64,000 nucleotides of DNA from Hyaloraphidium curvatum SAG 235-1. Lineage: Eukaryota; Fungi; Monoblepharomycota. Each line of letters starts with the position of its first letter. Position 1 is the stretch's first letter. Shown piece after piece: positions 1-64,000 of this stretch. The stretch lies in contig JAIVFI010000002.1 in assembly GCA_025558095.1 (NCBI GenBank), positions 1,251,086 to 1,315,085 on the forward strand. Direction: 5' to 3'. The position numbers were made by a program, and so were the translations under genes. The notes under the pieces are model-generated. The model saw only the letters and a program-made list of their open reading frames with translations. It was not told where the DNA came from and made no database searches.

Positions 1-208
1 AGGCCGCCCGATTCCCCTCGCACATTCCGCCGGAAACCGTCGAAATCAGCTGATTCCTCGATGTGCGTACATCATCCCTGAGACCCCGGCGTCGCAATGT
101 GGTTGTCCGCGGATGCGGAGTGCTCAGGCGAGGTCCGTCAGCCCTGAGAGCCCCCTATCACTCGACGAGTTTCCGGGCCACGATTGGCCGCGCTAGAACG
201 CCAGAAAC

Positions 209-976
209 ATGCCGGGACGTCTCCAGGACAAAATTGCGTTCATCAGCGGCGGCGCATCGGGGTGCGGAGCTGCAGCCGCCCGGCTGTTCGCCGCGGAAGG
301 CGCGTCGGTTGGCATCCTGGACCACGAGGAAGCGTTGGGCTCGTCGCTGGCGCTTGAGCTGACGGCCGCCGGGTTCAGTACCGCCTTTGAGCGCGCGGAC
401 GTCTCGGTCGCGCGCGAGGTGGACGCGGCCGTCGCCGCCCTCGTCGAAAAGCTCGGACCGCCCGACGTCCTCTTCGCCCACGCCGGGACGATCGTCGTCA
501 AGCCGTTCCTGGAGACCTCCGAGGAGGACTTCGACCGCCTGTTCGGGATCAACGTCAAGGGCATCTTCCTCGTCACCAAGGCCGTCCTCCCGCACATGCT
601 GGCCCAGGGCAAGGGGAGCATCGTCTGCACCTCCTCCGTCTCGGCCGTGTACGCGACCCCGAACGAGGTGCTCTACTGTGCGACCAAGGGCGCCGTACAC
701 ACCTTCGCGCGGGCCATCGCGGTCGAGTACCGCGACAGGGGCATCAGGTGCAACGCCGTGTGCCCCGGATTCGTGGACACGCCGCACGGGCAGCGGGAGG
801 TGGCGGCGCTGAGCGGTTTGGGGGTTGATGTGTCCGAGGCGGCGATAACGGCGGCGCAGGGGAGGATGGGGAAGCCCGAGGACATCGCCAGGGCGGCCCT
901 TTACCTCGCCTCGGACGAGGCCAGCTTCGTGACGGGCGCGCACCTTTTCGTCGACGGCGGTTACAGTGCGGTCTGA
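209..976 (+). CDS. Short-chain dehydrogenase/reductase (classical SDR), intronless
   Basis: SGGASGCG nucleotide-binding motif, YCATK catalytic motif, NAVCPGFVDT, C-terminal FVTGAHLFVDGG. Confidence 0.92.
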   Translation: MPGRLQDKIAFISGGASGCGAAAARLFAAEGASVGILDHEEALGSSLALELTAAGFSTAFERADVSVAREVDAAVAALVEKLGPPDVLFAHAGTIVVKPFLETSEEDFDRLFGINVKGIFLVTKAVLPHMLAQGKGSIVCTSSVSAVYATPNEVLYCATKGAVHTFARAIAVEYRDRGIRCNAVCPGFVDTPHGQREVAALSGLGVDVSEAAITAAQGRMGKPEDIARAALYLASDEASFVTGAHLFVDGGYSAV

Positions 977-1054
977 CTCAGGATGTCTTCTTGTTGGGAA
1001 TGTCGATGATGTTCTAGTAAAGCTTCGGTCGAAATGCTAGTTGGAGATCGCTCC

Positions 1055-2562
1055 CTACTCGTCGCTCTCGTGCGAGCAGCCCATTTCCGGTTCCGTCTGC
1101 CTGCAGCTTTCCTTGTGCTTGGTCCAATCCGCCCTCTGGCATTCCTTGCTGCAAGGGTGCGACCAAAGATCATTGCACATCCCACCGAGTCGAAAACCCG
1201 AGGACGAACCTGCAGTACCTCGCCGTTCCACACCTCGAGCACCTCTTGGTGGCCTTGTTGCCCGTGCCACAGTCCGGAAGCGAGCAGATGGCTATGATGC
1301 GAGCGACCTTGGGCGTCCCGCAAGACTCGCAGATGCCGTGATCGAGCCCGCGGACGAAGTTGCGCCGCTCGGCGGCACCCTCTTGTCAGATGCTGAAACA
1401 CTCGGCATCGTCGCAGACGGCCGCGACGTCGAAGTCCAGCTCGGCGAAGCCCGGAAGGCCTTTCCGCGGAAGCAGGGTGTGGGCGTTGGAAACGGTGCGG
1501 GTCGCCGGAGCATCGCAAAGCATGTAGGGGAGACGCAGATCACGCAGCACGTAGTCGTCAATCGACTTGGATGCCTCAGACGTTGCTCTGGCGACAGCGA
1601 CGTTCTTCATCTTCTGCTTCCCCTGGCAGCCACGCAAAGCCGTGATCGGTACGGTGCCGTCGGGGAACTGGATTGCAGTGTCCATGATGCCCACGACATA
1701 GAGGCGAACGCTGTACGCAACGGTGGAAATCTTGGCGCTCGCAAGCAGAGCACTGGTGCTCCTTTCGTTGATCAATGTGTTCTGGAACACCGTGCGGCGG
1801 AAATCGGCATCCTCGGTGCACCGCGTGGTATCATTTCGACGTGCCGCAGCTCGGAAAGGATAAGAAGGATATGGCTTCCGGAAGATCGTAGTTGAATTGG
1901 TAACCTTTGGTCGTCCAATTGACCCAGGATCCGCCGACGCGTCCGATTCGCCTCCGGCAGCAGATGCACACCCTTTCGCGCGGCGGCAGGCTTTGTAGCG
2001 CCTCTTTTTCCATCTCGATGCCCAGGTCGCGTGCTTCTCGGCAATCTTCGAGTCGTGTGCGGTCAAACGAAGCCCGAGATCGGCATGCTCCCGTACCACA
2101 GCTCCTCATCCACGTCGTCGGATCCGCGCACTTTCAGCCGGTAGGCAAAGAGCAAGCTCTCAATCTTTGATTCGGCCAAGACGGTGCTCGGGGCTCTGGT
2201 CGAGTCGACCAGCAAGATTTCGAACAAGGAGCGGCGCAACTGGGCTTCCTCGTCGCACGCGTCGTCGAGGCAAGTAGGAACTGAAAAGTACGCGAGGGCG
2301 TGGGGCATATCCCGCGTGAATCGGTAGTTTGTCGTCCTCCAGTCCACGTAGCGCCGACCGTCGCGGCCGATCCGAGTGCGGCAGCCGACGCAGATCCGTT
2401 CGCGGGGCAGCAGCGACATGAGTGCCTCGTCTTTGAGCTCGCTGCCGACGACTCGCCACACATGCCGAAACCCTTTGCAGACGGGAGCAGCAAGGCCACC
2501 TTGGAGCAGTCATAACTGAAAACTGCGAAAGCTCTGCTGTTCTCACCTTCGTGTTCGTTCAA
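1055..2562 (-). pseudogene. Disrupted MYND zinc-finger protein with a tandemly repeated N-terminal Cys-containing domain
   Basis: C-terminal MYND (KECQRADWTKHKESC); two copies of EAL.SL.PRER.C..C..RIG; pieces lie in several frames with internal stops; paralogous to 4179-5620. Confidence 0.65.
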
Positions 2563-2771
2563 TAACGCATTACACCACTCTAGTCGTTGTCGTCCTACAC
2601 GTCGCAGTGAAGAGGCATGGCACCTTCCGGAACTCCAGATCTCAATACTAATGCTAGTGTCTCAATGATGTTTGGTATGTGCGTGAAGGTCAGTGCCCAG
2701 GGGCCCCAGCGGTGCTCCACGGCACTGTGAAGCCGCGCCTAGTCATCGGTCAAAGCACCACTTCGAAGACC

Positions 2772-4237
2772 ATGCCCCCGACAGTAAAGGCGCTCCGTGC
2801 TATCCTCGCCTTCGTCTTTGCGGTCCTCCTGCGGATTTTTCGCGTTCCGCTGATCCTTTGGCAGCTCCGTCCCGACGACTATGCAGCGGCCGGCACGTTG
2901 AGCATCCCGCTCCGGAAGGAGGCGCCGCGCCCCCCTGGACTCTTGAAGCCTTACGCGCTCACGTTCTGTTCTGTATCGATGGCAATGAAGTCTGGATCGT
3001 GGCGAAGTGCTGGGCCTGCGGTGCACCGCGCAGCGAGCTCGGGGCCGACGCTCGACTGAGGCGCTGCAAGTCGTGCGGCACGGCGGTGTACTGCGGCCCC
3101 GCGTGCCAGGAAGCTCATTGGGAGCAACACAAGCCCATCTGCTCCGCCCTGCTGCACCTCCGCGACTTCGTCTGGGCGGCACTGTGCGGCGCCCCCCGGA
3201 TCCGGATCGAGTACACCCACGGCCCGCTCTTCGCCTTACCGCACCGGAACTGCCAGACGGTGAAGATCGGCTTCGACGAGGTCAATGGCACCCTCGAGAT
3301 GCTGGTGCTCTCCCCGCAGCTGCCTGAGTCGCGGGAGCTGGGCCGCAGGATCTCCGCCAGGCTCGGAAGACCCTTGCCCGACGCCTACGCCGACGCGCTC
3401 AACACCCCTGTGCAGCTCACGCAGCGGGCTGGCCTCGTCATTTCGCAGAGCATCGTGCTGCAGGGGCCGCGCCTCGATCCGCACCACTTCACGCCGGCCA
3501 GCGCTGAGTCCGCGGACGCCCGCGCGGCGATGGCGCTGGCCGGCGATCTCGGGCTGCAATTCCTCCACGGCTACTCGCGCTGGCGTCCGGAACCAGGCCA
3601 CGCCGTGCTCGCACGCCCGGATCAGCGCACCTCCTCGCTGGCCGCGCTCAAGGGCTACAAGAAGAACGCACGGGCCTCAGACCTCAAAGCCGCGGACGTC
3701 CTCGCCCGGATCGTGATCGGCGACTCGCTCCACCGCATCCCGCAGCCGGCCCCCATGCACGTCCTTCCGGGCGCCCTCCTGCACACCCCGCGCGGAAGCG
3801 TGACCGGATCGAAGGAGCAGCAGGGCGTGATCGGGCTGCAACAGCACGTCGCGATCGATGCCGGCCACCCGGGGCCCTTCTTTGCGCTGCCCGGCGACGA
3901 GCTGGTCACTTTCCTCTTCTGCGCGTGCCCCACTGGATCTCCGGCCTTGGGGTTGTCGGCGGGGGGGAGACCGGCAGTGATCGACATCAACACGGCGACG
4001 GGCGGGTTCCGCATGCTGACCAAGACCGGGTGGACGTTCGGGGCGATCGGCAAGAAGGCCATACGCGGGTTCGTCAAGGTCGAAGGCCCAAGGTGCCCCG
4101 AATGCGAGGCGGCGAACCCGGTGGGACCGCGTGGGTGGACGTGGGAGAAGCGGCCGCTGTTCGAGGAGCGCCTCAGCCTTAACGGATCGCGGATGTGCGG
4201 AGCGCACGGCAGGCGCGACGAGAGCGGCAAAAGCTGA
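2772..4237 (+). pseudogene. MYND zinc-finger protein frameshifted by a 5-bp tandem duplication
   Basis: CWACG...RRCKSCGTAVYCGPACQEAHWEQHKPIC; removing one TTCTG at 2964-2973 joins the ATG at 2772 to the MYND frame. Confidence 0.65.
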
Positions 4238-5620
4238 GGCGCAGAAAGAGGTGGTACGACAGCTCTCCTTTTGCGATTGAGCTCAGGGGATAGATTTGTT
4301 CTTTCTTGGGAGATTGAACGACAATCTCTAGCATCCAACGCATATATCTACTGTAGTCCTCGGAATCGTCCTCGTGACCGCAGCACTGCAACCCTGCCTC
4401 CACCTTCGGGGTGCGTCGTTCCGCGGGGCGACAAGCCGCCTTGTGCGTCTTCCAGTCGGCCTGTTGGCACTCTTTGGTGGATGTGGCGTCAGGAAGGAGT
4501 CGCAGTGTGCACCGGATGGACCCACCTGCAATACCTCGCGACCTTGCACCTCGAGCACATCTTCGCCGCGTTTTCACCTGACTTGCAATCGACGAAGGAG
4601 CAGATCGCGATGATTTTCCAGTGGTTGTGCTTTCCGCAGCACTCGCACACGGTTGCTTTGCGGTTCCGCTCGCGACTCCGTGCCGCAGCAGCCCCCTTCA
4701 GCGCGGTGTCGAAGCACTGGCCGCCGGAGCAAACCACCGTGACGTCGAAGATGAGTCCGACGAAGACCGGGAGCGAATCCGCGGGGCGGACCGTCGAAGC
4801 ATTGCAGACCGTGCGCGTGGCAGTCAGCGGACATGAGGCGCAACACAGGCGAAGCTCCCCCATGACATGATCGTCGACCGCGCCCCGAGCAACAGAGCGC
4901 GCCTTTGTGATTGCAAAGTCCCGGAGGACCTTTGGGTCAAGGGGAAAACCACGGAAAGCGGAGATCGGAACAGCACCGCACTGCACGCCCCCGGGATTGG
5001 ATTGCGCTCCGCCCAAAATCGCTTGGTAGGAGGCGACGCTTTCGATCTTCGCAGTGGCAAGAACGTCTCTCGTGCAGCGCGAATGTTGGACCACCAGCTT
5101 TTCGATCACGAAGCAGCGGAACTCGGCTTCCCGGACGCAAGCGTCGTCGACGCAGCTCGGGAACGAGAAGAACGCCAAGACTCGGGCAGGTCGCCGAAGA
5201 AGCGGTATGACTCCGTGAGCCATGGCCCCGACCGCCTGCCGTCGGCCCCGATCCGCCTGTGGCAGCACATGCACACGCGTTCGGCCGGCGGCAGCTTCCT
5301 CAGGGCCTCGTCTTCCAGCTCCAGGTACGTCCTTCTCGCCTTTGTGTCCCGCTCGAGGGTGTCCGGATCGGCCTTGACCGCGTGCTCTCCCGGGTGAAAA
5401 GCACTCGCCGGAAGCAGGGTGTTCCGCACCGCCGACACGAACGCGTCGCGCGTGATGCTGGCGACGTAGGATATCAGTCGCATGGCGTCGGTCCGGAGCG
5501 CCGGTTGGTTCGGCCCGTCCGTTCTGCGAACGAAAAGCCGTTGCCCGCAGCGAGCAGCAACTTCAGCGCCTCCTCATCATCCGGTGAACTCGAACATCGG
5601 ACCTCAAACAAGCGACAAAT
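4179..5620 (-). pseudogene. MYND zinc-finger protein, paralog of 1055-2562, with a frameshift near 5180
   Basis: CSRCKVARYC/intron/KECQQADWKTHKAAC; DLPE...LAFFSFPSC changes frame relative to the paralog's DLPEAISFLSFPSC; 5' boundary uncertain. Confidence 0.6.
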
Positions 5621-5703
5621 GGAGCTACATCTTCGGTAACGGAAGTAAAACACAGGACCGCACAAGATCCGCCACCTCCTGTCCGCAGACCATGGGGACG
5701 CCT

Positions 5704-6179
5704 TCACTCGTGCTCGGCGTGGCTCGACACCCCCCACGACATCCTCCTCGACATCACCACGTTCTCCTCCTCCTTCTTCTTCCTGGCCGCCTGCTCCATC
5801 GCCGCGTGCTCGTGGTCCGCGAGCCCCGAGACGCCCCAGCTCATGCTTTGGGAGGCGTCAGCCTTTTCACAAGACGCGGACACGCGCGGGGGCCCACCGG
5901 CGCGAGGTCTGGACGTGCTCCGATTCGCCCTTGGGGGAAGCAGAGTACAGGGAAGCCTCGGGGATGATGCGTTAGCCGATGGCGCTCAGCGCCGCGGAGG
6001 CCTGGGATGACGTGTCAGTGTCGTCAGCGGTCCGCCGCACCGTACGAGGCCGTCGAAGGGGCCAAACTCACGGCATCGACCGCCCGCTGGGCAAAGGACG
6101 GCCTGCGCTCGGCAAGGGCCGGCCCGGGGTCGGTGGTCGGCGCGGGGGTGGAAGGGGGCGTGCGCGGGACGTCGGCCAT
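5704..6179 (-). CDS. Small spliced hydrophilic protein with repeated RRxS motifs (SRRMSWGVS twice)
   Basis: ATG 6179, GTGAGT donor, second intron GTGGGC...CTGAC...AAAG, last exon MSWGVSGLADHEH...SRRMSWGVSSHAEHE*; acceptor of intron 1 is ambiguous. Confidence 0.5.
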
Positions 6180-6361
6180 GGCGCGGGCGCGGCGGAGGCG
6201 GCGGCGGTAGAGTTCGGAGAGGGCGCTGCGGCGGAACGTCGGGGTTCCGGGTCGGCCGGGTTCGGTGGGGAAGTCGATTGTGCTTCGGAGCTCAGTCACC
6301 TCGCGCTGATCGAAGCTTGTGACACCCGTTCGCGACCACATCTGCTGATCAAACTCGTACC

Positions 6362-6991
6362 TCATCCAGCCCTCCGGAAAACCGTCCTGCTCGTGTAGTC
6401 CTTCTCCGGGCCTAGCACCGTCCACTCGACAAAGTAAGTATCCGATGACCAGACCTCGTAGCGTCCGTCGTACATGTCGTCGACGCAGGGATGTCTGATG
6501 TCCTCGCGCCCGTCCGAAACGACGTTGGGAGAGGCGGGCGGGCCGAGGGTGTGGAACGGCGAGAGGTAGGAGAAGTAGACGGCCGCTGAATCTGGCTCCC
6601 CCTGATTGCTACGGCGGAAGAAGAAGCGGTACGTCTGGCGAACTTCCAGCGGTCCCCTCGACCCCGGCAGTTCCATCGCTCCCTGTTCCACATACTGCCT
6701 GACGATCTCTCCCGGCCCGGCGCCAACCAGCTCGCCCGATTTCGAGTCGGCAAAGGATTCCGACGGGATGAAGGAGGCGGTGCCGCGCACCGTGCTGCGC
6801 TCCGGGGATCCGGCAGGGCGCCTGAAGCGGTCCACGATGGTGCGGTCGAAGCGCCAGGTGCCCGAAAAGTAGTCCTCAAGGGAGTGTATCGGGTAGAACT
6901 CCGCAGGTCGGGATGCGTCAATGTCCACCGGGCCGGTTCCGGTGAGTTTCGTTGGCGGACCGGCAACTCCGTCCCGCAAAATGGCCGACAT
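6362..6991 (-). CDS. DUF6314-like protein
   Basis: YFSGTWRFDRTIVD...GTASF...YVEQG...RQTYRF...FHTL...HPCVDDMYDGRY...WTVLGPEKDYTSRTVFRR pattern. Confidence 0.7.
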   Translation of the reverse strand: MSAILRDGVAGPPTKLTGTGPVDIDASRPAEFYPIHSLEDYFSGTWRFDRTIVDRFRRPAGSPERSTVRGTASFIPSESFADSKSGELVGAGPGEIVRQYVEQGAMELPGSRGPLEVRQTYRFFFRRSNQGEPDSAAVYFSYLSPFHTLGPPASPNVVSDGREDIRHPCVDDMYDGRYEVWSSDTYFVEWTVLGPEKDYTSRTVFRRAG

Positions 6992-7312
6992 CGCAGCGAA
7001 TCGCAAGGAACCGAAGCGCAAACGCTTGTTCCGCGGGTCAGATTCCGGGAGAGAGACGACCGCCACGCGAGCGCGTCTTCCAAGCAACAGTGCACGCCCA
7101 GACGAGCAGCAGAGGCGGCGACAAAGTCCCACAGCTCCCATTCAAGACCTAAACGGGCCGGGAGCACCGAAACGGCGCTCAGTGATCCCCAAGAGGTGTC
7201 GGGGCTGGGTTAGCTGTTTTGCGTAGGATCGGATCGGCTTAGAAGCCAAGTGCCGGAGATTCAGCACCAGTCGATCCGGCCGCGCAAGTCACCAACAACT
7301 CTCTCCACGGCC

Positions 7313-8889
7313 ATGGAAAAGGCCATGGAGGGCGGCGCACTGCCGCCATACGATGCCACGCCGCCGCTCGAGGCGCGCGTGGCGGCTCTCCAAGCGCAGG
7401 TGGACGCCCTGCAGGCGGAGCGGGACCGCTTCGTCGCCAAGCGGCAAGCGGTCCGCCGCTTCTGCCGCGGCGTCTTCTTCGTGCTCCTCATGTGGTTCTT
7501 CGTGTTCCCCGCGATCGGTGAGCATTCTGCGCCGGGCAGAGCGGGGCAGGGCGGGGTTCGGGCCAAGGGGCAGGCCCGCCGACTCGACCCAGCAGGAGGG
7601 TCCTCCGGAGATTGCAGTCTTCTCACACCTTTTGGCCCTTCAGGTCGCGCTCTTGTGTGGTTCGAACTCGGTGGTGACTACGTGGTGCCGTTCGACGATG
7701 CGATTGCCTTCGAGGACGTGGCCGTCGACGAGACCACGTCGGTCGCCGTGCCGGCCATTGCGGTAGGCGACCAGTGCGTCGACGCGCCCATGACCGGCGA
7801 CGACGATGCTGCGGTTGATGCTGAGGACATGGACCGCGAGGTGGGTTGCTCAGGTGGATCGAGAGACTGACTTGAAACTGACTCCGACTGCAGTTCTCCA
7901 TCCTGCCCGTGTTCGGTGCTTCTGAGGAGAAGAAGCGGTCGTTCCCCATCCACGGCGCCCCCGAGGAGGACAGGCGTCCGTGGCACCACGGCCGCCACCG
8001 CTGGATGATGCACGCCATGAAGAAGAAGCATGGCGACAAGCCCGGCGGACCCGGGTATCCCGGTTACCCCGGCGGTCCCGGCGGGCCCTACCCCGGCCCT
8101 CCCGGTGACGGCCAGCCCGGCGGCGGTCCTCCCGGCGGCAAGATCCCCAAGAACCCCAAGGGCCCGCCAAAGCACGTCCCCGGCGTGCCCGACAAGCCCA
8201 ACAAGCCCCCGAAGGTCCCTCCGTGAGTTTGCATTCGAGCTCGCAGCCCGCCCAATTCCGATCTGACAGATCCCGGCACCATCAGGTACCCTGGCCAGCC
8301 CCAGCCCGGCAAGCCCGACCACGGCAAGAAGCCCGGCCTGCGCCTGCAGGGCATGGTCCCCGAGGTGCCGTACGAGGTGCTCGTGGACGGCGACGGCTTC
8401 GAGATCCGCAAGTACACCAACCTCACCCTCGCCTGGACCTCGGCTCCGGGCGGCTCCGTGAGCAAGGCGCCCAACGGCGGCTTCGGCCTGCTGTACGGGT
8501 ACATCTCGGGCAAGAACAAGGACGCCGAGACGGGCCAGTGCTTGAAGATCCCCATGACCGCGCCTGTGTTCACGCAGGAGGACGGCGACACCCCCGGCAA
8601 CATCGTCATGGCCTTCGCCATGCCCGCCCGCCTCGCGCGCACCCCCGAGCCCACCGACGACAAGGTCAGCATCCGCGTGATCCCCGAATGGACCGTGGCG
8701 GCCAAGCGCGTGCGTGGCTGGGTCGGCGACGAGCAGGTCGGCAAGGCCGCCGAGGAACTCAGGGCCGCGGTGGGGGAGGGGTGGAAGGCTTACGAGGGGG
8801 CCAAGACGGTGCTGGGGAGGTTCGACCCGCCGTGGATCCCCGGGTTTATGCAGCGCAACGAGGTCTACGTGCCCGTGCACAAGGCGTGA
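7313..8889 (+). CDS. Membrane-anchored SOUL heme-binding-domain protein with a Pro/Gly-rich linker (spliced)
   Basis: N-terminal TM (GVFFVLLMWFFVFP), PGYPG repeats, SOUL domain (PYEVL...FEIRKY...GFGLLYGYISGKN...IPMTAPV...FDPPWIPGFMQRNEV). Confidence 0.8.
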
Positions 8890-9325
8890 AGGAGCGCGGG
8901 GGGCATTCCATCTCGTGTATTGCATTTGAAAGTCGATCGAATATAGCCTTCGCGCCAGGCGGGCGGCGCCCCGGTGGGCGGAGAGATCGAGCACCAGAGA
9001 CACGATTGCTTCGTTATTAGGTGATCGGGAGTGCGAGCTGACGTGGGCAGAATCTGACTGTGATTTGGGTGGAGGTTCGACACCGCGGTCCTTTCACCAC
9101 CATTTGCCAGACCTTGAGGCAAGTAGCAATCCTGTCCTTGGCGCGCTGTTCAAAGACAGCGCCGGAAGTAGACAAGACGATTGTTGATCTGAGGTGGAGA
9201 GGTGGACGCGCGGAAAAGAGGAGGCGCGTGATCGAAGGTCGAGTCACCCGAAACCGGCATTCACAGCTGGCCCGCCGTTCCCGCAGAAGTACTCTTTCGG
9301 GCCACCGAGGCAGCGGCAAATCAAC

Positions 9326-10295
9326 ATGCCGTCGCGCCCGTTGTTCGACGTCGACACGAGGTCGACGCGCTTCCGCCTTGTCGCGATATGCCTCTTCCTC
9401 GACATCGGTGCGACCCCGCCAAACCCCAAGCACCCTTCCCGCGCTGACTCCGCTTCACTCCTCGGACCACCGTTCGCCAGCGTTCCTCGTGCTCATGGCC
9501 GTCGCGGGAGCTGGCCCGTACCCGAACTCGTCGCTCTACTGGGGCGTCTACACGGCCGCACGCGTCCCGCCGCAGCCGGGCCTGGTCGACTTCAAGACGG
9601 GCATGTGGGGCTACCAAAGCTCTGGACAGGCCGTCATCGGTTCGTTTTCGCGGTCGTTCCCGCCCTGAGGGCCGGCTGACCCGTCATGTCCTGCTACAGT
9701 TTGGAACAACTGGTCAGGACGCGGTGCACACGTCCCGGAGATAGTGAAACTCGGCTGATCTCGGCTGATCTTCGCTCTTTTAGGTGGTATTCGACCTTCT
9801 TCGTGTCGATCTACGGATCCTCCCTCTTCTACGCCATCGCCACGCTCCAGGTCATCTCCGGGACGGTCCTCTTCTTTGGCGTCTTGACGCTGGCCTTCCT
9901 GCTTCCTGAACCCGTTCCCCATGCTGGCGACGAGCGTCTTTGCCTCAATTCTCTACATTCCGGTACGTTCAACTTCGATCTGTGCTGTCACCGTCCTTGA
10001 CAGGTCTCGGCCGGCGCAGACGTTCTCCATGATGGCTTGGCTCAATCACGACGTCGGAAACAAGATCGGCCGCTACGAGTCATACGCAAACGGTCCCGGG
10101 CTCGGCTGCGGTGCGGCTGCCCTCGCCCTTTGCCTCATTTCCACGGGGATCAAGTTCATTGCCGTCCGCAACGAGCTGAAGACCGGTGGGGTGACAGGCG
10201 AGACGATGGCGCTCGAGAGGGGGCAGGTCATCAAGGAGGAACGGGAGCAAGCGGCGCCGCAGCAGATGTATGCTGCGCTGGCGACGTCGTCGTGA
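9326..10295 (+). pseudogene. Multi-pass (SUR7/claudin-like) membrane protein, tandem copy 1, frameshifted by a 7-bp duplication
   Basis: Same exon structure as 10469-11399; CTTCCTG duplicated at 9895-9908 where the paralog reads LAFLNPFPM. Confidence 0.65.
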
Positions 10296-10468
10296 TCGCA
10301 GGCCAGGGGGTTCCTGTACATCATTCGGTATTCAACTTGACATGGTGACTCTTTGGCGGCTCGTGTGGACAAGGAGCGGCAAATCACGTGCAAGCCAGAC
10401 GACTCACACAACACTTCATTTGAAAAGCTCCGAACGAAAGCACTCTAGCCCTCTCGAAGCAGAAATCG

Positions 10469-11399
10469 ATGGCGCAGCCCGCTTGGATTGCCATGGACAC
10501 GAAGTCGACGCGCTTCCGGCTCGTCGCGCTCTGCCTGTTGCTCGACATCTGTGCGCGTTTCGCCGGCCCGGGCACCGGCTCCGCGGCGACTCACCTCCTC
10601 GAACCGCAGCGTTCCTCATCCTCATGGCCATCGCCGGCGCTGGGCCCGTGCCCAACACCTCACTGTACTGGGGCCAGTACACAGGGGCGCGTGTTCCCCC
10701 GCAGCCGGGCGTGGTCGACCTGAAGACGGGCATGTGGAGCTACCAGACCGTGGGGCAGAACGTCATTGGTGCGTGGCCTTCTCCGCTTGTTTCTACGACG
10801 CCGGCTTACAGGGGAACACGCCTTCTGCAGTCCAGAACAACTGGTCAGGCTTCCGTGCTGGCGCTTCGGCGAGACCGGAGACTGATTCTCGGTTAAAACA
10901 GGTGGTACTCGCCCTTCTTCGTCGCCAACTACGGCACCTCGCTCTTCTACGCCATCGTCAGCCTCCAGGTCATCGCCGGGACCACTCTCTTCTTTGGTGC
11001 GCTCACCCTGGCGTTCCTGAACCCCTTTCCGATGCTGGCCACCGGCGTCTTTGCGACCGTCATCTACATCCCGGTATGCTGATCGAATGGCATGCGTTTT
11101 TCTCGTACCTGACCCTTGAATCGCCCCAGACCTTCTCGATGATGGCGTGGCTCAACAATGATCTCGGCAACAAGGTCGGTCCCTACGAGTCCTTCACCGC
11201 CGGCCCCGGGCTCGGCTGCGGCGCCGCCGCCCTCGCACTGTGCCTCATCTCGACGGGGATCAAGCTCGTCGCGGCCCGCAAGGCCAGCAGCGCCATTTCG
11301 GGGGAGGCCCTGGCACTTGAGCGTGCAGAGGAGCAGGAGGCCAAGCCGGAAGGGTTCGAGGTGGCCCAGCAGCAGCAAATGTACCCTGCCTCGTCGTGA
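10469..11399 (+). CDS. Multi-pass (SUR7/claudin-like) membrane protein, tandem copy 2
   Basis: Five exons including a 13-nt microexon; four hydrophobic segments; TGMW and GPGLG motifs; family call is tentative. Confidence 0.7.
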
Positions 11400-11622
11400 A
11401 GGCGATACCTCAGATTGCAGAAGATGCCTCTATCACCCTTCGGCAATTGAATATTTATAAGAATTTCCTTCAGGCTTTAGGCTGGACGCCCTTATCCACG
11501 AATCCGCTTACTGATGAAGCCCACTGCTTGCTCCGCCGGGGTGAACGCTGATGCACGCTGACCGATCGACGTCAGGGAGCTGCAGCCGGCGCTGCTGCAC
11601 GGCGGAACAAATCAACTGCAAC

Positions 11623-13683
11623 ATGCCCGACGCCCGGACGCTGGATGACCAACGGCTCCAACGTACGGCATGCCTGAACTGCGCTCTACAGCGGAGACGG
11701 TGCGAGAGGCCCGCGGACGGCGGAGACTGCTTCCGCTGTTCCCGGCTCCGGCGGGAGTGCATCTCGCAGCTCCCCGGCTCAGAGGGCAAGACCACGCGGG
11801 AAACCCGGACCATACGGAAGCCCACGAAGCAGAGGGTGGTGGCGCCGAAGGGCACCGCGAGATTGGCGACGGCAGAGGGGCTCGGGCACGGGTTGTCAGG
11901 CGGCAGCGCCTTCCCGGCCCCTGTGGCCTCTCCACCCCTTTCTCCCTCATCGTCGTCGCCGTCTGCTCTCGCGCTGGCGTCTCCCTCCTTCAATTCCGGC
12001 GATCTCGCCATCTCGGACGTGATTCTCGCCGGAATGCGGGGGTGGTGGGAGCGGTGCCATCCTGCCTTCCCGCTGATCCACCGGGGCGCCTTCGAGGCCG
12101 CGTTCAATCCGGATCCTTCGCCGCACTACGGCGCGAATCAACCCTCGGCGCTCATGTTCGCTCTGGCCGCTAACGGCCTCCCGTATGCCGATTTGCCGGG
12201 TATCGCCGAAGCGCAGCGGAACGCCCTGTCTGCCGCTTGCCTCCAGGCGGCCCGGGACGCCGTGGTTGCCGGTTTCGTGTCGCGGGAGAGCCCGCTGATG
12301 ACGGATCTTGAGGCACTGCAGGCTGTTTTCCTCATCCTCTTTAGGTGCTTGCCGGAAGGGAGGGCTCTCGAGGCCTTTGTGCCGCTCGCGAGCTGTAGCC
12401 ACGTCTTGAAGCGGACTTGTCTTGATCCGGCAACTGGGGAACTTGTAGGCGCGCGGGAAGCTCCAGCCGACCACGTGCAATGGGTCGCCAACGAAATGCG
12501 GTGGCGGCTCTGGCTCGTGGTTGGCCATATCGAGATCAACTTTTGGTACTACACCCGGAGGCCGACCATGTTCCCCTACCTCGAGCATACCCTGCCCCTA
12601 CCTGCTTCCGAACTCTACTTTGACATGCCGTCGTCGGAGGCGGCGTTCGACCTCCTTTCGCGGACGCGTATGGGCCGACTTGCCGAGACCGTCGACCTGT
12701 CGCCCTTCGTGGACCCTTGTCCCGAGCTGGAGCACACGAAAGACGTTGTTCATTCCTTGGTCGGCTCTATCTTTTCCCGCCGCGCGTCCCACCTGCTGTT
12801 CGCCCACCTCGGTTCCGGATTCCGGGCTCTCCGCTCGACCCTCCGCGACCATGCCGAGCATCACGGGATCGACCTTCTTTCCCTGGCCTCTCAAGAACCT
12901 TCCTCCGATACCCCGGAACAAGCCGTCTATCGTCGGTTTGCTCAACTGTACTGTTCCCTCGCCGCCGAGTCGCTGCGGCCGCTTGCCCCGGACGTCGGCC
13001 TCCCGTTGGAACTTGGTGATGCGGTTCCTTTCCTCCTCCTATCCAACCTGTCGTGCCCGGCATACGCGCACGTCGCCTTGGGCTACTTCATCATCCTCCG
13101 CGCCTCGTCCCTCGAATGCTGGTTCGAGGGCGACGACGGCTCCCCCCGCGCTGCCCTGTTTTCGAGCCAGGAGATGGCATCGGCCCTTGAAACCTGCGTG
13201 GTCATTGCTCGGTGGATGCGGTCGCAGCTCTCGGTGGATGCGGAGCTACGGCATCCCGTGCTCGGTACCATCGTGGCGGGGATCAGGGTCGCCAAGATCG
13301 GCGTTGCGGCCGCAGCGATGCTAGCTGGGCTTGACGACACGGAGGTCAGGGTGCGGACGGAGGAGGACGTGAGGAGCGTCCTGCGTTACGTGGAGACGGC
13401 AGCGGCGCCATTTCAGCACGCGAGGGCGGCCGTGGATGACCTGAGGAGGACCGTGATCGCGGCTGGGATCGCGGTGCGGACGGATGGAACACCCACACCC
13501 GTCGAGCAGGATTCGACTCCTGGCAATGAGGGCGCGGGGTCGGCAGCATCCGAGGTCGGGAGCTCGCCTTTGGACCCGGATGACGGAGGGTCATCGGAGC
13601 CATTGCGGAGGAGCCCCTTTGCGCAGACAGTCCTCGGGGTCGACAGCGCGATGGGCCGGCGCCTCTTGTCGCCGGCCAGCTAG
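11623..13683 (+). CDS. Zn(II)2Cys6 fungal transcription factor with a fungal-specific TF middle domain
   Basis: ACLNCALQRRRCERPADGGDCFRCSRLRREC; HPAFPLIHRGAF; EMRWRLW. Confidence 0.88.
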   Translation: MPDARTLDDQRLQRTACLNCALQRRRCERPADGGDCFRCSRLRRECISQLPGSEGKTTRETRTIRKPTKQRVVAPKGTARLATAEGLGHGLSGGSAFPAPVASPPLSPSSSSPSALALASPSFNSGDLAISDVILAGMRGWWERCHPAFPLIHRGAFEAAFNPDPSPHYGANQPSALMFALAANGLPYADLPGIAEAQRNALSAACLQAARDAVVAGFVSRESPLMTDLEALQAVFLILFRCLPEGRALEAFVPLASCSHVLKRTCLDPATGELVGAREAPADHVQWVANEMRWRLWLVVGHIEINFWYYTRRPTMFPYLEHTLPLPASELYFDMPSSEAAFDLLSRTRMGRLAETVDLSPFVDPCPELEHTKDVVHSLVGSIFSRRASHLLFAHLGSGFRALRSTLRDHAEHHGIDLLSLASQEPSSDTPEQAVYRRFAQLYCSLAAESLRPLAPDVGLPLELGDAVPFLLLSNLSCPAYAHVALGYFIILRASSLECWFEGDDGSPRAALFSSQEMASALETCVVIARWMRSQLSVDAELRHPVLGTIVAGIRVAKIGVAAAAMLAGLDDTEVRVRTEEDVRSVLRYVETAAAPFQHARAAVDDLRRTVIAAGIAVRTDGTPTPVEQDSTPGNEGAGSAASEVGSSPLDPDDGGSSEPLRRSPFAQTVLGVDSAMGRRLLSPAS

Positions 13684-14333
13684 CCTCTTTGACACTTCGT
13701 GTTTAGTTTCGAGCGAAATCTTATTGCAACCTTCTAATGCGATCGACAAGTTCGGGTCTGATGGCCCGGATGGAGGCTTCCCCGGTGGAGTCTGAGTATG
13801 GCAGCACTGCAGCACGGCCCCGGTATCGATGATTACAACCTCCGTCTTGCTGGGACTCAGTCACTACCCCGGGGAATGCGAGGAGTAATGCTTCGTAATT
13901 ATTCGAAACGAGTCCCACGTCTGCACCTCGCCGCCCGAGCTCCTTTCGACCGTTGCGCTCCACCTCTTCGTCCCGCGACAACGGGCATCCGGAGGGAGGC
14001 TTCGGGTAGGGGTCGGCTCTCTGCCCGCAGACCAGTCACACTGCAGCGGGAGACGATGCGTTGATGTTGATGAGCGGCGCCGCGGCCCAATGGGCCGACA
14101 ATGATGAACGTGATTTAGTCCTGGAGACGTCCCAGATTATTTTCGCGCTCTAGCGTGGCCAATCGTTGTCCGGAGCGAACGGGAGGTCACGAGCCGATGG
14201 AGCTCGCCGGAGCACTCCGTATCTGCGGAAAACCACTCCGGGGTCTCATGGTGGATGTACGCACATTGAGGAACCAGCTGATTGCGACGGTCCCCGCGGG
14301 TATGCGCGAGGCTAGTCGGGCGGCCTCTCGCAG

Positions 14334-14374
14334 GTTCTAGACCCTTCCGCGGCGGGCGGCCAAGCAGTATAAAA
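14334..14374 (+). promoter_or_regulatory. Heat-shock-element-like site and TATA box upstream of the small HSP
   Basis: gTTCt-aGAcc-cTTCc (imperfect alternating nGAAn units) at 14334-14348; TATAAAA at 14368-14374. Confidence 0.55.
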
Positions 14375-14462
14375 TCCCCGCTCCCCACCCCCCCCCCAAA
14401 GCACCACGAATCTCGAAGCCGAACACCGCTCGACTCGCTCTCGAAACACCGCGGACACCACG

Positions 14463-15188
14463 ATGGCCTTCTACAGCCCGCTTTTTGGCCGGCAGCCGTT
14501 CGGCTTCGGCCTCTTCGACGACTTCTTCGGCCCGCCGCCGGTGTCGCCCTTCGCCCCGCCCTTCTTCGGCGCCGTGCCCGTGCCCCGCACCTGGGTCCGC
14601 GTGGCCTGGCCCGAGGAAGCCGCTGAAGCACCTGTCGACCCCGCCAAGCAGTCCGAGCCCGCAACGGGGGAGGTCGTCAAGATGGCCGAAACCGCTCCCG
14701 AGGCGCCCGCCGCGGAGGGAGCTCCGGCCGAAACCGCACCTGCTGCTGAGGCACCTGCCACTGCCGAATCCAGCGCTGCTCCTTCCGAGCCCGCTGCCGC
14801 CCCCGACGCCCCGGCGCCCGACTCTGCCGCCGCCGGCACCGTCGCCGCCCCCCCCGCCTCGGCAGTCGCCGCCCCCGCCGCCGCCCGCCCCTTCTCCCTC
14901 GCCGTGACCCCCGCCGAGGACGCCTACTCCCTCACCTACGCCGTGCCCGCCCGCGAGGGCCTGCAGCTGCAGCTCTCGGACGACGGCTCGGCGCTCACCT
15001 TCCGGTTCGAGGAGAACAAGGAGGAGGAAGGGCGCAAGAGCTTCAGGCGGGTCGAGCGCACGTGGTACCTGCCCGAGGACGCGGATGGGGACAAGATAGA
15101 GGCCAAGTGGGGAGAAGGAGGGGTGGAGGTCAAGGTCGCGAGGAAGGAGTTCAAGCCCAAGGAGAAGAGGATCATCAGCGTCCTCTGA
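14463..15188 (+). CDS. Small heat shock protein (HSP20/alpha-crystallin) with a long Ala/Pro/Glu insert
   Basis: F-rich N-terminus; SFRRVERTWYLPEDADGDKIEAKWGEGGVEVKV; C-terminal IISV. Confidence 0.8.
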   Translation: MAFYSPLFGRQPFGFGLFDDFFGPPPVSPFAPPFFGAVPVPRTWVRVAWPEEAAEAPVDPAKQSEPATGEVVKMAETAPEAPAAEGAPAETAPAAEAPATAESSAAPSEPAAAPDAPAPDSAAAGTVAAPPASAVAAPAAARPFSLAVTPAEDAYSLTYAVPAREGLQLQLSDDGSALTFRFEENKEEEGRKSFRRVERTWYLPEDADGDKIEAKWGEGGVEVKVARKEFKPKEKRIISVL

Positions 15189-15377
15189 AGGACTCGCGAC
15201 AGCAACTCCAACACTTGGGAGAAGCATGTTATGGGATGCGGGAGTAAAATTGTGGTGAAAAAGGAACACTTTCGTCTGTAGTCAACGAAGTCAATTGAAC
15301 GGGGCCATCTACACCATAACCTGCGAAACGTCCGTGTCCAAAGGCCACCGTCCGCTCCTTGAACCTCCGAAGACACT

Positions 15378-17497
15378 TCACTCCCGGCTGATATCGCGTC
15401 CGAAGATCATCGTCTGACACGCAGCGTGAGGACGAACAATAAAGAGTGTCGTCGGCAACGCCTACCTTGCTCCAATCGAAGGCAACGATAAGCTTGTTCT
15501 TGATGGAAAGCAGATTGGTCAAGTAAACGGACCTTCGAGGACGAAAGAGTGAGATCAGTCGGTCGACATTCGCCACGCCAAGCCCACCTCCAGAACAAGA
15601 ACGTCGCAAAGCCCGAGATCTGCACTCCGAAAGGAAGGTCTGCAATGGCCTCGTCCGTCCCGATGTATGCCAGGCTGCCCTTGTGCAGGTAGTCGAACGA
15701 CTTTTCCTTTGGCAGGATTTCGGCGTTGACCTTGGAGATGGCCCCCGCCAGCGGCAGCGCCTTGCGCAGGCCGGCAAAGATCTCCCCGCGCTCGTTGAAG
15801 ATCTTGGCGAGGTAGTATCCCTGCTGCGAGGCCACCTGGGCCGTCGGCGCGAACTTGGAGTGCGAGCAGTCGCCCATGGCGAACAGCGAGCCATCGGAGC
15901 CCTTGACCACGAGGTGCTCGTCGATGACGAGGCCGCGCCGCGAGTTCTGGATGTCCTGGGGGAGCTGCGAGATCATGTTCTTGACCATGGGCCGCATGGC
16001 GTTGCCGGTCGCCCAGACAAGGAGTCCTGGTGCAGGCCAAATGACGTGAGAATAACGATCAAACGCTGGGAAGGGGCCGATTGTGCCCACCGTAGGGGAT
16101 GTTCTTCATCGTCGTCACGGCCTCCTCCACCTCCTGCTCCACGCCGTCCACGACCTTCTTCACCTTCTGCGTGCTCTTTTCCTGCACCACGAGGTGATCG
16201 GGGTGCACCTCCTTGACCATGGTGTTGAGCTTGATGTCCACCTTTTCCTGGGCAAAGTGCTTCTCGGTGTACTCGACCAGTTTGGCCGAGAAGCTCGGGA
16301 GCACGTGCGGCAGCGCCTCGATGAGGGTGATGTGGACCCGACCCGCGATCTCGGGGTACCTGATTGCCCTGCGTGAGCATGGAGCGTGGCCGGTTTGCGG
16401 TGCGGATGACCCACCACTTGACGACGTCGTCCACAAGGAAATCGCGCAGCTCGGCCGAGTACTCGACCCCGGTCGGCCCGCCTCCCACGACCACGAAATG
16501 CAGCAGCCTGTCGATCTCCTCGGGCGGCTGCGACGGGAACGCCGCCGTCTCGAGGCAGTCCATGAGCTTGATCCGGATGGCCTTGGCGTCGGGGAGCTCC
16601 TTGAGGAAGCACGCGTGCTCCTTCACCCCGGGGATCCCGAACGTGGCGTTCTCGGCGCCCACGGCCGTGACCAGGTAGTCGTACTTTATCGCCGCGCGGG
16701 AGACGGCGCCCACGAGGTCCGATTCGTCGGCGAAGCTGATGGTCTTGGCCTCCAGGTCGACGTGCTTGACCTCGGCCTCGATGAACTTGACCTTGCGCTT
16801 CTTGTACCCCGTCAGGAAGCGCAGCGGCATGCAGAGGCTCCGCAGCTCGATGGTGCCGGTCGTGCACGAGGGGAGCAGGGGGGTGAAGAGGAAGTAGTTT
16901 CGGGGGGAGATGACGACGACGTTGTAGTTGGTCGTGTCGAGCTTGTCGATGAAGGAGGTCGCGCCCCAGCCGGATCCGAGCTGAAATGAAACGCACGTTG
17001 GTCCTGCCGCGCGAGACGGCTGGACGGACGGACCCACCACCGCCAGGGTCGGAAGGTTCGGATCACCGAACTCGAGCTGGTCCGTCGGCGGGTTCTGGGC
17101 CACATACAGCCCTGCAGAGCGCGCACCGCGGCATTATATCGATTCCAAGCCCGGCGGAAAGGTCCGACCCACAGTATCCGAGGAAGATGGCACCCCCCGC
17201 GAGCCCGACCTTGAACAGGATCCCGAGGTTCCTGAACGACAGCAGCCTCCGCCTCTTCGGCTCCGCCCCGCCCGACTGCGGGCGGATCTGCACCAGCAGC
17301 AGCCCCTGAAATGGCGATGCCGGCGCCGCGGGCCCGAAAACGCGTCCGCGGGCCTGCCGCGGCCGCGCCAGGGTCGACAGCAGGGAGCGCGCCGCCGGGG
17401 GCCGGAACGCGCCGGCGAGGGCGCCGGGGACGGGCATCGCCGTCCGCAGCGAGAAGAGGCCGCGGCACAGTGGTGCCATCGCCTGGGGGACCGGCAT
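15378..17497 (-). CDS. NDE1: Mitochondrial type II (alternative) NADH dehydrogenase, NDE1/NDI1-like (spliced)
   Basis: LGSGWGA, SPRNYFLFTPLLPSCTTGTIE, VVVGGGPTGVEYSAE, PTAQVASQQGYYLA, C-terminal IFGRDISRE; Arg-rich presequence. Confidence 0.92.
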
Positions 17498-17821
17498 TCC
17501 GCCGGGATGGCCGGGGTCGGACGGATCGGCAGGGTTCGCGGCGGGTCAAGTCAGCACGTCCGACACCCCACGGATCGAGGACCCCGATGGCTGCGGACTG
17601 GAGCGTTCTTCGGAACGATCCTTGCGTAGTTGAGCTAGAGATCCAGCCTGAGAACGGATGCGGGCTTTATCGGGGGATTCACAGGCGCAATCTACGGAGC
17701 AAGACTTCGAGCCCACGGTTTCCATTCCCACTGAACTCCAGGCCTTAGCGATATCGCGGTATCGTTTCCCAGCCCCCCACCCACGTCCGCGGCCCTCCCA
17801 GCACGACCCACCCACGGGCCG

Positions 17822-19027
17822 TCATCCCCTGGCCAGCAGCCACCACACCAGCAGCACCACGCACACCGACACCACGCTCCCCAGCACGCACGCGTCCCTC
17901 CTCTTCTTGGCATCGATCCTCTTGACCAGCTTGTTGATGAGCGGGAACCGCGACAGCACGCCGCCCTGCAGCCGCCTCTCGGAGCCGTACAGCTGCCTCC
18001 CCTGCTGCGCGAGGTCCTGCCGCGCCGCGTGCGCCTGCGAGAGGACCTGGTCCGCCATGCGGATGGACGAGTCGATGCGGGTGCGCTCGGTGAGGAGGTA
18101 GTCGGTGTCGGCCGAGGCGGAGGGGGAGCCGTTGGTGGAGAGGAGGGAGGCGTGCTCGGCGGCGGCGGCGATGTTGGCCTGGAGAACAGGACATCAGTTG
18201 GAGGCGACAGCGAAGGTCCTCGGTGAGAGCTTTGCAAACCTTGATCTTTTTGAACTCCTTCCGGAAGTCGTAGAGGATGTCCCGATGCCGCTGCAGCATG
18301 TGCATCATGCTGGCCGACGTTTGCGGCGCCGAATCCAGGTGGACGGCCATACGGTCCGTCACGCCCGAGAGCTGGGGAGAAAGAGTGGTCAGAATGTGCC
18401 AAAACTGAGAAGGAAGGCGGTAGGCGACCGCCCCGTTGGTCCGACGGCCTGAAGAGGCGACGCAAGATGCCAAGGGTGCCGCAATGGCCTCCGGCAACCC
18501 GGCTCCGCCCTCCGGAAATCGCCAGCAGTCGACTGCAAGCATGACGAGCAAGAGTCCGAGGCCCCAGGGCCACCGACAAGGGGGAGGAGCTCGAGCACGG
18601 CACCCCGTCCCCGTCCCATGTCAACCCCGTTCCCGCCCAGTCCGGCCTCCAAAAGCAGAGCTGGCAACTTCCCCAGCTTCCCAATGCCTTCCTGGGGCCG
18701 TTCCCTCCTCCCAAGTCGCCGGCTTTTCCGCGGTTCTCCGCCATTCACCTTGTCCAGCGCGCCCTCGAGCTCGCGCTCCGCGTCCTCCGCGCCGCCGGGC
18801 AGCCCCCCCGCCGCGCCCATCGCCAGCCTCGCATACGCCGCCAGCCGCCCTTCGACGTCGTTCTCGAGCTGCCGCGCGCTCCGCCGCAGGTCCTCCCACG
18901 GCACGGCGGCCGACAGCGACGCCGGCGACGGCGAGGGAGAGACGGACGGCATCGGCGCGACGGACGCCGCACGCGGCGACGCGGAGAAGGGGTTCGGCGG
19001 GCCGGCGCCGTTGGCCGGGCGGTTCAT
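17822..19027 (-). CDS. GOS1: Golgi SNARE Gos1/GOSR1 (spliced)
   Basis: WEDLRRSARQLENDVEGRL, HMLQRHRDILYDFRKEF, RFPLINKLVKRIDAKKRRD plus C-terminal TM. Confidence 0.9.
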
Positions 19028-19171
19028 GGACGACTCCGGTACTGGAGTCGGCGACGGGGGCCGGGGGCGGCGAGGCATCCAATCAGAGCCGCTCTCCCCC
19101 CGAAACACCCCCGATCGTGGATGTGCTCGACTCGCATTCAAATAGGTGCATAATCTACAGCTCTAGGGGAC

Positions 19172-20080
19172 CTAGGCGGCCACGAACTCGACGTCGGCGC
19201 CGTCGAGCGTGACGGTCGTGCCGACGAGGTCGGCGCGGCTCGTGGTCACGAGAAGCTTGTAGATGCCCTCGCCCTTGGTCAGCAGCTGGGCCTTGAGCGG
19301 CGCGCCCCACGCGTCCGTAATGGTGATGGTGCCGGGGCCCGAGGCGAACCGCGCCGAGGCGCCGTGCGCCTCGGTGGGCTCGGCGCCGAGGAGCTTCTTG
19401 TACGCCTCGGTGGCCTTGGGCACGTCCTTGGCGACGACCTGGATGTCCTTGAAGCCCTTGGCCTCGTTGCCGTGGGTGGTGGCGGCGGCGTCCATGGGGA
19501 CGTGCTTGGAGCGGTCGCTGGAAACGGGGCGGGGACATCAACACCGCCTACGGCGGATGCGGCGCGGCGCCACCCACTTCCACTGGATCACGAAGGGCAG
19601 CAGGTGGGGCGCGGCGGCCTCGGTCTTGGGGTAGATCTGGATGGCGGGCGCGTTGGCGTCGCCGTACGGGCCGTGGTACGGGAGGCCGTTGTTCTCGAGG
19701 TACTTCTGGTACTCGGCCGCGTTGTCGCTGCGAGGAAAATGTCAGGCATTTCAGCGCTCCCGCCAGGAGCGGCAGATACGCACACGTAGAGGCAGTAGTC
19801 GATCCAGCCGTTGCCCTTGCCCTCCCAGCTGAGCCCGGTGCCGGTCTTCTTGAACCTGCCGCGGCGGATCGCGGAATCAGCATCGCTCCCCGTTGCTCAT
19901 CCGCACAACCCACTTGATCAGCTCGATGAAGGTCCCGTCGGGCAGGGTGACCCACATGTGGTCGAGCGGGTCGTCCTCCACGATCGGCTTGGGCACGACC
20001 GTGAAGCCGGCCTTTTGCCAGTCGTCGTACGACTTGGTGAAGTCGTCCGAGACGATGATGAAGTGGTCGGGGGCCGGCAT
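19172..20080 (-). CDS. Glyoxalase-like (VOC fold) protein (spliced)
   Basis: PDHFIIV...GFTVVP...LPDGTFIELI; THGNEAKGFKDIQVV. Confidence 0.7.
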
Positions 20081-20710
20081 TCTGCTGCTGGTCCGGAGAA
20101 AAGAGCAGGTAAGGGGAGATTGCAGGGTCAGTACCAGTCCACGCCGAACGGAGCACCACCCCAGAAAAGCCGGCGGACCGGGCGGAACCGCCTGCTGCCC
20201 ATTGCTTGCAGCCGCATTCTGCGGGCCGGATGCCGACGGGCGTTTGCCCTGCGAGCCGTGCGCCGCGCCGCGGCGACGGATGCGGAGGATGCCGCCCGCC
20301 GGCCCCCTCCGGCACGCGCCACCGCGCGCTTCGGCGACAGATCCCCGCGACCGGCAATGCCGCGCAGGTGGCCGGCCGGCGGGTCGGGGGCCGCCGCGGA
20401 TCGGCCGGGTCCGCCGCGGTCCCTCGATGCAAACCCCCCGCGTCCGCTACCCGCACCGCAACGGGCTGCAGAACAAGATACGCACTTTTCGGGTCGGATT
20501 AAAGGCGAGCGAAGGGGCCGACGGGGTTCGAGACCTGTGGAAGGGGAGGAGTCGGACGAGTCGCGCAATCAAGGGCCCCTTCGGGGTCCGCCGACCCTGG
20601 ATCGATCAGCACGCCCCACTCGTTGGGAAAGGAGGCGGCACCAGGGCTCGCCCAGCGCACACCAATCAGATTCTAGAGCGTCTATGTGTTCACTACAGTT
20701 GTGCGGGCGA

Positions 20711-23589
20711 TCAGTCGATGTCCATCTCGTCCTTCTTCTCGCCGCCCTCGGCCTCGCCCTCGGGCTTTTTCTCCCCCTCCCCTTCGGGGGCCGCGCCGCC
20801 CTCGCCCTCCTTCTTCTCCTCCTTGGCCTCGGGCTTGGGCGTGGCCGGTTTCGGTGCCGGCTTCGGCTTGCTCAGGATCGGCAGGACGTACGAGGTGAGC
20901 ACCTGCGACCGAGGTCAATCTCAATCAACAGCAGCACAAGCAAGAGATCCCACCTCGCGCTCCCTGTCGACCTCGGCGGCCGTCACGACCGGATCATCCG
21001 TCTTGGCCTTGCCCTGCTGCTTGGCCAGCTTCTCCTCGAGCCACTTCTGCTTCCGCTCGGCCTCCTCCCGGCACCGCGTCAGGTCGTCCGCGGGGATGTG
21101 CGACAGCTTGTCGTCGCCCGCGTTGAGCTGCCCGAGGTACGCCGAGATCGACTCGCGCAGCTTGGCCACGGCCTTGGGGAGGATCTCGGATTCGCGGTGG
21201 CGGTGCGCGATCGGGTCGCCGATGGCCTGCGACGGATGCGTCAGCGGCAGTCCAACCCATCCACACGCGCAGATCCCACCTTGAGCTGGTCTAGCCGCTC
21301 CTTGTACTGGCTCTTGGACGCATCCTCGCCCTCCTCCGAGTACAGCCACTCCTCGTTGTCGTTGAGGGCCTTCATGAACTTGTCCTTCACGTCCGCCACC
21401 ACGAAATCCGCCCAGCGGTCCTCGAGCTTGCCCCGCGCGTCGTACACGTACTCCTCCAGAGAGTTCTTGGCGTACTCCGTGTCCACGATCAGCTTGTCGC
21501 TCTGGATCATGGAGCTCTCGAGCTCGCGGTGGGTGTGGAGCAGGTGCTTGGGGAGCGAGGGGGTGTGGGGCACGACCGAGAGCTCGTGCTTCCGGACCTT
21601 CTTCTTGGCCGGCTCGTCCTTCTTGGGGACCTCGCCGTTGGCCTGCGCCTCGGGCGCTGCGGCGCCCTCCGCGGGGGCGGCGTCGGCGGCGGCGCCGTCG
21701 GGGGTAGTGTCCATGGGCGCCGCCTCGGGCGCCGGCGCGGCCTCGGCCGGCTTCTCCGCCGGCGCGATCTCCTCCACCAGCACGGCGTCCTCGACGCGGT
21801 ACACGCCGTCGGGCGAGAGCCGGGCCTTGACCTTGATCACGGCCTTGCCGACCTCCTCGGACCCGTCGCGGGGCTTGATGCCCTGGATCGTCCATTTGCC
21901 GATGTGGGCGTCGACGCCCTGCGGGAGGTGGCGGTTCTTGTAGGCGGCGGGGGTATACGAGAGGGTGAGGGGGAGGGTGACCCCCTCGGCGGGGATCTGG
22001 GCGGGGAGCTTCCTGGAGAAGGTGAGTTGCTGCGGAGAAGGGGAGGTGAGCATGTAGTCAATGAAACAGAGCGACAGGAGGAGCGAACCTTGGTGCTGGG
22101 GACGACGTTGCCGACGCCAAAGGCCTCCATGACGCCGGGTTCCTCAACGGTGGTCAGCGTCGGGTCCCACTCGATCTGCACCGGGTACGTGTTCCAGTCC
22201 GTGACGGCAAAGTCGCGGACCTTGAACACGGGGGAAAGGATGGCGCACATGAGCGCGTTGCCCCTCGCCACGGCCTCGTCCGCGTTGAGGCCGAGGCCAA
22301 TCCGGGATTGGGTGGGGTCGAAGTTGGCGTCCTCGCCGAAGAAGGTGGCGATCCGCGTCTTGACCGACAGCACGCGCGAGGAGCCGCCCGAGAGCTCGAC
22401 CTTGTCGACCTCGGAGGGCTTCATGCCGGCGTCGGCAAGGACCTGCTCGATCGGGCCCATGATGCGGTCGATCAAGGGAGCGGTGAGCTCGTCGAACTCA
22501 GTCCTGGAGAAGCGGGGAAGGTCATCAAGCGCCATCTTAAGAAGGCAGCTCAACACACCTCTCGACCTTCATGCTGACGTCGCGGTCCTCCGTTATGCTC
22601 TCGACGGCGAGCACCGTCGACGGGTTGGCTGAGAGCACCTTCTTGGCCTTCTCCGCCGCCTGCCTCAGGCGGTACACGGCACGCTTGTTCTCCCGGATGT
22701 TGAGCCCCTTGTACTTCTTCTCGAACTCGTCGATGCAGTACTGCGTGAGTGCCTCGTCGAAGTCGCGGCCGCCGAGGTGGACGTCGTAGGCCACGGCCTT
22801 GACCTTGAGCTGGCCCTTGAAGAAGGCGACGAGGGCCACCTGGAAGGATGCGTGGCCAAAGTCGACGAAGAGGACGTGACGGGGCTTGGCGTCCGCCGCC
22901 TGGGGGTCGGGGAGGTCCGTGCGGGTGATCCCGTATCCGAGCGCAACTGGAACGGAGGATCAGAACCGACATTGCGGTACCGAATGACACGGAACTAACC
23001 AGCGGTGGTATCGTTCAGTACCCGCAGGCAGTTGAGCCCGGAAATCTCGCACGCGTCCAAGATCGCGCGCCTTTGGCGGTCGCCGAACCACACGGGCACC
23101 GACATGACGGTGTCCGAAACGTTGCTCGTCCCCGTCTCCGAGGCGGTGATCTGCTTGACCTTGGTCAGGAACGCGGCCGTGAGCTGCGTGAACGTGAAAT
23201 CCTTGGGTTCGTTCAGGTACATGACGCGGGCTGCGACCTCGCCGCCCTCGCCCTCGACGAGCTGGCAGTTGAGGTACTTTGCCTCGTACTTCTCGATGTC
23301 AGGGTCCGAGTACAGGCGGCCAGCCAGGCGCTTGATGACCCCAATCGTGTTCTTGAAGTTGGAGATTTCGAGCGTCTTAGCGGCCTCGCCAAGGAAGCGG
23401 CGTTTCGGGCCGAAGGACACCATTGACCTGGAGGGGCAGGAGAGTGAGCAAGTGGTCCCCAGAGCGCAAACGCCGGACGTACGGCGTCAGCCGGTTGCTG
23501 GCCTCGTTAGCAATGACATCGATGCCCCTGTTCCTGGCCACCGCAATGACGCAGTTTAGGTTGCCGAAGTCTACGCCGACCACAGACAT
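20711..23589 (-). CDS. SSE1: Hsp110/Sse1 chaperone (Hsp70 superfamily, spliced)
   Basis: [10 protein letters not shown]...[56 protein letters not shown]-terminal EMDID. Confidence 0.95.
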
Positions 23590-24247
23590 GGCTGCGTGTT
23601 GGGCCGCGAACGACCCCTGGGTCGACGAAAAAGAGAGAGCAGAACACGATCCGTGGGATAGAGAAGGAATCGGAGGGGGAACGGAGCGCGAATGCCGGGG
23701 AAACAAAAGGGTCAGTCTCGGAAGTCGACGTGTCCGGCTCTCGGCCTCCTGGCAGTCCCCGTCCGGCGAAAGCAGGTGGGCAAGCTTGCACCGCGATTCC
23801 CCGTGGCACCGCGGAGGATTCCCGGCTGCCGCCGGCTGTGGCCGGGGATCGCCGAACGAAAACCTCCAGCGACCCGTGCCCGCCCGCCATCGCCGCCGCG
23901 TTTCGCCCTCGCCGCCGCCACGGGGTGCCAGGAGACTCCAAGATGCCATAGATGGCTGGGAGAATGGGGCACTCACGGGTCAATCCGTGGTGAACGGTGT
24001 GTTCGGGAGTGACCCTGTCTCGGGCAGCGCGTCTCTAGAGCCCGAACCGCCGGCGTTGCCAGAGGCTTCTTTTTCCTTCCCTTCGGTTCCACGCGCACGA
24101 AAGCTGTTCTCCAGACTGAGGCCTTCTTCATTGCCGAAATTACATCGCTCTACAGTAGATTACGTTGTTTTGGGAGCTCGAGGGAAGGATCGGCCCCATA
24201 TGCAGGTGTCCGACTGCCCTGCTCATGAGCGGGCACATCAGCTGCCA

Positions 24248-26409
24248 TCAACAACGCTCGAAGCAGCGCTTGAGCTCAAAGTCGGTGATTCGCCTGTCGT
24301 ATTCCTCCTGCTCCCACTCTCCCGCGCGCGCTGGAGATGCCGTGTCAGATTCCTCCCCAACCCAAGTCCGACTGTCGACTAACCATAGTGGTTCACGACC
24401 TTCTCGCCGAAAGTGTCCTTAAGCATACTGGAGTTCCGCAGCTCCGCGACGGCCTCCCGCATCGTCTTGGGCACCTCACGGATGGGTCTTGACGAGCCGT
24501 CCGCATTGTACACGTCGCCCCGGAACGGCGCTTCGAGCTCCAGCTTTTCGCGCAGGCCGGCAATTCCGGCAGCAAGCATTCCAGTGTCTAACGGCACAGT
24601 CAGCAACCTCGTCGTCATCTGACGGTACCAGTTGCCGCTCACATGCCAGGTAGGGGTTGCAGTCTGCGCCGGCGATCCGAACCTCGACGCGCAGCCCCTT
24701 TGTCCGGTGCCCGACGACCCGGAGGCCGGCCGTCCGGTTGTCGTGCGACCAGACGGCACGGGTGGGCGCGAAGGTCGCCTTCTGCTGAAAGCGCTTGTAC
24801 GAATTGATGTAGGGCGCCATGAACAGGGTGATCTCCCGCGAGTACTTGAGGATGCCGGCCATGTAGCTCCGCATGGTGGGCGACATGCCGTGCTCGGGAT
24901 CGGCCTCGAGGTCGAGGAAGGCAGAGCTTCCATCGGCCTTCCAGAGCGATTGGTGAACGTGGCAGGACGAGCCGGCCAGATCGTAGTTGACTTTGGCCAT
25001 GAACGTCACAGCCTTGCCCTGCAGCAGGGCAATCTCCTTGCAGGCGTGCTTGCAGACGGTGAGGTTGTCGCAGGTGATCACGGGCTCGTCATATTTGGTG
25101 TTCAGCTCTTCCTGTCTGACTCGCAGGAAGGTCAGACGAATTCGCGCTGACCTCGAAAGCGAGGCCCTCACCCCGGTCCGAACTCGCCCTTGGTGCACTC
25201 GACGACAACGCCAGCGCCGTACAGCCCGTTCCGGATCGCCTGGGACCACTATTAGTACGGCTGGTTCAGCCTTCAGGATGCCGACGGCAACGGACCCTGT
25301 TCAACGGCTCCTCCCTCGTCGTCTGCAAAATGTGATAGTCCTGACATACGGAAGTAAGCCTGCTGACCCGCTCGGCAGCGGTGTACGGGGATCACCTCAA
25401 TATAGGTGCCGGCGAGCTTCATCTTCCCAAATTGGTATCCGATGTCGTGACAAGACTCGTAGCTCTGGTCGAATACGTAGTACTGGAAGCCAAAAGGGAA
25501 GCTTGACGCGGTCAACCACCCGGCAAGAACCCCGCTGACCTCGAGCTCCGACGCCATCTTCGCCGTCAAACCAAACTCGTCCTTGAGGGTCTTGACCATC
25601 TTCTTCAGCATGGCCCGCGGGGAGTACTCGACCTCATGACCATGGTGGTCGTAGATATCACAGAGCACCATGCACGTTGCTTCGAGCCACGGCATCCGCC
25701 GAATGGTAGCCAGGTCCGGCTTGACCGTGTAGTCCCCGTAGCCGCTGTCCCACGACGAGTCCGCGTAGCTGTTGATAATCCAGATCGCCCCGTGTCGCAG
25801 ATCAATAGTAGCAGCCGCCACTCACCCCTGCACGCTTCAAAATGGCGGGGATCAGATGACGAGGCTGGAATGACTGCTTCCTTTCACTCACGGCTCGTTT
25901 TCAATGTCCATGGACAAAAGATAGTCGCCTAGAGACCGCAATTCAGAGAGATTTGCGCGCCACAGCAGGAAGAAACTCACACATGTGGGCCTCGTCGTGG
26001 TGATCCAGGAAGTAGGCGGCGTGGTAGCTTCCCCAGACACCCATGAGCGAAACGGAGACCTCTAGCAGGCGCAAAGATCCTTACCGTTTGCCCATTAGCC
26101 GTCCCTGCATGTCGACCTGTGTAAGATCATGTCGGCAGAGGTCCGTCAGATTCGACTCCTCCAGGCCCGAGAACGGCACCGCAGAACGCCACAGGCACGC
26201 GTTGAAAGTCCACAAGCCCGTCCGTGTGGAATCACACGCGGCATGATCCGATGCCGAGGCCCAGGTCGCCTTATCGGATGCCGCGGGACGCGACATCGCG
26301 GCGAGCAATCACAGGCGAAACCGACCGTGACAACGAGGACCGTGTCGATCTTCTCCGCCTCGACCTCCGCCCGGAGCTGCTCCAGCGTCAAGAACGCGTT
26401 CTTAGACAT
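24248..26409 (-). CDS. Glutamine synthetase-like gamma-glutamyl-amine ligase (GlnA4/PuuA type), many introns
   Basis: DMQGRLMGKR, CDYLLSMDIENEPVQGY...WDSGYGDY, ASELE, TFMAK...GSSCHVHQSL, INSYKRF, WSHDNRT, RVEVRIAGADCNPYL. Confidence 0.9.
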
Positions 26410-26589
26410 CGTTTCGGAGGCCGCTTTGACGCGATTCGGCTTGGGTTTGCGAGTAGCGGGCAGGAATCAATCAAAAGCCGGCCGCAACGCCGCGCCGCCG
26501 ATCACCGCAAGGACTCTTTGGGCCCAGCAAGATCGCAGCGCTTGACCTGCCAACATCATGTAGCAATCGTTTGGAACAACCGTAGCTAA

Positions 26590-27902
26590 CTAAAGTCTCG
26601 AGGCCGGGCCTCCAAAGACCGTCCCGGGCTTGGCTCCCGCAACCCGCGCCGGCTGCCCGAACAGCTCGGCACCTCCGGCAGTTGGAATGATCGCCCCGGT
26701 GATGTGCGCGCCTCCTCTGGAGCACAGAAGCAAGGTGAGACCCGCCATGTCGGCAGCATCGCCGACGCGCCCGGCTATGGATATGAACGTCAGCAAGTTT
26801 CGCGGGCCAACAATCCGAGGCCCTCACTAGGCTGCTCCGTGTCGGCAAGGGCCTTCAGAGCGGGATCCATTCCCGTCTGAGTCGTCATCTTTGAGGGGTA
26901 GCGACCCGGGGCAATTGCGTTGACGGTAATGAGTCGGCTGAAAGAGACCAGATGTCAGTGCCGTGCTACTCGCAACACGTGTCCATAAGGCTTACCTGGC
27001 GAACGTGTGCGCCATGCTGCGGGTGAGCTGGTTGACGGCAGCCTTGGAGACTCCGTAGCTGCAAGACACGGCCGAGATCAGGTTGGGGACGGAAAGCTTC
27101 CTCTGCACTAGACCTCACCTGTATGTCCCGGCCTCGGCACCGCCTCCCGACTGGGCCGCAAGAACGTCCTGGGCCGTCTCCGCAGACAGCGAAGCGATGG
27201 AGGAGATGTTGATCACGCGCGACGGGTCCGTAGGGGTAGGTTCCTTGAGGAGGAGAGGCAGCAGCGAAACGGTCAGGTAGAAGTAGCTGAAGAGGTTGAT
27301 CTCTGGCAATCTGGATGAGCCAGGTGGCCCGCGGCGGCCGGAAGTTGTCTCACGGAAAGTCTGCATCCAGCCTTGGGCTTCCGGGAAGTCCAGCAGTGGT
27401 CCACCCCAAGCGATCCCACTGGAATGAATTCAAGAGATAAGAAACCGCCACGAACACGCCCAGTAACGAGTCCACAAACGAGTTGTTGATCAAGATGTTG
27501 AGCTTCGTCTCCTTTTCCTTCATCGTGGCCGCGAGCGCCTCGCACTCCTTCCGGGTCCTCAGGTCGGCCTTGACGGGGATCACCTGACCGCCCGAGGCCT
27601 TGACGGCCGGGTCTGAGTTGATCTCGTCCGCCGTCTGCTGCAGCACGGGCAGCTTCCGAGACGCGATGTAGACGCGGGCGCCGTTCTGCGCCAGTGCCGT
27701 CGTCATCATCTTCCCGAGACCTGAGAGGCGGTCAACTGGTAGGCAATAGCCTTGCGAGGGCAACGTCACCCAATCTTACCGGTTCCGCCGCCAGTGACCA
27801 GCGCGACCTTCCCCTTGACTGAACACGCATTGGTCCGTGGGGGCAACTAGCAGCGCGCGCGGACCCACCGGAGAACAAGTTGTTAATGGTGAGATCCGCC
27901 AT
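26590..27902 (-). CDS. Short-chain dehydrogenase/reductase (RhlG-like, spliced)
   Basis: ALVTGGGTGLGKMM...GARVYIASRK, RVINISSI, YGVSKAAVNQLTR, VNAIAPGRYPSKMT. Confidence 0.88.
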
Positions 27903-28226
27903 CTTTTAACGGGGTCCCGGGGGGAGGAACAGGGTGATTGGGTGCGGGGTTTCCGTGTTGAAGCCCGTCGCTGCGATGGGAGACGTTCTCGTGCCGCGTC
28001 GATCACACACTCTTGCATCTGCCCGTGCGCCCGGAGATCTGCCTCAGATCGAAGGATCGAAGCCACAGAGACTGCATGAGTAGATAACCAGAGTTTTATC
28101 ACGGATTCGCTTGATCTGCTAGGAGGATCGCGCGATGAGTCTTTTGGGATGCCGATCAAGCCGATCGCGGCGCGGGCGAGCTCGCGCCGTGGCGGCGCCA
28201 ACCATCGCGGCGTCGGTATTCCGCAA

Positions 28227-29310
28227 ATGGCGCCTCGCGTTTCCGCCCTGTTCAGCTACCCGATCAAATCCTGCGGCCCGGTCCGCCTCGATGCCGCGCG
28301 CGTCGACGCATTCGGGCTGCAGCTCGACCGCAACTGGGCAATCGTCGACCCCGACGGAAAGCTCATCACCCTGCGGGAGGTGCCCCGGCTAGTGCTCCTC
28401 AAGCCGCAAATCGTGCTGAAAGAAGCCGCGGACGGCGATTCGCGAACGGCGCTCGAGGTCGGCGGCACGATGGTGCTCAAGGCTCCGGGGATGCCCGACT
28501 TGCCCGTCCTGTTCCCGCACCCCGCCGGACCGGATGCCACGGTGGTCCAGGTGGACGTGTGGGGGGAGAGGAGCGATGCGCTCGACGAGGGCGACGCCGT
28601 CGCGGACTGGTTCGAGAAGTACATGGGCCGGCCCGGGCGGCTCGTCGTCAAAGACCCGCGGCAAGGTGCGCATTCGCGGGTTCGGCTTGAACAGAGACAG
28701 CGTTCTGACATCCTCCGTTTGTTCCAGTGCGCACACACTCGGGTCTCTACGACGACGAGAATCAGCCTCCCTACGTCCAATCGACCTACCCGTCAATGCC
28801 GTCGGTCGGTACTGCCTTTGCCGACTGCTACCCCTTCCTGCTCGTCACCGCCGCCGCCGTGCGCGAAGTCGACGCCAAGGTGAAGGCCAAGGACCCCTCC
28901 GCGAGGGAGGTCAAAGCCGAAAACTTCCGCCCCAACATCGTGGTCGACGACACCGAGGCCTGGACCGAGGACGGGTGGCTTCAGGTCCGCATCGGCGGGA
29001 CCACCTTCGACGTGCTCACGCGGGCGACGCGATGCGTGGCCACGTGCGTCGATACCGAGATCGGCGAGATCCAGAAGGAGCCGCTCAAGACGCTCCAATC
29101 CTACCGTCGCGTGGATCCCAACGCCAAATACGAGGCCTGTTTCGGACAGTGAGCGGCTTCCTTGCTGTGGTGGCATCTGGTTTTGCTGATTATTTCTTCA
29201 GATGGCTTCAACAGCACACCGTCGGAGGGACGATCAAAGTCGGAGACGAGGTGGAGGTGCTGAAGACTGGTACTCACGCGAAGAAGAAGAAGGCCAAGGC
29301 AGAATCGTGA
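28227..29310 (+). CDS. MOSC-domain protein (mARC-like, spliced)
   Basis: YPIKSC, DRNWAIV, FADCYPFLL, NFRPNIVV, RCVATCVD. Confidence 0.92.
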
Positions 29311-29500
29311 TCCTAGAAGCTATTGTATATTTGCCTACGTGAGAGAGGTCGTAAGGATGAAGATTTGGTGCTTTCGGCTTGGACGCCGGGGATCGGCGCA
29401 AGGAAGGCGGCGGGAAAACTCGATCCGCGTCCCGAGCCGAACACTCGGCCGCGCTTTCCCCTCCACGAATCCCGGCCGCTCTGCCTCGGAGCCGGTCGCG

Positions 29501-30298
29501 ATGTCTTTTCTCTCGCAACTGTTTGCGCCCCCAGCGCCGACGTGGCTCCTGCGCGGCGTGACGGCCTTCCAGGTCTTCGCTGCCCTGACTTCGTACGGGC
29601 AAGAAACGACCCCGGGGAAGCAGGCACCGTACTCCAAGTTTGCGGGGGAGGCGAAACTGAAGGTCCCCATCTCGGGCCGCCTATCCATGCTCTTAATATA
29701 CGTTCCGGCCACGGCATACTGCGCCTGGGCGTTTTCGCGGCTCGGCCCGGCCGGCCCCGCGCCCTCGGAGGCGTCGGCCACGGTGGCCGCCATGCTGCTC
29801 GCGCACTTTGGCAAGCGGGTTTTCGAGACCCTCTTCGTCCACAAGTACTCGGGGAACGGGGACCTTCCGACGTCGGCCGTCATCGGGATCAATTACGCCC
29901 TTCAGGCTTTGCTGATCAACTCGCAGCAGGCCCAGGTCGCCGACTCCTTGCGACTCGCCTGGGCCTTCCGTGTCGGCCTCGGCCTGTTTGCCGTGGGCGA
30001 GCTGGGGAACCTCTACCACCACTACCTCTTGTCGACCCTTCGCTCCAAGGGCGGGGAGAAGAAGTACTCGGTCCCGCGGGGCGGTCTGTTTTCTCTTGTG
30101 GTGGCTCCGCACTACCTCTTCGAGCTCGTGGCATGGCTGGGAATCGCCGTGGTTGCGCAGCAGACCAACGCCTGGCTCGTGCTGGCGTGCATGACGAGCT
30201 ACCTCGCCGGGCGCAGCACGGCGACCCTGGATTGGTACAAGAAGAACGTGCAGGGGTTCCCGACGGACAGGAAGCGGCTCGTCCCGTTCCTTTTCTGA
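29501..30298 (+). CDS. 3-oxo-5-alpha-steroid 4-dehydrogenase / enoyl-reductase family membrane protein
   Basis: HFGKRVFETLFVHKYS, GELGNLYHH, YSVPRGGLFSLVVAPHYLFE, RKRLVPFLF. Confidence 0.9.
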   Translation: MSFLSQLFAPPAPTWLLRGVTAFQVFAALTSYGQETTPGKQAPYSKFAGEAKLKVPISGRLSMLLIYVPATAYCAWAFSRLGPAGPAPSEASATVAAMLLAHFGKRVFETLFVHKYSGNGDLPTSAVIGINYALQALLINSQQAQVADSLRLAWAFRVGLGLFAVGELGNLYHHYLLSTLRSKGGEKKYSVPRGGLFSLVVAPHYLFELVAWLGIAVVAQQTNAWLVLACMTSYLAGRSTATLDWYKKNVQGFPTDRKRLVPFLF

Positions 30299-30603
30299 TG
30301 GACCGCCGGCTGTCGGCGGCTACTTCGGACGGACTGCGGGCGATTGACGGCGACATCCAGGTCGGATGAAGCGCAGGAAGAATGTCTTGCTTGTAGACGC
30401 GTAATGGGCTCCGACAGCTCACGAGCTTTGGCTGAATCCATTCACCGGCAGGTCACTGGATGGGACGGCCCAGCCACGGGGCCGCTGCGGAAGCGGCGAT
30501 TGCGCCATCGCTGTCAACAAACCGCGTGGCAACCCCCGAACCCGTGCCCGGGCACCTCGCAAGCGGACGTCCTCGCGTTCCTCCGACATCGCCGAAAGTA
30601 GCA

Positions 30604-32016
30604 ATGGCCGCCGACAAGCCCTCGCTCAGGCTCGGAAGCACTGCTCCCGTGAGTTTCGCGCCCTCCAACCGCGGGTCGGGCAGTGCGTGGCGGTGGGGCC
30701 CGGGAGGCCGTGAACGCCGGTGCTGCGGCGTTCCCGACATCGGCGATGGGAACGATGTGTATCGCGGCGGCCAAAGAAGGCTGCGGAGCTCGTGGCTCCC
30801 GCCGTTTCGAAAGTCGCCCGGGCTGGGGAGGCAGAGCGGCACGCCCATCGGAAGCCTGTTTCTGGACGGCGTCGCTTCCGAGCCGGCAATTCGCACCATG
30901 AGCACCTTGAGAACGGTTTCCGAACGTCGTTTTGGCGTCTGGGCTCTTCCCGGACCGACGACTGGCGCGAGTCTCGGATCACTGATCCTCCTTCCCCACC
31001 CCTCCCTTTTCCTTTCCGCCCAACAGAACTTCCAGGCGGACACCACCCAGGGTCCCATCGACTTCCACGAGGTGCGTTTTGGTGTCCCGGCAAGCTTCCC
31101 GCCCAACCCGGCTGACCGATAGCTAACTCCGGCAATCAGTTCATCGGCGACTCGTGGGTCATCCTCTTCTCCCACCCCGCGGACTTCACCCCCGTCTGCA
31201 CCACCGAGGTGAGCTTTTGCGCCGCCCAAAGCCTTCGTAGACGTTCTAACGCCCTTTTGTCCGACAGCTGGGCGCCGTCTCGAAGCTCTCGAAGGAGTTC
31301 GAGAAGCGGAACGTCAAGACGATCGGCCTCTCGTGCAACGAGCTCGGCGACCACGACAAGTGGATCTCGGATATCAACAAGTGGGTAGCGCCTGCCGGTT
31401 GGGGCCCGATCGGAGCAGATCACTGATGGCTGCCCGGCTCCATAGGACCCAGGGCACTGACCTCAAGTTCCCCATCATCGCCGACCCCACCCGCAAGGTG
31501 GCCGCCCTGTACGACATGGTGAGCCTTCTTGTTCCAAACACCCGGAAGCCTCCCTGACATCCCCACCAGCTCGACTACCAGGACGCCACGAACGTCGACG
31601 CGAAGGGGATCCCCTTCACCGTCCGCTCCGTCTTCGTCATCGACCCCAAGAAGACCATCCGCCTCACCCTGACCTACCCGGCCTCGACCGGCCGCAGCTT
31701 CCCCGAGATCCTCCGCGTGATCGACTCGCTCCAGCTCGGCGACAAGAACAGGATCACCACGCCCGCCAACTGGCAGGTCGGCGACAAGGTCATCGTGCAC
31801 CCCGGCGTGAGCAGTGGGTATCTTTCTCTCGGTGGGCATGTTGCGCGATGTGCTGACGTGGTGTCTCGCAGACGACGAGGCGACGAAGCTCTTTGGCGAG
31901 TTCGACACCGTCCTCCCCTACCTCAGGCTCACGGTGGGTGGTTGCGAGCAGATTACGGCCGGCTCCGGTTCTCATGGGCCGGCCGCAAACAGGACTCCAA
32001 GAACCTCAAGGCTTAA
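30604..32016 (+). CDS. PRX1: 1-Cys peroxiredoxin (spliced)
   Basis: [57 protein letters not shown]. Confidence 0.95.
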
Positions 32017-32305
32017 GCGGACTTCTGCATGCTGGTTCTCCGTCGAAAATATACTCAGCGCTTCGTTTGCAGCGAGCTTGCCTTGTGTTTTCCTCTCCGT
32101 TCAAGTCGCTCATCTAGATGGCGAGCATTCATCTCCAGCATGCCATCGGCGTTTCGCGCGATCGCTCAGGGTCCGCCCGTCTGCGCGCGCGAGCCGCAAA
32201 GCCGCAATCCGAACAGACAACTCCGGGGCAGCGAATCGCACTTCCCGCCCCTTCCACCCTCCCTTTGTCCCTCCCTTTCCCTCGGCGTCGCTGCCCTGCG
32301 CCGCG

Positions 32306-33062
32306 ATGGCCACCGACGCGCGCACGCAGGCCGCGCTGGAGGAGCTCGAGGCCGCGGTGCAGCGCACCGGCGGGCGGCGCGTGCAGTACACTCCCGCATC
32401 GAAGGAGGACTGCATCTCGGCGTGTTCGAACATGGTGGAGCTGATGGTTGGGCGGAATCCGGGTGGGTGGGCCCGGGCGGGGGACAGAGGGGGAGACTGA
32501 CGGCCTCGTCTCGAACCTTGGAACGCGCTCCGACCATCTTGCCCCGTTGGTTTCACCTGAATGTGATTGTGGACGCTTCTATCTTCGCCTCTCGCGGGAC
32601 GTTTAGTCGCCGCCAAGAAGAAGGCCCCCTCCCCGCCCGCCGACGAGGTCGAGGAGGCCGCCAAGACGCTTGCCGCCATCTCGGGCTGGTTCGCGTCCCG
32701 CGTCGACGGGTTTAAGGAGCGGATGGGGTCCAGGATCGCGGATGCGGTCTACCAGCACTGCCTGCTGGACTGCGTTGACGACACGGACAAGGTCGGCCGC
32801 CCTTGTCGTCGGCGGGGGTTGGGCGCGCCTGACGCCGGTTCGGGTCATGCAGAACTTCCCGAAACAGCTCGCGCAATGCTGGAGCAAGGCCAAGACTGAG
32901 GAAGACGAGATCAACTGCAACCAGCTCGCCGCGGATTGGCGGCTCCGGGCGCGCGCCGATTTCGACGCGCAGAAGCTCAAGGAGGCGGCGAACCTGATCG
33001 ACGACGTGGCGGGGAAGCGGACTTGGGCCGAGTTCTTCGGGTTCGGGGGGGAGAAGAAGTAG
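32306..33062 (+). CDS. Hypothetical protein (spliced)
   Basis: Codon-biased exons with canonical introns; ends WAEFFGFGGEKK; no family recognised. Confidence 0.55.
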
Positions 33063-33132
33063 CGCGGCCGGTACCCGGACGATTTTGTCTCTCGAGCGAA
33101 AGAGGAATCGATTTCTCCTTCCAGCTTCTATT

Positions 33133-34136
33133 TCAGAACAGATATCCTTCCTCCGGGTGCATCTTTGGCGGTAGCTGCGTCTCGCCCAGGATGGCCATCG
33201 TGTCCCTCTCGATGTCTCTGCAGATGGCCGTCATGGGCACGTCGGTTATGCGATTCTCGAAGGGGTCCTCGTTGACCGCGCCGGTTCTCTCGATCGCGGA
33301 AAACAAGAAAGCGATGATGGCCGACATCGGAATCACGAGCCATACCACGCCGTCTGCTGTCATCCCCTTCACCGTGAAGAAGGGCACCAGGATGACAAAG
33401 ACCCGCACGAACAGCCGGGTAAAGTACGAGTACTGCCGCGGCACCGGGATCCCCTTGATACGCTCGCACGTGGCCTGCTGCGATCCCAGCGCGGCAAGCT
33501 GCCCCTCGAGCTGGAAGGAATCGAACCCCATGAGCACGCCAGAGGCCATGGCGTCGTAGATGGATTCGCCCTGGCGTTTCATGAGGTACAGCGGGGCGTC
33601 GGGGGCGGCCTTGAGGCCCGCGAGGTCCGCGGGGTCGAGCATCCGGGCCACGCCGTCGTCCGCGCCGGGCGATTGTCCGCGGAGCTGGGCCCGGAGCGAA
33701 TGGGCCCAGGCAATCTGCCGCCGCACCACGGTTTGCTTGAACGCCGCCGAGGCCTGGGCGTCGTACTGCGGCGCCTTGCGGTGGGAGTCGGCAAAGGTCA
33801 CGACGAGCCGCGCGAACGTGCGGCTGGCGGCCAGAATCGCGGCCCACGCGGCGGCCGCCTCGCCCCAGCGCGCGAAGGAGGTGTTTGCGCGGAAGGCGAG
33901 GAAGATGGAGAGCGCGGTGCCGAGCACGCCGAGGGGGGCAAAGGTCCAGGAGAAGTAGTAGATGCCGTAGTTGGCGAGGAGGGCCGCGACGACGCTGGCG
34001 ACGATGGAGAGGGAGACGTCGAGCCAGACGTAGCTGAGGACCTTTATCGGGTTGAAGATGCGTTTGACGACTTGCGGCGGGAGCAGGCAGCGTTGAGATG
34101 GGCGGAGAGGAATGCCGCGGGGAACCACCCACTCAT
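33133..34136 (-). CDS. Bestrophin family channel (bacterial-type)
   Basis: A 4-nt first coding exon (ATGA) gives MIVKRIFNP; LSIFLAFRANTSFARWGEA, CERIKGIPVP, EDPFENRITDVPMTAICRDIERD. Confidence 0.9.
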
Positions 34137-34456
34137 TTCGGACGAGCACGGCGGCGGACTCCGCAGAACGGTGGGCTAGGGTCCGAAAAGCGGTGGCAAT
34201 GGTTCCACTGCGCGTCTGTCCTGCCTATTGTTGGGATTCGTTGCTTGCGACGCCCGCGATTGGGCGGTTTGGAAACCACAGCCACTTGACCGATCGCTCC
34301 TCCGCCTGCCTGCGGTGTCAGCCATGCGGAGGCCGCATAGTCTTTGGAGAGCGGTCGTGATAAAAGACCGGCGAGGACGCACGCTCCGCACCAGCGCCTC
34401 CGGATCTCCACCCATCCTGCATCCGGCCGACCCACTCAAATCGCAACAGCAAGAGC

Positions 34457-35460
34457 ATGGCGCGCGGGCACAAAAACGCCAACCCCGTCAACGACAAGCG
34501 CCCCAAGCGCGTCGCCATCGTAGTCTCCAACGAGGGTGTATCGTCGACCACCGGCCAGCCCGTCGGATTCTGGTGCGTTCGCTGGCTTGCAGCCCCGGTC
34601 GCGCGGAGCTGACACCCCGCGGCCGCAGGTGGGCAGAGCTTTCCCACCCCTACTACTACTTCACCGAGGCCGGCTACGACGTCGAGATCTTCAGCCCGCT
34701 GGGGGGCAAGGTGATTGCCGACGCCGCCAGCGACCCCGAGGACGCGAGCCAGTGGCAGGCCGAGGACGTGATCTCACGCGGGCTCAAGCACGACCCGGCC
34801 TTTGCTCCGCTGCTCGAGGCGACCAAGAAGGTGGACGAGATCAACGTGGCAGAGTTTGATGCGCTGCTGGTGGCGGGCGGCCAGGGGCCCATGTTCACGT
34901 TCGAGAAGGCGGACAACCTGCACGTGGGTCCGGGTGCTTCGCGCGCAATCGCCGCGCTCACCAACGGCGTCCACCCTCCGTGGCTGTCGACCATCCACAC
35001 CTACATCGGACCGACGACGTCCGCCCCGGCAGGCCAAGTTCGCCGAGTTCTTCGAGGCCGGCAAGATCGTCGTCGCCCTCTGCCACGGCTGCGCCATCCT
35101 CCGCTACGCCAAGCTGTCGACGGGCGAGCCCCTCGTCCGCGGCAGGACCGTCACCGGGTTCGCCAACGTCGAGGAGGACTTTGCCGACGCCGCCATGGTC
35201 CAGTGGGGCGTGCTCAAGCAGGGGCAGCATGTGATGCCGTGGCGTATCGAGGACGAGCTGAGGAAGCTGGGCGCCAACTACATACAGGCGGGGCTGTGGA
35301 AGGGGTTCGCGGTGCGGGACGGGAACCTGATCACGGGTGGGTGCTCGCCGGCGACGGGCGATTCGAGGGACCGGGCTGACGCTGCGTGCGCGTTCCAGGC
35401 CAGCAGAACTTCAGCGGGACCGAGACGGCCAAGCTCGTCATCGAGGCGCTGGGATTGTAG
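34457..35460 (+). CDS. DJ-1/PfpI (class I glutamine amidotransferase-like) protein (spliced)
   Basis: PVGFWWAELSHPYY, VAGGQGPMF, ALCHG nucleophile elbow, RDGNLITGQQNFSG. Confidence 0.9.
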
Positions 35461-35524
35461 ATGGCTTGTTGCATAACCCCACGAATACACTTGAAACCTG
35501 AGAAAACGTCCCGCGAAAATCACC

Positions 35525-37375
35525 TCAGTAGGCCAGCAGGTCCCCGAACCCGTCCGCACCATCCAGCAGGCCCTGCAGCGCGCCGTCGGCGTCCACTGTC
35601 CACGGGCCCTCTGCTGCCGCGGAAAGGTCCGCCTTGAGAGGAAAGCCGCCGCCGAGCGATGCGAGATCCAACGAGAAGCCGGCGTCCTGCACGAAATCGG
35701 GGCCCAACGATCCGTCTGCGTCCCACGGGCTGTCCCACGACCCGTCCGCCTCGGTCGCCGTCCCCTCCCTCGACCCATCCTCCCCGGCTTCCGGCGCGGG
35801 CGCCTCCACCGCCCTCCAACCCCCCACGCCCTCCCTCCACGCCCCCACTTCGGCCGCCACCGCCGCCGCCGCCTCCGCCAGCATCGCCGCGGCCCCCCTT
35901 CCCCCCGGCTCCGACGCCAAAAACGCCGCGGCCCGCACCACGGCCTCCATCCCCCGCACCTGCCCCCCCGTCCTCGCAGCCAGCCGCATCCTCGCGAGCC
36001 GGAACTGCCCCGCCGCCAGCGCGGCCCCCGGCGCCGCCTCCCTCCCCCGCACGCCCCACCCGCCCCCCCTGCACGCCTCGATCCACGCGTCCACCGCGTC
36101 CGCCGCGCGCTCCGCGGCCTCGCCCTGCGCGCCGGGAAGGGACATCCGCGCCAGCCCGTCCTCCAGCGCCGCGGGGCAGGGGGTGGGGCAGCGCACGGGG
36201 TCCGTGGGGCCGCGGGGGAAGGGGTTCTGCCAGCATGCGCGGAGGGCGGCGGGGCGCGGGTGCAGAGCGAGGAGGAGGGCGAGGGGGAGGAGGGCGCGCT
36301 GCGTGCGGAGTTCGGGGGAGGGGGAGGCGGGGGGGAGGAGGGAGTGCAGGAGGGCGAGGTGTGGGAGGATCGAGGGGCCGAGGGGGTGGGAGGGCGTGGT
36401 GGGGAGCTGCGCGGCGCGGGCGCACAGATCCAGGAGAACGGCGATGCGGGCGGGGTGCGGGGTGCGGGCCCAGAGCGGGGCCAGGTTGGCGCGGTCGCCC
36501 TTTGCGAGGGCGGCAAGGATCTCGGAGTAGCGCGGGCCGTGCGGTGCGCGGGGCCAGCCGGCCGGCACGCGGAGGTGGTCGGGCACGGCGATCCGGGGAG
36601 GTACGAGGGCGTCCAGGGCAGCGAGGCGGTCCGAGGAAATGGCCACAGCCCACGCCCGGCGCCACTCCTCTGCCGCAGCCCAGGCGGCGGGCGTGGCTTC
36701 CGCAGCGGGGCCCGAGGCGGCCAACGGGCCCTCGCGGACAACCATGCCGCTCAGGGCGCCGGCGAGCAGCGCCAGCACGCGGGCGCGAACCACGGCGGCG
36801 GCGTCGGAGGGGTCCGCAGCGGGGACGGCGGGCTGCGCGGCGAGGAGCACGGAGGCCGCCAGCGCCGCGGGCAGCGGGTCGGCATCGAGCAGGCCGCCGG
36901 CGACGGAGCCGAGGAGTTCGGGGGGCGGTGCGGCGACCGCCTCGCCGGCGTGGTGCGCGGCGCAGACAACGGCGTACTCGACGGCGAGGCGCAGCGCCGG
37001 CGGCTGTGCGGCGAGGGCGGCGGGCGACAGCCGCGCGGGGTGCAGCACCGACAGCGCCGCGAGGCCCGCTTCCCCGAACCCCGCCGACCCGAGGAGCACC
37101 GCCGGCAGCCCCGCGGGCGGCACATTGGGCGGCTGGGTGGGCGCCGCCCCGTCCCCGTAGTCGCACGCCCTCCCCGTCCGCGAGCACCGCCCGCACCGCG
37201 GCTTCGCGCCGTCGCACTTGTGCCGAACCGCCCGGCAGTGGGCGCACGCCCGCGGCGTCACCGTCGCCGGAGCCCGGCGAACACGCCGGGCTGCAAAAGG
37301 CGCCGGCGTCCCCTCCATCGCGGCCGGAGGCAGGTCCGGATGCGGACGTTCCGAAACCACGTGGCTGGGGAGCAT
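35525..37375 (-). CDS. Zn(II)2Cys6 fungal transcription factor
   Basis: ACAHCRAVRHKCDGAKPRCGRCSRTGRACDY; EEWRRAW. Confidence 0.85.
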   Translation of the reverse strand: MLPSHVVSERPHPDLPPAAMEGTPAPFAARRVRRAPATVTPRACAHCRAVRHKCDGAKPRCGRCSRTGRACDYGDGAAPTQPPNVPPAGLPAVLLGSAGFGEAGLAALSVLHPARLSPAALAAQPPALRLAVEYAVVCAAHHAGEAVAAPPPELLGSVAGGLLDADPLPAALAASVLLAAQPAVPAADPSDAAAVVRARVLALLAGALSGMVVREGPLAASGPAAEATPAAWAAAEEWRRAWAVAISSDRLAALDALVPPRIAVPDHLRVPAGWPRAPHGPRYSEILAALAKGDRANLAPLWARTPHPARIAVLLDLCARAAQLPTTPSHPLGPSILPHLALLHSLLPPASPSPELRTQRALLPLALLLALHPRPAALRACWQNPFPRGPTDPVRCPTPCPAALEDGLARMSLPGAQGEAAERAADAVDAWIEACRGGGWGVRGREAAPGAALAAGQFRLARMRLAARTGGQVRGMEAVVRAAAFLASEPGGRGAAAMLAEAAAAVAAEVGAWREGVGGWRAVEAPAPEAGEDGSREGTATEADGSWDSPWDADGSLGPDFVQDAGFSLDLASLGGGFPLKADLSAAAEGPWTVDADGALQGLLDGADGFGDLLAY

Positions 37376-37500
37376 CTCGCGCCGATCACTCGATTCACGG
37401 CTCCCGGCTGCCCATCACCACGGGCGAGGTGCCCGATCAGGTCCAGGCCATCGGGCAAGTCCTCCGCCTCATCGATCCGGGGATCGGCCTTCCCGATCTC

Positions 37501-37502
<2 letters not shown>

Positions 37503-37531
<29 letters not shown>
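37503..37531. repeat. Poly-C/poly-G homopolymer of about 29 nt
   Basis: Direct reading of the sequence. Confidence 0.85.
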
Positions 37532-37533
<2 letters not shown>

Positions 37534-37696
37534 GGCTACGGCGGTGACGGGGCGATCGCCGAGGGGCTCGCGGACGAAGACGGCGTGGGGCCAGGCGGGC
37601 TGCGTAAGGTGTCGGATTGACACGACACCAACTGACCGTCTGCTGCAGAGCAATCCGGCCTTCACCTCGCTGCTCGACCTTCGCCGCTGTCAACCG

Positions 37697-38270
37697 CTAA
37701 TCGGAGCACTGCGACGGCGGGCACGCGGACCCCACAACGGCGAACAGCGTGGTCCCGGTCTCTGTGCCCCACGTGCTGCACCCGGTCATGGTCCTGCAGC
37801 TGTTGGCGGCGGTGAACGCGTAGTGCGTGCACCCGGTCCTGCCGGCGCACGCCTGGCTGCAGGCCTCGAGCGAGGTCGCCCCCGCGTGGGTCTGCTGGCC
37901 CGTCGGCTGGCAGCACAGCCTGTTTGCGCCGCAGCTCGTGTCGGAGGCGTAGCGGCGGTACAGCGCGTGGTCGGCGTGCGGGGCGGCGATGCAGGCCACG
38001 CGGTCGGCGGGGGCGCCGGGGTGGGCGAACTCGCTGGGCGTGGGACGCGGGCGTCAGGGCCGCGCGGGCAGCGCCGAGCGCGGCGCACCAGAATTCCCAT
38101 TCCGCGCAGTCGGCGCAGCTGCGTCGGAACACGGCGGGCGGGCCGCCGGCGATGGGCGCGGGCCTGAGGCGGCGGTCAGGCCGAGGCGGGGGCGGCGGCG
38201 CGGCAACCCACGACGCGGCGGTCGCGACGGCGGCGGCGAGCAGGGCGGCGAGCACGAGCTGGGTCCGCAT
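37697..38270 (-). CDS. Secreted protein: signal peptide + 4-Cys dibasic-flanked cassette + PAN/apple-like domain
   Basis: Spliced MRTQLVLAALLAAAVATAA-SPAP...VFRRSCADCAEWEFCEFAHPGAPADRVACI...LYRRY...SLEACSQACAGRTGCTHYAF...C. Confidence 0.75.
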
Positions 38271-38866
38271 CGCCGGGCCGATGGAGGCGGGGCGCCCTGG
38301 GGGGGATGGGGACACGGGTCGTAGGGAAACGGGAAACGAGGGATCCAGGGACGTGCCGTTGCGCTCTGTCCTCCCGAATCGGCAACGCGCATCACTTCGA
38401 GCTCGACGGGCCGGAAAGCCGGCCGGCGCGCGGCGTGGAGCAGCTGGTTTCCGTTCAGGCGGCAGCAAGTGGGCTCGGCGACGACTTTCGTGCGGTCGAT
38501 CCGCGCGGCCTCCAAGGGGAGCGAGCAGTCCCAATGCGCGAGGGCGTCGGGTTTCCGATCGCGTCGAAGGACGCTGCGGCCGGGTGCGTATTTTCTAAGA
38601 AGGGCCCCGGAACGTGCTCGCAGTCCAGCGAAAGCAACGTCAAATCCGCGGGGAAAGAGAATTCGCCTGGCGGAAAGACGTGGCCAAGTTGCGCAGGCTT
38701 GAAAGTTCCTCGATGACCAGCATCAGCACCTCGGAAGGGAACACGGGCGCGTCGCCCGAAGCGCTTTCCGTTATCTGCTCCGTTTTGCTGGAATCCGCGG
38801 CGATCGAGTCTTCAATGAGTCGGACCGGGAAAACCCTTCCCCCGCTTCGTCCAGCTCGCCGCCGAA

Positions 38867-40183
38867 ATGGCTCCCACGGCGTCGGACCTCTCCTCCTTCC
38901 CTCTGCGGACCGCGCGCGTGAATGGCATCGATATGCGTCCGTGTTGTGTTTCGGGCACCCATTGGCGTCCCCGGCTCACGGTTCGGCCGCAGGGTTCGTC
39001 GACGCGAGGCCGGACGGGCGCGAGCTCGGGACGATGATCTTCATCCACGGGTTCCCCGAGGCAGGCCGATTTGCGGGAGCCGAAGTGCCGGTATCTCCTG
39101 ACGTCTCCATCGCCCCAGTCTTGGATGGAATGGCGGCACCAGATCCCGCACTTTGTCGCGAAGGGATACCGGGTCATCGCGCCCAACACCAGGGGCTACA
39201 GTGGGGTCGTTTGCCGATTGGAGGCCGTCGGCGTGTTTTGATGGTCCGTGTGCGCGCAGACAAGGGGGAGCCGCGGCCGAGGGCAGCGGACAAGGAGCTG
39301 AAGAACACGCACTACACTCTGGCCAACGCGGCGCGCGACATGAAGGAGCTGCTGGACCACTGCGGGGTGAAGAAGGCCATCGTGGTTGCGCATGACTGGT
39401 GAGCCTGCCCGGTGTGCACGTTGCCCGGGTCGGACCTCACGTCGGACATCCTGCCAGGGGCGCGGTCCTGTCGATGCGGTTCTACAACCTCTACCCCGAA
39501 TACTTCGAGAAGTACGTCCTCATCTGCATCCCCTACTCCCTGCCGCCCGCGCAGTACGTGCCGATCGAGGAGGCGGCAAAGGCCGTGAAGCTCCTGAACT
39601 ACCAGGTCTACTTCAACTCGGACAAGGCCGAGGACGAGCTCAACGAGCAGACGGACCTCTTCATCAACTTCTTCTTCTCCCGCATGACCCGCGATTTCCA
39701 GAGGGGCATGGACATGATCACGCCGACCTTCGGCGTCATCGACTCGGCCAAGGCCAACGGCTACCCGCGCAACGACTGCCTCCTCTCCGCCGAGGAGATC
39801 GAGGCGTACAAGAAGCACATGCGGGAAATCGGGGGCTGGGGTGGGCCGCTCCAGTGGTACAGGATGGGCGAGACCACCTACCGGGATTTCAACGACGGGA
39901 GGAAACTGCAGCTCGAAGTGGAGGTCCCGCTCCTCTTCATCGGCCCACAGTTCGACTCCCCATTCTGGAAGGGCGCGGCGAGCGACGCGATGAGGAAGCA
40001 CGCCAAGGACCTTACGCTCAGGGTGGGTTGGACCGAAGCTCGGCGCGGGTTACCTCTCACCCCGGGGACGAGCAGGAGATCGCCAAGGCGGGGCACTGGG
40101 TGGCATACGAGAAGCCGGACGAGGTCAACGCCATCATTTCGGAGTGGCTGGACGCCCGCGCCGCGGCGGAACCGAAGATGTGA
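38867..40183 (+). CDS. Epoxide hydrolase-like alpha/beta hydrolase (spliced, includes a GC-AG intron)
   Basis: FIHGFPE-SWMEWRHQI, AHDWGA, GPLQWYR, GHWVAYEKPDEVN. Confidence 0.9.
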
Positions 40184-40244
40184 TGCTCGGACTCTGTCGT
40201 TATTGATTCCATGACGTGAAGATGCCATGTCTTCCCGAGCGATC

Positions 40245-43124
40245 CTACGCCGCGGGCTCGCCAACAAAGAACCACGGGTCGCCCTTCCCCTTTGCCCCAA
40301 CCTCCACCCTCTCCTCGGCCACGTAGTCTTCCCACTTGATCCCGCGGTCCCGCATCAGCCTCTCCAGGTGGGGCAGCACCTCCTCCTCGGGCACGAACAG
40401 GGCAAAGTCCAGCGCCGCGTACACCTGGAACTCGGCCGCCTTGACCATCTGCTCCGTCACCCCGAGCTCGTCCTCCATCCGCGAAAACAGCTCCGTGAAG
40501 TCCGTGTTCTCCTTGCTGTCGTTGATCTTGACGGCCAGGAGGAAGCACGCCGCGGCGACGAGGCGCCGGTTCAGCTTGGCCACGCGGCGCTGCGCGACCA
40601 GCTTCTCGAAGTAGACGAACGACATGGCCGCGCTCGACAGCTCCAGCCCTTCCTCCATGGCCACGTCCACGACCTTTTTCTTGATCGAGCGGATCATCGA
40701 CAGCGTCAGCGTCGGGTCCAGGTCCGGGTGCAGCGAGCGGAACTGCTCGTTGATCTCGTCCTTGAGCTCCCGCCGCGGCGCAAACTGGATGATGGAGGAG
40801 AGGTACGACGGCAGCGCCATCACGGTGCGGTGCTTGCCGGTCCGGAGTGTGGGGTCGTCGAGCGCGAAGGGGTTGTACCGGCTGTAAGGAACGGTCGGCG
40901 TCCTTGCCGGGTCCGCGGGTCCCAGCATCCCCGTGCTCCGCAGCGCGGCGGCGAAGCTCTCGGCCTTGATCCGACCCTTCTCCATGCCCGCGGCGGTCAT
41001 CTGGCCCGGCAGGTACGAGCCGATCAGCACCGGCTGGCCGCCGCCCGTGGTGACGACGCCCAGAAGCCCCTGCTGCTGGATGGTCGGCACCGCGACCACA
41101 GGCACACCGTCCACCTCGTCCTCGAACTGCGCTGCCGACGACGGCCGTGCCTGCGTAGCCGGGGTGACCGTGACCTTTGGGCCAGCCCCCACCCTCGCCC
41201 GAGGCGTCCCCGGCGGCACCGAAACATCGTCCGCCGCCCTCCTCCCCAACCTCCCGACGCTCCCGACCCCCGCCTGAACCTCCTGCCCTCCCCCCTCCGC
41301 CCTCGCCCTCCTCTTTCGCACCTCTTGCCCTTCCCTCGCGGTCCACCTCCGCACGGAGGACACCGCCACCGGCCCCCCGGGGGGGGCAACGGTCCACACC
41401 GGCCGCCCGTTCGTGAGCTCCGCCACGAGCCCCTTTCCCGGGGTCCGCAGGCCGCGGCCGGGGACGATGAGCACGTCCTCCTCGCCGTCCCTTTCGGCGG
41501 GCCGCAAAAAGGGGGTGCGGTCGTCGGGGGGTTCCACCGCGGTCGGAAAGTCCGGGGCCGGCTCGCCGGGGTCCGACCGGCGCCGCTTGCCGGGGGGTTG
41601 CTCGCCCAGTTCCAGGTCCTGCGGGGGGAGGGAGCGCGAGCCGAGCATGGAGAGGGTGCGCCAGAGGCCTTTGAAGCCGGCGCGCTTTGCGGCGGTGGAG
41701 ACCCGGGCGAGGGCCGAGGTTTGCTCGGGGGTCTGCACGGGCGCGGGGGGGATGTTGATCACCGTCGACGGGGCCAGCGGCTGCGTGGGGCGGGGGCGTT
41801 CGGCTTCTGCGGTGGTGGGGGCCGGCGTCGGGGGCTGCGAGGTGACGGTGGGGACGGCAGAGGTCACCGACGGCGCCGAGCTCCCCGAGCCGGCCGAGCC
41901 CGTCGACGCCCTGCCGACCGTGCCGGATGCCCCGGCACTCGAAACGCTGCCGCGCTTGCTGTCCGGCCCTTGCCCGACGAGGCGCGACTTTTGCGCGGCG
42001 GCGAGCATCGCCGCCTCGTTCCTCAACCGGCTGATGGCGGGGCTGGTAGGCAGCGAACCCGCCAGCCGCGTCCGCAGGGAGGCGGGAAGCGCGTCCGCGA
42101 GCGAGCCCGCGGCTGATTCCGTGACGGCAGAGGAAGGCACGTCCGTGGCCGGGGTAGCAAGCCCCATGGCGGAGAAGCTGACCGGCTCCGGCTCGCGGAA
42201 CCGGAACCGCGTGCTGCGCGACGACGCCGAGCCCCTCCCGGAAAACGCCGGCCTCACGCGGCGCCCTGCGCCCCGGTCCTCGATTTCGGTGAGGTCCGGC
42301 TCGTCGGCCGTCATGCTCTCTCCGTCCTCGCCCGCGGCGGCCTGCAGCTCCGCGCGGCGCTCCTCGAGGGCGGCCCAGTCGATGCCGGCCTTGGAGGGCA
42401 CGCCGAGGGAGATGGAGGAGAGGAAGTCGACCGCGGCACGCTCCTTGGGATTGAGCTGGGAGTACGTCCGCTTAAGGCGGGGCGGGGCGGGATCGGGGAG
42501 CGGGGCAAGCGGGGCCAGTTGCGAGCCCGGGGTGAAGATAATCTCGCCGAGGGAGGAACGCCGCCGCCGTGCGGGGGGCAGGACGAAAGTGTCGGTGGGG
42601 GTGCTGTCCGTGCCAGGCGCGGTGTGGGAGTGGGGCAGGATGCGGAGCCGCTGGAGCGGCGGGCTGCCTGAGCGGGCGGAAACGCCCGAGAAGAGGGACG
42701 TCGGCGACATGGGGGAAAGCGGGGAGGTGACCGGGCCCCCGTCGTCGCCCTTTAAAGCCACAATGATATCCGGATCCGAGGTCGACAGGCTCGAAAGACT
42801 CGACATGGCCGAGACGGGTTGGGCACCCGGGGGTTTCGAGCCCGACGACGTCCGGCCCTTTGTCCGCGTTCTGCCCTCCGAGGCCTTCCCGTCCACCACG
42901 CCGATAGTCTCCGGCGCAACACCCGAAGCCGAAGTTTCCTTTTTGTCGGGGATCGGGGGCGGTGGCCGGCCGTGCGGGCCGTACGGGAGCGGCTCGGCCG
43001 CCGACGCGTCGCCGTCCAATGCGGCCGCCGCGGCGCCGTCCGGGCGGGGCGGCCGACGATCGGGCGGCTCCACAGCATCGTTTGACGCGTCCCCAGACGC
43101 CTGGAGTGGGTCTGCGGACGCCAT
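40245..43124 (-). CDS. CABLES-like (CDK5 and ABL1 enzyme substrate) cyclin-fold protein
   Basis: YNPFALDDPTLRTGKHRTVMALPSYLSSII, LKDEINEQFR..HP, LTLSMIRSIK, FVYFEKLV, NRRLVAAACFLLAVKIND. Confidence 0.85.
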   Translation of the reverse strand: MASADPLQASGDASNDAVEPPDRRPPRPDGAAAAALDGDASAAEPLPYGPHGRPPPPIPDKKETSASGVAPETIGVVDGKASEGRTRTKGRTSSGSKPPGAQPVSAMSSLSSLSTSDPDIIVALKGDDGGPVTSPLSPMSPTSLFSGVSARSGSPPLQRLRILPHSHTAPGTDSTPTDTFVLPPARRRRSSLGEIIFTPGSQLAPLAPLPDPAPPRLKRTYSQLNPKERAAVDFLSSISLGVPSKAGIDWAALEERRAELQAAAGEDGESMTADEPDLTEIEDRGAGRRVRPAFSGRGSASSRSTRFRFREPEPVSFSAMGLATPATDVPSSAVTESAAGSLADALPASLRTRLAGSLPTSPAISRLRNEAAMLAAAQKSRLVGQGPDSKRGSVSSAGASGTVGRASTGSAGSGSSAPSVTSAVPTVTSQPPTPAPTTAEAERPRPTQPLAPSTVINIPPAPVQTPEQTSALARVSTAAKRAGFKGLWRTLSMLGSRSLPPQDLELGEQPPGKRRRSDPGEPAPDFPTAVEPPDDRTPFLRPAERDGEEDVLIVPGRGLRTPGKGLVAELTNGRPVWTVAPPGGPVAVSSVRRWTAREGQEVRKRRARAEGGGQEVQAGVGSVGRLGRRAADDVSVPPGTPRARVGAGPKVTVTPATQARPSSAAQFEDEVDGVPVVAVPTIQQQGLLGVVTTGGGQPVLIGSYLPGQMTAAGMEKGRIKAESFAAALRSTGMLGPADPARTPTVPYSRYNPFALDDPTLRTGKHRTVMALPSYLSSIIQFAPRRELKDEINEQFRSLHPDLDPTLTLSMIRSIKKKVVDVAMEEGLELSSAAMSFVYFEKLVAQRRVAKLNRRLVAAACFLLAVKINDSKENTDFTELFSRMEDELGVTEQMVKAAEFQVYAALDFALFVPEEEVLPHLERLMRDRGIKWEDYVAEERVEVGAKGKGDPWFFVGEPAA

Positions 43125-43558
43125 GTCCGCGCCGCCCGTGGGCGGTTGAAAGGCAAGGTGTTTGCTGCAAACCATCAACCAAAAACCAACTTCCTGGAGC
43201 TTTACCGCCCGCTGGAGCTCCTGGGGGCAGTGGTACGCTTCCTGACGCGCCCATCGCTGCCGCTGTTCTGCTTCGCGACTGCGGGCCGCGCTACGTACAG
43301 AGATCAAGAACGCCGAGGCGAGGATCGTGGCCGCTGGCCTGCCTCAACCACCTCCGCAGCGCCCGACCCCGGCCGGTAGCCTCCCCGTGCTCGCCTGCTG
43401 AGCTCCGCGCCGTGCTCGAGCGCGCGGGGTTGAGCAACCCCGCCCTGGAGATCGTGGCGACGGGCCGGGGGCGCTGGAGTTGCCTTACGTGGGCCACCAC
43501 TGCAGATTGGTTTGTAATGTCATTGCCGATTGCATTTGGGGATTGCAGTGCGCGATGA

Positions 43559-44370
43559 TCATGTCGCGACACAGCACCCTGCAAATGACCCCGCGGTGCT
43601 CGCCGGGCCCGAGTTCGAGCACTTGTAAGCGCCGGAGGTCGTCCCTGTCACGGCCCCGGTGGCCGCCTCGCAGTAGACCGTCTTTCCGGCGGTTTCGGCC
43701 GTGACCAGGACCGCCTCGCCGCCCGAGATGCACAGCTTGTACACCTGCTGGCACACCAAGGGCTCCAGGAGCAGCGACGGCACGCAGCAAGTAGCACCCG
43801 AGGTGGTGTAGCACACACCCGAGGTGGTCGTGGAGCCCGTGGCGGTCGGATGCCCGGTGCCCATGTGGCAGGCGGTATACTGGGCCGCGCCGCCGTCGCA
43901 GAGCTTGCTGGTGGGGTAGGCGCCTAGGATGTCCGAGTTGGGGCAGGCGCCGTTGGTGGGCGAGGTGTAGCGGCGGTAGAGCGCCCGCGGGCCGGCGGCA
44001 GCATTGTAGCTGACGCAGGCGACGGAGTCTTTGGGGCCTTTGGGGTAACCGTACTCGCTGTGGGTCGTGGGTCGACGGTCAGTGGGGCGGGCCGTCAGTG
44101 CCTGTTGGCTTTCTGCCGGGGGGACGCAAAGGTCCCACCAAAAGGAGGCTTCAGCGCACTCGGAACATGAACGGCGATAAATGACGTCGCCATTGTCGAG
44201 CATCGGCGCAGGACTGCGGTAAGGGCGACGCAAGCGGATGAGGGACGTGCGGCCCCGCGGTAATGCGCGGCGCGACTTTACCTCGCCGAGGCCGCGGCCG
44301 CGAAGAAGGAGAAAGCCGCGAGGAGGCTCACAGCCACTGCGGCAGGAAGCGAAAGACGGAAGTGTATCAT
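43559..44370 (-). CDS. Secreted Cys-rich protein: signal + 4-Cys cassette + two 6-Cys repeats
   Basis: Spliced MIHFRLSLPAAVAVSLLAAFSFFAAAASA-SPAP...IYRRSCSECAEASFCEYGYPKGPKDSVACV...LYRRY; 12 Cys after the second RR. Confidence 0.8.
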
Positions 44371-44964
44371 TGCTGTAGATTTCTGGGTGTGTGCGTCACC
44401 TCACCGTCCTTCGGCGGGGCGGAGATTTCGCTCGCACCAGCCCGGGCTCCGGAATCTTCGCTTGCGAAGATTTTCACATCCAATCACACGATGTGAGCCC
44501 ATGGCAAAGCATTGGTTTGAGCTCCCAAACCCCGCACATCCGTTCCAGACGCCGTTGGAATGCAACTCTGCAGCTACGAGTTTGCCTCGGACGTGAGCGG
44601 GGCACGGCCGTACAGTGCCAGGTCGTGACCGCCGTGCCCGCAGCCCCTGGGAATAACGAAGCACGGCCTGCCACGCAGCTTATTAAGAAAGAGTGCTCCC
44701 TCAGGGACTTCGTTCCGCCGCGACGAACTGACAGCTGTTAAGGGGGGCGATGGGCTCCCTCCGCAGCCCGCTCCCGGAGAGGGCTGGGCATGCGGGCCAG
44801 CTCGGGCTCGGAGACGGTCACCTCCATTGCGGACTACATTGGGGAGCAAAAGGACGAATGCACCAGAACACTCGGATGCGCGTTCGAGACGAGAGACCTG
44901 CCGGCAGGATCAGATTGAACACCCGGCAGTGCTCGACGTCCACCAACAGCAGAACGACTATTCC

Positions 44965-45735
44965 TTAGGAGAAGGCGGTGCAGCACCCCGCGATCGACCC
45001 CGCGGTCGTTCCCAAGGCCCCGTCACATATGGCGGAGCCCGTGTTGCCGCCTGTCACGGCCCCCGTGGATGCATTGCAGTAGATCGGCTGTCCTGCGGTC
45101 GCGGCTGTGTACAAGGCCGCGTCGGCTCCCGAGGTGCACAGCTTCTCAGTGCCGCAGGTGCCCTGCAGGACCGAGGCTGGCATGCAGCACACGGCGCTCC
45201 CCGCGACGCACACGCCGGACGCGGAGGCGGCGCCGCTAGCGGGGGCGAGACCGGTGGCCATATCGCAGGCCGCCCACTGGCCGGAGCCGGAGGCGCAGAG
45301 CTTGCTGGTGGGGTAGGAGCCGGTGATGCTCGCGTCGGTGCAGGCCCCGTTGGGGGCGTCGGCGTAGCGGCGGTAGAGCTCACTGCGGGTGCCGGCGCGG
45401 TCGTAGGTGATGCAGGCGACGGAGTCCATGGGGCCGCCGGGGTAGCCGTACTCGCTGTGCGTCGTCGGCGGTGCGTGGGCACGTTGGCGTTAGCTCGAAG
45501 GCGGGCATCCCGGCAGCGAATTCCCACCAAAATTCGGCGGCATCGCATTCGGCACATGCCCGGCGGAAGATGACGGAGGTCTTGTCGAGTGGCGCGGGGC
45601 TGCGGGCGCAGATGAGGGACGCGCCACCAAAACGGTCCTACGCCTTCACCTTGCGGAGACGACAGCGAAAGAGAGGGAGAGAATTATGGCCACGAGGCCG
45701 ACGGCCTTGACGGGCAGCGGGAGGGAGCTGGGCAT
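44965..45735 (-). CDS. Secreted Cys-rich protein, tandem paralog of 43559-44370
   Basis: Spliced MPSSLPLPVKAVGLVAIILSLSFAVVSA-SPAP...IFRRACAECDAAEFCEYGYPGGPMDSVACI...LYRRY; the same 12 Cys. Confidence 0.8.
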
Positions 45736-46749
45736 GGTTGTCGTGGTGATGAGGGTGAACACGTCGCTCGGCGATGCCCGCCGAGGGTCTCCCTACTGGC
45801 TCGGAAGCGAAATACACGACGGTGTCGGGCGGCATTCCCTCCCCCAATAACGGGACGGCCCCGCGCCCGGCAACAAGAAGTCCACTTTCAAACCTTTGGG
45901 ATGCGGCCTCTCATCGGCGGAATCGTGCGCAAGGGACCGGCTGGATCCATGGGAGACGCGGGGCGCGCAGCAACATCTCTGCCTGGCGAATGCAAGACAA
46001 CCATCCGCCAGACGAACTTATTTCCTGCTGCATTGACACCATCGGAGCCGCAACCGATGATCGACATTTTCGAGACAAAGGCGTAACGATGCTGACGCGA
46101 GCCCGCGACCAGGGCCCTGTGTCGGGGGCGGTGGGATCGGGTGAAGAAGGCAGACTATTACGCCAAGGCTATATCTCGTTGTGGTCTATTCTTTCCATGG
46201 TTTACCGCTACGATTTGATGTAGGCCATGGGTCCTGCCCGGGACCGGACTCACGGCCATTGCACCATCCGGATCCTGGCTGACTCGGTGATGTACAGGCG
46301 CGTCCTCGCAGCGTCGTACGCCAGGCGGTACGTGCTCTTGAACATCGTGTTGGCTTCCGACGGCGGCAGGCTGTCCCCTGCGAAGCCCGAAGGGCCGCCT
46401 GTGGCCCGTCAAGGAAATGACCACGTGATGCCGGACGGATGCCGCGGAACGAGGAGGTGCTGCCGCTGCGCGCAGAGGGCTTCGCGCGGTGGGCCGAGAA
46501 GCCAAGAGCCCAGGCAACCGCGATCCGTTCGCGGAAGAGCCGCACAAAGCAGAGTAAAGACCATCGAGGTTCACGGGCTGCCCATCGCGGCCGCCAATCC
46601 CGGGGTCTGGATGCGCCACATCTCCGAGGAGAAGCGCGAGAAAGAGTCAGAGACAGCGCTTTCTTGGAGCTCGGAGCCGTCAGACTGGTCGCCCGGGTGC
46701 GATCAGAGTGTTGATGGAAGTCACCCGCTCTTCTATGCTCTTCGCGAAT

Positions 46750-47994
46750 CTAAAGCTTCGCCTTCACGTTCTCATTCTTCTCCCCGCCCGTCCTCTCGGC
46801 GCGCAGGGGCAGCACCTCTTCGTTCCAAGGCATCCTCCTCCCCTCCCTCCCCCGCGGCGGCGGCTCGAAGCCCATCACCCACGACCTCCACGTCCTCGCC
46901 ACGGGCTCACGCGGCCGGTAGAACGGGAACATGTCCGCATCCTCGAGCCCACTGGGGATGGTGCCGTCGGCGAGGAGCGGGTCGAGGCACCCGGTGTCGG
47001 CCAGGATCCCACGCACACGCCCGCGCGCGGCGTCGGGGACCGCGGCAAGCCGCGACTGAAGCTTCTCCCTGCACCACACGCGGAACTGCACCGCCGGCAG
47101 CCCGCGGTACGGCCCCCAGTCGAACGACGCGCGGCCCTCCCGGAAGGCGAGCGCGTCGGCGCGGAGGTAGGGAAGGTACCACTCCCCCACCCGGCGAAGG
47201 AGGGGCAGCCACGTGTCGGGGATCTCGCCCGGCGGGGCGCAGGGGACGAAGGGGGTGCCCGTGGAGGAGGGGCGCGAGTTCCAGAGGCGGGCGACCCACG
47301 CGTACACCGCGGGCGCCCGGCGGCGCATGATGCCCGCGGGGGTGGGGTCGATGGAAAAGTGCCGGAACATGGGGCCGGCGAAGCCAAAGTCGGCCAGGGT
47401 GGGGTGGGTGCCGAGGAGGAAGGGGTGAACTTGGAAGTGGGCCTCGAGGGCGTCGAGGGTGTCGGTATACATGAGCTCCGTAAGCTCCTTGGCAGCGGCG
47501 TCGCGGATCCCGTCGCCTGTGACGTACTCGGAGAGCTGCCGCGTGATGACCACCCGGTGAACGAGGAAGTCGGGGATCCGCAGGTCCTGCAGGAACTCCT
47601 TCCTGAAACGCGCCGCGTTGAGCGACCGGTCGGGCTCGAACGCCCAGCGGTAGTACAGCGCCGGCCGCCACAGCGACTCGTCGGCGTAGTCCTCTAGCAG
47701 GAACGAGAAGAACGCGTGCACGGGGTCCTCCGGCACCACAGGGAGCGACACGCCAAGCTGGCCCTCCAAATACACGATGATGCTCGTCGAGTCCTGCAGC
47801 CACTTGTCCGCAAGGCGGTCGTACAGCACCGGGACCTTCATCTTGCCCGTGTTGGGGAGGATTTCGTCCACGAGCACCTTGCGCGTCGGCTGGACGAACT
47901 CGTAGGCGATGCCGCGGTACCGCAGGTAGCACTCGAGCTTGCCGGTAAAGTACGAGATGTCGTAGCCGTAGAGCGTGTAGCGAGGAGGCTCCAT
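46750..47994 (-). CDS. Glutathione S-transferase-like protein, intronless
   Basis: LYGYDISYFTGKLECYLRYRGI, KVPVL, DSTSII, LLEDYADE, FLLGTHPTLADFGFAGPMFRHF. Confidence 0.85.
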   Translation of the reverse strand: MEPPRYTLYGYDISYFTGKLECYLRYRGIAYEFVQPTRKVLVDEILPNTGKMKVPVLYDRLADKWLQDSTSIIVYLEGQLGVSLPVVPEDPVHAFFSFLLEDYADESLWRPALYYRWAFEPDRSLNAARFRKEFLQDLRIPDFLVHRVVITRQLSEYVTGDGIRDAAAKELTELMYTDTLDALEAHFQVHPFLLGTHPTLADFGFAGPMFRHFSIDPTPAGIMRRRAPAVYAWVARLWNSRPSSTGTPFVPCAPPGEIPDTWLPLLRRVGEWYLPYLRADALAFREGRASFDWGPYRGLPAVQFRVWCREKLQSRLAAVPDAARGRVRGILADTGCLDPLLADGTIPSGLEDADMFPFYRPREPVARTWRSWVMGFEPPPRGREGRRMPWNEEVLPLRAERTGGEKNENVKAKL

Positions 47995-48450
47995 CGTCGG
48001 TCGGCGAGGGGGAGACAAAAGGAGAGCTGAAGCGAACGCGGTCGACGCGGCCGATCAAAATCGCCTCGCCGTCTCCTGGCCCATCTGAGCGGAAACAGCT
48101 ACCTCCCGAGCTAGTCTGATCGAATTTGGACCGTGTCGCTCGCCCGTGCCGGCTGGCACGACGCGGTTTCGGCGTGGAGCCGCACCGGGAAAAGTCCACC
48201 TGCTACAAGGCGCGACGCGTCCTCTGGCGCCTCCTGGGCGTCAACTTCGAATTTTCTCGCGGACGGTGCGGTCAGGTTGCATGCGTCGCCGCGCGAGGAC
48301 ATGTAGTGCGCCTCGGTGCGCTGAATGCGTCTGTGCGGCCGGCGCGGAGAGCAGGCGAGCGGACCCACCCGTGCTGGACTGCATATGCCGCACGGTCAGG
48401 AAGGAGCAGGATGGGTGTTTTGGCATCGCAAGATACCCTCTCTTCCACAG

Positions 48451-49702
48451 CTACTGAGCGATGTAGCCTCCATCGACGATCACTGCCGCTCGGAGTCAGC
48501 ATCTCGCACCGTCGGGGGCGGTCGCCGCCCACCTTCGCTCCCCGTCATGAACGACGACTCCTCGCTCCCCAAAAACACGACGACGTCCGCCACCTCCTCC
48601 GGCCGCCCCATGCGCCCGATCGGGTGAGAGGCGACGATCGCGGCCGCCGTCTCCCGGTCGATGCCGGGAGCATGGGGGTGTCGATGGCTCCCGGATGCAC
48701 GCTGTTGCAACGTACTGCGCAATCATTGCAGGGCATCAATGGGATGGAGTTGAAGCTGCGATCGGGGGCCCACTGTTGTAACCGCTCCCGGCGCAGTGCA
48801 GCGCGAAGCTCTTGGTCATAATGCGCGTGCCGCCTTTGGATGCCGAATCTTTGGCGAGAACAAGGCTGGTGAGCGAGCAGGACTCACCGACTGCCGACAA
48901 AGGTGACGGGACCCACAGGCGGTGAAAGTAGAGAACCCGACGATGCCGGCGACCGAGCTGGCGGTGATGATGCTCTTTGACTCCCTGGCCTGGACGAGGT
49001 CGTGAGCGCGGGAGATCGCCAGCGATGAGGAAACGTCACCTTGTTCTGCTTCATCGACCGCACGCCCCACTTGAGGGCGAGGAAGGTGCCGACCCTGGCG
49101 GGAGAGGCGCTTGAGCAACAGGCCAATGCGCGCGCTCAGCTGATGACACCAACAGGTTGATATCGATGGTGTGCTTGAAGTCCTCGACCGCCATGTTCTC
49201 GGGGTTGGCCTTCGTCTTGGCGATCGCTGGAAGGCGGATGTCAGTTGCGGTCGGTCGTATCAGACCGCGAGGGCCCACGCACCCGCGCAGTGGACCAGGA
49301 TGTCGAGCGGCCCGAGCTGCTTGTGCACCCTGCTTAGGCTCCTTTAGCTTCGTCCCGCACGTTCCGCACGACCGGAGCACCCACTCCTCGATCACCCTCT
49401 CCCACTCGTCCTCCCTGGCCACGTCGTGCTCCAAAACCACCACCTTGGCCCCCTCAACCTCCCCCTTGATCTTTTCGGCGACCTTGAGTGCCAGCTCGGC
49501 CTGGTGCGGCAGGTCCGACACCGCCACGTGCGCGCCGGCTCGGGCAAAGGCCAGCGCGGTGGCGGCGCCGATTCCCGAGGCGCCGCCGGTGCTGCTGGCC
49601 GCCGACGTCAGCGCGGGCAAACGAGGGGAGGAGACGGGCCCACATGAGGGCGACGCGGGGACCGGTGGCGTTGACGAGCCGCTGCGAGAGGGCGGGGGGC
49701 AT
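48451..49702 (-). pseudogene. SDR (3-beta/17-beta-HSD or cyclopentanol-DH-like), spliced, with an apparent frameshift near 48670
   Basis: TGGASGIG, spliced [22 protein letters not shown] then frame change to ...[13 protein letters not shown]...[10 protein letters not shown]. Confidence 0.7.
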
Positions 49703-50288
49703 GGTGCGGTGATTCGGCGGGCGATCGGGCGGTGACTCCATCCTGGAACCGTCGAACCGAAAGGGCATCCCGTTCCTGCCATCCACACGAATTTCAATAC
49801 AACAAACGACATCGACCTGCGTTCTAATCGTCGGTTGTCTGGTTGTCGACGGGTTGGTGGACGACGGGTTGCTGGACGACGAACCCCTCCACCTCCGCGA
49901 ACCCGGGACCCGGCTGCCTCGACGGGGTTCTAAAGCAGCGGACCTGCGACTGCCTGGCCGACGCCCCGCCAGCGCCGTCCCCGTCCGTCGCGTACCCATC
50001 CCCGTCCAGCTCCTCATCCCCGGGCACCCCGCCGTCGCGGACCTCGAGCTCCGCGAGAGGTGCTTTCCAGGATGGCAAGCACGGTGCCGCCCGACTTGTC
50101 AATCGGCGAGGCTTTGGGTGATGCAGAGCTGCGAGAGATTCGGCATCTCCTGCAGCGCCCTGCCCAGGTCCTCCAAATCGTCGCGACGCGGTCCCCTCGA
50201 GGTCGACCCGCAGTGCAGCGCGAGCCGGTCCCCGGGGAGCCCCACGATCCTCGTTCCGCCCCATCGTCCCCTGCGTCGACGCATCCCA

Positions 50289-51383
50289 ATGGCGACCGAC
50301 CACGGCTACCTCGACGCCTCCGCCTCCCTCTCTTCCACCTCCCTCCACCCGCCCCTCGCCGCCGTGGCCGCCGCGTCGCGCCTGTGCCGCAAGTCGCTGC
50401 ACGTGCGGCTCTCCCTCCCCGCGGAGCTGCTCGCCGCGGAGGGCATCTGGGACGCACACTGCTGCCTTGCGGAAATCTACGCGCACGCGGTGGATCCGCG
50501 TAGGCCGCTCCTGCGCGCCTACGTGTGGATCGACGGGGTGTCGGCGGACCCGCTGCTCGGGGGGCCGCTGCACCGCGGGGCGGATGAGGGCGACGATCAC
50601 GCGTACTTTGCTACCGACGGCACGCCCGATGGCATTGTCGACGGTGTCGACGCGTCTTCGGCCGGCCGGACCGCGGGCCGGGTTGACCTGGACGCCTGCA
50701 ACGCGTCGCGCTCCGCCGCCGGCCTCGCCCCGCTCCGCCCCCTCCCCGTCCCCCCATCTCCCCCCGCCACCGTCCCCCGCACTTCCTGCCCGTGGCCGCC
50801 CTCCCTCCTCGCCGACCCCGCCCCCGCCGTGGCGACCGGCGGCTCCTTCGACCAGCTCCACGCGGGCCACCTCCTGCTGTTGAGCACGACCCTGCTATTG
50901 GCCCGCACGAGGGCGGAGGTCGCCATCGCGGACACGGCGAGCGCGCCGGGGATGCGGGAACTGGCGGCGGCCAAGGAAGCCGCGGCGCACATCCAGCCCG
51001 CGGAAGTGCGCGCCGCCGCCGCGCTGGAGTTCGCCCTCCGCTTCCGCCCGGGCATCCCCACCGCGGTTCCCGTCTGCGTCGACATGGCGTTCGCGGCCGT
51101 GGAGGCGCGGTACTTTCTCTGCACCGCCGAATCCCGCGGCACGATCGCCAAACAGGCCCCCGAGCGGCGCGCGGCGGGGTTGGAGCCGTTCGTGGGTGTG
51201 GAGTGCCTCGTTATCGCCCCCGGGAGGGTGATGCACGGAATAGCGGACGCGGCGGAGCTGAAGGGGGGAAAGTGGGGGGCCACGGTGATTAGGAGGCACC
51301 TCGAGGCGGGGGCGGCGGGGGCGGGCAGTGGCGGCGGGGCGGGAGGGACAGAGCCGGGGGCACGTGGGGAGGCGCAGCCGTAG
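50289..51383 (+). CDS. Nucleotidyltransferase (HxGH) protein, phosphopantetheine adenylyltransferase-like
   Basis: ATGGSFDQLHAGHLLLLS; IQPAEVR; C-terminal KWGATVIR is divergent from the usual KxSST. Confidence 0.65.
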   Translation: MATDHGYLDASASLSSTSLHPPLAAVAAASRLCRKSLHVRLSLPAELLAAEGIWDAHCCLAEIYAHAVDPRRPLLRAYVWIDGVSADPLLGGPLHRGADEGDDHAYFATDGTPDGIVDGVDASSAGRTAGRVDLDACNASRSAAGLAPLRPLPVPPSPPATVPRTSCPWPPSLLADPAPAVATGGSFDQLHAGHLLLLSTTLLLARTRAEVAIADTASAPGMRELAAAKEAAAHIQPAEVRAAAALEFALRFRPGIPTAVPVCVDMAFAAVEARYFLCTAESRGTIAKQAPERRAAGLEPFVGVECLVIAPGRVMHGIADAAELKGGKWGATVIRRHLEAGAAGAGSGGGAGGTEPGARGEAQP

Positions 51384-51432
51384 ATCGCCGGGGTGTGTGG
51401 AGCCCCCTGGACCTCCGCGGACGGATCCGCAA

Positions 51433-52318
51433 TCACAAGACGCCTGCGGCCCCCAGTCCGAACAACGCCGCGGCAGCAGCGCCGGCCCAGCCCGCGCCGA
51501 CCCTCCCTCCCGCGGCGGGCTTGCTCGACGTCGTCGTGCTGGTGGTCACCACCGCCGTGGTCGACGCCGGCGCGGCCGTTGAGGTGGCAGTCGGTCCGGC
51601 CGTCGAGGTGGCAAGAGATGCCGACGCCGTCCTCGTCGCGGTTGCCGTTCCCGCCGCAACCACCTCGCAGCCCCCCTTGGTGCTCACGGTGAACCCGCTC
51701 GTGCACTTGTCCCCGAACTCGTAGCCGCCGCCCAGCGGGATGGAGCACGCGTCGTCCTTGTACAGCGCCACGGTGCCGTTGCCCGCGCCGCCGCACGAGA
51801 CCTTGCTGGAGGAGGATCGGGGATCAGCGCGGCCGAGGGGCGAGGCGGGCGGCGGTGTTACCCGTAGTACGAGACGCCGAAGAGGAACGACAGGTCCGCG
51901 CACGAGCCCGAGCGGAGCGCGAACCCCGCCACGGCGTCGGCGCACCCGGTGTCCTTGAACGCCTGGCCGACGAGGTCTGCGCGGGCGGGGTGCGGGATCA
52001 GCCGGTGTGTGCGATCGGGGGCGATCGTCGCGGCCCACATGCGCCCGATGTGCCCGGCGGCAGCGCGGTGCCGGGGTCGGCGGCGGAGCACGTGGCGTTG
52101 ACGGAGGTGCCGCCGTCCGACGCGCAGCCGTTGGTGACGGACGAGTTGAGGAAGGTGCAGTCCGGGTACGGCTTGGGGATCACGACGAGCGCGGTCGCGT
52201 TGCCGGCGCAGCTGCCGCCCGCGAACGTGGCCGTGGAGAGGAACACCGTCGCGACGGCGGGCGCCGCGGCGAGCGCGAGGAGAAGCAGGAGAACGGCCAG
52301 GCGGGCCGCAGTTGGCAT
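51433..52318 (-). CDS. Secreted, probably GPI-anchored Cys/Thr-rich cell-surface protein (spliced)
   Basis: Signal peptide; repeated Cys units (F..xC.G); Thr/Ala tail; hydrophobic C-terminus. Confidence 0.75.
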
Positions 52319-53036
52319 CGGAAGTTGGCGCTGGGCGGAGGGCGCGCGGGGCGGGTTGTGGAGCGTGTGGCGGTGGCGGCAGGGGGGGGCGGGAGATCAC
52401 GTCCGGGTTTACGAGCCCGGCGGAAGATCCCCTCGGGTCTGGACCACCGTCAGCGCCCCCATGGAATAGCGTTTCGCTGGGCCAATCCTTTCCCAATGGC
52501 TACCGCAGTGGTACCTTACCTACGGTGGGCGGGCCTTTTTGCGCCTCGCGAATGGGCTGGAGGTGTCCCGGTCCGGTTCAGCTATCGCGGACACGGTTTC
52601 CGAATACCGCCGTCCACCGGACAGGGCTCCGCTGCCGAGGATCTACCACGATTCACTATCCAGGAATGCGGTCGCACTCCTGCGAGCAGCTCGGTCGACG
52701 TTGTCTGATCTTCATGGATTTCGGTGTTCGGATCTGGGGGAGGCTCGGGACGCCGGTGACCCACGCCAAGATTCCGTGCCGGACTAAGCTCTCTGCACGA
52801 CGAAGAGGGACCCTCGTCCGCAAGGCGACAGCTCGATGAGCCATTGCCGATCCGCCCTCGACGCGTGCGGCTTATGCGGCAGGGGCAGCCTGCATATCCT
52901 TCGGAGTAAGCATCCCCTGTTTAGGGCCTTCGGCGCGCGCGCTCACTCGGGCCCAGATAGACATTCCCATCCCCCGTTGACTCCGCTCCGAAGCATCGAG
53001 AGACGATTCGCACGGACCCAGCTCCCAATTGCCAAA

Positions 53037-54467
53037 ATGACACGTTCAAGAACAACCGGCCTCGGGGCCGCGCTCGCTGTCACCGCCGCCCTCGCCGCCC
53101 TCTCCGCCCTCGCAATTGCGCCGCCCGCCGCGGCGAGGTGCGTCCCCCCGCCCGGCGCCGTCCCTTCCGCACGCCCCTGATCCCGTCGCCCTCAGCCCCC
53201 TCCTGTTGTGGGAAACCGAGGCGCCCGGGACCGGCGACCACACGGTGTTCCGCCGCTCGTGCTCCGAGTGCGCCGAGAGTGACTTCTGGTGACCCGACTC
53301 CCGCGCCGCGCCCCTTTCTCCCCGACCGCCGCCGCTGCAGCGAGGTCGGTGTGGCGGGGGCCCCGGAGGGGCACGTCGCGTGCGTCGAGTACGGGACTTT
53401 TGGGCACCTGTACAAATGGTGGGTCCGTCTCCGCGCCGTCGCCGCCCGCGGAACCATCGACCCCACGGCGCATCCAGATACGTCACGACTCCCATCGTGT
53501 CGACGTTTGCCGGCACGGGAACCGGGGGAAACGACGGCGACAACGGCCAGGCCACCGCGGCGCAGGTCAACCCCCGCGACGTGTGCCTGGACTCGAGCGG
53601 CAACGTCTACTTCACCTCATTCACCACGCACGTCGTTCGCAAGGTCGACCCAGACACGGGAGTCGTCACCAGGGTGGCCGGGACCGGCACGGCCTCGTAT
53701 TCCGGTGACGGCGGGCAGGCGACGACAGCCTCAATCTTCAGACCGCAGCAGTGCGCCTTCGACCCGTCCGGCAACCTGCTGTTCGCGGACTACGGGAATC
53801 ATCGTGTCCGCAAGGTCGACCTCGGTACCGGCATAATCACGACCATCGCCGGCAACGGTTCGACCGGCAGCGCTGCCGACGGCAGCGCTGCGACCGCGAC
53901 CGCGGTGGAAAACCCCATGGGATTGGCCGTGGGCGCGGACGGCACCGTATACATCTCGCAGTTCCCCGGCGGATGGATATTCAAGGTTTCCGGCGACGTC
54001 TTGTCGAAGATCGTCTACGTGAACAGCCCCACCGAAGCAAGCGGCTACCTTTCGCTGTACGACAGCACCACCCTCCTCGTGCCGAAGCCGTACAGCAACA
54101 AGGTCTTTCTGCAGCCCATCTCCGGAGCCGCCGCGACGCTCTTCATGGGCAGCGGCGACAGCATCACCCCCGGGGACGGCGGCCAGGCCATCGCCGCATT
54201 CATCAACATGCCGGAGGCCACGGTCCGTGACGCATCCGGCAACACATACATCACCGCGTACGGGAACCACAGGATCCGCGCCGTTACCCCCGGCGGGATT
54301 GCCTCCACATTCGCGGGGAACGATACCCAGGGCTACTCGGGGACGGCAAGCCGCCGTCCCAGGCCGAAACCATGCTCAGCCGCCCCTTCGGGATCGCCTA
54401 CGACGCCGCGAGGGAAAGGCTGTACTGGGCAGAGGTCGGAAGGATCCGGATGGTGCAGTGGCCGTGA
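53037..54467 (+). pseudogene. Secreted protein: signal + 4-Cys cassette + NHL-repeat beta-propeller; splice-created TGA and a 1-nt frameshift
   Basis: VFRRSCSECAESDFCEVGVAGAPEGHVACVEY..LYK*Y; NHL repeats (VAGTGTASYSGDGGQA...DPSGNLLFADYGNHRVRKVD); the G-run at 54339-54342 is one G short of GYSGDG. Confidence 0.75.
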
Positions 54468-54528
54468 TCCGGGGTGGGAGGGGGGGCGCTGGAATGGCTC
54501 GCAGATAGAGATAGACTCCGTCGACCTT

Positions 54529-55611
54529 CTATACCTTCCCCGACCCCGTCTTGGCCACCTCCGCCATCTCCGGCACCGGGTTCGGAGGCTTACGTCCCTC
54601 CAGCCACGCCCCAACGTTGGCCAGCACGGCCTCGGTCATGTTCCTGGCCGCGAGCCGCGACCACCCGCCGATGTGCGGCGTCAGCACCACTGACGGCCCT
54701 CCCCCGCGATCGTCCCCGCCCAGCTCGAGCAGCTCGGCGGGGATGTGCGGCTCGTGCTCGAACACGTCCAGCCCCGCACCGGCGATCTTGCCCTCCTTCA
54801 GGTATCGGATGAGCGCGACCTCGTCGATGGCCACGCCCCGGGAGATGTTGACCACGAAGCCGTCCGGGCCAAGGGCGTCGAGCACCTCCGAGTTGACGAT
54901 GTGTTTCGTGGAGGCGTCGGCACGGAGGCACACGCAGAGGACGTCGCACCACTCCGCGAGCGCGACGGGCGTGGAGAAGTATTCTGTGCAACGAGGGGTC
55001 ACCGCGTGTCAAGAAGCCCATGATGCCGTCAACCCACTGTAGTCCGGATCGATCCCCTCCTTCCGCGTTCGCCCGCAGTACCCGACCTCCATCTCGAACG
55101 CGCTCGCCCGGACCGCCACCTTCTCCCCGATCGCGCCCATCCCCAGCACCCCCATTCTGAGCTCCCCCAGTCCCGGCGGCGGCCCCCTCGCCCTGAAGGG
55201 ACCGTACTTGTCCTCCTCCCACCTCCCCGTCCTCACGAAGCGGTCGCCCGATGTTGCGCGCCGCACGACGTCCAGGACGAGGGCGAAGGCGACGTCCGCG
55301 ACGCAGGACGCGTTGGCGCCGGGCGAATGGGTGACCATGATTCCGCGGGAGAGGCAGGCCGAAATGTCGGCGCCCTCGTAGCCGGAGCCGTAGTGCGCCA
55401 CCAATCTCAGATTGGGGAGGGCCTCCAGCAGCGCTGCGTCGGTCGGGATGGTGCCGAACGTGACGAGCACCTCGGAGCCGGCCACCCGCGCGTCGTCGCG
55501 GATCGCGGCCAGCGGGTCCGGGAACGGGCCGAACACGGCCATGCCTTTGGCGCGCAGCGCGTCGGCGAGCGCCGGCGGCACGGGCGCGTTGAGCAGCGCC
55601 GTGGGGGGCAT
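54529..55611 (-). CDS. D-isomer-specific 2-hydroxyacid dehydrogenase (one intron)
   Basis: GSGYEGAD, GVLGMGAIG, VVNISRG, AGAGLDVFEHEP, VVLTPHIG. Confidence 0.92.
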
Positions 55612-55887
55612 TGTTCTGTTGGGGGAAGACGCTTTCGCGAGCGGGGGCGAAGGCGAAGCGCGACTTGCCTTCCTGCGGAGCGATGTATCGAATCGACGGA
55701 GAGCGAGAAATTGCAACCTTGAATGAAATCGCACCGGTCTATCGATGCTTCACAGGGCAGAAGCTGCGATCCGGAACCGACCCACGAAGGGACCGGCAAG
55801 GAACGACACTTCGACAAGGATGATATATCGCAGATCCATACATACCAGATGCGCCGCTCCTCGACGTAAGCCCGCCCGTCCCATCCA

Positions 55888-57378
55888 TCAAAAAGCCGCC
55901 GCGATCCCGGCCACCAGCGCGACCGCGCCCACCCATGCCGCCGCGCCACCCTTTCGCCCCGCCGAGCTCGGCCGCGAGGTGGTCGCCTGCAGCGCCGCCG
56001 TGGGCTGCGCCGCATTGACCGTCGCGGGGGTAGGGGAGGCGGTGGATGACGAGGCGACGGTGGTCGCGCGGGCAAGGGCAGTCGACGCCTCCCGCCGCGT
56101 CGTGAGCGTGGCCGCAGCCGGCACCGCGCTTGCCAGCCTGCTCGTGGTCCCCATCAGCCTGCTGGTCGACGCCGCCTTCCCGTCCTCAGGCGCATCCGCA
56201 ACCGGCACCGCCGTATCCGTCGCCATGTCGCCTGGCCCGGGCCACCCGTTCTTCTCCAGGCAGTCGCGCAGCCCCGGGCGCGCGTCGGGATCCCACGCAC
56301 AGCCCTTGATGATGACGCCGCGGCGGGCGACGGCCGGGCGGGCGGGCGAGGAGGAAGAGGAGACCGTGCCGCCCGACGAGGGGGGAGAGGTAACGGGCGT
56401 GTCGGGATCAACGCCCCCCGGAACGGGCTTGGGCTCCGGCACCTCCCACGTCGAGTTCATCGAGTACTTTGCGCAGTCCGACAGCTCGAAGCACTTGGTC
56501 CACGCGTACTCCTTGTCCGCCTCGGGCGTGCTCGGCATGCAGTCGAACATGGCCACGGGCTGCCCCGGCCACTGCGCCATGCAGATCTCGGCGTGGCAGC
56601 CCTGCACGAAGCACGTGTAGTTGTCGCTCGTGTAGTCCGGTTCCGGGGGCGGGGGCGGGTACGAGAAGGTGGCGAGGCAGGAACTGAGCTGCGGGGTGCG
56701 GACCCAGGAGCAGTTGCGGGAGGTAGCGTTGTGGGCGCAGTAGGCGAGGGGGACGGGGTTGAAGAGCGGGGGCGGGGAGGCGGGGGAGGTGGTGGCGCCC
56801 GAGGAACCAGAGCCGGAGGAGCCCGACACGGCCTGCCGCCTGGAGAGCCTGGCCAGCCTGGCGGGCTTCACCATCTCGGAGTCGACCGCCACGGCCTCCA
56901 CGTCCCCGTAGTCGTAGATGATCGTCTTGTTCTCCTCGACGTAGCCCGTGGCCCACGGCGAGTAGCAGGCATCGCTGTCGGTCCAGTCGCAGGTGTCGTA
57001 GACGACGTCGGCCCCCCCCGCCGGCACGCACAGGGTGCCTGAGCAGCCCGCCACGGCGCACTCGGGGTCGTGGTTGTTTGTGGGCGTCGCCGGCGGGGCG
57101 GGGTCCACGCCGGTGGGGATGTCGGGGGCGGTGGGGTCCGCGGAGGTCGGCGACGGTTTGAGCGAGTTGGAGGGGTCCGAGGGGTCAAAGGGAGGGGAAG
57201 AGCCGGAGGTGGGCGATGATGCGGGGCGCGTGACGCCGCCGGGCGGGTTGCTGAGTGTCGATTGGCGGGCGGTGGCGGCGGCCAGCGACGTCGGCGCGGC
57301 GAGGGCGCCGGGCAGCGTGACGTGGCCGGCCAGCCCAAGGGCTGCCAGCAGGAAAGCGACCGCTCTTTGCGGCCTCAT
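55888..57378 (-). CDS. Secreted, GPI-like surface protein with two Cys-cluster repeats
   Basis: Signal peptide; CAVAGCSGTLC...TCDW...CY...C...CSW...CL and CFVQGCHAEIC...C...CF...C...CAW...CL; S/T tail; hydrophobic end. Confidence 0.75.
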   Translation of the reverse strand: MRPQRAVAFLLAALGLAGHVTLPGALAAPTSLAAATARQSTLSNPPGGVTRPASSPTSGSSPPFDPSDPSNSLKPSPTSADPTAPDIPTGVDPAPPATPTNNHDPECAVAGCSGTLCVPAGGADVVYDTCDWTDSDACYSPWATGYVEENKTIIYDYGDVEAVAVDSEMVKPARLARLSRRQAVSGSSGSGSSGATTSPASPPPLFNPVPLAYCAHNATSRNCSWVRTPQLSSCLATFSYPPPPPEPDYTSDNYTCFVQGCHAEICMAQWPGQPVAMFDCMPSTPEADKEYAWTKCFELSDCAKYSMNSTWEVPEPKPVPGGVDPDTPVTSPPSSGGTVSSSSSPARPAVARRGVIIKGCAWDPDARPGLRDCLEKNGWPGPGDMATDTAVPVADAPEDGKAASTSRLMGTTSRLASAVPAAATLTTRREASTALARATTVASSSTASPTPATVNAAQPTAALQATTSRPSSAGRKGGAAAWVGAVALVAGIAAAF

Positions 57379-57547
57379 TGCGGTGTGTTCGGTGTCTTTG
57401 CTCCGCCCCGTCCCGAAGGGATCGAAGCACTTTAGGCACCCCGCTCTACTGTAAGCCCCGCGGCATGTTAGCGCCCCAACTACTATTTAATCGCGTCCAC
57501 CGGAAGACGACTCACACGCGCCGCTCCTCCATCGCGCCCGCGGAGAC

Positions 57548-58687
57548 ATGGGGCTGTCTGTTTTCGCCGGCCCCGAGCGCTACGTGCAGGGCCGCGACGC
57601 CACCGAGGCGCTGGGGAAGGAGCTCGCCGGCGTGGGCTGCAGGGGCCCCGTGCTGGTCGTCGCGTCCAAAGCCGCCGTCGAGCAGCTTTCGGCGGCGTGG
57701 GAGCGTTCGTTCAAGAATGCCGGCTTCGAGTACAAGGTCGAGGCGTTCGGGGGGGAATGCTCCGCGGAGGAGATCGACCGGCTCGCCGCGCTCGCCAGGG
57801 GCATGGGAGCGCAGACCGTCTGCGGTGCCGGGGGCGGCAAATGCGTCGATGCGGCCCGCGGTGCCGCCGCCCTGCTCGAGCTCCCCTTCGCGTGCTGCCC
57901 CACGCTCGCCTCCACGGACGCCCCCTGCTCGGCCCTCTCCGTCCTATACAAACCGGACGGCACCTTCGACTCGTACCGTTTCCACGCGCGGCACCCGGCC
58001 CTGGTGCTGCTCGACACAACCGTCGTCGCCCGCGCCCCCGTCCGCGCGCTGGTCGGCGGCCTCGGGGACGCCCTCGCGACGTGGTACGAGGCGCGCACCG
58101 TCGCCGAGTCGGGCGCGGACAACCAGATCCGAGGCAAGCCCACCGCCGCCTCCATGGCGCTCGCCACCCTCTGCCGGGACATCTTGCTCCGCGACGGGCG
58201 CGCCGCCGTCCGCGCCGTTCAGCAGCAGGCCGTCGTCCCCGCTCTCGAGCGCGTGGCCGAGGCAAACACCCTCCTCTCAGGCCTGGGCTTCGAGTGCGGC
58301 GGTCTCGCGTGCGCGCACTCGGTACACAACGGGCTCACCGCGTGCCCCGGAGCGCACGGCCTCACCCACGGGGAAAAGGTCGCCTTCGGGCTCGTCACCC
58401 AGCTCGTGCTCGAGGGCCGGCCGACGGCGGAGCTCGAGGAGGTGCTCACCTTCTGCGAGGACGTTGGGCTGCCCACCACCTTTGCCGGCGTCGGCCTGGA
58501 CCCGCGGGACGCCGCCCTGGTTGCCGCGGTGGCGGAGCGCACGGTCGCGCCGGGGGAGACGGTGCACCATACCGGGTTCCCCGTCACCGCCGTCATGATA
58601 GCCGACGCGATGCGGGCGGCGGATGCCGCGGGGAGGGAGCATGCGGAGCGGAGGGGGGTGCAGCCGGCGACGCCGGGAAGGGGGTAA
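57548..58687 (+). CDS. gldA: Glycerol dehydrogenase (family III metal-dependent ADH), intronless
   Basis: FAGPERYVQG, FGGECS, GAGGGKCVDAAR, PTLASTDAPCSALSV, GDALATWYEA, EANTLLSGLGFECGGLACAHSVHNG, HGEKVAFG. Confidence 0.93.
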   Translation: MGLSVFAGPERYVQGRDATEALGKELAGVGCRGPVLVVASKAAVEQLSAAWERSFKNAGFEYKVEAFGGECSAEEIDRLAALARGMGAQTVCGAGGGKCVDAARGAAALLELPFACCPTLASTDAPCSALSVLYKPDGTFDSYRFHARHPALVLLDTTVVARAPVRALVGGLGDALATWYEARTVAESGADNQIRGKPTAASMALATLCRDILLRDGRAAVRAVQQQAVVPALERVAEANTLLSGLGFECGGLACAHSVHNGLTACPGAHGLTHGEKVAFGLVTQLVLEGRPTAELEEVLTFCEDVGLPTTFAGVGLDPRDAALVAAVAERTVAPGETVHHTGFPVTAVMIADAMRAADAAGREHAERRGVQPATPGRG

Positions 58688-58832
58688 GGCCTTCGCTAAG
58701 CGGGTACGGGTCGAGCGGGAGTGTGGAGTTTGGTACGGCGGACGCGAATGGACGGCCAAGTGAAATCGAGCCACGGCCACTCCGTCTAGCTCGCGCCCGC
58801 GCTCCGCAATCCCGATCCTCCCGCCGCCCACG

Positions 58833-60236
58833 TCAGGCCCCCACCGCGCCCCAGATCTTCCCCGCCTCCCCCTTGCCCAGCACCCCGCACGCGGTCGCCA
58901 GCGCCCATTCGTGCGCATACTGCCCCCTACCGCCCCACTCCGACTCGGGCGGCTCGGTCCAGTCGTCCGCGTCTCCGAGCACAGGCGAACCGCGGAAGTA
59001 GGGCACGTGCGCGCGCACCCCGCGCTTCAGGCGGAGCACTTCCCCGGGGGGGATGGAACGCAAGAGGGGGAGGATGTGGGCGAAGGAAGGAACGGGGTAG
59101 CCCGCCGCGAAGTTCGGCGGAGGCCCCGGCTGTGCCGCGTGGGGTGCAGTGGCCGAGGGGTCCACGCGGACGTGCACGGCAAAGTCCCGATAGTCCACCA
59201 GATCGCCCCAGGGGCGCACGTGCATCTCCGCGTCCGGCGAAGAGACAAAGACGGGGATGCAGCCCGCCAGCACGGCGTCCGAAAGCCGGCGCGAGCTCGG
59301 GGTATCGCCGATGGGCACGGGGCAGAAGGTCGCCGACGCTATTTCGCGCTGCGATTCCGCGTAGGACGTGTGGCGCTGCAGGTATCCCTCGTCTTCGAAG
59401 CCGGGGAGGGAGGCGTTGCAGCCTCCGCTCTCGCAGACGCAGTGCGCGAGCACCCTCTCCGGGGTGGGTGCGGAGGCCGCGGCGCGGCGAAGGGCCGCGA
59501 CGAGCCGTCGCCGGTGGGCCTTGCCCGGCGTCAGGTCCTGGCTCGGCGTGGGGCCGTGCCGGCAGGTTGTCAGCAGCGCCAGGTCGAGGGCGTCGGGGTC
59601 CTCGGCGGGGCGGCGGAAGGGGTTCTCGGGCGCAGAGTAGGGCACCAAGATGTGGCGGTCCGCGGCCGCCGCCCCGGCCTCGGGGAGCTGCGCGGGCTCG
59701 ACGGCCAGCACGAAGATGCGCGAGGTGTTTTGCTTCAGCGTGAGCGTGAAGTGCGGGTGGTCGAACGGCGCGAGCAGCGGCGGGCCGGGCGGTGCCAGCA
59801 GCGCGTCGACGAAGCGGTCCGCCGGCCGCCGCAGCGGGACGCCCCACTTCATGTGCAGATGGCACAGATTGAGGCGCTCCGCGTCGAGCAGCAGCACGTC
59901 CGGCGGGTCGGCGGAGAGGGCGCCCAGCCGGAGCGCCGCGCCCTTCAGCCGGCGCGCCAGGAAGTGGCCGTGGTACCGCAGAAGGAGCGCCGTCAGCGGC
60001 TGCCCTGGCCGGTCCGTGCAGTCCGGGTAAGGCCCCTCCGGAACCGGTTGAAGAGCCACGCGGCAGGGCGGCCCCGCGGTCAGCGCGGGGGCGAGGTCGG
60101 CGAGTCGGCGGACGCCATTCCGCGGGGCCGACACCGGCGCCGGTCTCCCGCGCCCGAGCAGCAGGGGCACCGCGACGCAGACCGCCGCCGCGAGCAGCGG
60201 CACCCACGCGGGCCGGCCCCGCCTTCCGGCCCACAT
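58833..60236 (-). CDS. Exostosin-family (GT47) glycosyltransferase, type II membrane
   Basis: N-terminal TM; SATFCPVPIGDTPSSRRLSDAVLAGCIPVFV; PWGDLVDY. Confidence 0.85.
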   Translation of the reverse strand: MWAGRRGRPAWVPLLAAAVCVAVPLLLGRGRPAPVSAPRNGVRRLADLAPALTAGPPCRVALQPVPEGPYPDCTDRPGQPLTALLLRYHGHFLARRLKGAALRLGALSADPPDVLLLDAERLNLCHLHMKWGVPLRRPADRFVDALLAPPGPPLLAPFDHPHFTLTLKQNTSRIFVLAVEPAQLPEAGAAAADRHILVPYSAPENPFRRPAEDPDALDLALLTTCRHGPTPSQDLTPGKAHRRRLVAALRRAAASAPTPERVLAHCVCESGGCNASLPGFEDEGYLQRHTSYAESQREIASATFCPVPIGDTPSSRRLSDAVLAGCIPVFVSSPDAEMHVRPWGDLVDYRDFAVHVRVDPSATAPHAAQPGPPPNFAAGYPVPSFAHILPLLRSIPPGEVLRLKRGVRAHVPYFRGSPVLGDADDWTEPPESEWGGRGQYAHEWALATACGVLGKGEAGKIWGAVGA

Positions 60237-60364
60237 GTCTGCATCCCCTATCCTTGCTGGGCGACACCAGCCGCAGCCGTCAGCCATGAACCCCTGCTGG
60301 CTTCCTTCCCCTCACGCTCCGCCCGCTGTTCCACGGCTTTAGAATCAAGCAGCTATCCTCGGCT

Positions 60365-60630
60365 AGGGGTTGCTCTGCCTGGATGATTCTCTGAAGGCAG
60401 TTCTCGCTTACTCCCGGTTGGTCCCGCTTGCTCTCCAGGTTGTTCTCGCTCGCTTGCTCTCGGGGTTGCTCTCTCAAGTAAGGTTGCTCTCGCTTGCTCT
60501 CGGGGTTGCTCTCACCGGATTGAGGTTGCTCTAATCGGTTAGAGGGTGCTCTCAAGGTTGTTCTCTCTTGCTCTTGGGGTTGCTCTCGCTTGCTCTCAGG
60601 GTTGCTCTCACCGGAAAGAGGTTGCTCTCA
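60365..60630. repeat. Degenerate subtelomeric tandem repeat with core (G/C)TTGCTCT
   Basis: Roughly 13-15 imperfect copies; higher-order unit GGTTGCTCTCGCTTGCTCTC. Confidence 0.8.
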
Positions 60631-61023
60631 TCGATTGGGTCGATACTCATCGTCGTTGGGCGTCGGTGTTGCCCGCAGATCTGCTTGGCGTCCGCTACCG
60701 GTCCGACGACTCCGAGGCTCGATGGTGTGATGGGAGGAGGGACTACCCTCATCCTGCTCCCCGCAGCAGGGGACGAGGACCAAAGCAACGTGGAGGACGC
60801 TGGCGACGGGCGGCCTCGACGAGGGATAGCGAGTGATTTTGCAAGAGACCGCTTCAACTTGAAGAACTTGACCGGCCGACGCCATACATAGCAGCATCCC
60901 GATCCATGTCCGGAACATGATCTCTCGCGAAAGGTCTGACGGCAGCAGCCCACCCATTGCGTGGCTCTTGATCCACCACTGCAGCTTGCCACCTCCAGCA
61001 CGTCACTACGCATCAGCCCGTGG

Positions 61024-61236
61024 TGTCAGGGACGCGTAAGCGCTGAGAGTTTCCAGCGGCTTCTCGCAAGTTCGATCCAGACTGCGCCTCAACTTGCGCG
61101 GCTAGGACTATATAAACCCATAGATCTCCACATGTATTCCCCGAACGTTCGGATAGAGTTACAAGCCCTCGTACTCCGTGCTCCCGTTCTCCGTGCCCTG
61201 CAGGCCAGGACTGGTCTCCCACGGCCTCTCCTGACA
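61024..61236 (+). mobile_element. 5' LTR of Ty3/gypsy element 1 (213 bp)
   Basis: TGTCAGG...CCTGACA terminal inverted repeat; TATATAAA at 61109-61116; followed by PBS and gag. Confidence 0.85.
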
Positions 61237-61276
61237 TTATCCGAACGTTCCCCCCCGAAACCCGACACCCCGAACC

Positions 61277-61740
61277 ATGAACGCCGAAATGCTCATGGCC
61301 CAGATGGCGGCCCAGATGGAGCAGCAACAGATCATGAACCAGCAGCTCCTGGCCGTCATCCAGCACCTCCAAGATCAGCCTCCGCTGCCACCACCGCCGC
61401 CGCCGGCCCGGGCGGCCCCGGTAGCCCGAGACGCACGGGTCAAGGTCGCGGCTCCCGACCGCTTCGACGGCAACCGTACCAAACTCCGCGGCTTCTTCGC
61501 CCAAGTCCAGCTCAACTTCGAGGCCAACCCGGCCGCTTTCGAGGAAGACCGCCGCAAGACCACCTTCGTCGGCAGCTACCTCGGAGGCACTGCCCTCGAG
61601 TGGTTCACGCAGCTGCTCGAGAACGCCGACGAGATCCTCGACGATTACGAGCTCTTCGTTGAGCGGCTCAAGCAGATGTTCGGCGACGCAGACGAAGCCC
61701 GCCGTTGCGTGCCGAGTCGGCCATCAAGAAGCTGGCCCAG
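61277..61740 (+). pseudogene. Truncated retrotransposon gag (element 1)
   Basis: PDRFDGNRTKLRGFFAQVQLNF...KTTFVGSYLGGTALEWF; 5-nt insertion at 61706-61710; ends abruptly at telomeric repeats. Confidence 0.88.
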
Positions 61741-61761
61741 AGGTTAGGTTAGTTAACCTAA
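61741..61761. repeat. Head-to-head interstitial telomeric junction
   Basis: AGGTTAGGTTAG-T-TAACCTAA. Confidence 0.85.
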
Positions 61762-62023
61762 GAGCAGCTCGGCGGGGATGTGCGGCTCGTGCTCGAACAC
61801 GTCCAGCCCTGCACCGGCAATCTTGCCCTCCTTCAGGTATCGGATGAGCGCGACCTCGTCGATGGCCACGCCCCGGGAGATGTTGACCACGAAGCCGTCC
61901 GGGCCAAGGGCGTCGAGCACCTCCGAGTTGACGATGTGTTTCGTGGAGGCGTCGGCACGGAGGCACACGCAGAGGACGTCGCACCACTCCGCGAGCGCGA
62001 CGGGCGTGGAGAAGTATTCTGTG
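61762..62023 (-). pseudogene. 262-bp duplicate of 54727-54988 (2-hydroxyacid dehydrogenase exon part plus 5 nt of intron)
   Basis: Identical by eye except for two CpG transitions. Confidence 0.95.
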
Positions 62024-62149
62024 TGTAACGCGCCGGCGTCGGGGCAAGGGGGACGGTTAGGTTAGGGAAGACTTGGCGCAGTGCTGTGTAGTGACTCCTC
62101 AACGTCGTCAACACAGGTCTTTACGGGTCCCCCGCGCCCCGTCCTGACA
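62024..62149 (+). mobile_element. 5' LTR of Ty3/gypsy element 2, containing GGTTAGGTTAGG
   Basis: TGTAACG...CCTGACA ends; subterminal inverted repeat 62040-62054/62127-62141; PBS immediately downstream. Confidence 0.75.
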
Positions 62150-62214
62150 GTTTGACGACGTTCCAACCCTGAATCCACGTTTCCCGTTCCCCGTGACCTC
62201 GCCCTCGGTGCAGC

Positions 62215-63408
62215 ATGGCTGGCGCCGACGCTCTCCGCGATCTCCACCCCGCGACCCCGGACCCCCAGACTCCCGTCGAAGTCCTTATCGAGCGCGAAAG
62301 GGTTTTCCTTGATACCCTCGAGCCGCAGGAGCGTGCTGCTTTCGTCAGCTTCTTGGATGCCCTCGGCGACGCTCAGCCCGAGTTCATCGCGCTCCCGATC
62401 CGTGCCCAAGTCGCCACCTACCGCGCTTCCCAAGCAACCCACGTCGCGCAGCACGCTCCTCTGGCTGCTCCGATTTCGGTGTCCGCCGCTGCGCTCACGG
62501 ACGCGTTTGTCGGCTCTGTTGCGCGCATGGGGTTCCTGCCCCGGCACGCCGCTGCTGCCCCAACCGCGAAACCGATCAACGTGCCTACCCCGGACAAGTT
62601 CGACGGGACCGATCACGCACGCACCCGTTACTTCATGATGCAGGTTGACAACGCGCTGGAGCTCAAGCCGGAGCTTGCCTCGGACGCCCAAAAGATCGCG
62701 TTCTTCAGTCTGCTTCTCAAGGGCGATGCGCTCTGCTGGTTTGCTGCCCAGCAGAGCAGCTCCGGGACGATCGCGCCCTCGTGGATCTCGCTTCGCGAGG
62801 AGTTTCTCGCTGCCTTTCAGATGCCACTTCGACACACTTCCGCTGTCAATGCGCTCCATGCACTCGTCCAGAAGCCCGGGCATCTGGCCGAATACGCAGT
62901 CGAATTTGAAAGCCTGAAGCCGGATGTCGAGGGCTACAGTGATGCCACGTTCATGGATATGTTCCTGGCTGGCCTCTCCGCAGAGATCGTGAACCAGATG
63001 GGCCAGCATTCGAAGCCCAGCACGTACCAGGAAGCGAAGAAGATCGCATTTGCTGCTCAAGTTCGCCTCTCCGAGCAGCAAGCTGCGCTGCGCAAAGGTC
63101 GGAGCCGCAACCGGCCCACCTCTGGGTATCCCTACCCCGGAGCGATGCAGTCGGTGCCCATCGGATCGCATGTCTCTCCGGCAGCTCCTTCCGCAAGTGC
63201 TTCCGGCCCCGTGCCGATGGTGCTGGGTTCCGCGTCTGTATCTGGCCAGCCGGGCGGGGCTTCAGGCTCGGCGTCCTCAGGGTCGCGCGCCAAGCTGACG
63301 CCGGAGGAGCGCAAGCGCCGCCTTCGCGAGGGGCTCTGCATTTACTGTGGTCAGCCCGGTCACGTCAAGGCCTTTTGCCCCGCCAAGTCTGCATCGTCGT
63401 CTTTTTGA
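62215..63408 (+). CDS. Ty3/gypsy gag with CCHC zinc knuckle (element 2)
   Basis: PDKFDG, KIAFFSLLLKGDALCWF, KLTPEERKRRLREGLCIYCGQPGHVKAFCP. Confidence 0.92.
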   Translation: MAGADALRDLHPATPDPQTPVEVLIERERVFLDTLEPQERAAFVSFLDALGDAQPEFIALPIRAQVATYRASQATHVAQHAPLAAPISVSAAALTDAFVGSVARMGFLPRHAAAAPTAKPINVPTPDKFDGTDHARTRYFMMQVDNALELKPELASDAQKIAFFSLLLKGDALCWFAAQQSSSGTIAPSWISLREEFLAAFQMPLRHTSAVNALHALVQKPGHLAEYAVEFESLKPDVEGYSDATFMDMFLAGLSAEIVNQMGQHSKPSTYQEAKKIAFAAQVRLSEQQAALRKGRSRNRPTSGYPYPGAMQSVPIGSHVSPAAPSASASGPVPMVLGSASVSGQPGGASGSASSGSRAKLTPEERKRRLREGLCIYCGQPGHVKAFCPAKSASSSF

Positions 63409-63816
63409 AACGCCAGCTCGGATTCCGGGGCACCTCCGACGCTGGCGATGCCAATACAAGTCTTCAGTTTTCCCGTGCCCCTTGCTTGGCGGCGTCTTCC
63501 GGGCGGCCGCCATTTCCTCTGCTCCGGTCCGACCCGGTTCCTTCCCTCGTCATTCCCGTGCGCATCGTGCTTCCGGACGGCCGGCTTCGGATCGTGGACG
63601 CACTCGTGGACTCCGGCGCCGACGCCTGCTTCGTGGACGAGGCTTTCGCGCGCTGCGTTGGATACTCGTGCTTGCAGCGCTCCACGCCTTTCGGGCTCGA
63701 CGTGGTGGACGGGCGGCCTATTTCGTCGGGCGACGTCACCCAGGAGACGGAGCCCGTCGCACTGACAGCCGATGGCATTACCGTCGGAGTCAGCTTCAAC
63801 ATCATCAGCGCGTCGA
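63402..63816 (+). pseudogene. Start of pol (aspartic protease) in the -1 frame, truncated by the telomere
   Basis: ALVDSGADACFVD, LDVVDGRPISSG; no RT, RNase H or integrase. Confidence 0.9.
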
Positions 63817-64000
63817 TTAGGTTAGGTTAGGCTAGGTTAGGTTAGGTTAGGTTAGGTTAGGTTAGGTTAGGTTAGGTTAGGTTAGGTTAGGTTAGGTTAG
63901 GTTAGGTTAGGTTAGGTTAGGTTAGGTTAGGTTAGGTTAGGTTAGGTTTAGGTTAGGTTAGGTTAGGTTAGGTTAGGTGAGGTTCGGTTGTTAGGTTAGG
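63817..64000 (+). repeat. Telomere, (TTAGG)n, about 36 units
   Basis: G-rich strand runs to the window end; a few variant units (CTAGG, TTTAGG, TGAGG, TTCGG). Confidence 0.95.

Follow-up and report, generated by a model that had tools for sequence, protein, structure and literature searches.

A predicted folded leader cassette shared by unrelated payloads in a putative secreted-protein family of Hyaloraphidium curvatum

Several fungal effectors, such as SnTox3, ToxA, and SIX1/4/6, belong to the K2PPs, in which a signal peptide is followed by a pro-region ending in a Kex2 motif and by a mature, often cysteine-rich protein (PMC8528282). The motif is RR, KR, or LxxR with an aliphatic P4, and the pro-domains described are mutually non-homologous and are said to lack secondary structure and to be rich in disorder-promoting residues (PMC8528282). 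Kex2 itself prefers an aliphatic P4, a basic P2, and Arg at P1; P3 is not contacted, and some non-basic residues are tolerated at P2 (PMC8528282). Another class of secreted fungal precursors, the class 1 KEPs, carries tandem peptide repeats separated by KR sites (PMC8528282). Here, we analyze a window of 64,000 nucleotides (C2:1251086-1315085, the whole stretch under study) at the end of a contig of 1,315,085 bp, in which four genes share one leader cassette placed in front of their payloads. Hyaloraphidium curvatum, the source of this DNA, is an early-diverging, free-living fungus, and to our knowledge no host is on record for it.

The four genes (g1 to g4) and their main features are listed in Table 1. 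Their spliced translations agree with the positions, strands, and common architecture given by the original prediction, and that of g2 is identical, residue for residue, to the public H. curvatum protein model P0057. The products share a hydrophobic N terminus, SP(AP), the stretch [VI][FY]RR[SA]C..C.....FCE....P..P...VAC[IV], 8 to 10 residues, and LYRRY (LYK followed by a stop in g4). All introns are GT..AG and 48 to 81 nt long. In the four genes, intron 1 is in phase 2 within a Ser codon and intron 2 is in phase 2 within the TG/C codon of the third Cys, both as predicted. For intron 1, the Ser codon does not extend to the family as a whole: position and phase are kept in 24 of 32 mapped paralogues, and the split codon is Ser in 12 of these 24, although the phase is always 2. 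Evidence for splicing comes from public gene models and from intron-less paralogues; five paralogues without intron 2 encode F-C-E uninterrupted, which independently supports the TG/C splice. Some members have an intron at the codon for the second Arg of the motif or within a few codons past it, with varying position and phase.

Table 1. Features of the four cassette genes and of the contig end (positions within the window)
Feature	Position	Strand	Details
g1, leader cassette and PAN/apple-like payload	37697-38270	-	exons 38270-38212, 38163-38089, 38033-37697
g1 cassette core, VFRRSC..C.....FC/E...VACI...LYRRY	37949-38132	-	interrupted by intron 2 (38088-38034); LYRRY 37963-37949
g1 intron 1	38164-38211	-	phase 2; separates signal-peptide exon from cassette exon; gene model
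g2, leader cassette and 12-Cys payload	43559-44370	-	exons 44370-44282, 44213-44139, 44057-43559
g2 cassette core	43967-44185	-	intron 2 44138-44058; LYRRY 43981-43967
g2 intron 1 equivalent	44281-44214	-	gene model
g3, tandem paralogue of g2	44965-45735	-	exons 45735-45650, 45599-45528, 45454-44965
g3 cassette core	45364-45574	-	intron 2 45527-45455; LYRRY 45378-45364
g3 intron 1 equivalent	45649-45600	-	gene model
g4, leader cassette and NHL-repeat payload, probably pseudogene	53037-54467	+	exons 53037-53137, 53196-53288, 53341-53418, 53478-54467
g4 cassette core	53245-53481	+	LYK 53408-53416
g4 intron 1 equivalent	53138-53195	+	gene model
g4 frame disruption, last NHL blade	54331-54350	+	frameshift near 54343-54346
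Telomeric (TTAGG)n array	63817-64000	+	end of contig C2

As anticipated, the family is hidden in open reading frames; public models also hide or distort its members. Several of them retain intron 2 or fuse neighbors, and the rare public proteins in which the cassette matches in two stretches are retained-intron models. A hydrophobic N-terminal segment was found in 66 of 68 models and the cassette starts at residue 25 to 45 in most of 78, i.e., the first half of the protein holds a putative signal peptide and then the candidate pro-region.

Searching with cassette profiles, which the original prediction had proposed for this and other organisms, revealed that the four genes are not an oddity but part of a shared modular family of predicted secreted proteins. 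The profile of one exon half found 146 places in the 31.9-Mb H. curvatum genome (E<0.001, best 8e-17, 150 of 165 candidates scored), a lower bound on the number of copies, and that of the other exon half found 131 places at E<=10. Since both halves match genome-wide, the resemblance is far above chance. The family comprises at least about 150 genomic copies, mostly near chromosome ends. In a set of 1.84 billion public representative proteins, the cassette profile matched 88 family clusters, with one cassette per protein, at the N terminus. The ten matched proteins checked by name (two from an earlier search and the eight most divergent) were all from H. curvatum, to which the family so far appears restricted.

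The telomeric array at the end of the window places g1 to g4 only 9 to 26 kb from the chromosome end, and genome-wide the copies are enriched close to contig ends. This enrichment, the broken g4 (see below), and the very short open frames that follow the cassette in several copies would suit a shared 5' module with no function of its own, be it a passive subtelomeric repeat, a gene-conversion tract, or an annotation artefact, with many dead copies. We regard this as highly improbable. Four-fold synonymous sites are close to saturation between cassettes (identity of 0.536 versus 0.485 expected), yet amino-acid identity is 0.625 in the cassette versus 0.083 in the next 30 residues, which indicates purifying selection on the protein. 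Intron positions are conserved as well, and in most copies the frame is intact and the payload rich in Cys.

The conserved core, C-x2-C-x5-C-x13-C, belongs to a mini-domain of about 31 residues (F-x-R-S-C-x2-C-x5-C-E-[FY]-x-[YF]-P-G-x-P-x3-V-A-C-V) with near-invariant Cys spacing (x5 in 97 and x13 in 100 of 106 unique cassettes). AlphaFold2 predicts it as a three-stranded mini-domain with a pLDDT of about 90 (86 to 93 in the core), in which the four cysteines would form two disulfides. The original prediction did not recognize the cassette as a named domain, and our searches agree. Pfam gave no cassette match for four contiguous members at E<=1 or among 89 members at E<=0.01, and a profile search of PDB sequences gave none at E<=1. 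The structural comparison that had been suggested returned a confident fold with no significant neighbor: the best Foldseek match to the PDB had an E of 3.8, ESM Atlas gave only TM<0.5, and the best Z in a wide comparison with VIA-align was 2.9. The cassette is a previously unnamed domain, with no significant match in Pfam, PDB sequences, or fold searches.

The payloads are diverse, as had been predicted: 84 of them fell into 38 BLAST clusters, a lower bound on the number of payload types, which include PAN/apple, 12-Cys, 6-Cys, Ig-like, EGF, Stig1-like, NHL propeller, and M8 protease. The identities proposed for the payloads in the window fared unevenly. The NHL assignment of g4 stands well above the Pfam cut-offs (NHL, 36.8 bits versus 20; TEN_NHL, 60 bits versus 27.1). 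PAN_1 scored 17.5 bits in g1, under the gathering cut-off of 21.4, and was matched by 7 of 89 members at E<=0.01. In a model of P0043, a paralogue related to g1, pLDDT exceeds 90 and the top Foldseek matches are nearly all PAN/apple chains (FXI, the HGF N domain, plasminogen, and TgMIC4 among them), with a probability of up to 1.00 but an E of 0.08 to 0.6; judging from this paralogue, the g1 payload looks PAN/apple-like. The payloads of g2 and g3 are 12-Cys paralogues, 49% identical, whereas the 2x6-Cys duplication proposed for them found no support in a BLAST search for internal repeats (E=3.3).

The reading frame of g4 is interrupted. As foreseen, a stop replaces the last R of its motif: an in-frame TGA, whose TG (53417-53418) and A (53478) lie on either side of intron 3, occupies the second-Arg position of the paralogues; in two of these (P0082 and P0005), a phase-2 intron interrupts the very same codon. 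The frameshift in the last NHL blade is an additional lesion; the blade motif ...FAGNDTQGYSG carries on as DGKPPSQAE... in another frame, and the length of the coding sequence leaves a remainder of 2 when divided by 3. Public model P0073 skips both lesions via two 68-nt introns. Judged by its sequence, g4 is probably a decayed copy, i.e., a pseudogene.

The cassette had been described as dibasic-flanked, and this stood for its downstream side only. Downstream, 96 of 106 unique cassettes have a dibasic site, and in 75 the motif is LYRRY to the letter. Of the 106 matched motifs, 103 have Leu at P4 and 3 have Ile; L-Y-[RK]-R fits the Kex2 motif (PMC8528282). Upstream, only 64 of the 106 cassettes carry RR or KR as the pair; another 22 carry AR and 5 carry VR. 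If both sites were cut, each precursor would yield the same two-disulfide peptide of about 38 residues, with an activity of its own, plus a variable payload, which was the first of two readings originally offered. Both flanks do have the shape [aliphatic]-[aromatic]-x-R, upstream P1 is Arg in 97 of 106 cassettes, and Kex2 accepts some non-basic P2 residues (PMC8528282). However, 27 of the 106 have Ala or Val at P2, there would be much redundancy in about 150 genes for a near-identical peptide, and the upstream pair lies inside predicted strand 1 (pLDDT of about 90), so that a cut would take away a strand. This position makes peptide release the weaker of the two readings, and we consider it improbable; in the model, the upstream RR is most likely part of strand 1 rather than a processing site, and the evidence favors a folded leader that can be cleaved off over a peptide set free.

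The cassette could also stay in place as an uncleaved N-terminal module that docks secreted proteins to one extracellular target (wall, matrix, or scaffold) in a dockerin-like manner, with L-Y-R-R-Y as a binding surface. Its confident fold would suit such a role, and so would the payloads, in which dibasic sites are no scarcer than expected (28 observed versus 13 expected). The L and both Y residues of the motif are conserved beyond the needs of a dibasic protease (PMC8528282). Cassettes are almost as similar between payload classes (identity of 0.519) as within them (0.549), which speaks for one common partner and against coevolution with particular payloads. On the other hand, P4, P2, and P1 of the motif agree with the Kex2 consensus, the motif sits in a low-confidence linker outside the folded core (DAHALYRRYE, pLDDT of 55, flanked by two confidently modeled parts, the cassette and a PAN domain), and the cassette resembles no known binding or docking module in sequence or fold. 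A retained module seems fairly unlikely to us.

The account that we favor, with modest confidence, is that of an H. curvatum-specific secreted family whose folded leader is a common pro-domain removed by a kexin-type protease. The leader runs from the predicted signal peptide through a short Pro/Ala spacer, the two-disulfide mini-domain, and a variable linker of 8 to 10 residues to L-Y-[RK]-R-Y, with unrelated payloads placed after it. In keeping with the similar cassette identity within and between payload classes, the mini-domain may meet one shared partner in the secretory pathway, which might help with folding or disulfide formation, act as a receptor for export or sorting, or be the convertase itself. 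The genome has three loci with a Peptidase_S8 directly followed by a P_proprotein domain, which by their sequence encode putative kexin/furin-type convertases; one of these might cut after L-Y-R-R and so free the payload with an N-terminal Tyr. Speaking against a removable pro-domain are the frequency of payload dibasic sites, the Tyr at P3 and P1', conserved beyond what Kex2 needs, and the predicted disulfide-bonded fold, as K2PP pro-domains are described as having no secondary structure. A bolder version, which we think unlikely, makes the cassette a universal leader: a folded disulfide domain that works as an address, directs about 150 unrelated secreted proteins through one dedicated receptor or processing station, and, once cleaved, possibly serves as a common signaling or antimicrobial peptide, the payloads having been gained by recombination at the leader/payload junction.

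If a folded pro-domain is indeed cleaved from about 150 payloads, an early-diverging fungus would have a natural tag system for secretion and processing, and its defined domain and motif could be used to study how a secretory pathway recognizes a whole cargo class. The family would also be a clean case of effector-like modular subtelomeric families arising outside pathogens; the label "effector" is itself unproven for H. curvatum. With one 50-residue profile, a large part of the Hyaloraphidium secretome that is now unannotated can be recognized.

Like K2PPs, the family has a leader made of a signal peptide and an N-terminal region that ends in a Kex2-type motif. Unlike K2PPs, whose pro-domains are described as unstructured, it appears to have one conserved leader with three predicted strands and two disulfides, common to about 150 paralogues with unrelated payloads, and removal by Kex2 is here a prediction from the sequence motif. 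With KEPs it shares dibasic sites in secreted fungal precursors, but KEP-type tandem peptide repeats were not found in the family, which has a single cassette per protein. The closest neighbors of the cassette model over 36 residues, helianthamide (4x0n_B; rmsd of 1.8, Z of 2.9) and ATX Ia (1atx; rmsd of 2.9, Z of 2.0), both with a Z well below the level that is meaningful for the tool, are beta-defensin-like three-stranded mini-proteins with three disulfides, whereas the cassette would have two and shows no sequence similarity to them. Venom-peptide precursors such as the conotoxin superfamilies, which are large and fast-diversifying, combine a conserved signal and pro-region, a basic processing site, and a mature part that is hypervariable and rich in Cys. 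These animal families share the plan of conserved leader and variable payload with the cassette family but no sequence relation; we know of no conotoxin pro-region that is a disulfide-bonded mini-domain, and cassette payloads, unlike conotoxins, include large domains (NHL propeller, M8 protease, and Ig-like repeats). The oomycete RxLR-dEER and CRN LxLFLAK effectors also form large families in dynamic genome regions, with a conserved leader after the signal peptide and diverse, interchangeable C termini. The cassette family resembles them in joining a conserved leader to interchangeable payloads; however, the oomycete leaders are short linear motifs for host delivery by pathogens, while the cassette is a predicted folded Cys domain followed by a dibasic motif.

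Four genes on this stretch (g1 to g4; coordinates in the table) were originally predicted to share one architecture, and reading both strands and translating the models bore this out. Their products run from a signal-like segment through SP(AP) and [VI][FY]RR[SA]C-x2-C-x5-C-E...P..P...VAC[IV] to 8-10 further residues and LYRRY, a four-cysteine leader (the cassette) that precedes payloads of different kinds. Every intron has GT..AG ends and a length of 48-81 nt. As had been described, intron 1 interrupts a Ser codon, in phase 2, where the hydrophobic N-terminal segment ends, and intron 2, also of phase 2, splits the codon for the third cysteine (TG|C). A public protein, P0057, matches the g2 model residue for residue.

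Coordinates of the features discussed (window positions, or contig positions where a contig, C, is named)
Feature	Coordinates	Strand	Basis or content
g1	exons 38270-38212, 38163-38089, 38033-37697	-	both strands read, models translated
g2	exons 44370-44282, 44213-44139, 44057-43559	-	both strands read, models translated
g3	exons 45735-45650, 45599-45528, 45454-44965	-	both strands read, models translated
g4	exons 53037-53137, 53196-53288, 53341-53418, 53478-54467	+	both strands read, models translated
Ordinary genes among family members	35525-37375, 40245-43307, 46750-48018	-	Zn2Cys6, cyclin N-terminal, GST domains
Terminal array	63817-64000		(TTAGG)n
Convertase locus	C21:105681-107026		Peptidase_S8 directly followed by P_proprotein
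Convertase locus	C17:595286-596761		Peptidase_S8 directly followed by P_proprotein
Convertase locus	C33:286159-287678		Peptidase_S8 directly followed by P_proprotein
Identically scoring copy pair	C30:62504-62641 and C48:18053-18190
Identically scoring copy pair	C17:634135-636601 and C47:80898-82070

The same gene structure recurs in the paralogues. Exact spliced alignment to the DNA was obtained for 39 public models, and among the 32 with a recognizable cassette, intron 1 is in phase 2 in 24; Ser is the codon split in 12 of these, the others having G, R, P, A, V, T, L or C, and Pro usually comes next. Intron 2 interrupts the third Cys codon in 27 of the 32 (24 in phase 2, 3 in phase 1). In the DNA itself, 71 copies were examined, and the cassette junction could be resolved in 64 copies derived from the catalogued loci: six (L026, L011, L025, L071, L068 and L053) have intron 2 displaced by a single base, to T|GC (phase 1), and five (L059, L043, L072, L073 and L030) have no intron 2 and encode F-C-E contiguously. 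These slid and intron-less copies argue, on evolutionary grounds, for a genuine TG|C splice, and the intron is a clean example of sliding and loss inside one family. The family is partly misannotated among the public models. P0056, P0078, P0080, P0082 and P0087 translate intron 2 in frame, giving …F/Y-W… in place of …F-C-E…, and P0011, P0041, P0051 and P0075 are fusions with neighbors, which contribute a long N-terminal protein or domains of the thioredoxin, VIT1 or adh_short type.

Profile searches, with exon segments, intron-less paralogues and public proteins as query material, extended the original observation far beyond four genes. Over the whole 31.9-Mb genome, searched exon by exon with profiles of the two cassette exon halves, the first profile found at least 146 places at an E of <0.001 (best, 8e-17), a lower bound since 150 of the 165 candidates were scored, and the second found 131 places at an E of ≤10. 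The locus-level catalogue and statistics cover 80 loci, about 70 copies of a total of ~150. A search of 1.84 billion representative proteins with a profile built from five intron-less cassettes gave 90 matches at an E of ≤0.001, 88 of them with the cassette; the two weakest are unrelated repeats (one of Branchiostoma and one in an ENA record). Those checked by name, namely the eight most divergent cassette-bearing matches and two other members, are all from the monoblepharid fungus Hyaloraphidium curvatum.

The cassette was originally not recognized as a named domain, and the searches agree. Pfam gave zero matches to the cassette with four contiguous members at an E of ≤1 and zero over it with 89 members at an E of ≤0.01, and a PDB sequence profile search gave none at an E of ≤1. 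With the predicted structure, Foldseek against the PDB found nothing significant (best E, 3.8), and an Atlas shape search returned only TM scores of <0.5. An Atlas feature search on the cassette had no usable match. The top VIA-align wide neighbors, helianthamide (Z, 2.9) and ATX Ia (Z, 2.0), both beta-defensin-like mini-proteins, fall under the meaningful level of the tool. In the paper library searched, the string LYRRY stands solely in an unrelated 1944 paper, and no paper joins Hyaloraphidium, "secreted" and "cysteine-rich." The family appears to be undescribed so far.

Copies are concentrated near contig ends: on the 16 contigs of known length, 48 of 63 lie within 130 kb of an end (34% expected) and 24 of 63 within 50 kb (13% expected; Kolmogorov-Smirnov test, p=7.5e-11). 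The window covers the terminal 64 kb of its contig, C2, and closes with an array of about 35 tandem 5-nt TTAGG units with a few variants, which places g1 to g4 at 9-26 kb from the telomere. The repeat expected in fungi is TTAGGG; H. curvatum may have TTAGG as its telomere repeat. Two pairs of identically scoring copies on separate contigs suggest recent segmental duplication or haplotypes left uncollapsed.

A catalogue of the C-terminal partners upheld the claimed diversity, with 84 payloads falling into 38 BLAST clusters. The largest types are PAN/apple-like (14 members, plus several 8-Cys singletons), the 12-Cys type of g2 and g3 (11), 6-Cys (7), Ig-like (5) and an unnamed ~180-aa type (5), followed by Stig1-like (3), EGF (3) and NHL (2); among the singletons are an M8 leishmanolysin-like protease and an ALK/LTK Gly-rich domain. 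Matches to VIT1, thioredoxin and adh_short appear to be artifacts of public models fused with neighboring genes. The payload of g1 is probably PAN/apple-like, judging from sub-threshold Pfam matches and from the fold model of a related paralogue, P0043, whose top Foldseek matches are nearly all PAN/apple chains. Payload identity between g2 and g3 is 49% (E=7e-31); the internal 2x6-Cys duplication proposed for these payloads is unsupported (E=3.3).

Set against these changing partners, the leader is conserved. Pairwise amino acid identity, averaged over 57 gap-free coding sequences of the cassette, is 0.625 in the cassette and 0.083 in the 30 residues past the motif, while identity at 4-fold synonymous third positions (0.536 versus 0.485 expected from base composition) is near saturation. 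This pattern indicates that selection on the protein, and not recent DNA homogenization, conserves the cassette. Cassette identity hardly depends on the payload class (0.549 inside a class, 0.519 between classes), and the closest cassette shares the payload class in only 14 of 47 members, so that the constraint is family-wide and not payload specific. At the leader/payload boundary, a phase-2 intron splits the second Arg codon of L-Y-R-R itself in g4 (53417-53478), in its NHL paralogue P0082 and in P0005 (loci L039 and L073), and in P0030, P0014, P0055 and P0040 an intron lies 1-6 codons past it. Introns 1 and 2 and, where present, the junction intron are all of phase 2, and the leader exons are therefore frame compatible with exon shuffling, which is only suggestive.

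The g4 gene carries two lesions. Its LYK is followed by TGA, split across the third intron and, under the family-typical splice, occupying the position of the paralogues' second Arg codon. The length of its CDS is no multiple of three, and the last NHL blade stops after ...GYSG and resumes as DGKPPSQAE... in a different frame near 54343-54346. The public model, P0073, sidesteps stop and frameshift by means of two GT-AG introns of 68 nt each; the second one deletes conserved NHL blade sequence. We read g4 as a decaying copy, although the frame lesion may be an assembly error at a G-run. Selenocysteine or read-through at the TGA was discarded because the frameshift is a second lesion.

Across 106 unique cassettes, cysteine spacing is C-x2-C, then x5 in 97 and x13 in 100, and the distance from the fourth cysteine to the motif Leu is variable, mainly 8-10 residues. 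The description of the cassette as flanked by dibasic sites holds downstream, where the motif is LYRRY in 75 and dibasic in 96, and fails as a general rule upstream, where only 64 are dibasic (AR in 22, VR in 5); the upstream site has Phe at P3 in 100, Arg at P1 in 97 and Ser at P1' in 86. An AlphaFold2 model built on a 74-sequence alignment has three predicted strands (VIYR, FCEY and VACV), with mean pLDDT values of 91, 86 and 87 per 10-residue block in the core (residues 11-40) and 57-62 in the region bearing LYRRY. The full-length P0043 model agrees: pLDDT is 87-93 in the cassette (31-70), 55 in DAHALYRRYE (71-80) and, as block means, 84-97 in the PAN domain (81-165), >90 save at the C-terminal end. 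In these models, the upstream RR is predicted to be part of strand 1 and the downstream motif to lie in an interdomain linker.

The Kex2 motif has Arg at P1, Lys or Arg at P2 and Leu or another aliphatic residue at P4 (PMC8528282), and the L-Y-[RK]-R of the cassette fits it. Considering also the position of the motif in the linker and the three convertase loci of the genome, the best-supported reading is a leader cleaved by kexin at L-Y-[RK]-R, which we hold to be somewhat probable. The original interpretation is upheld in part: a modular secreted family with a Kex2-type downstream site is supported. Its further suggestion, that cleavage at both sites frees a 38-aa peptide, is weakened by an upstream site that is non-dibasic in 40% of members and placed inside strand 1 of the predicted fold, and seems very improbable. 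A cassette retained as a docking or anchoring domain is unlikely too, but it stays alive because the Tyr residues at P3 and P1' are conserved beyond what Kex2 needs, the leader is predicted to be folded and dibasic sites in the payloads show no depletion. Depletion was looked for, and dibasic sites are instead enriched (28 observed versus 13 expected), which is not decisive for or against exposure to a dibasic protease. The pattern [LIVM]x[KR]R occurs 10 times in the payloads versus 2.2 expected; the Ig-like payloads P0001, P0002 and P0052 carry L-A-R-R, L-R-R-R and L-L-R-R at equivalent positions, and such recurrent L-x-R-R sites may be extra processing sites.

With its order of signal, pro-domain and dibasic site, the family has the precursor design of the Kex2-processed pro-domain (K2PP) secreted proteins and effectors of fungi. 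What distinguishes it is a common leader domain that is predicted to be folded, unlike the pro-domains described for K2PP proteins.
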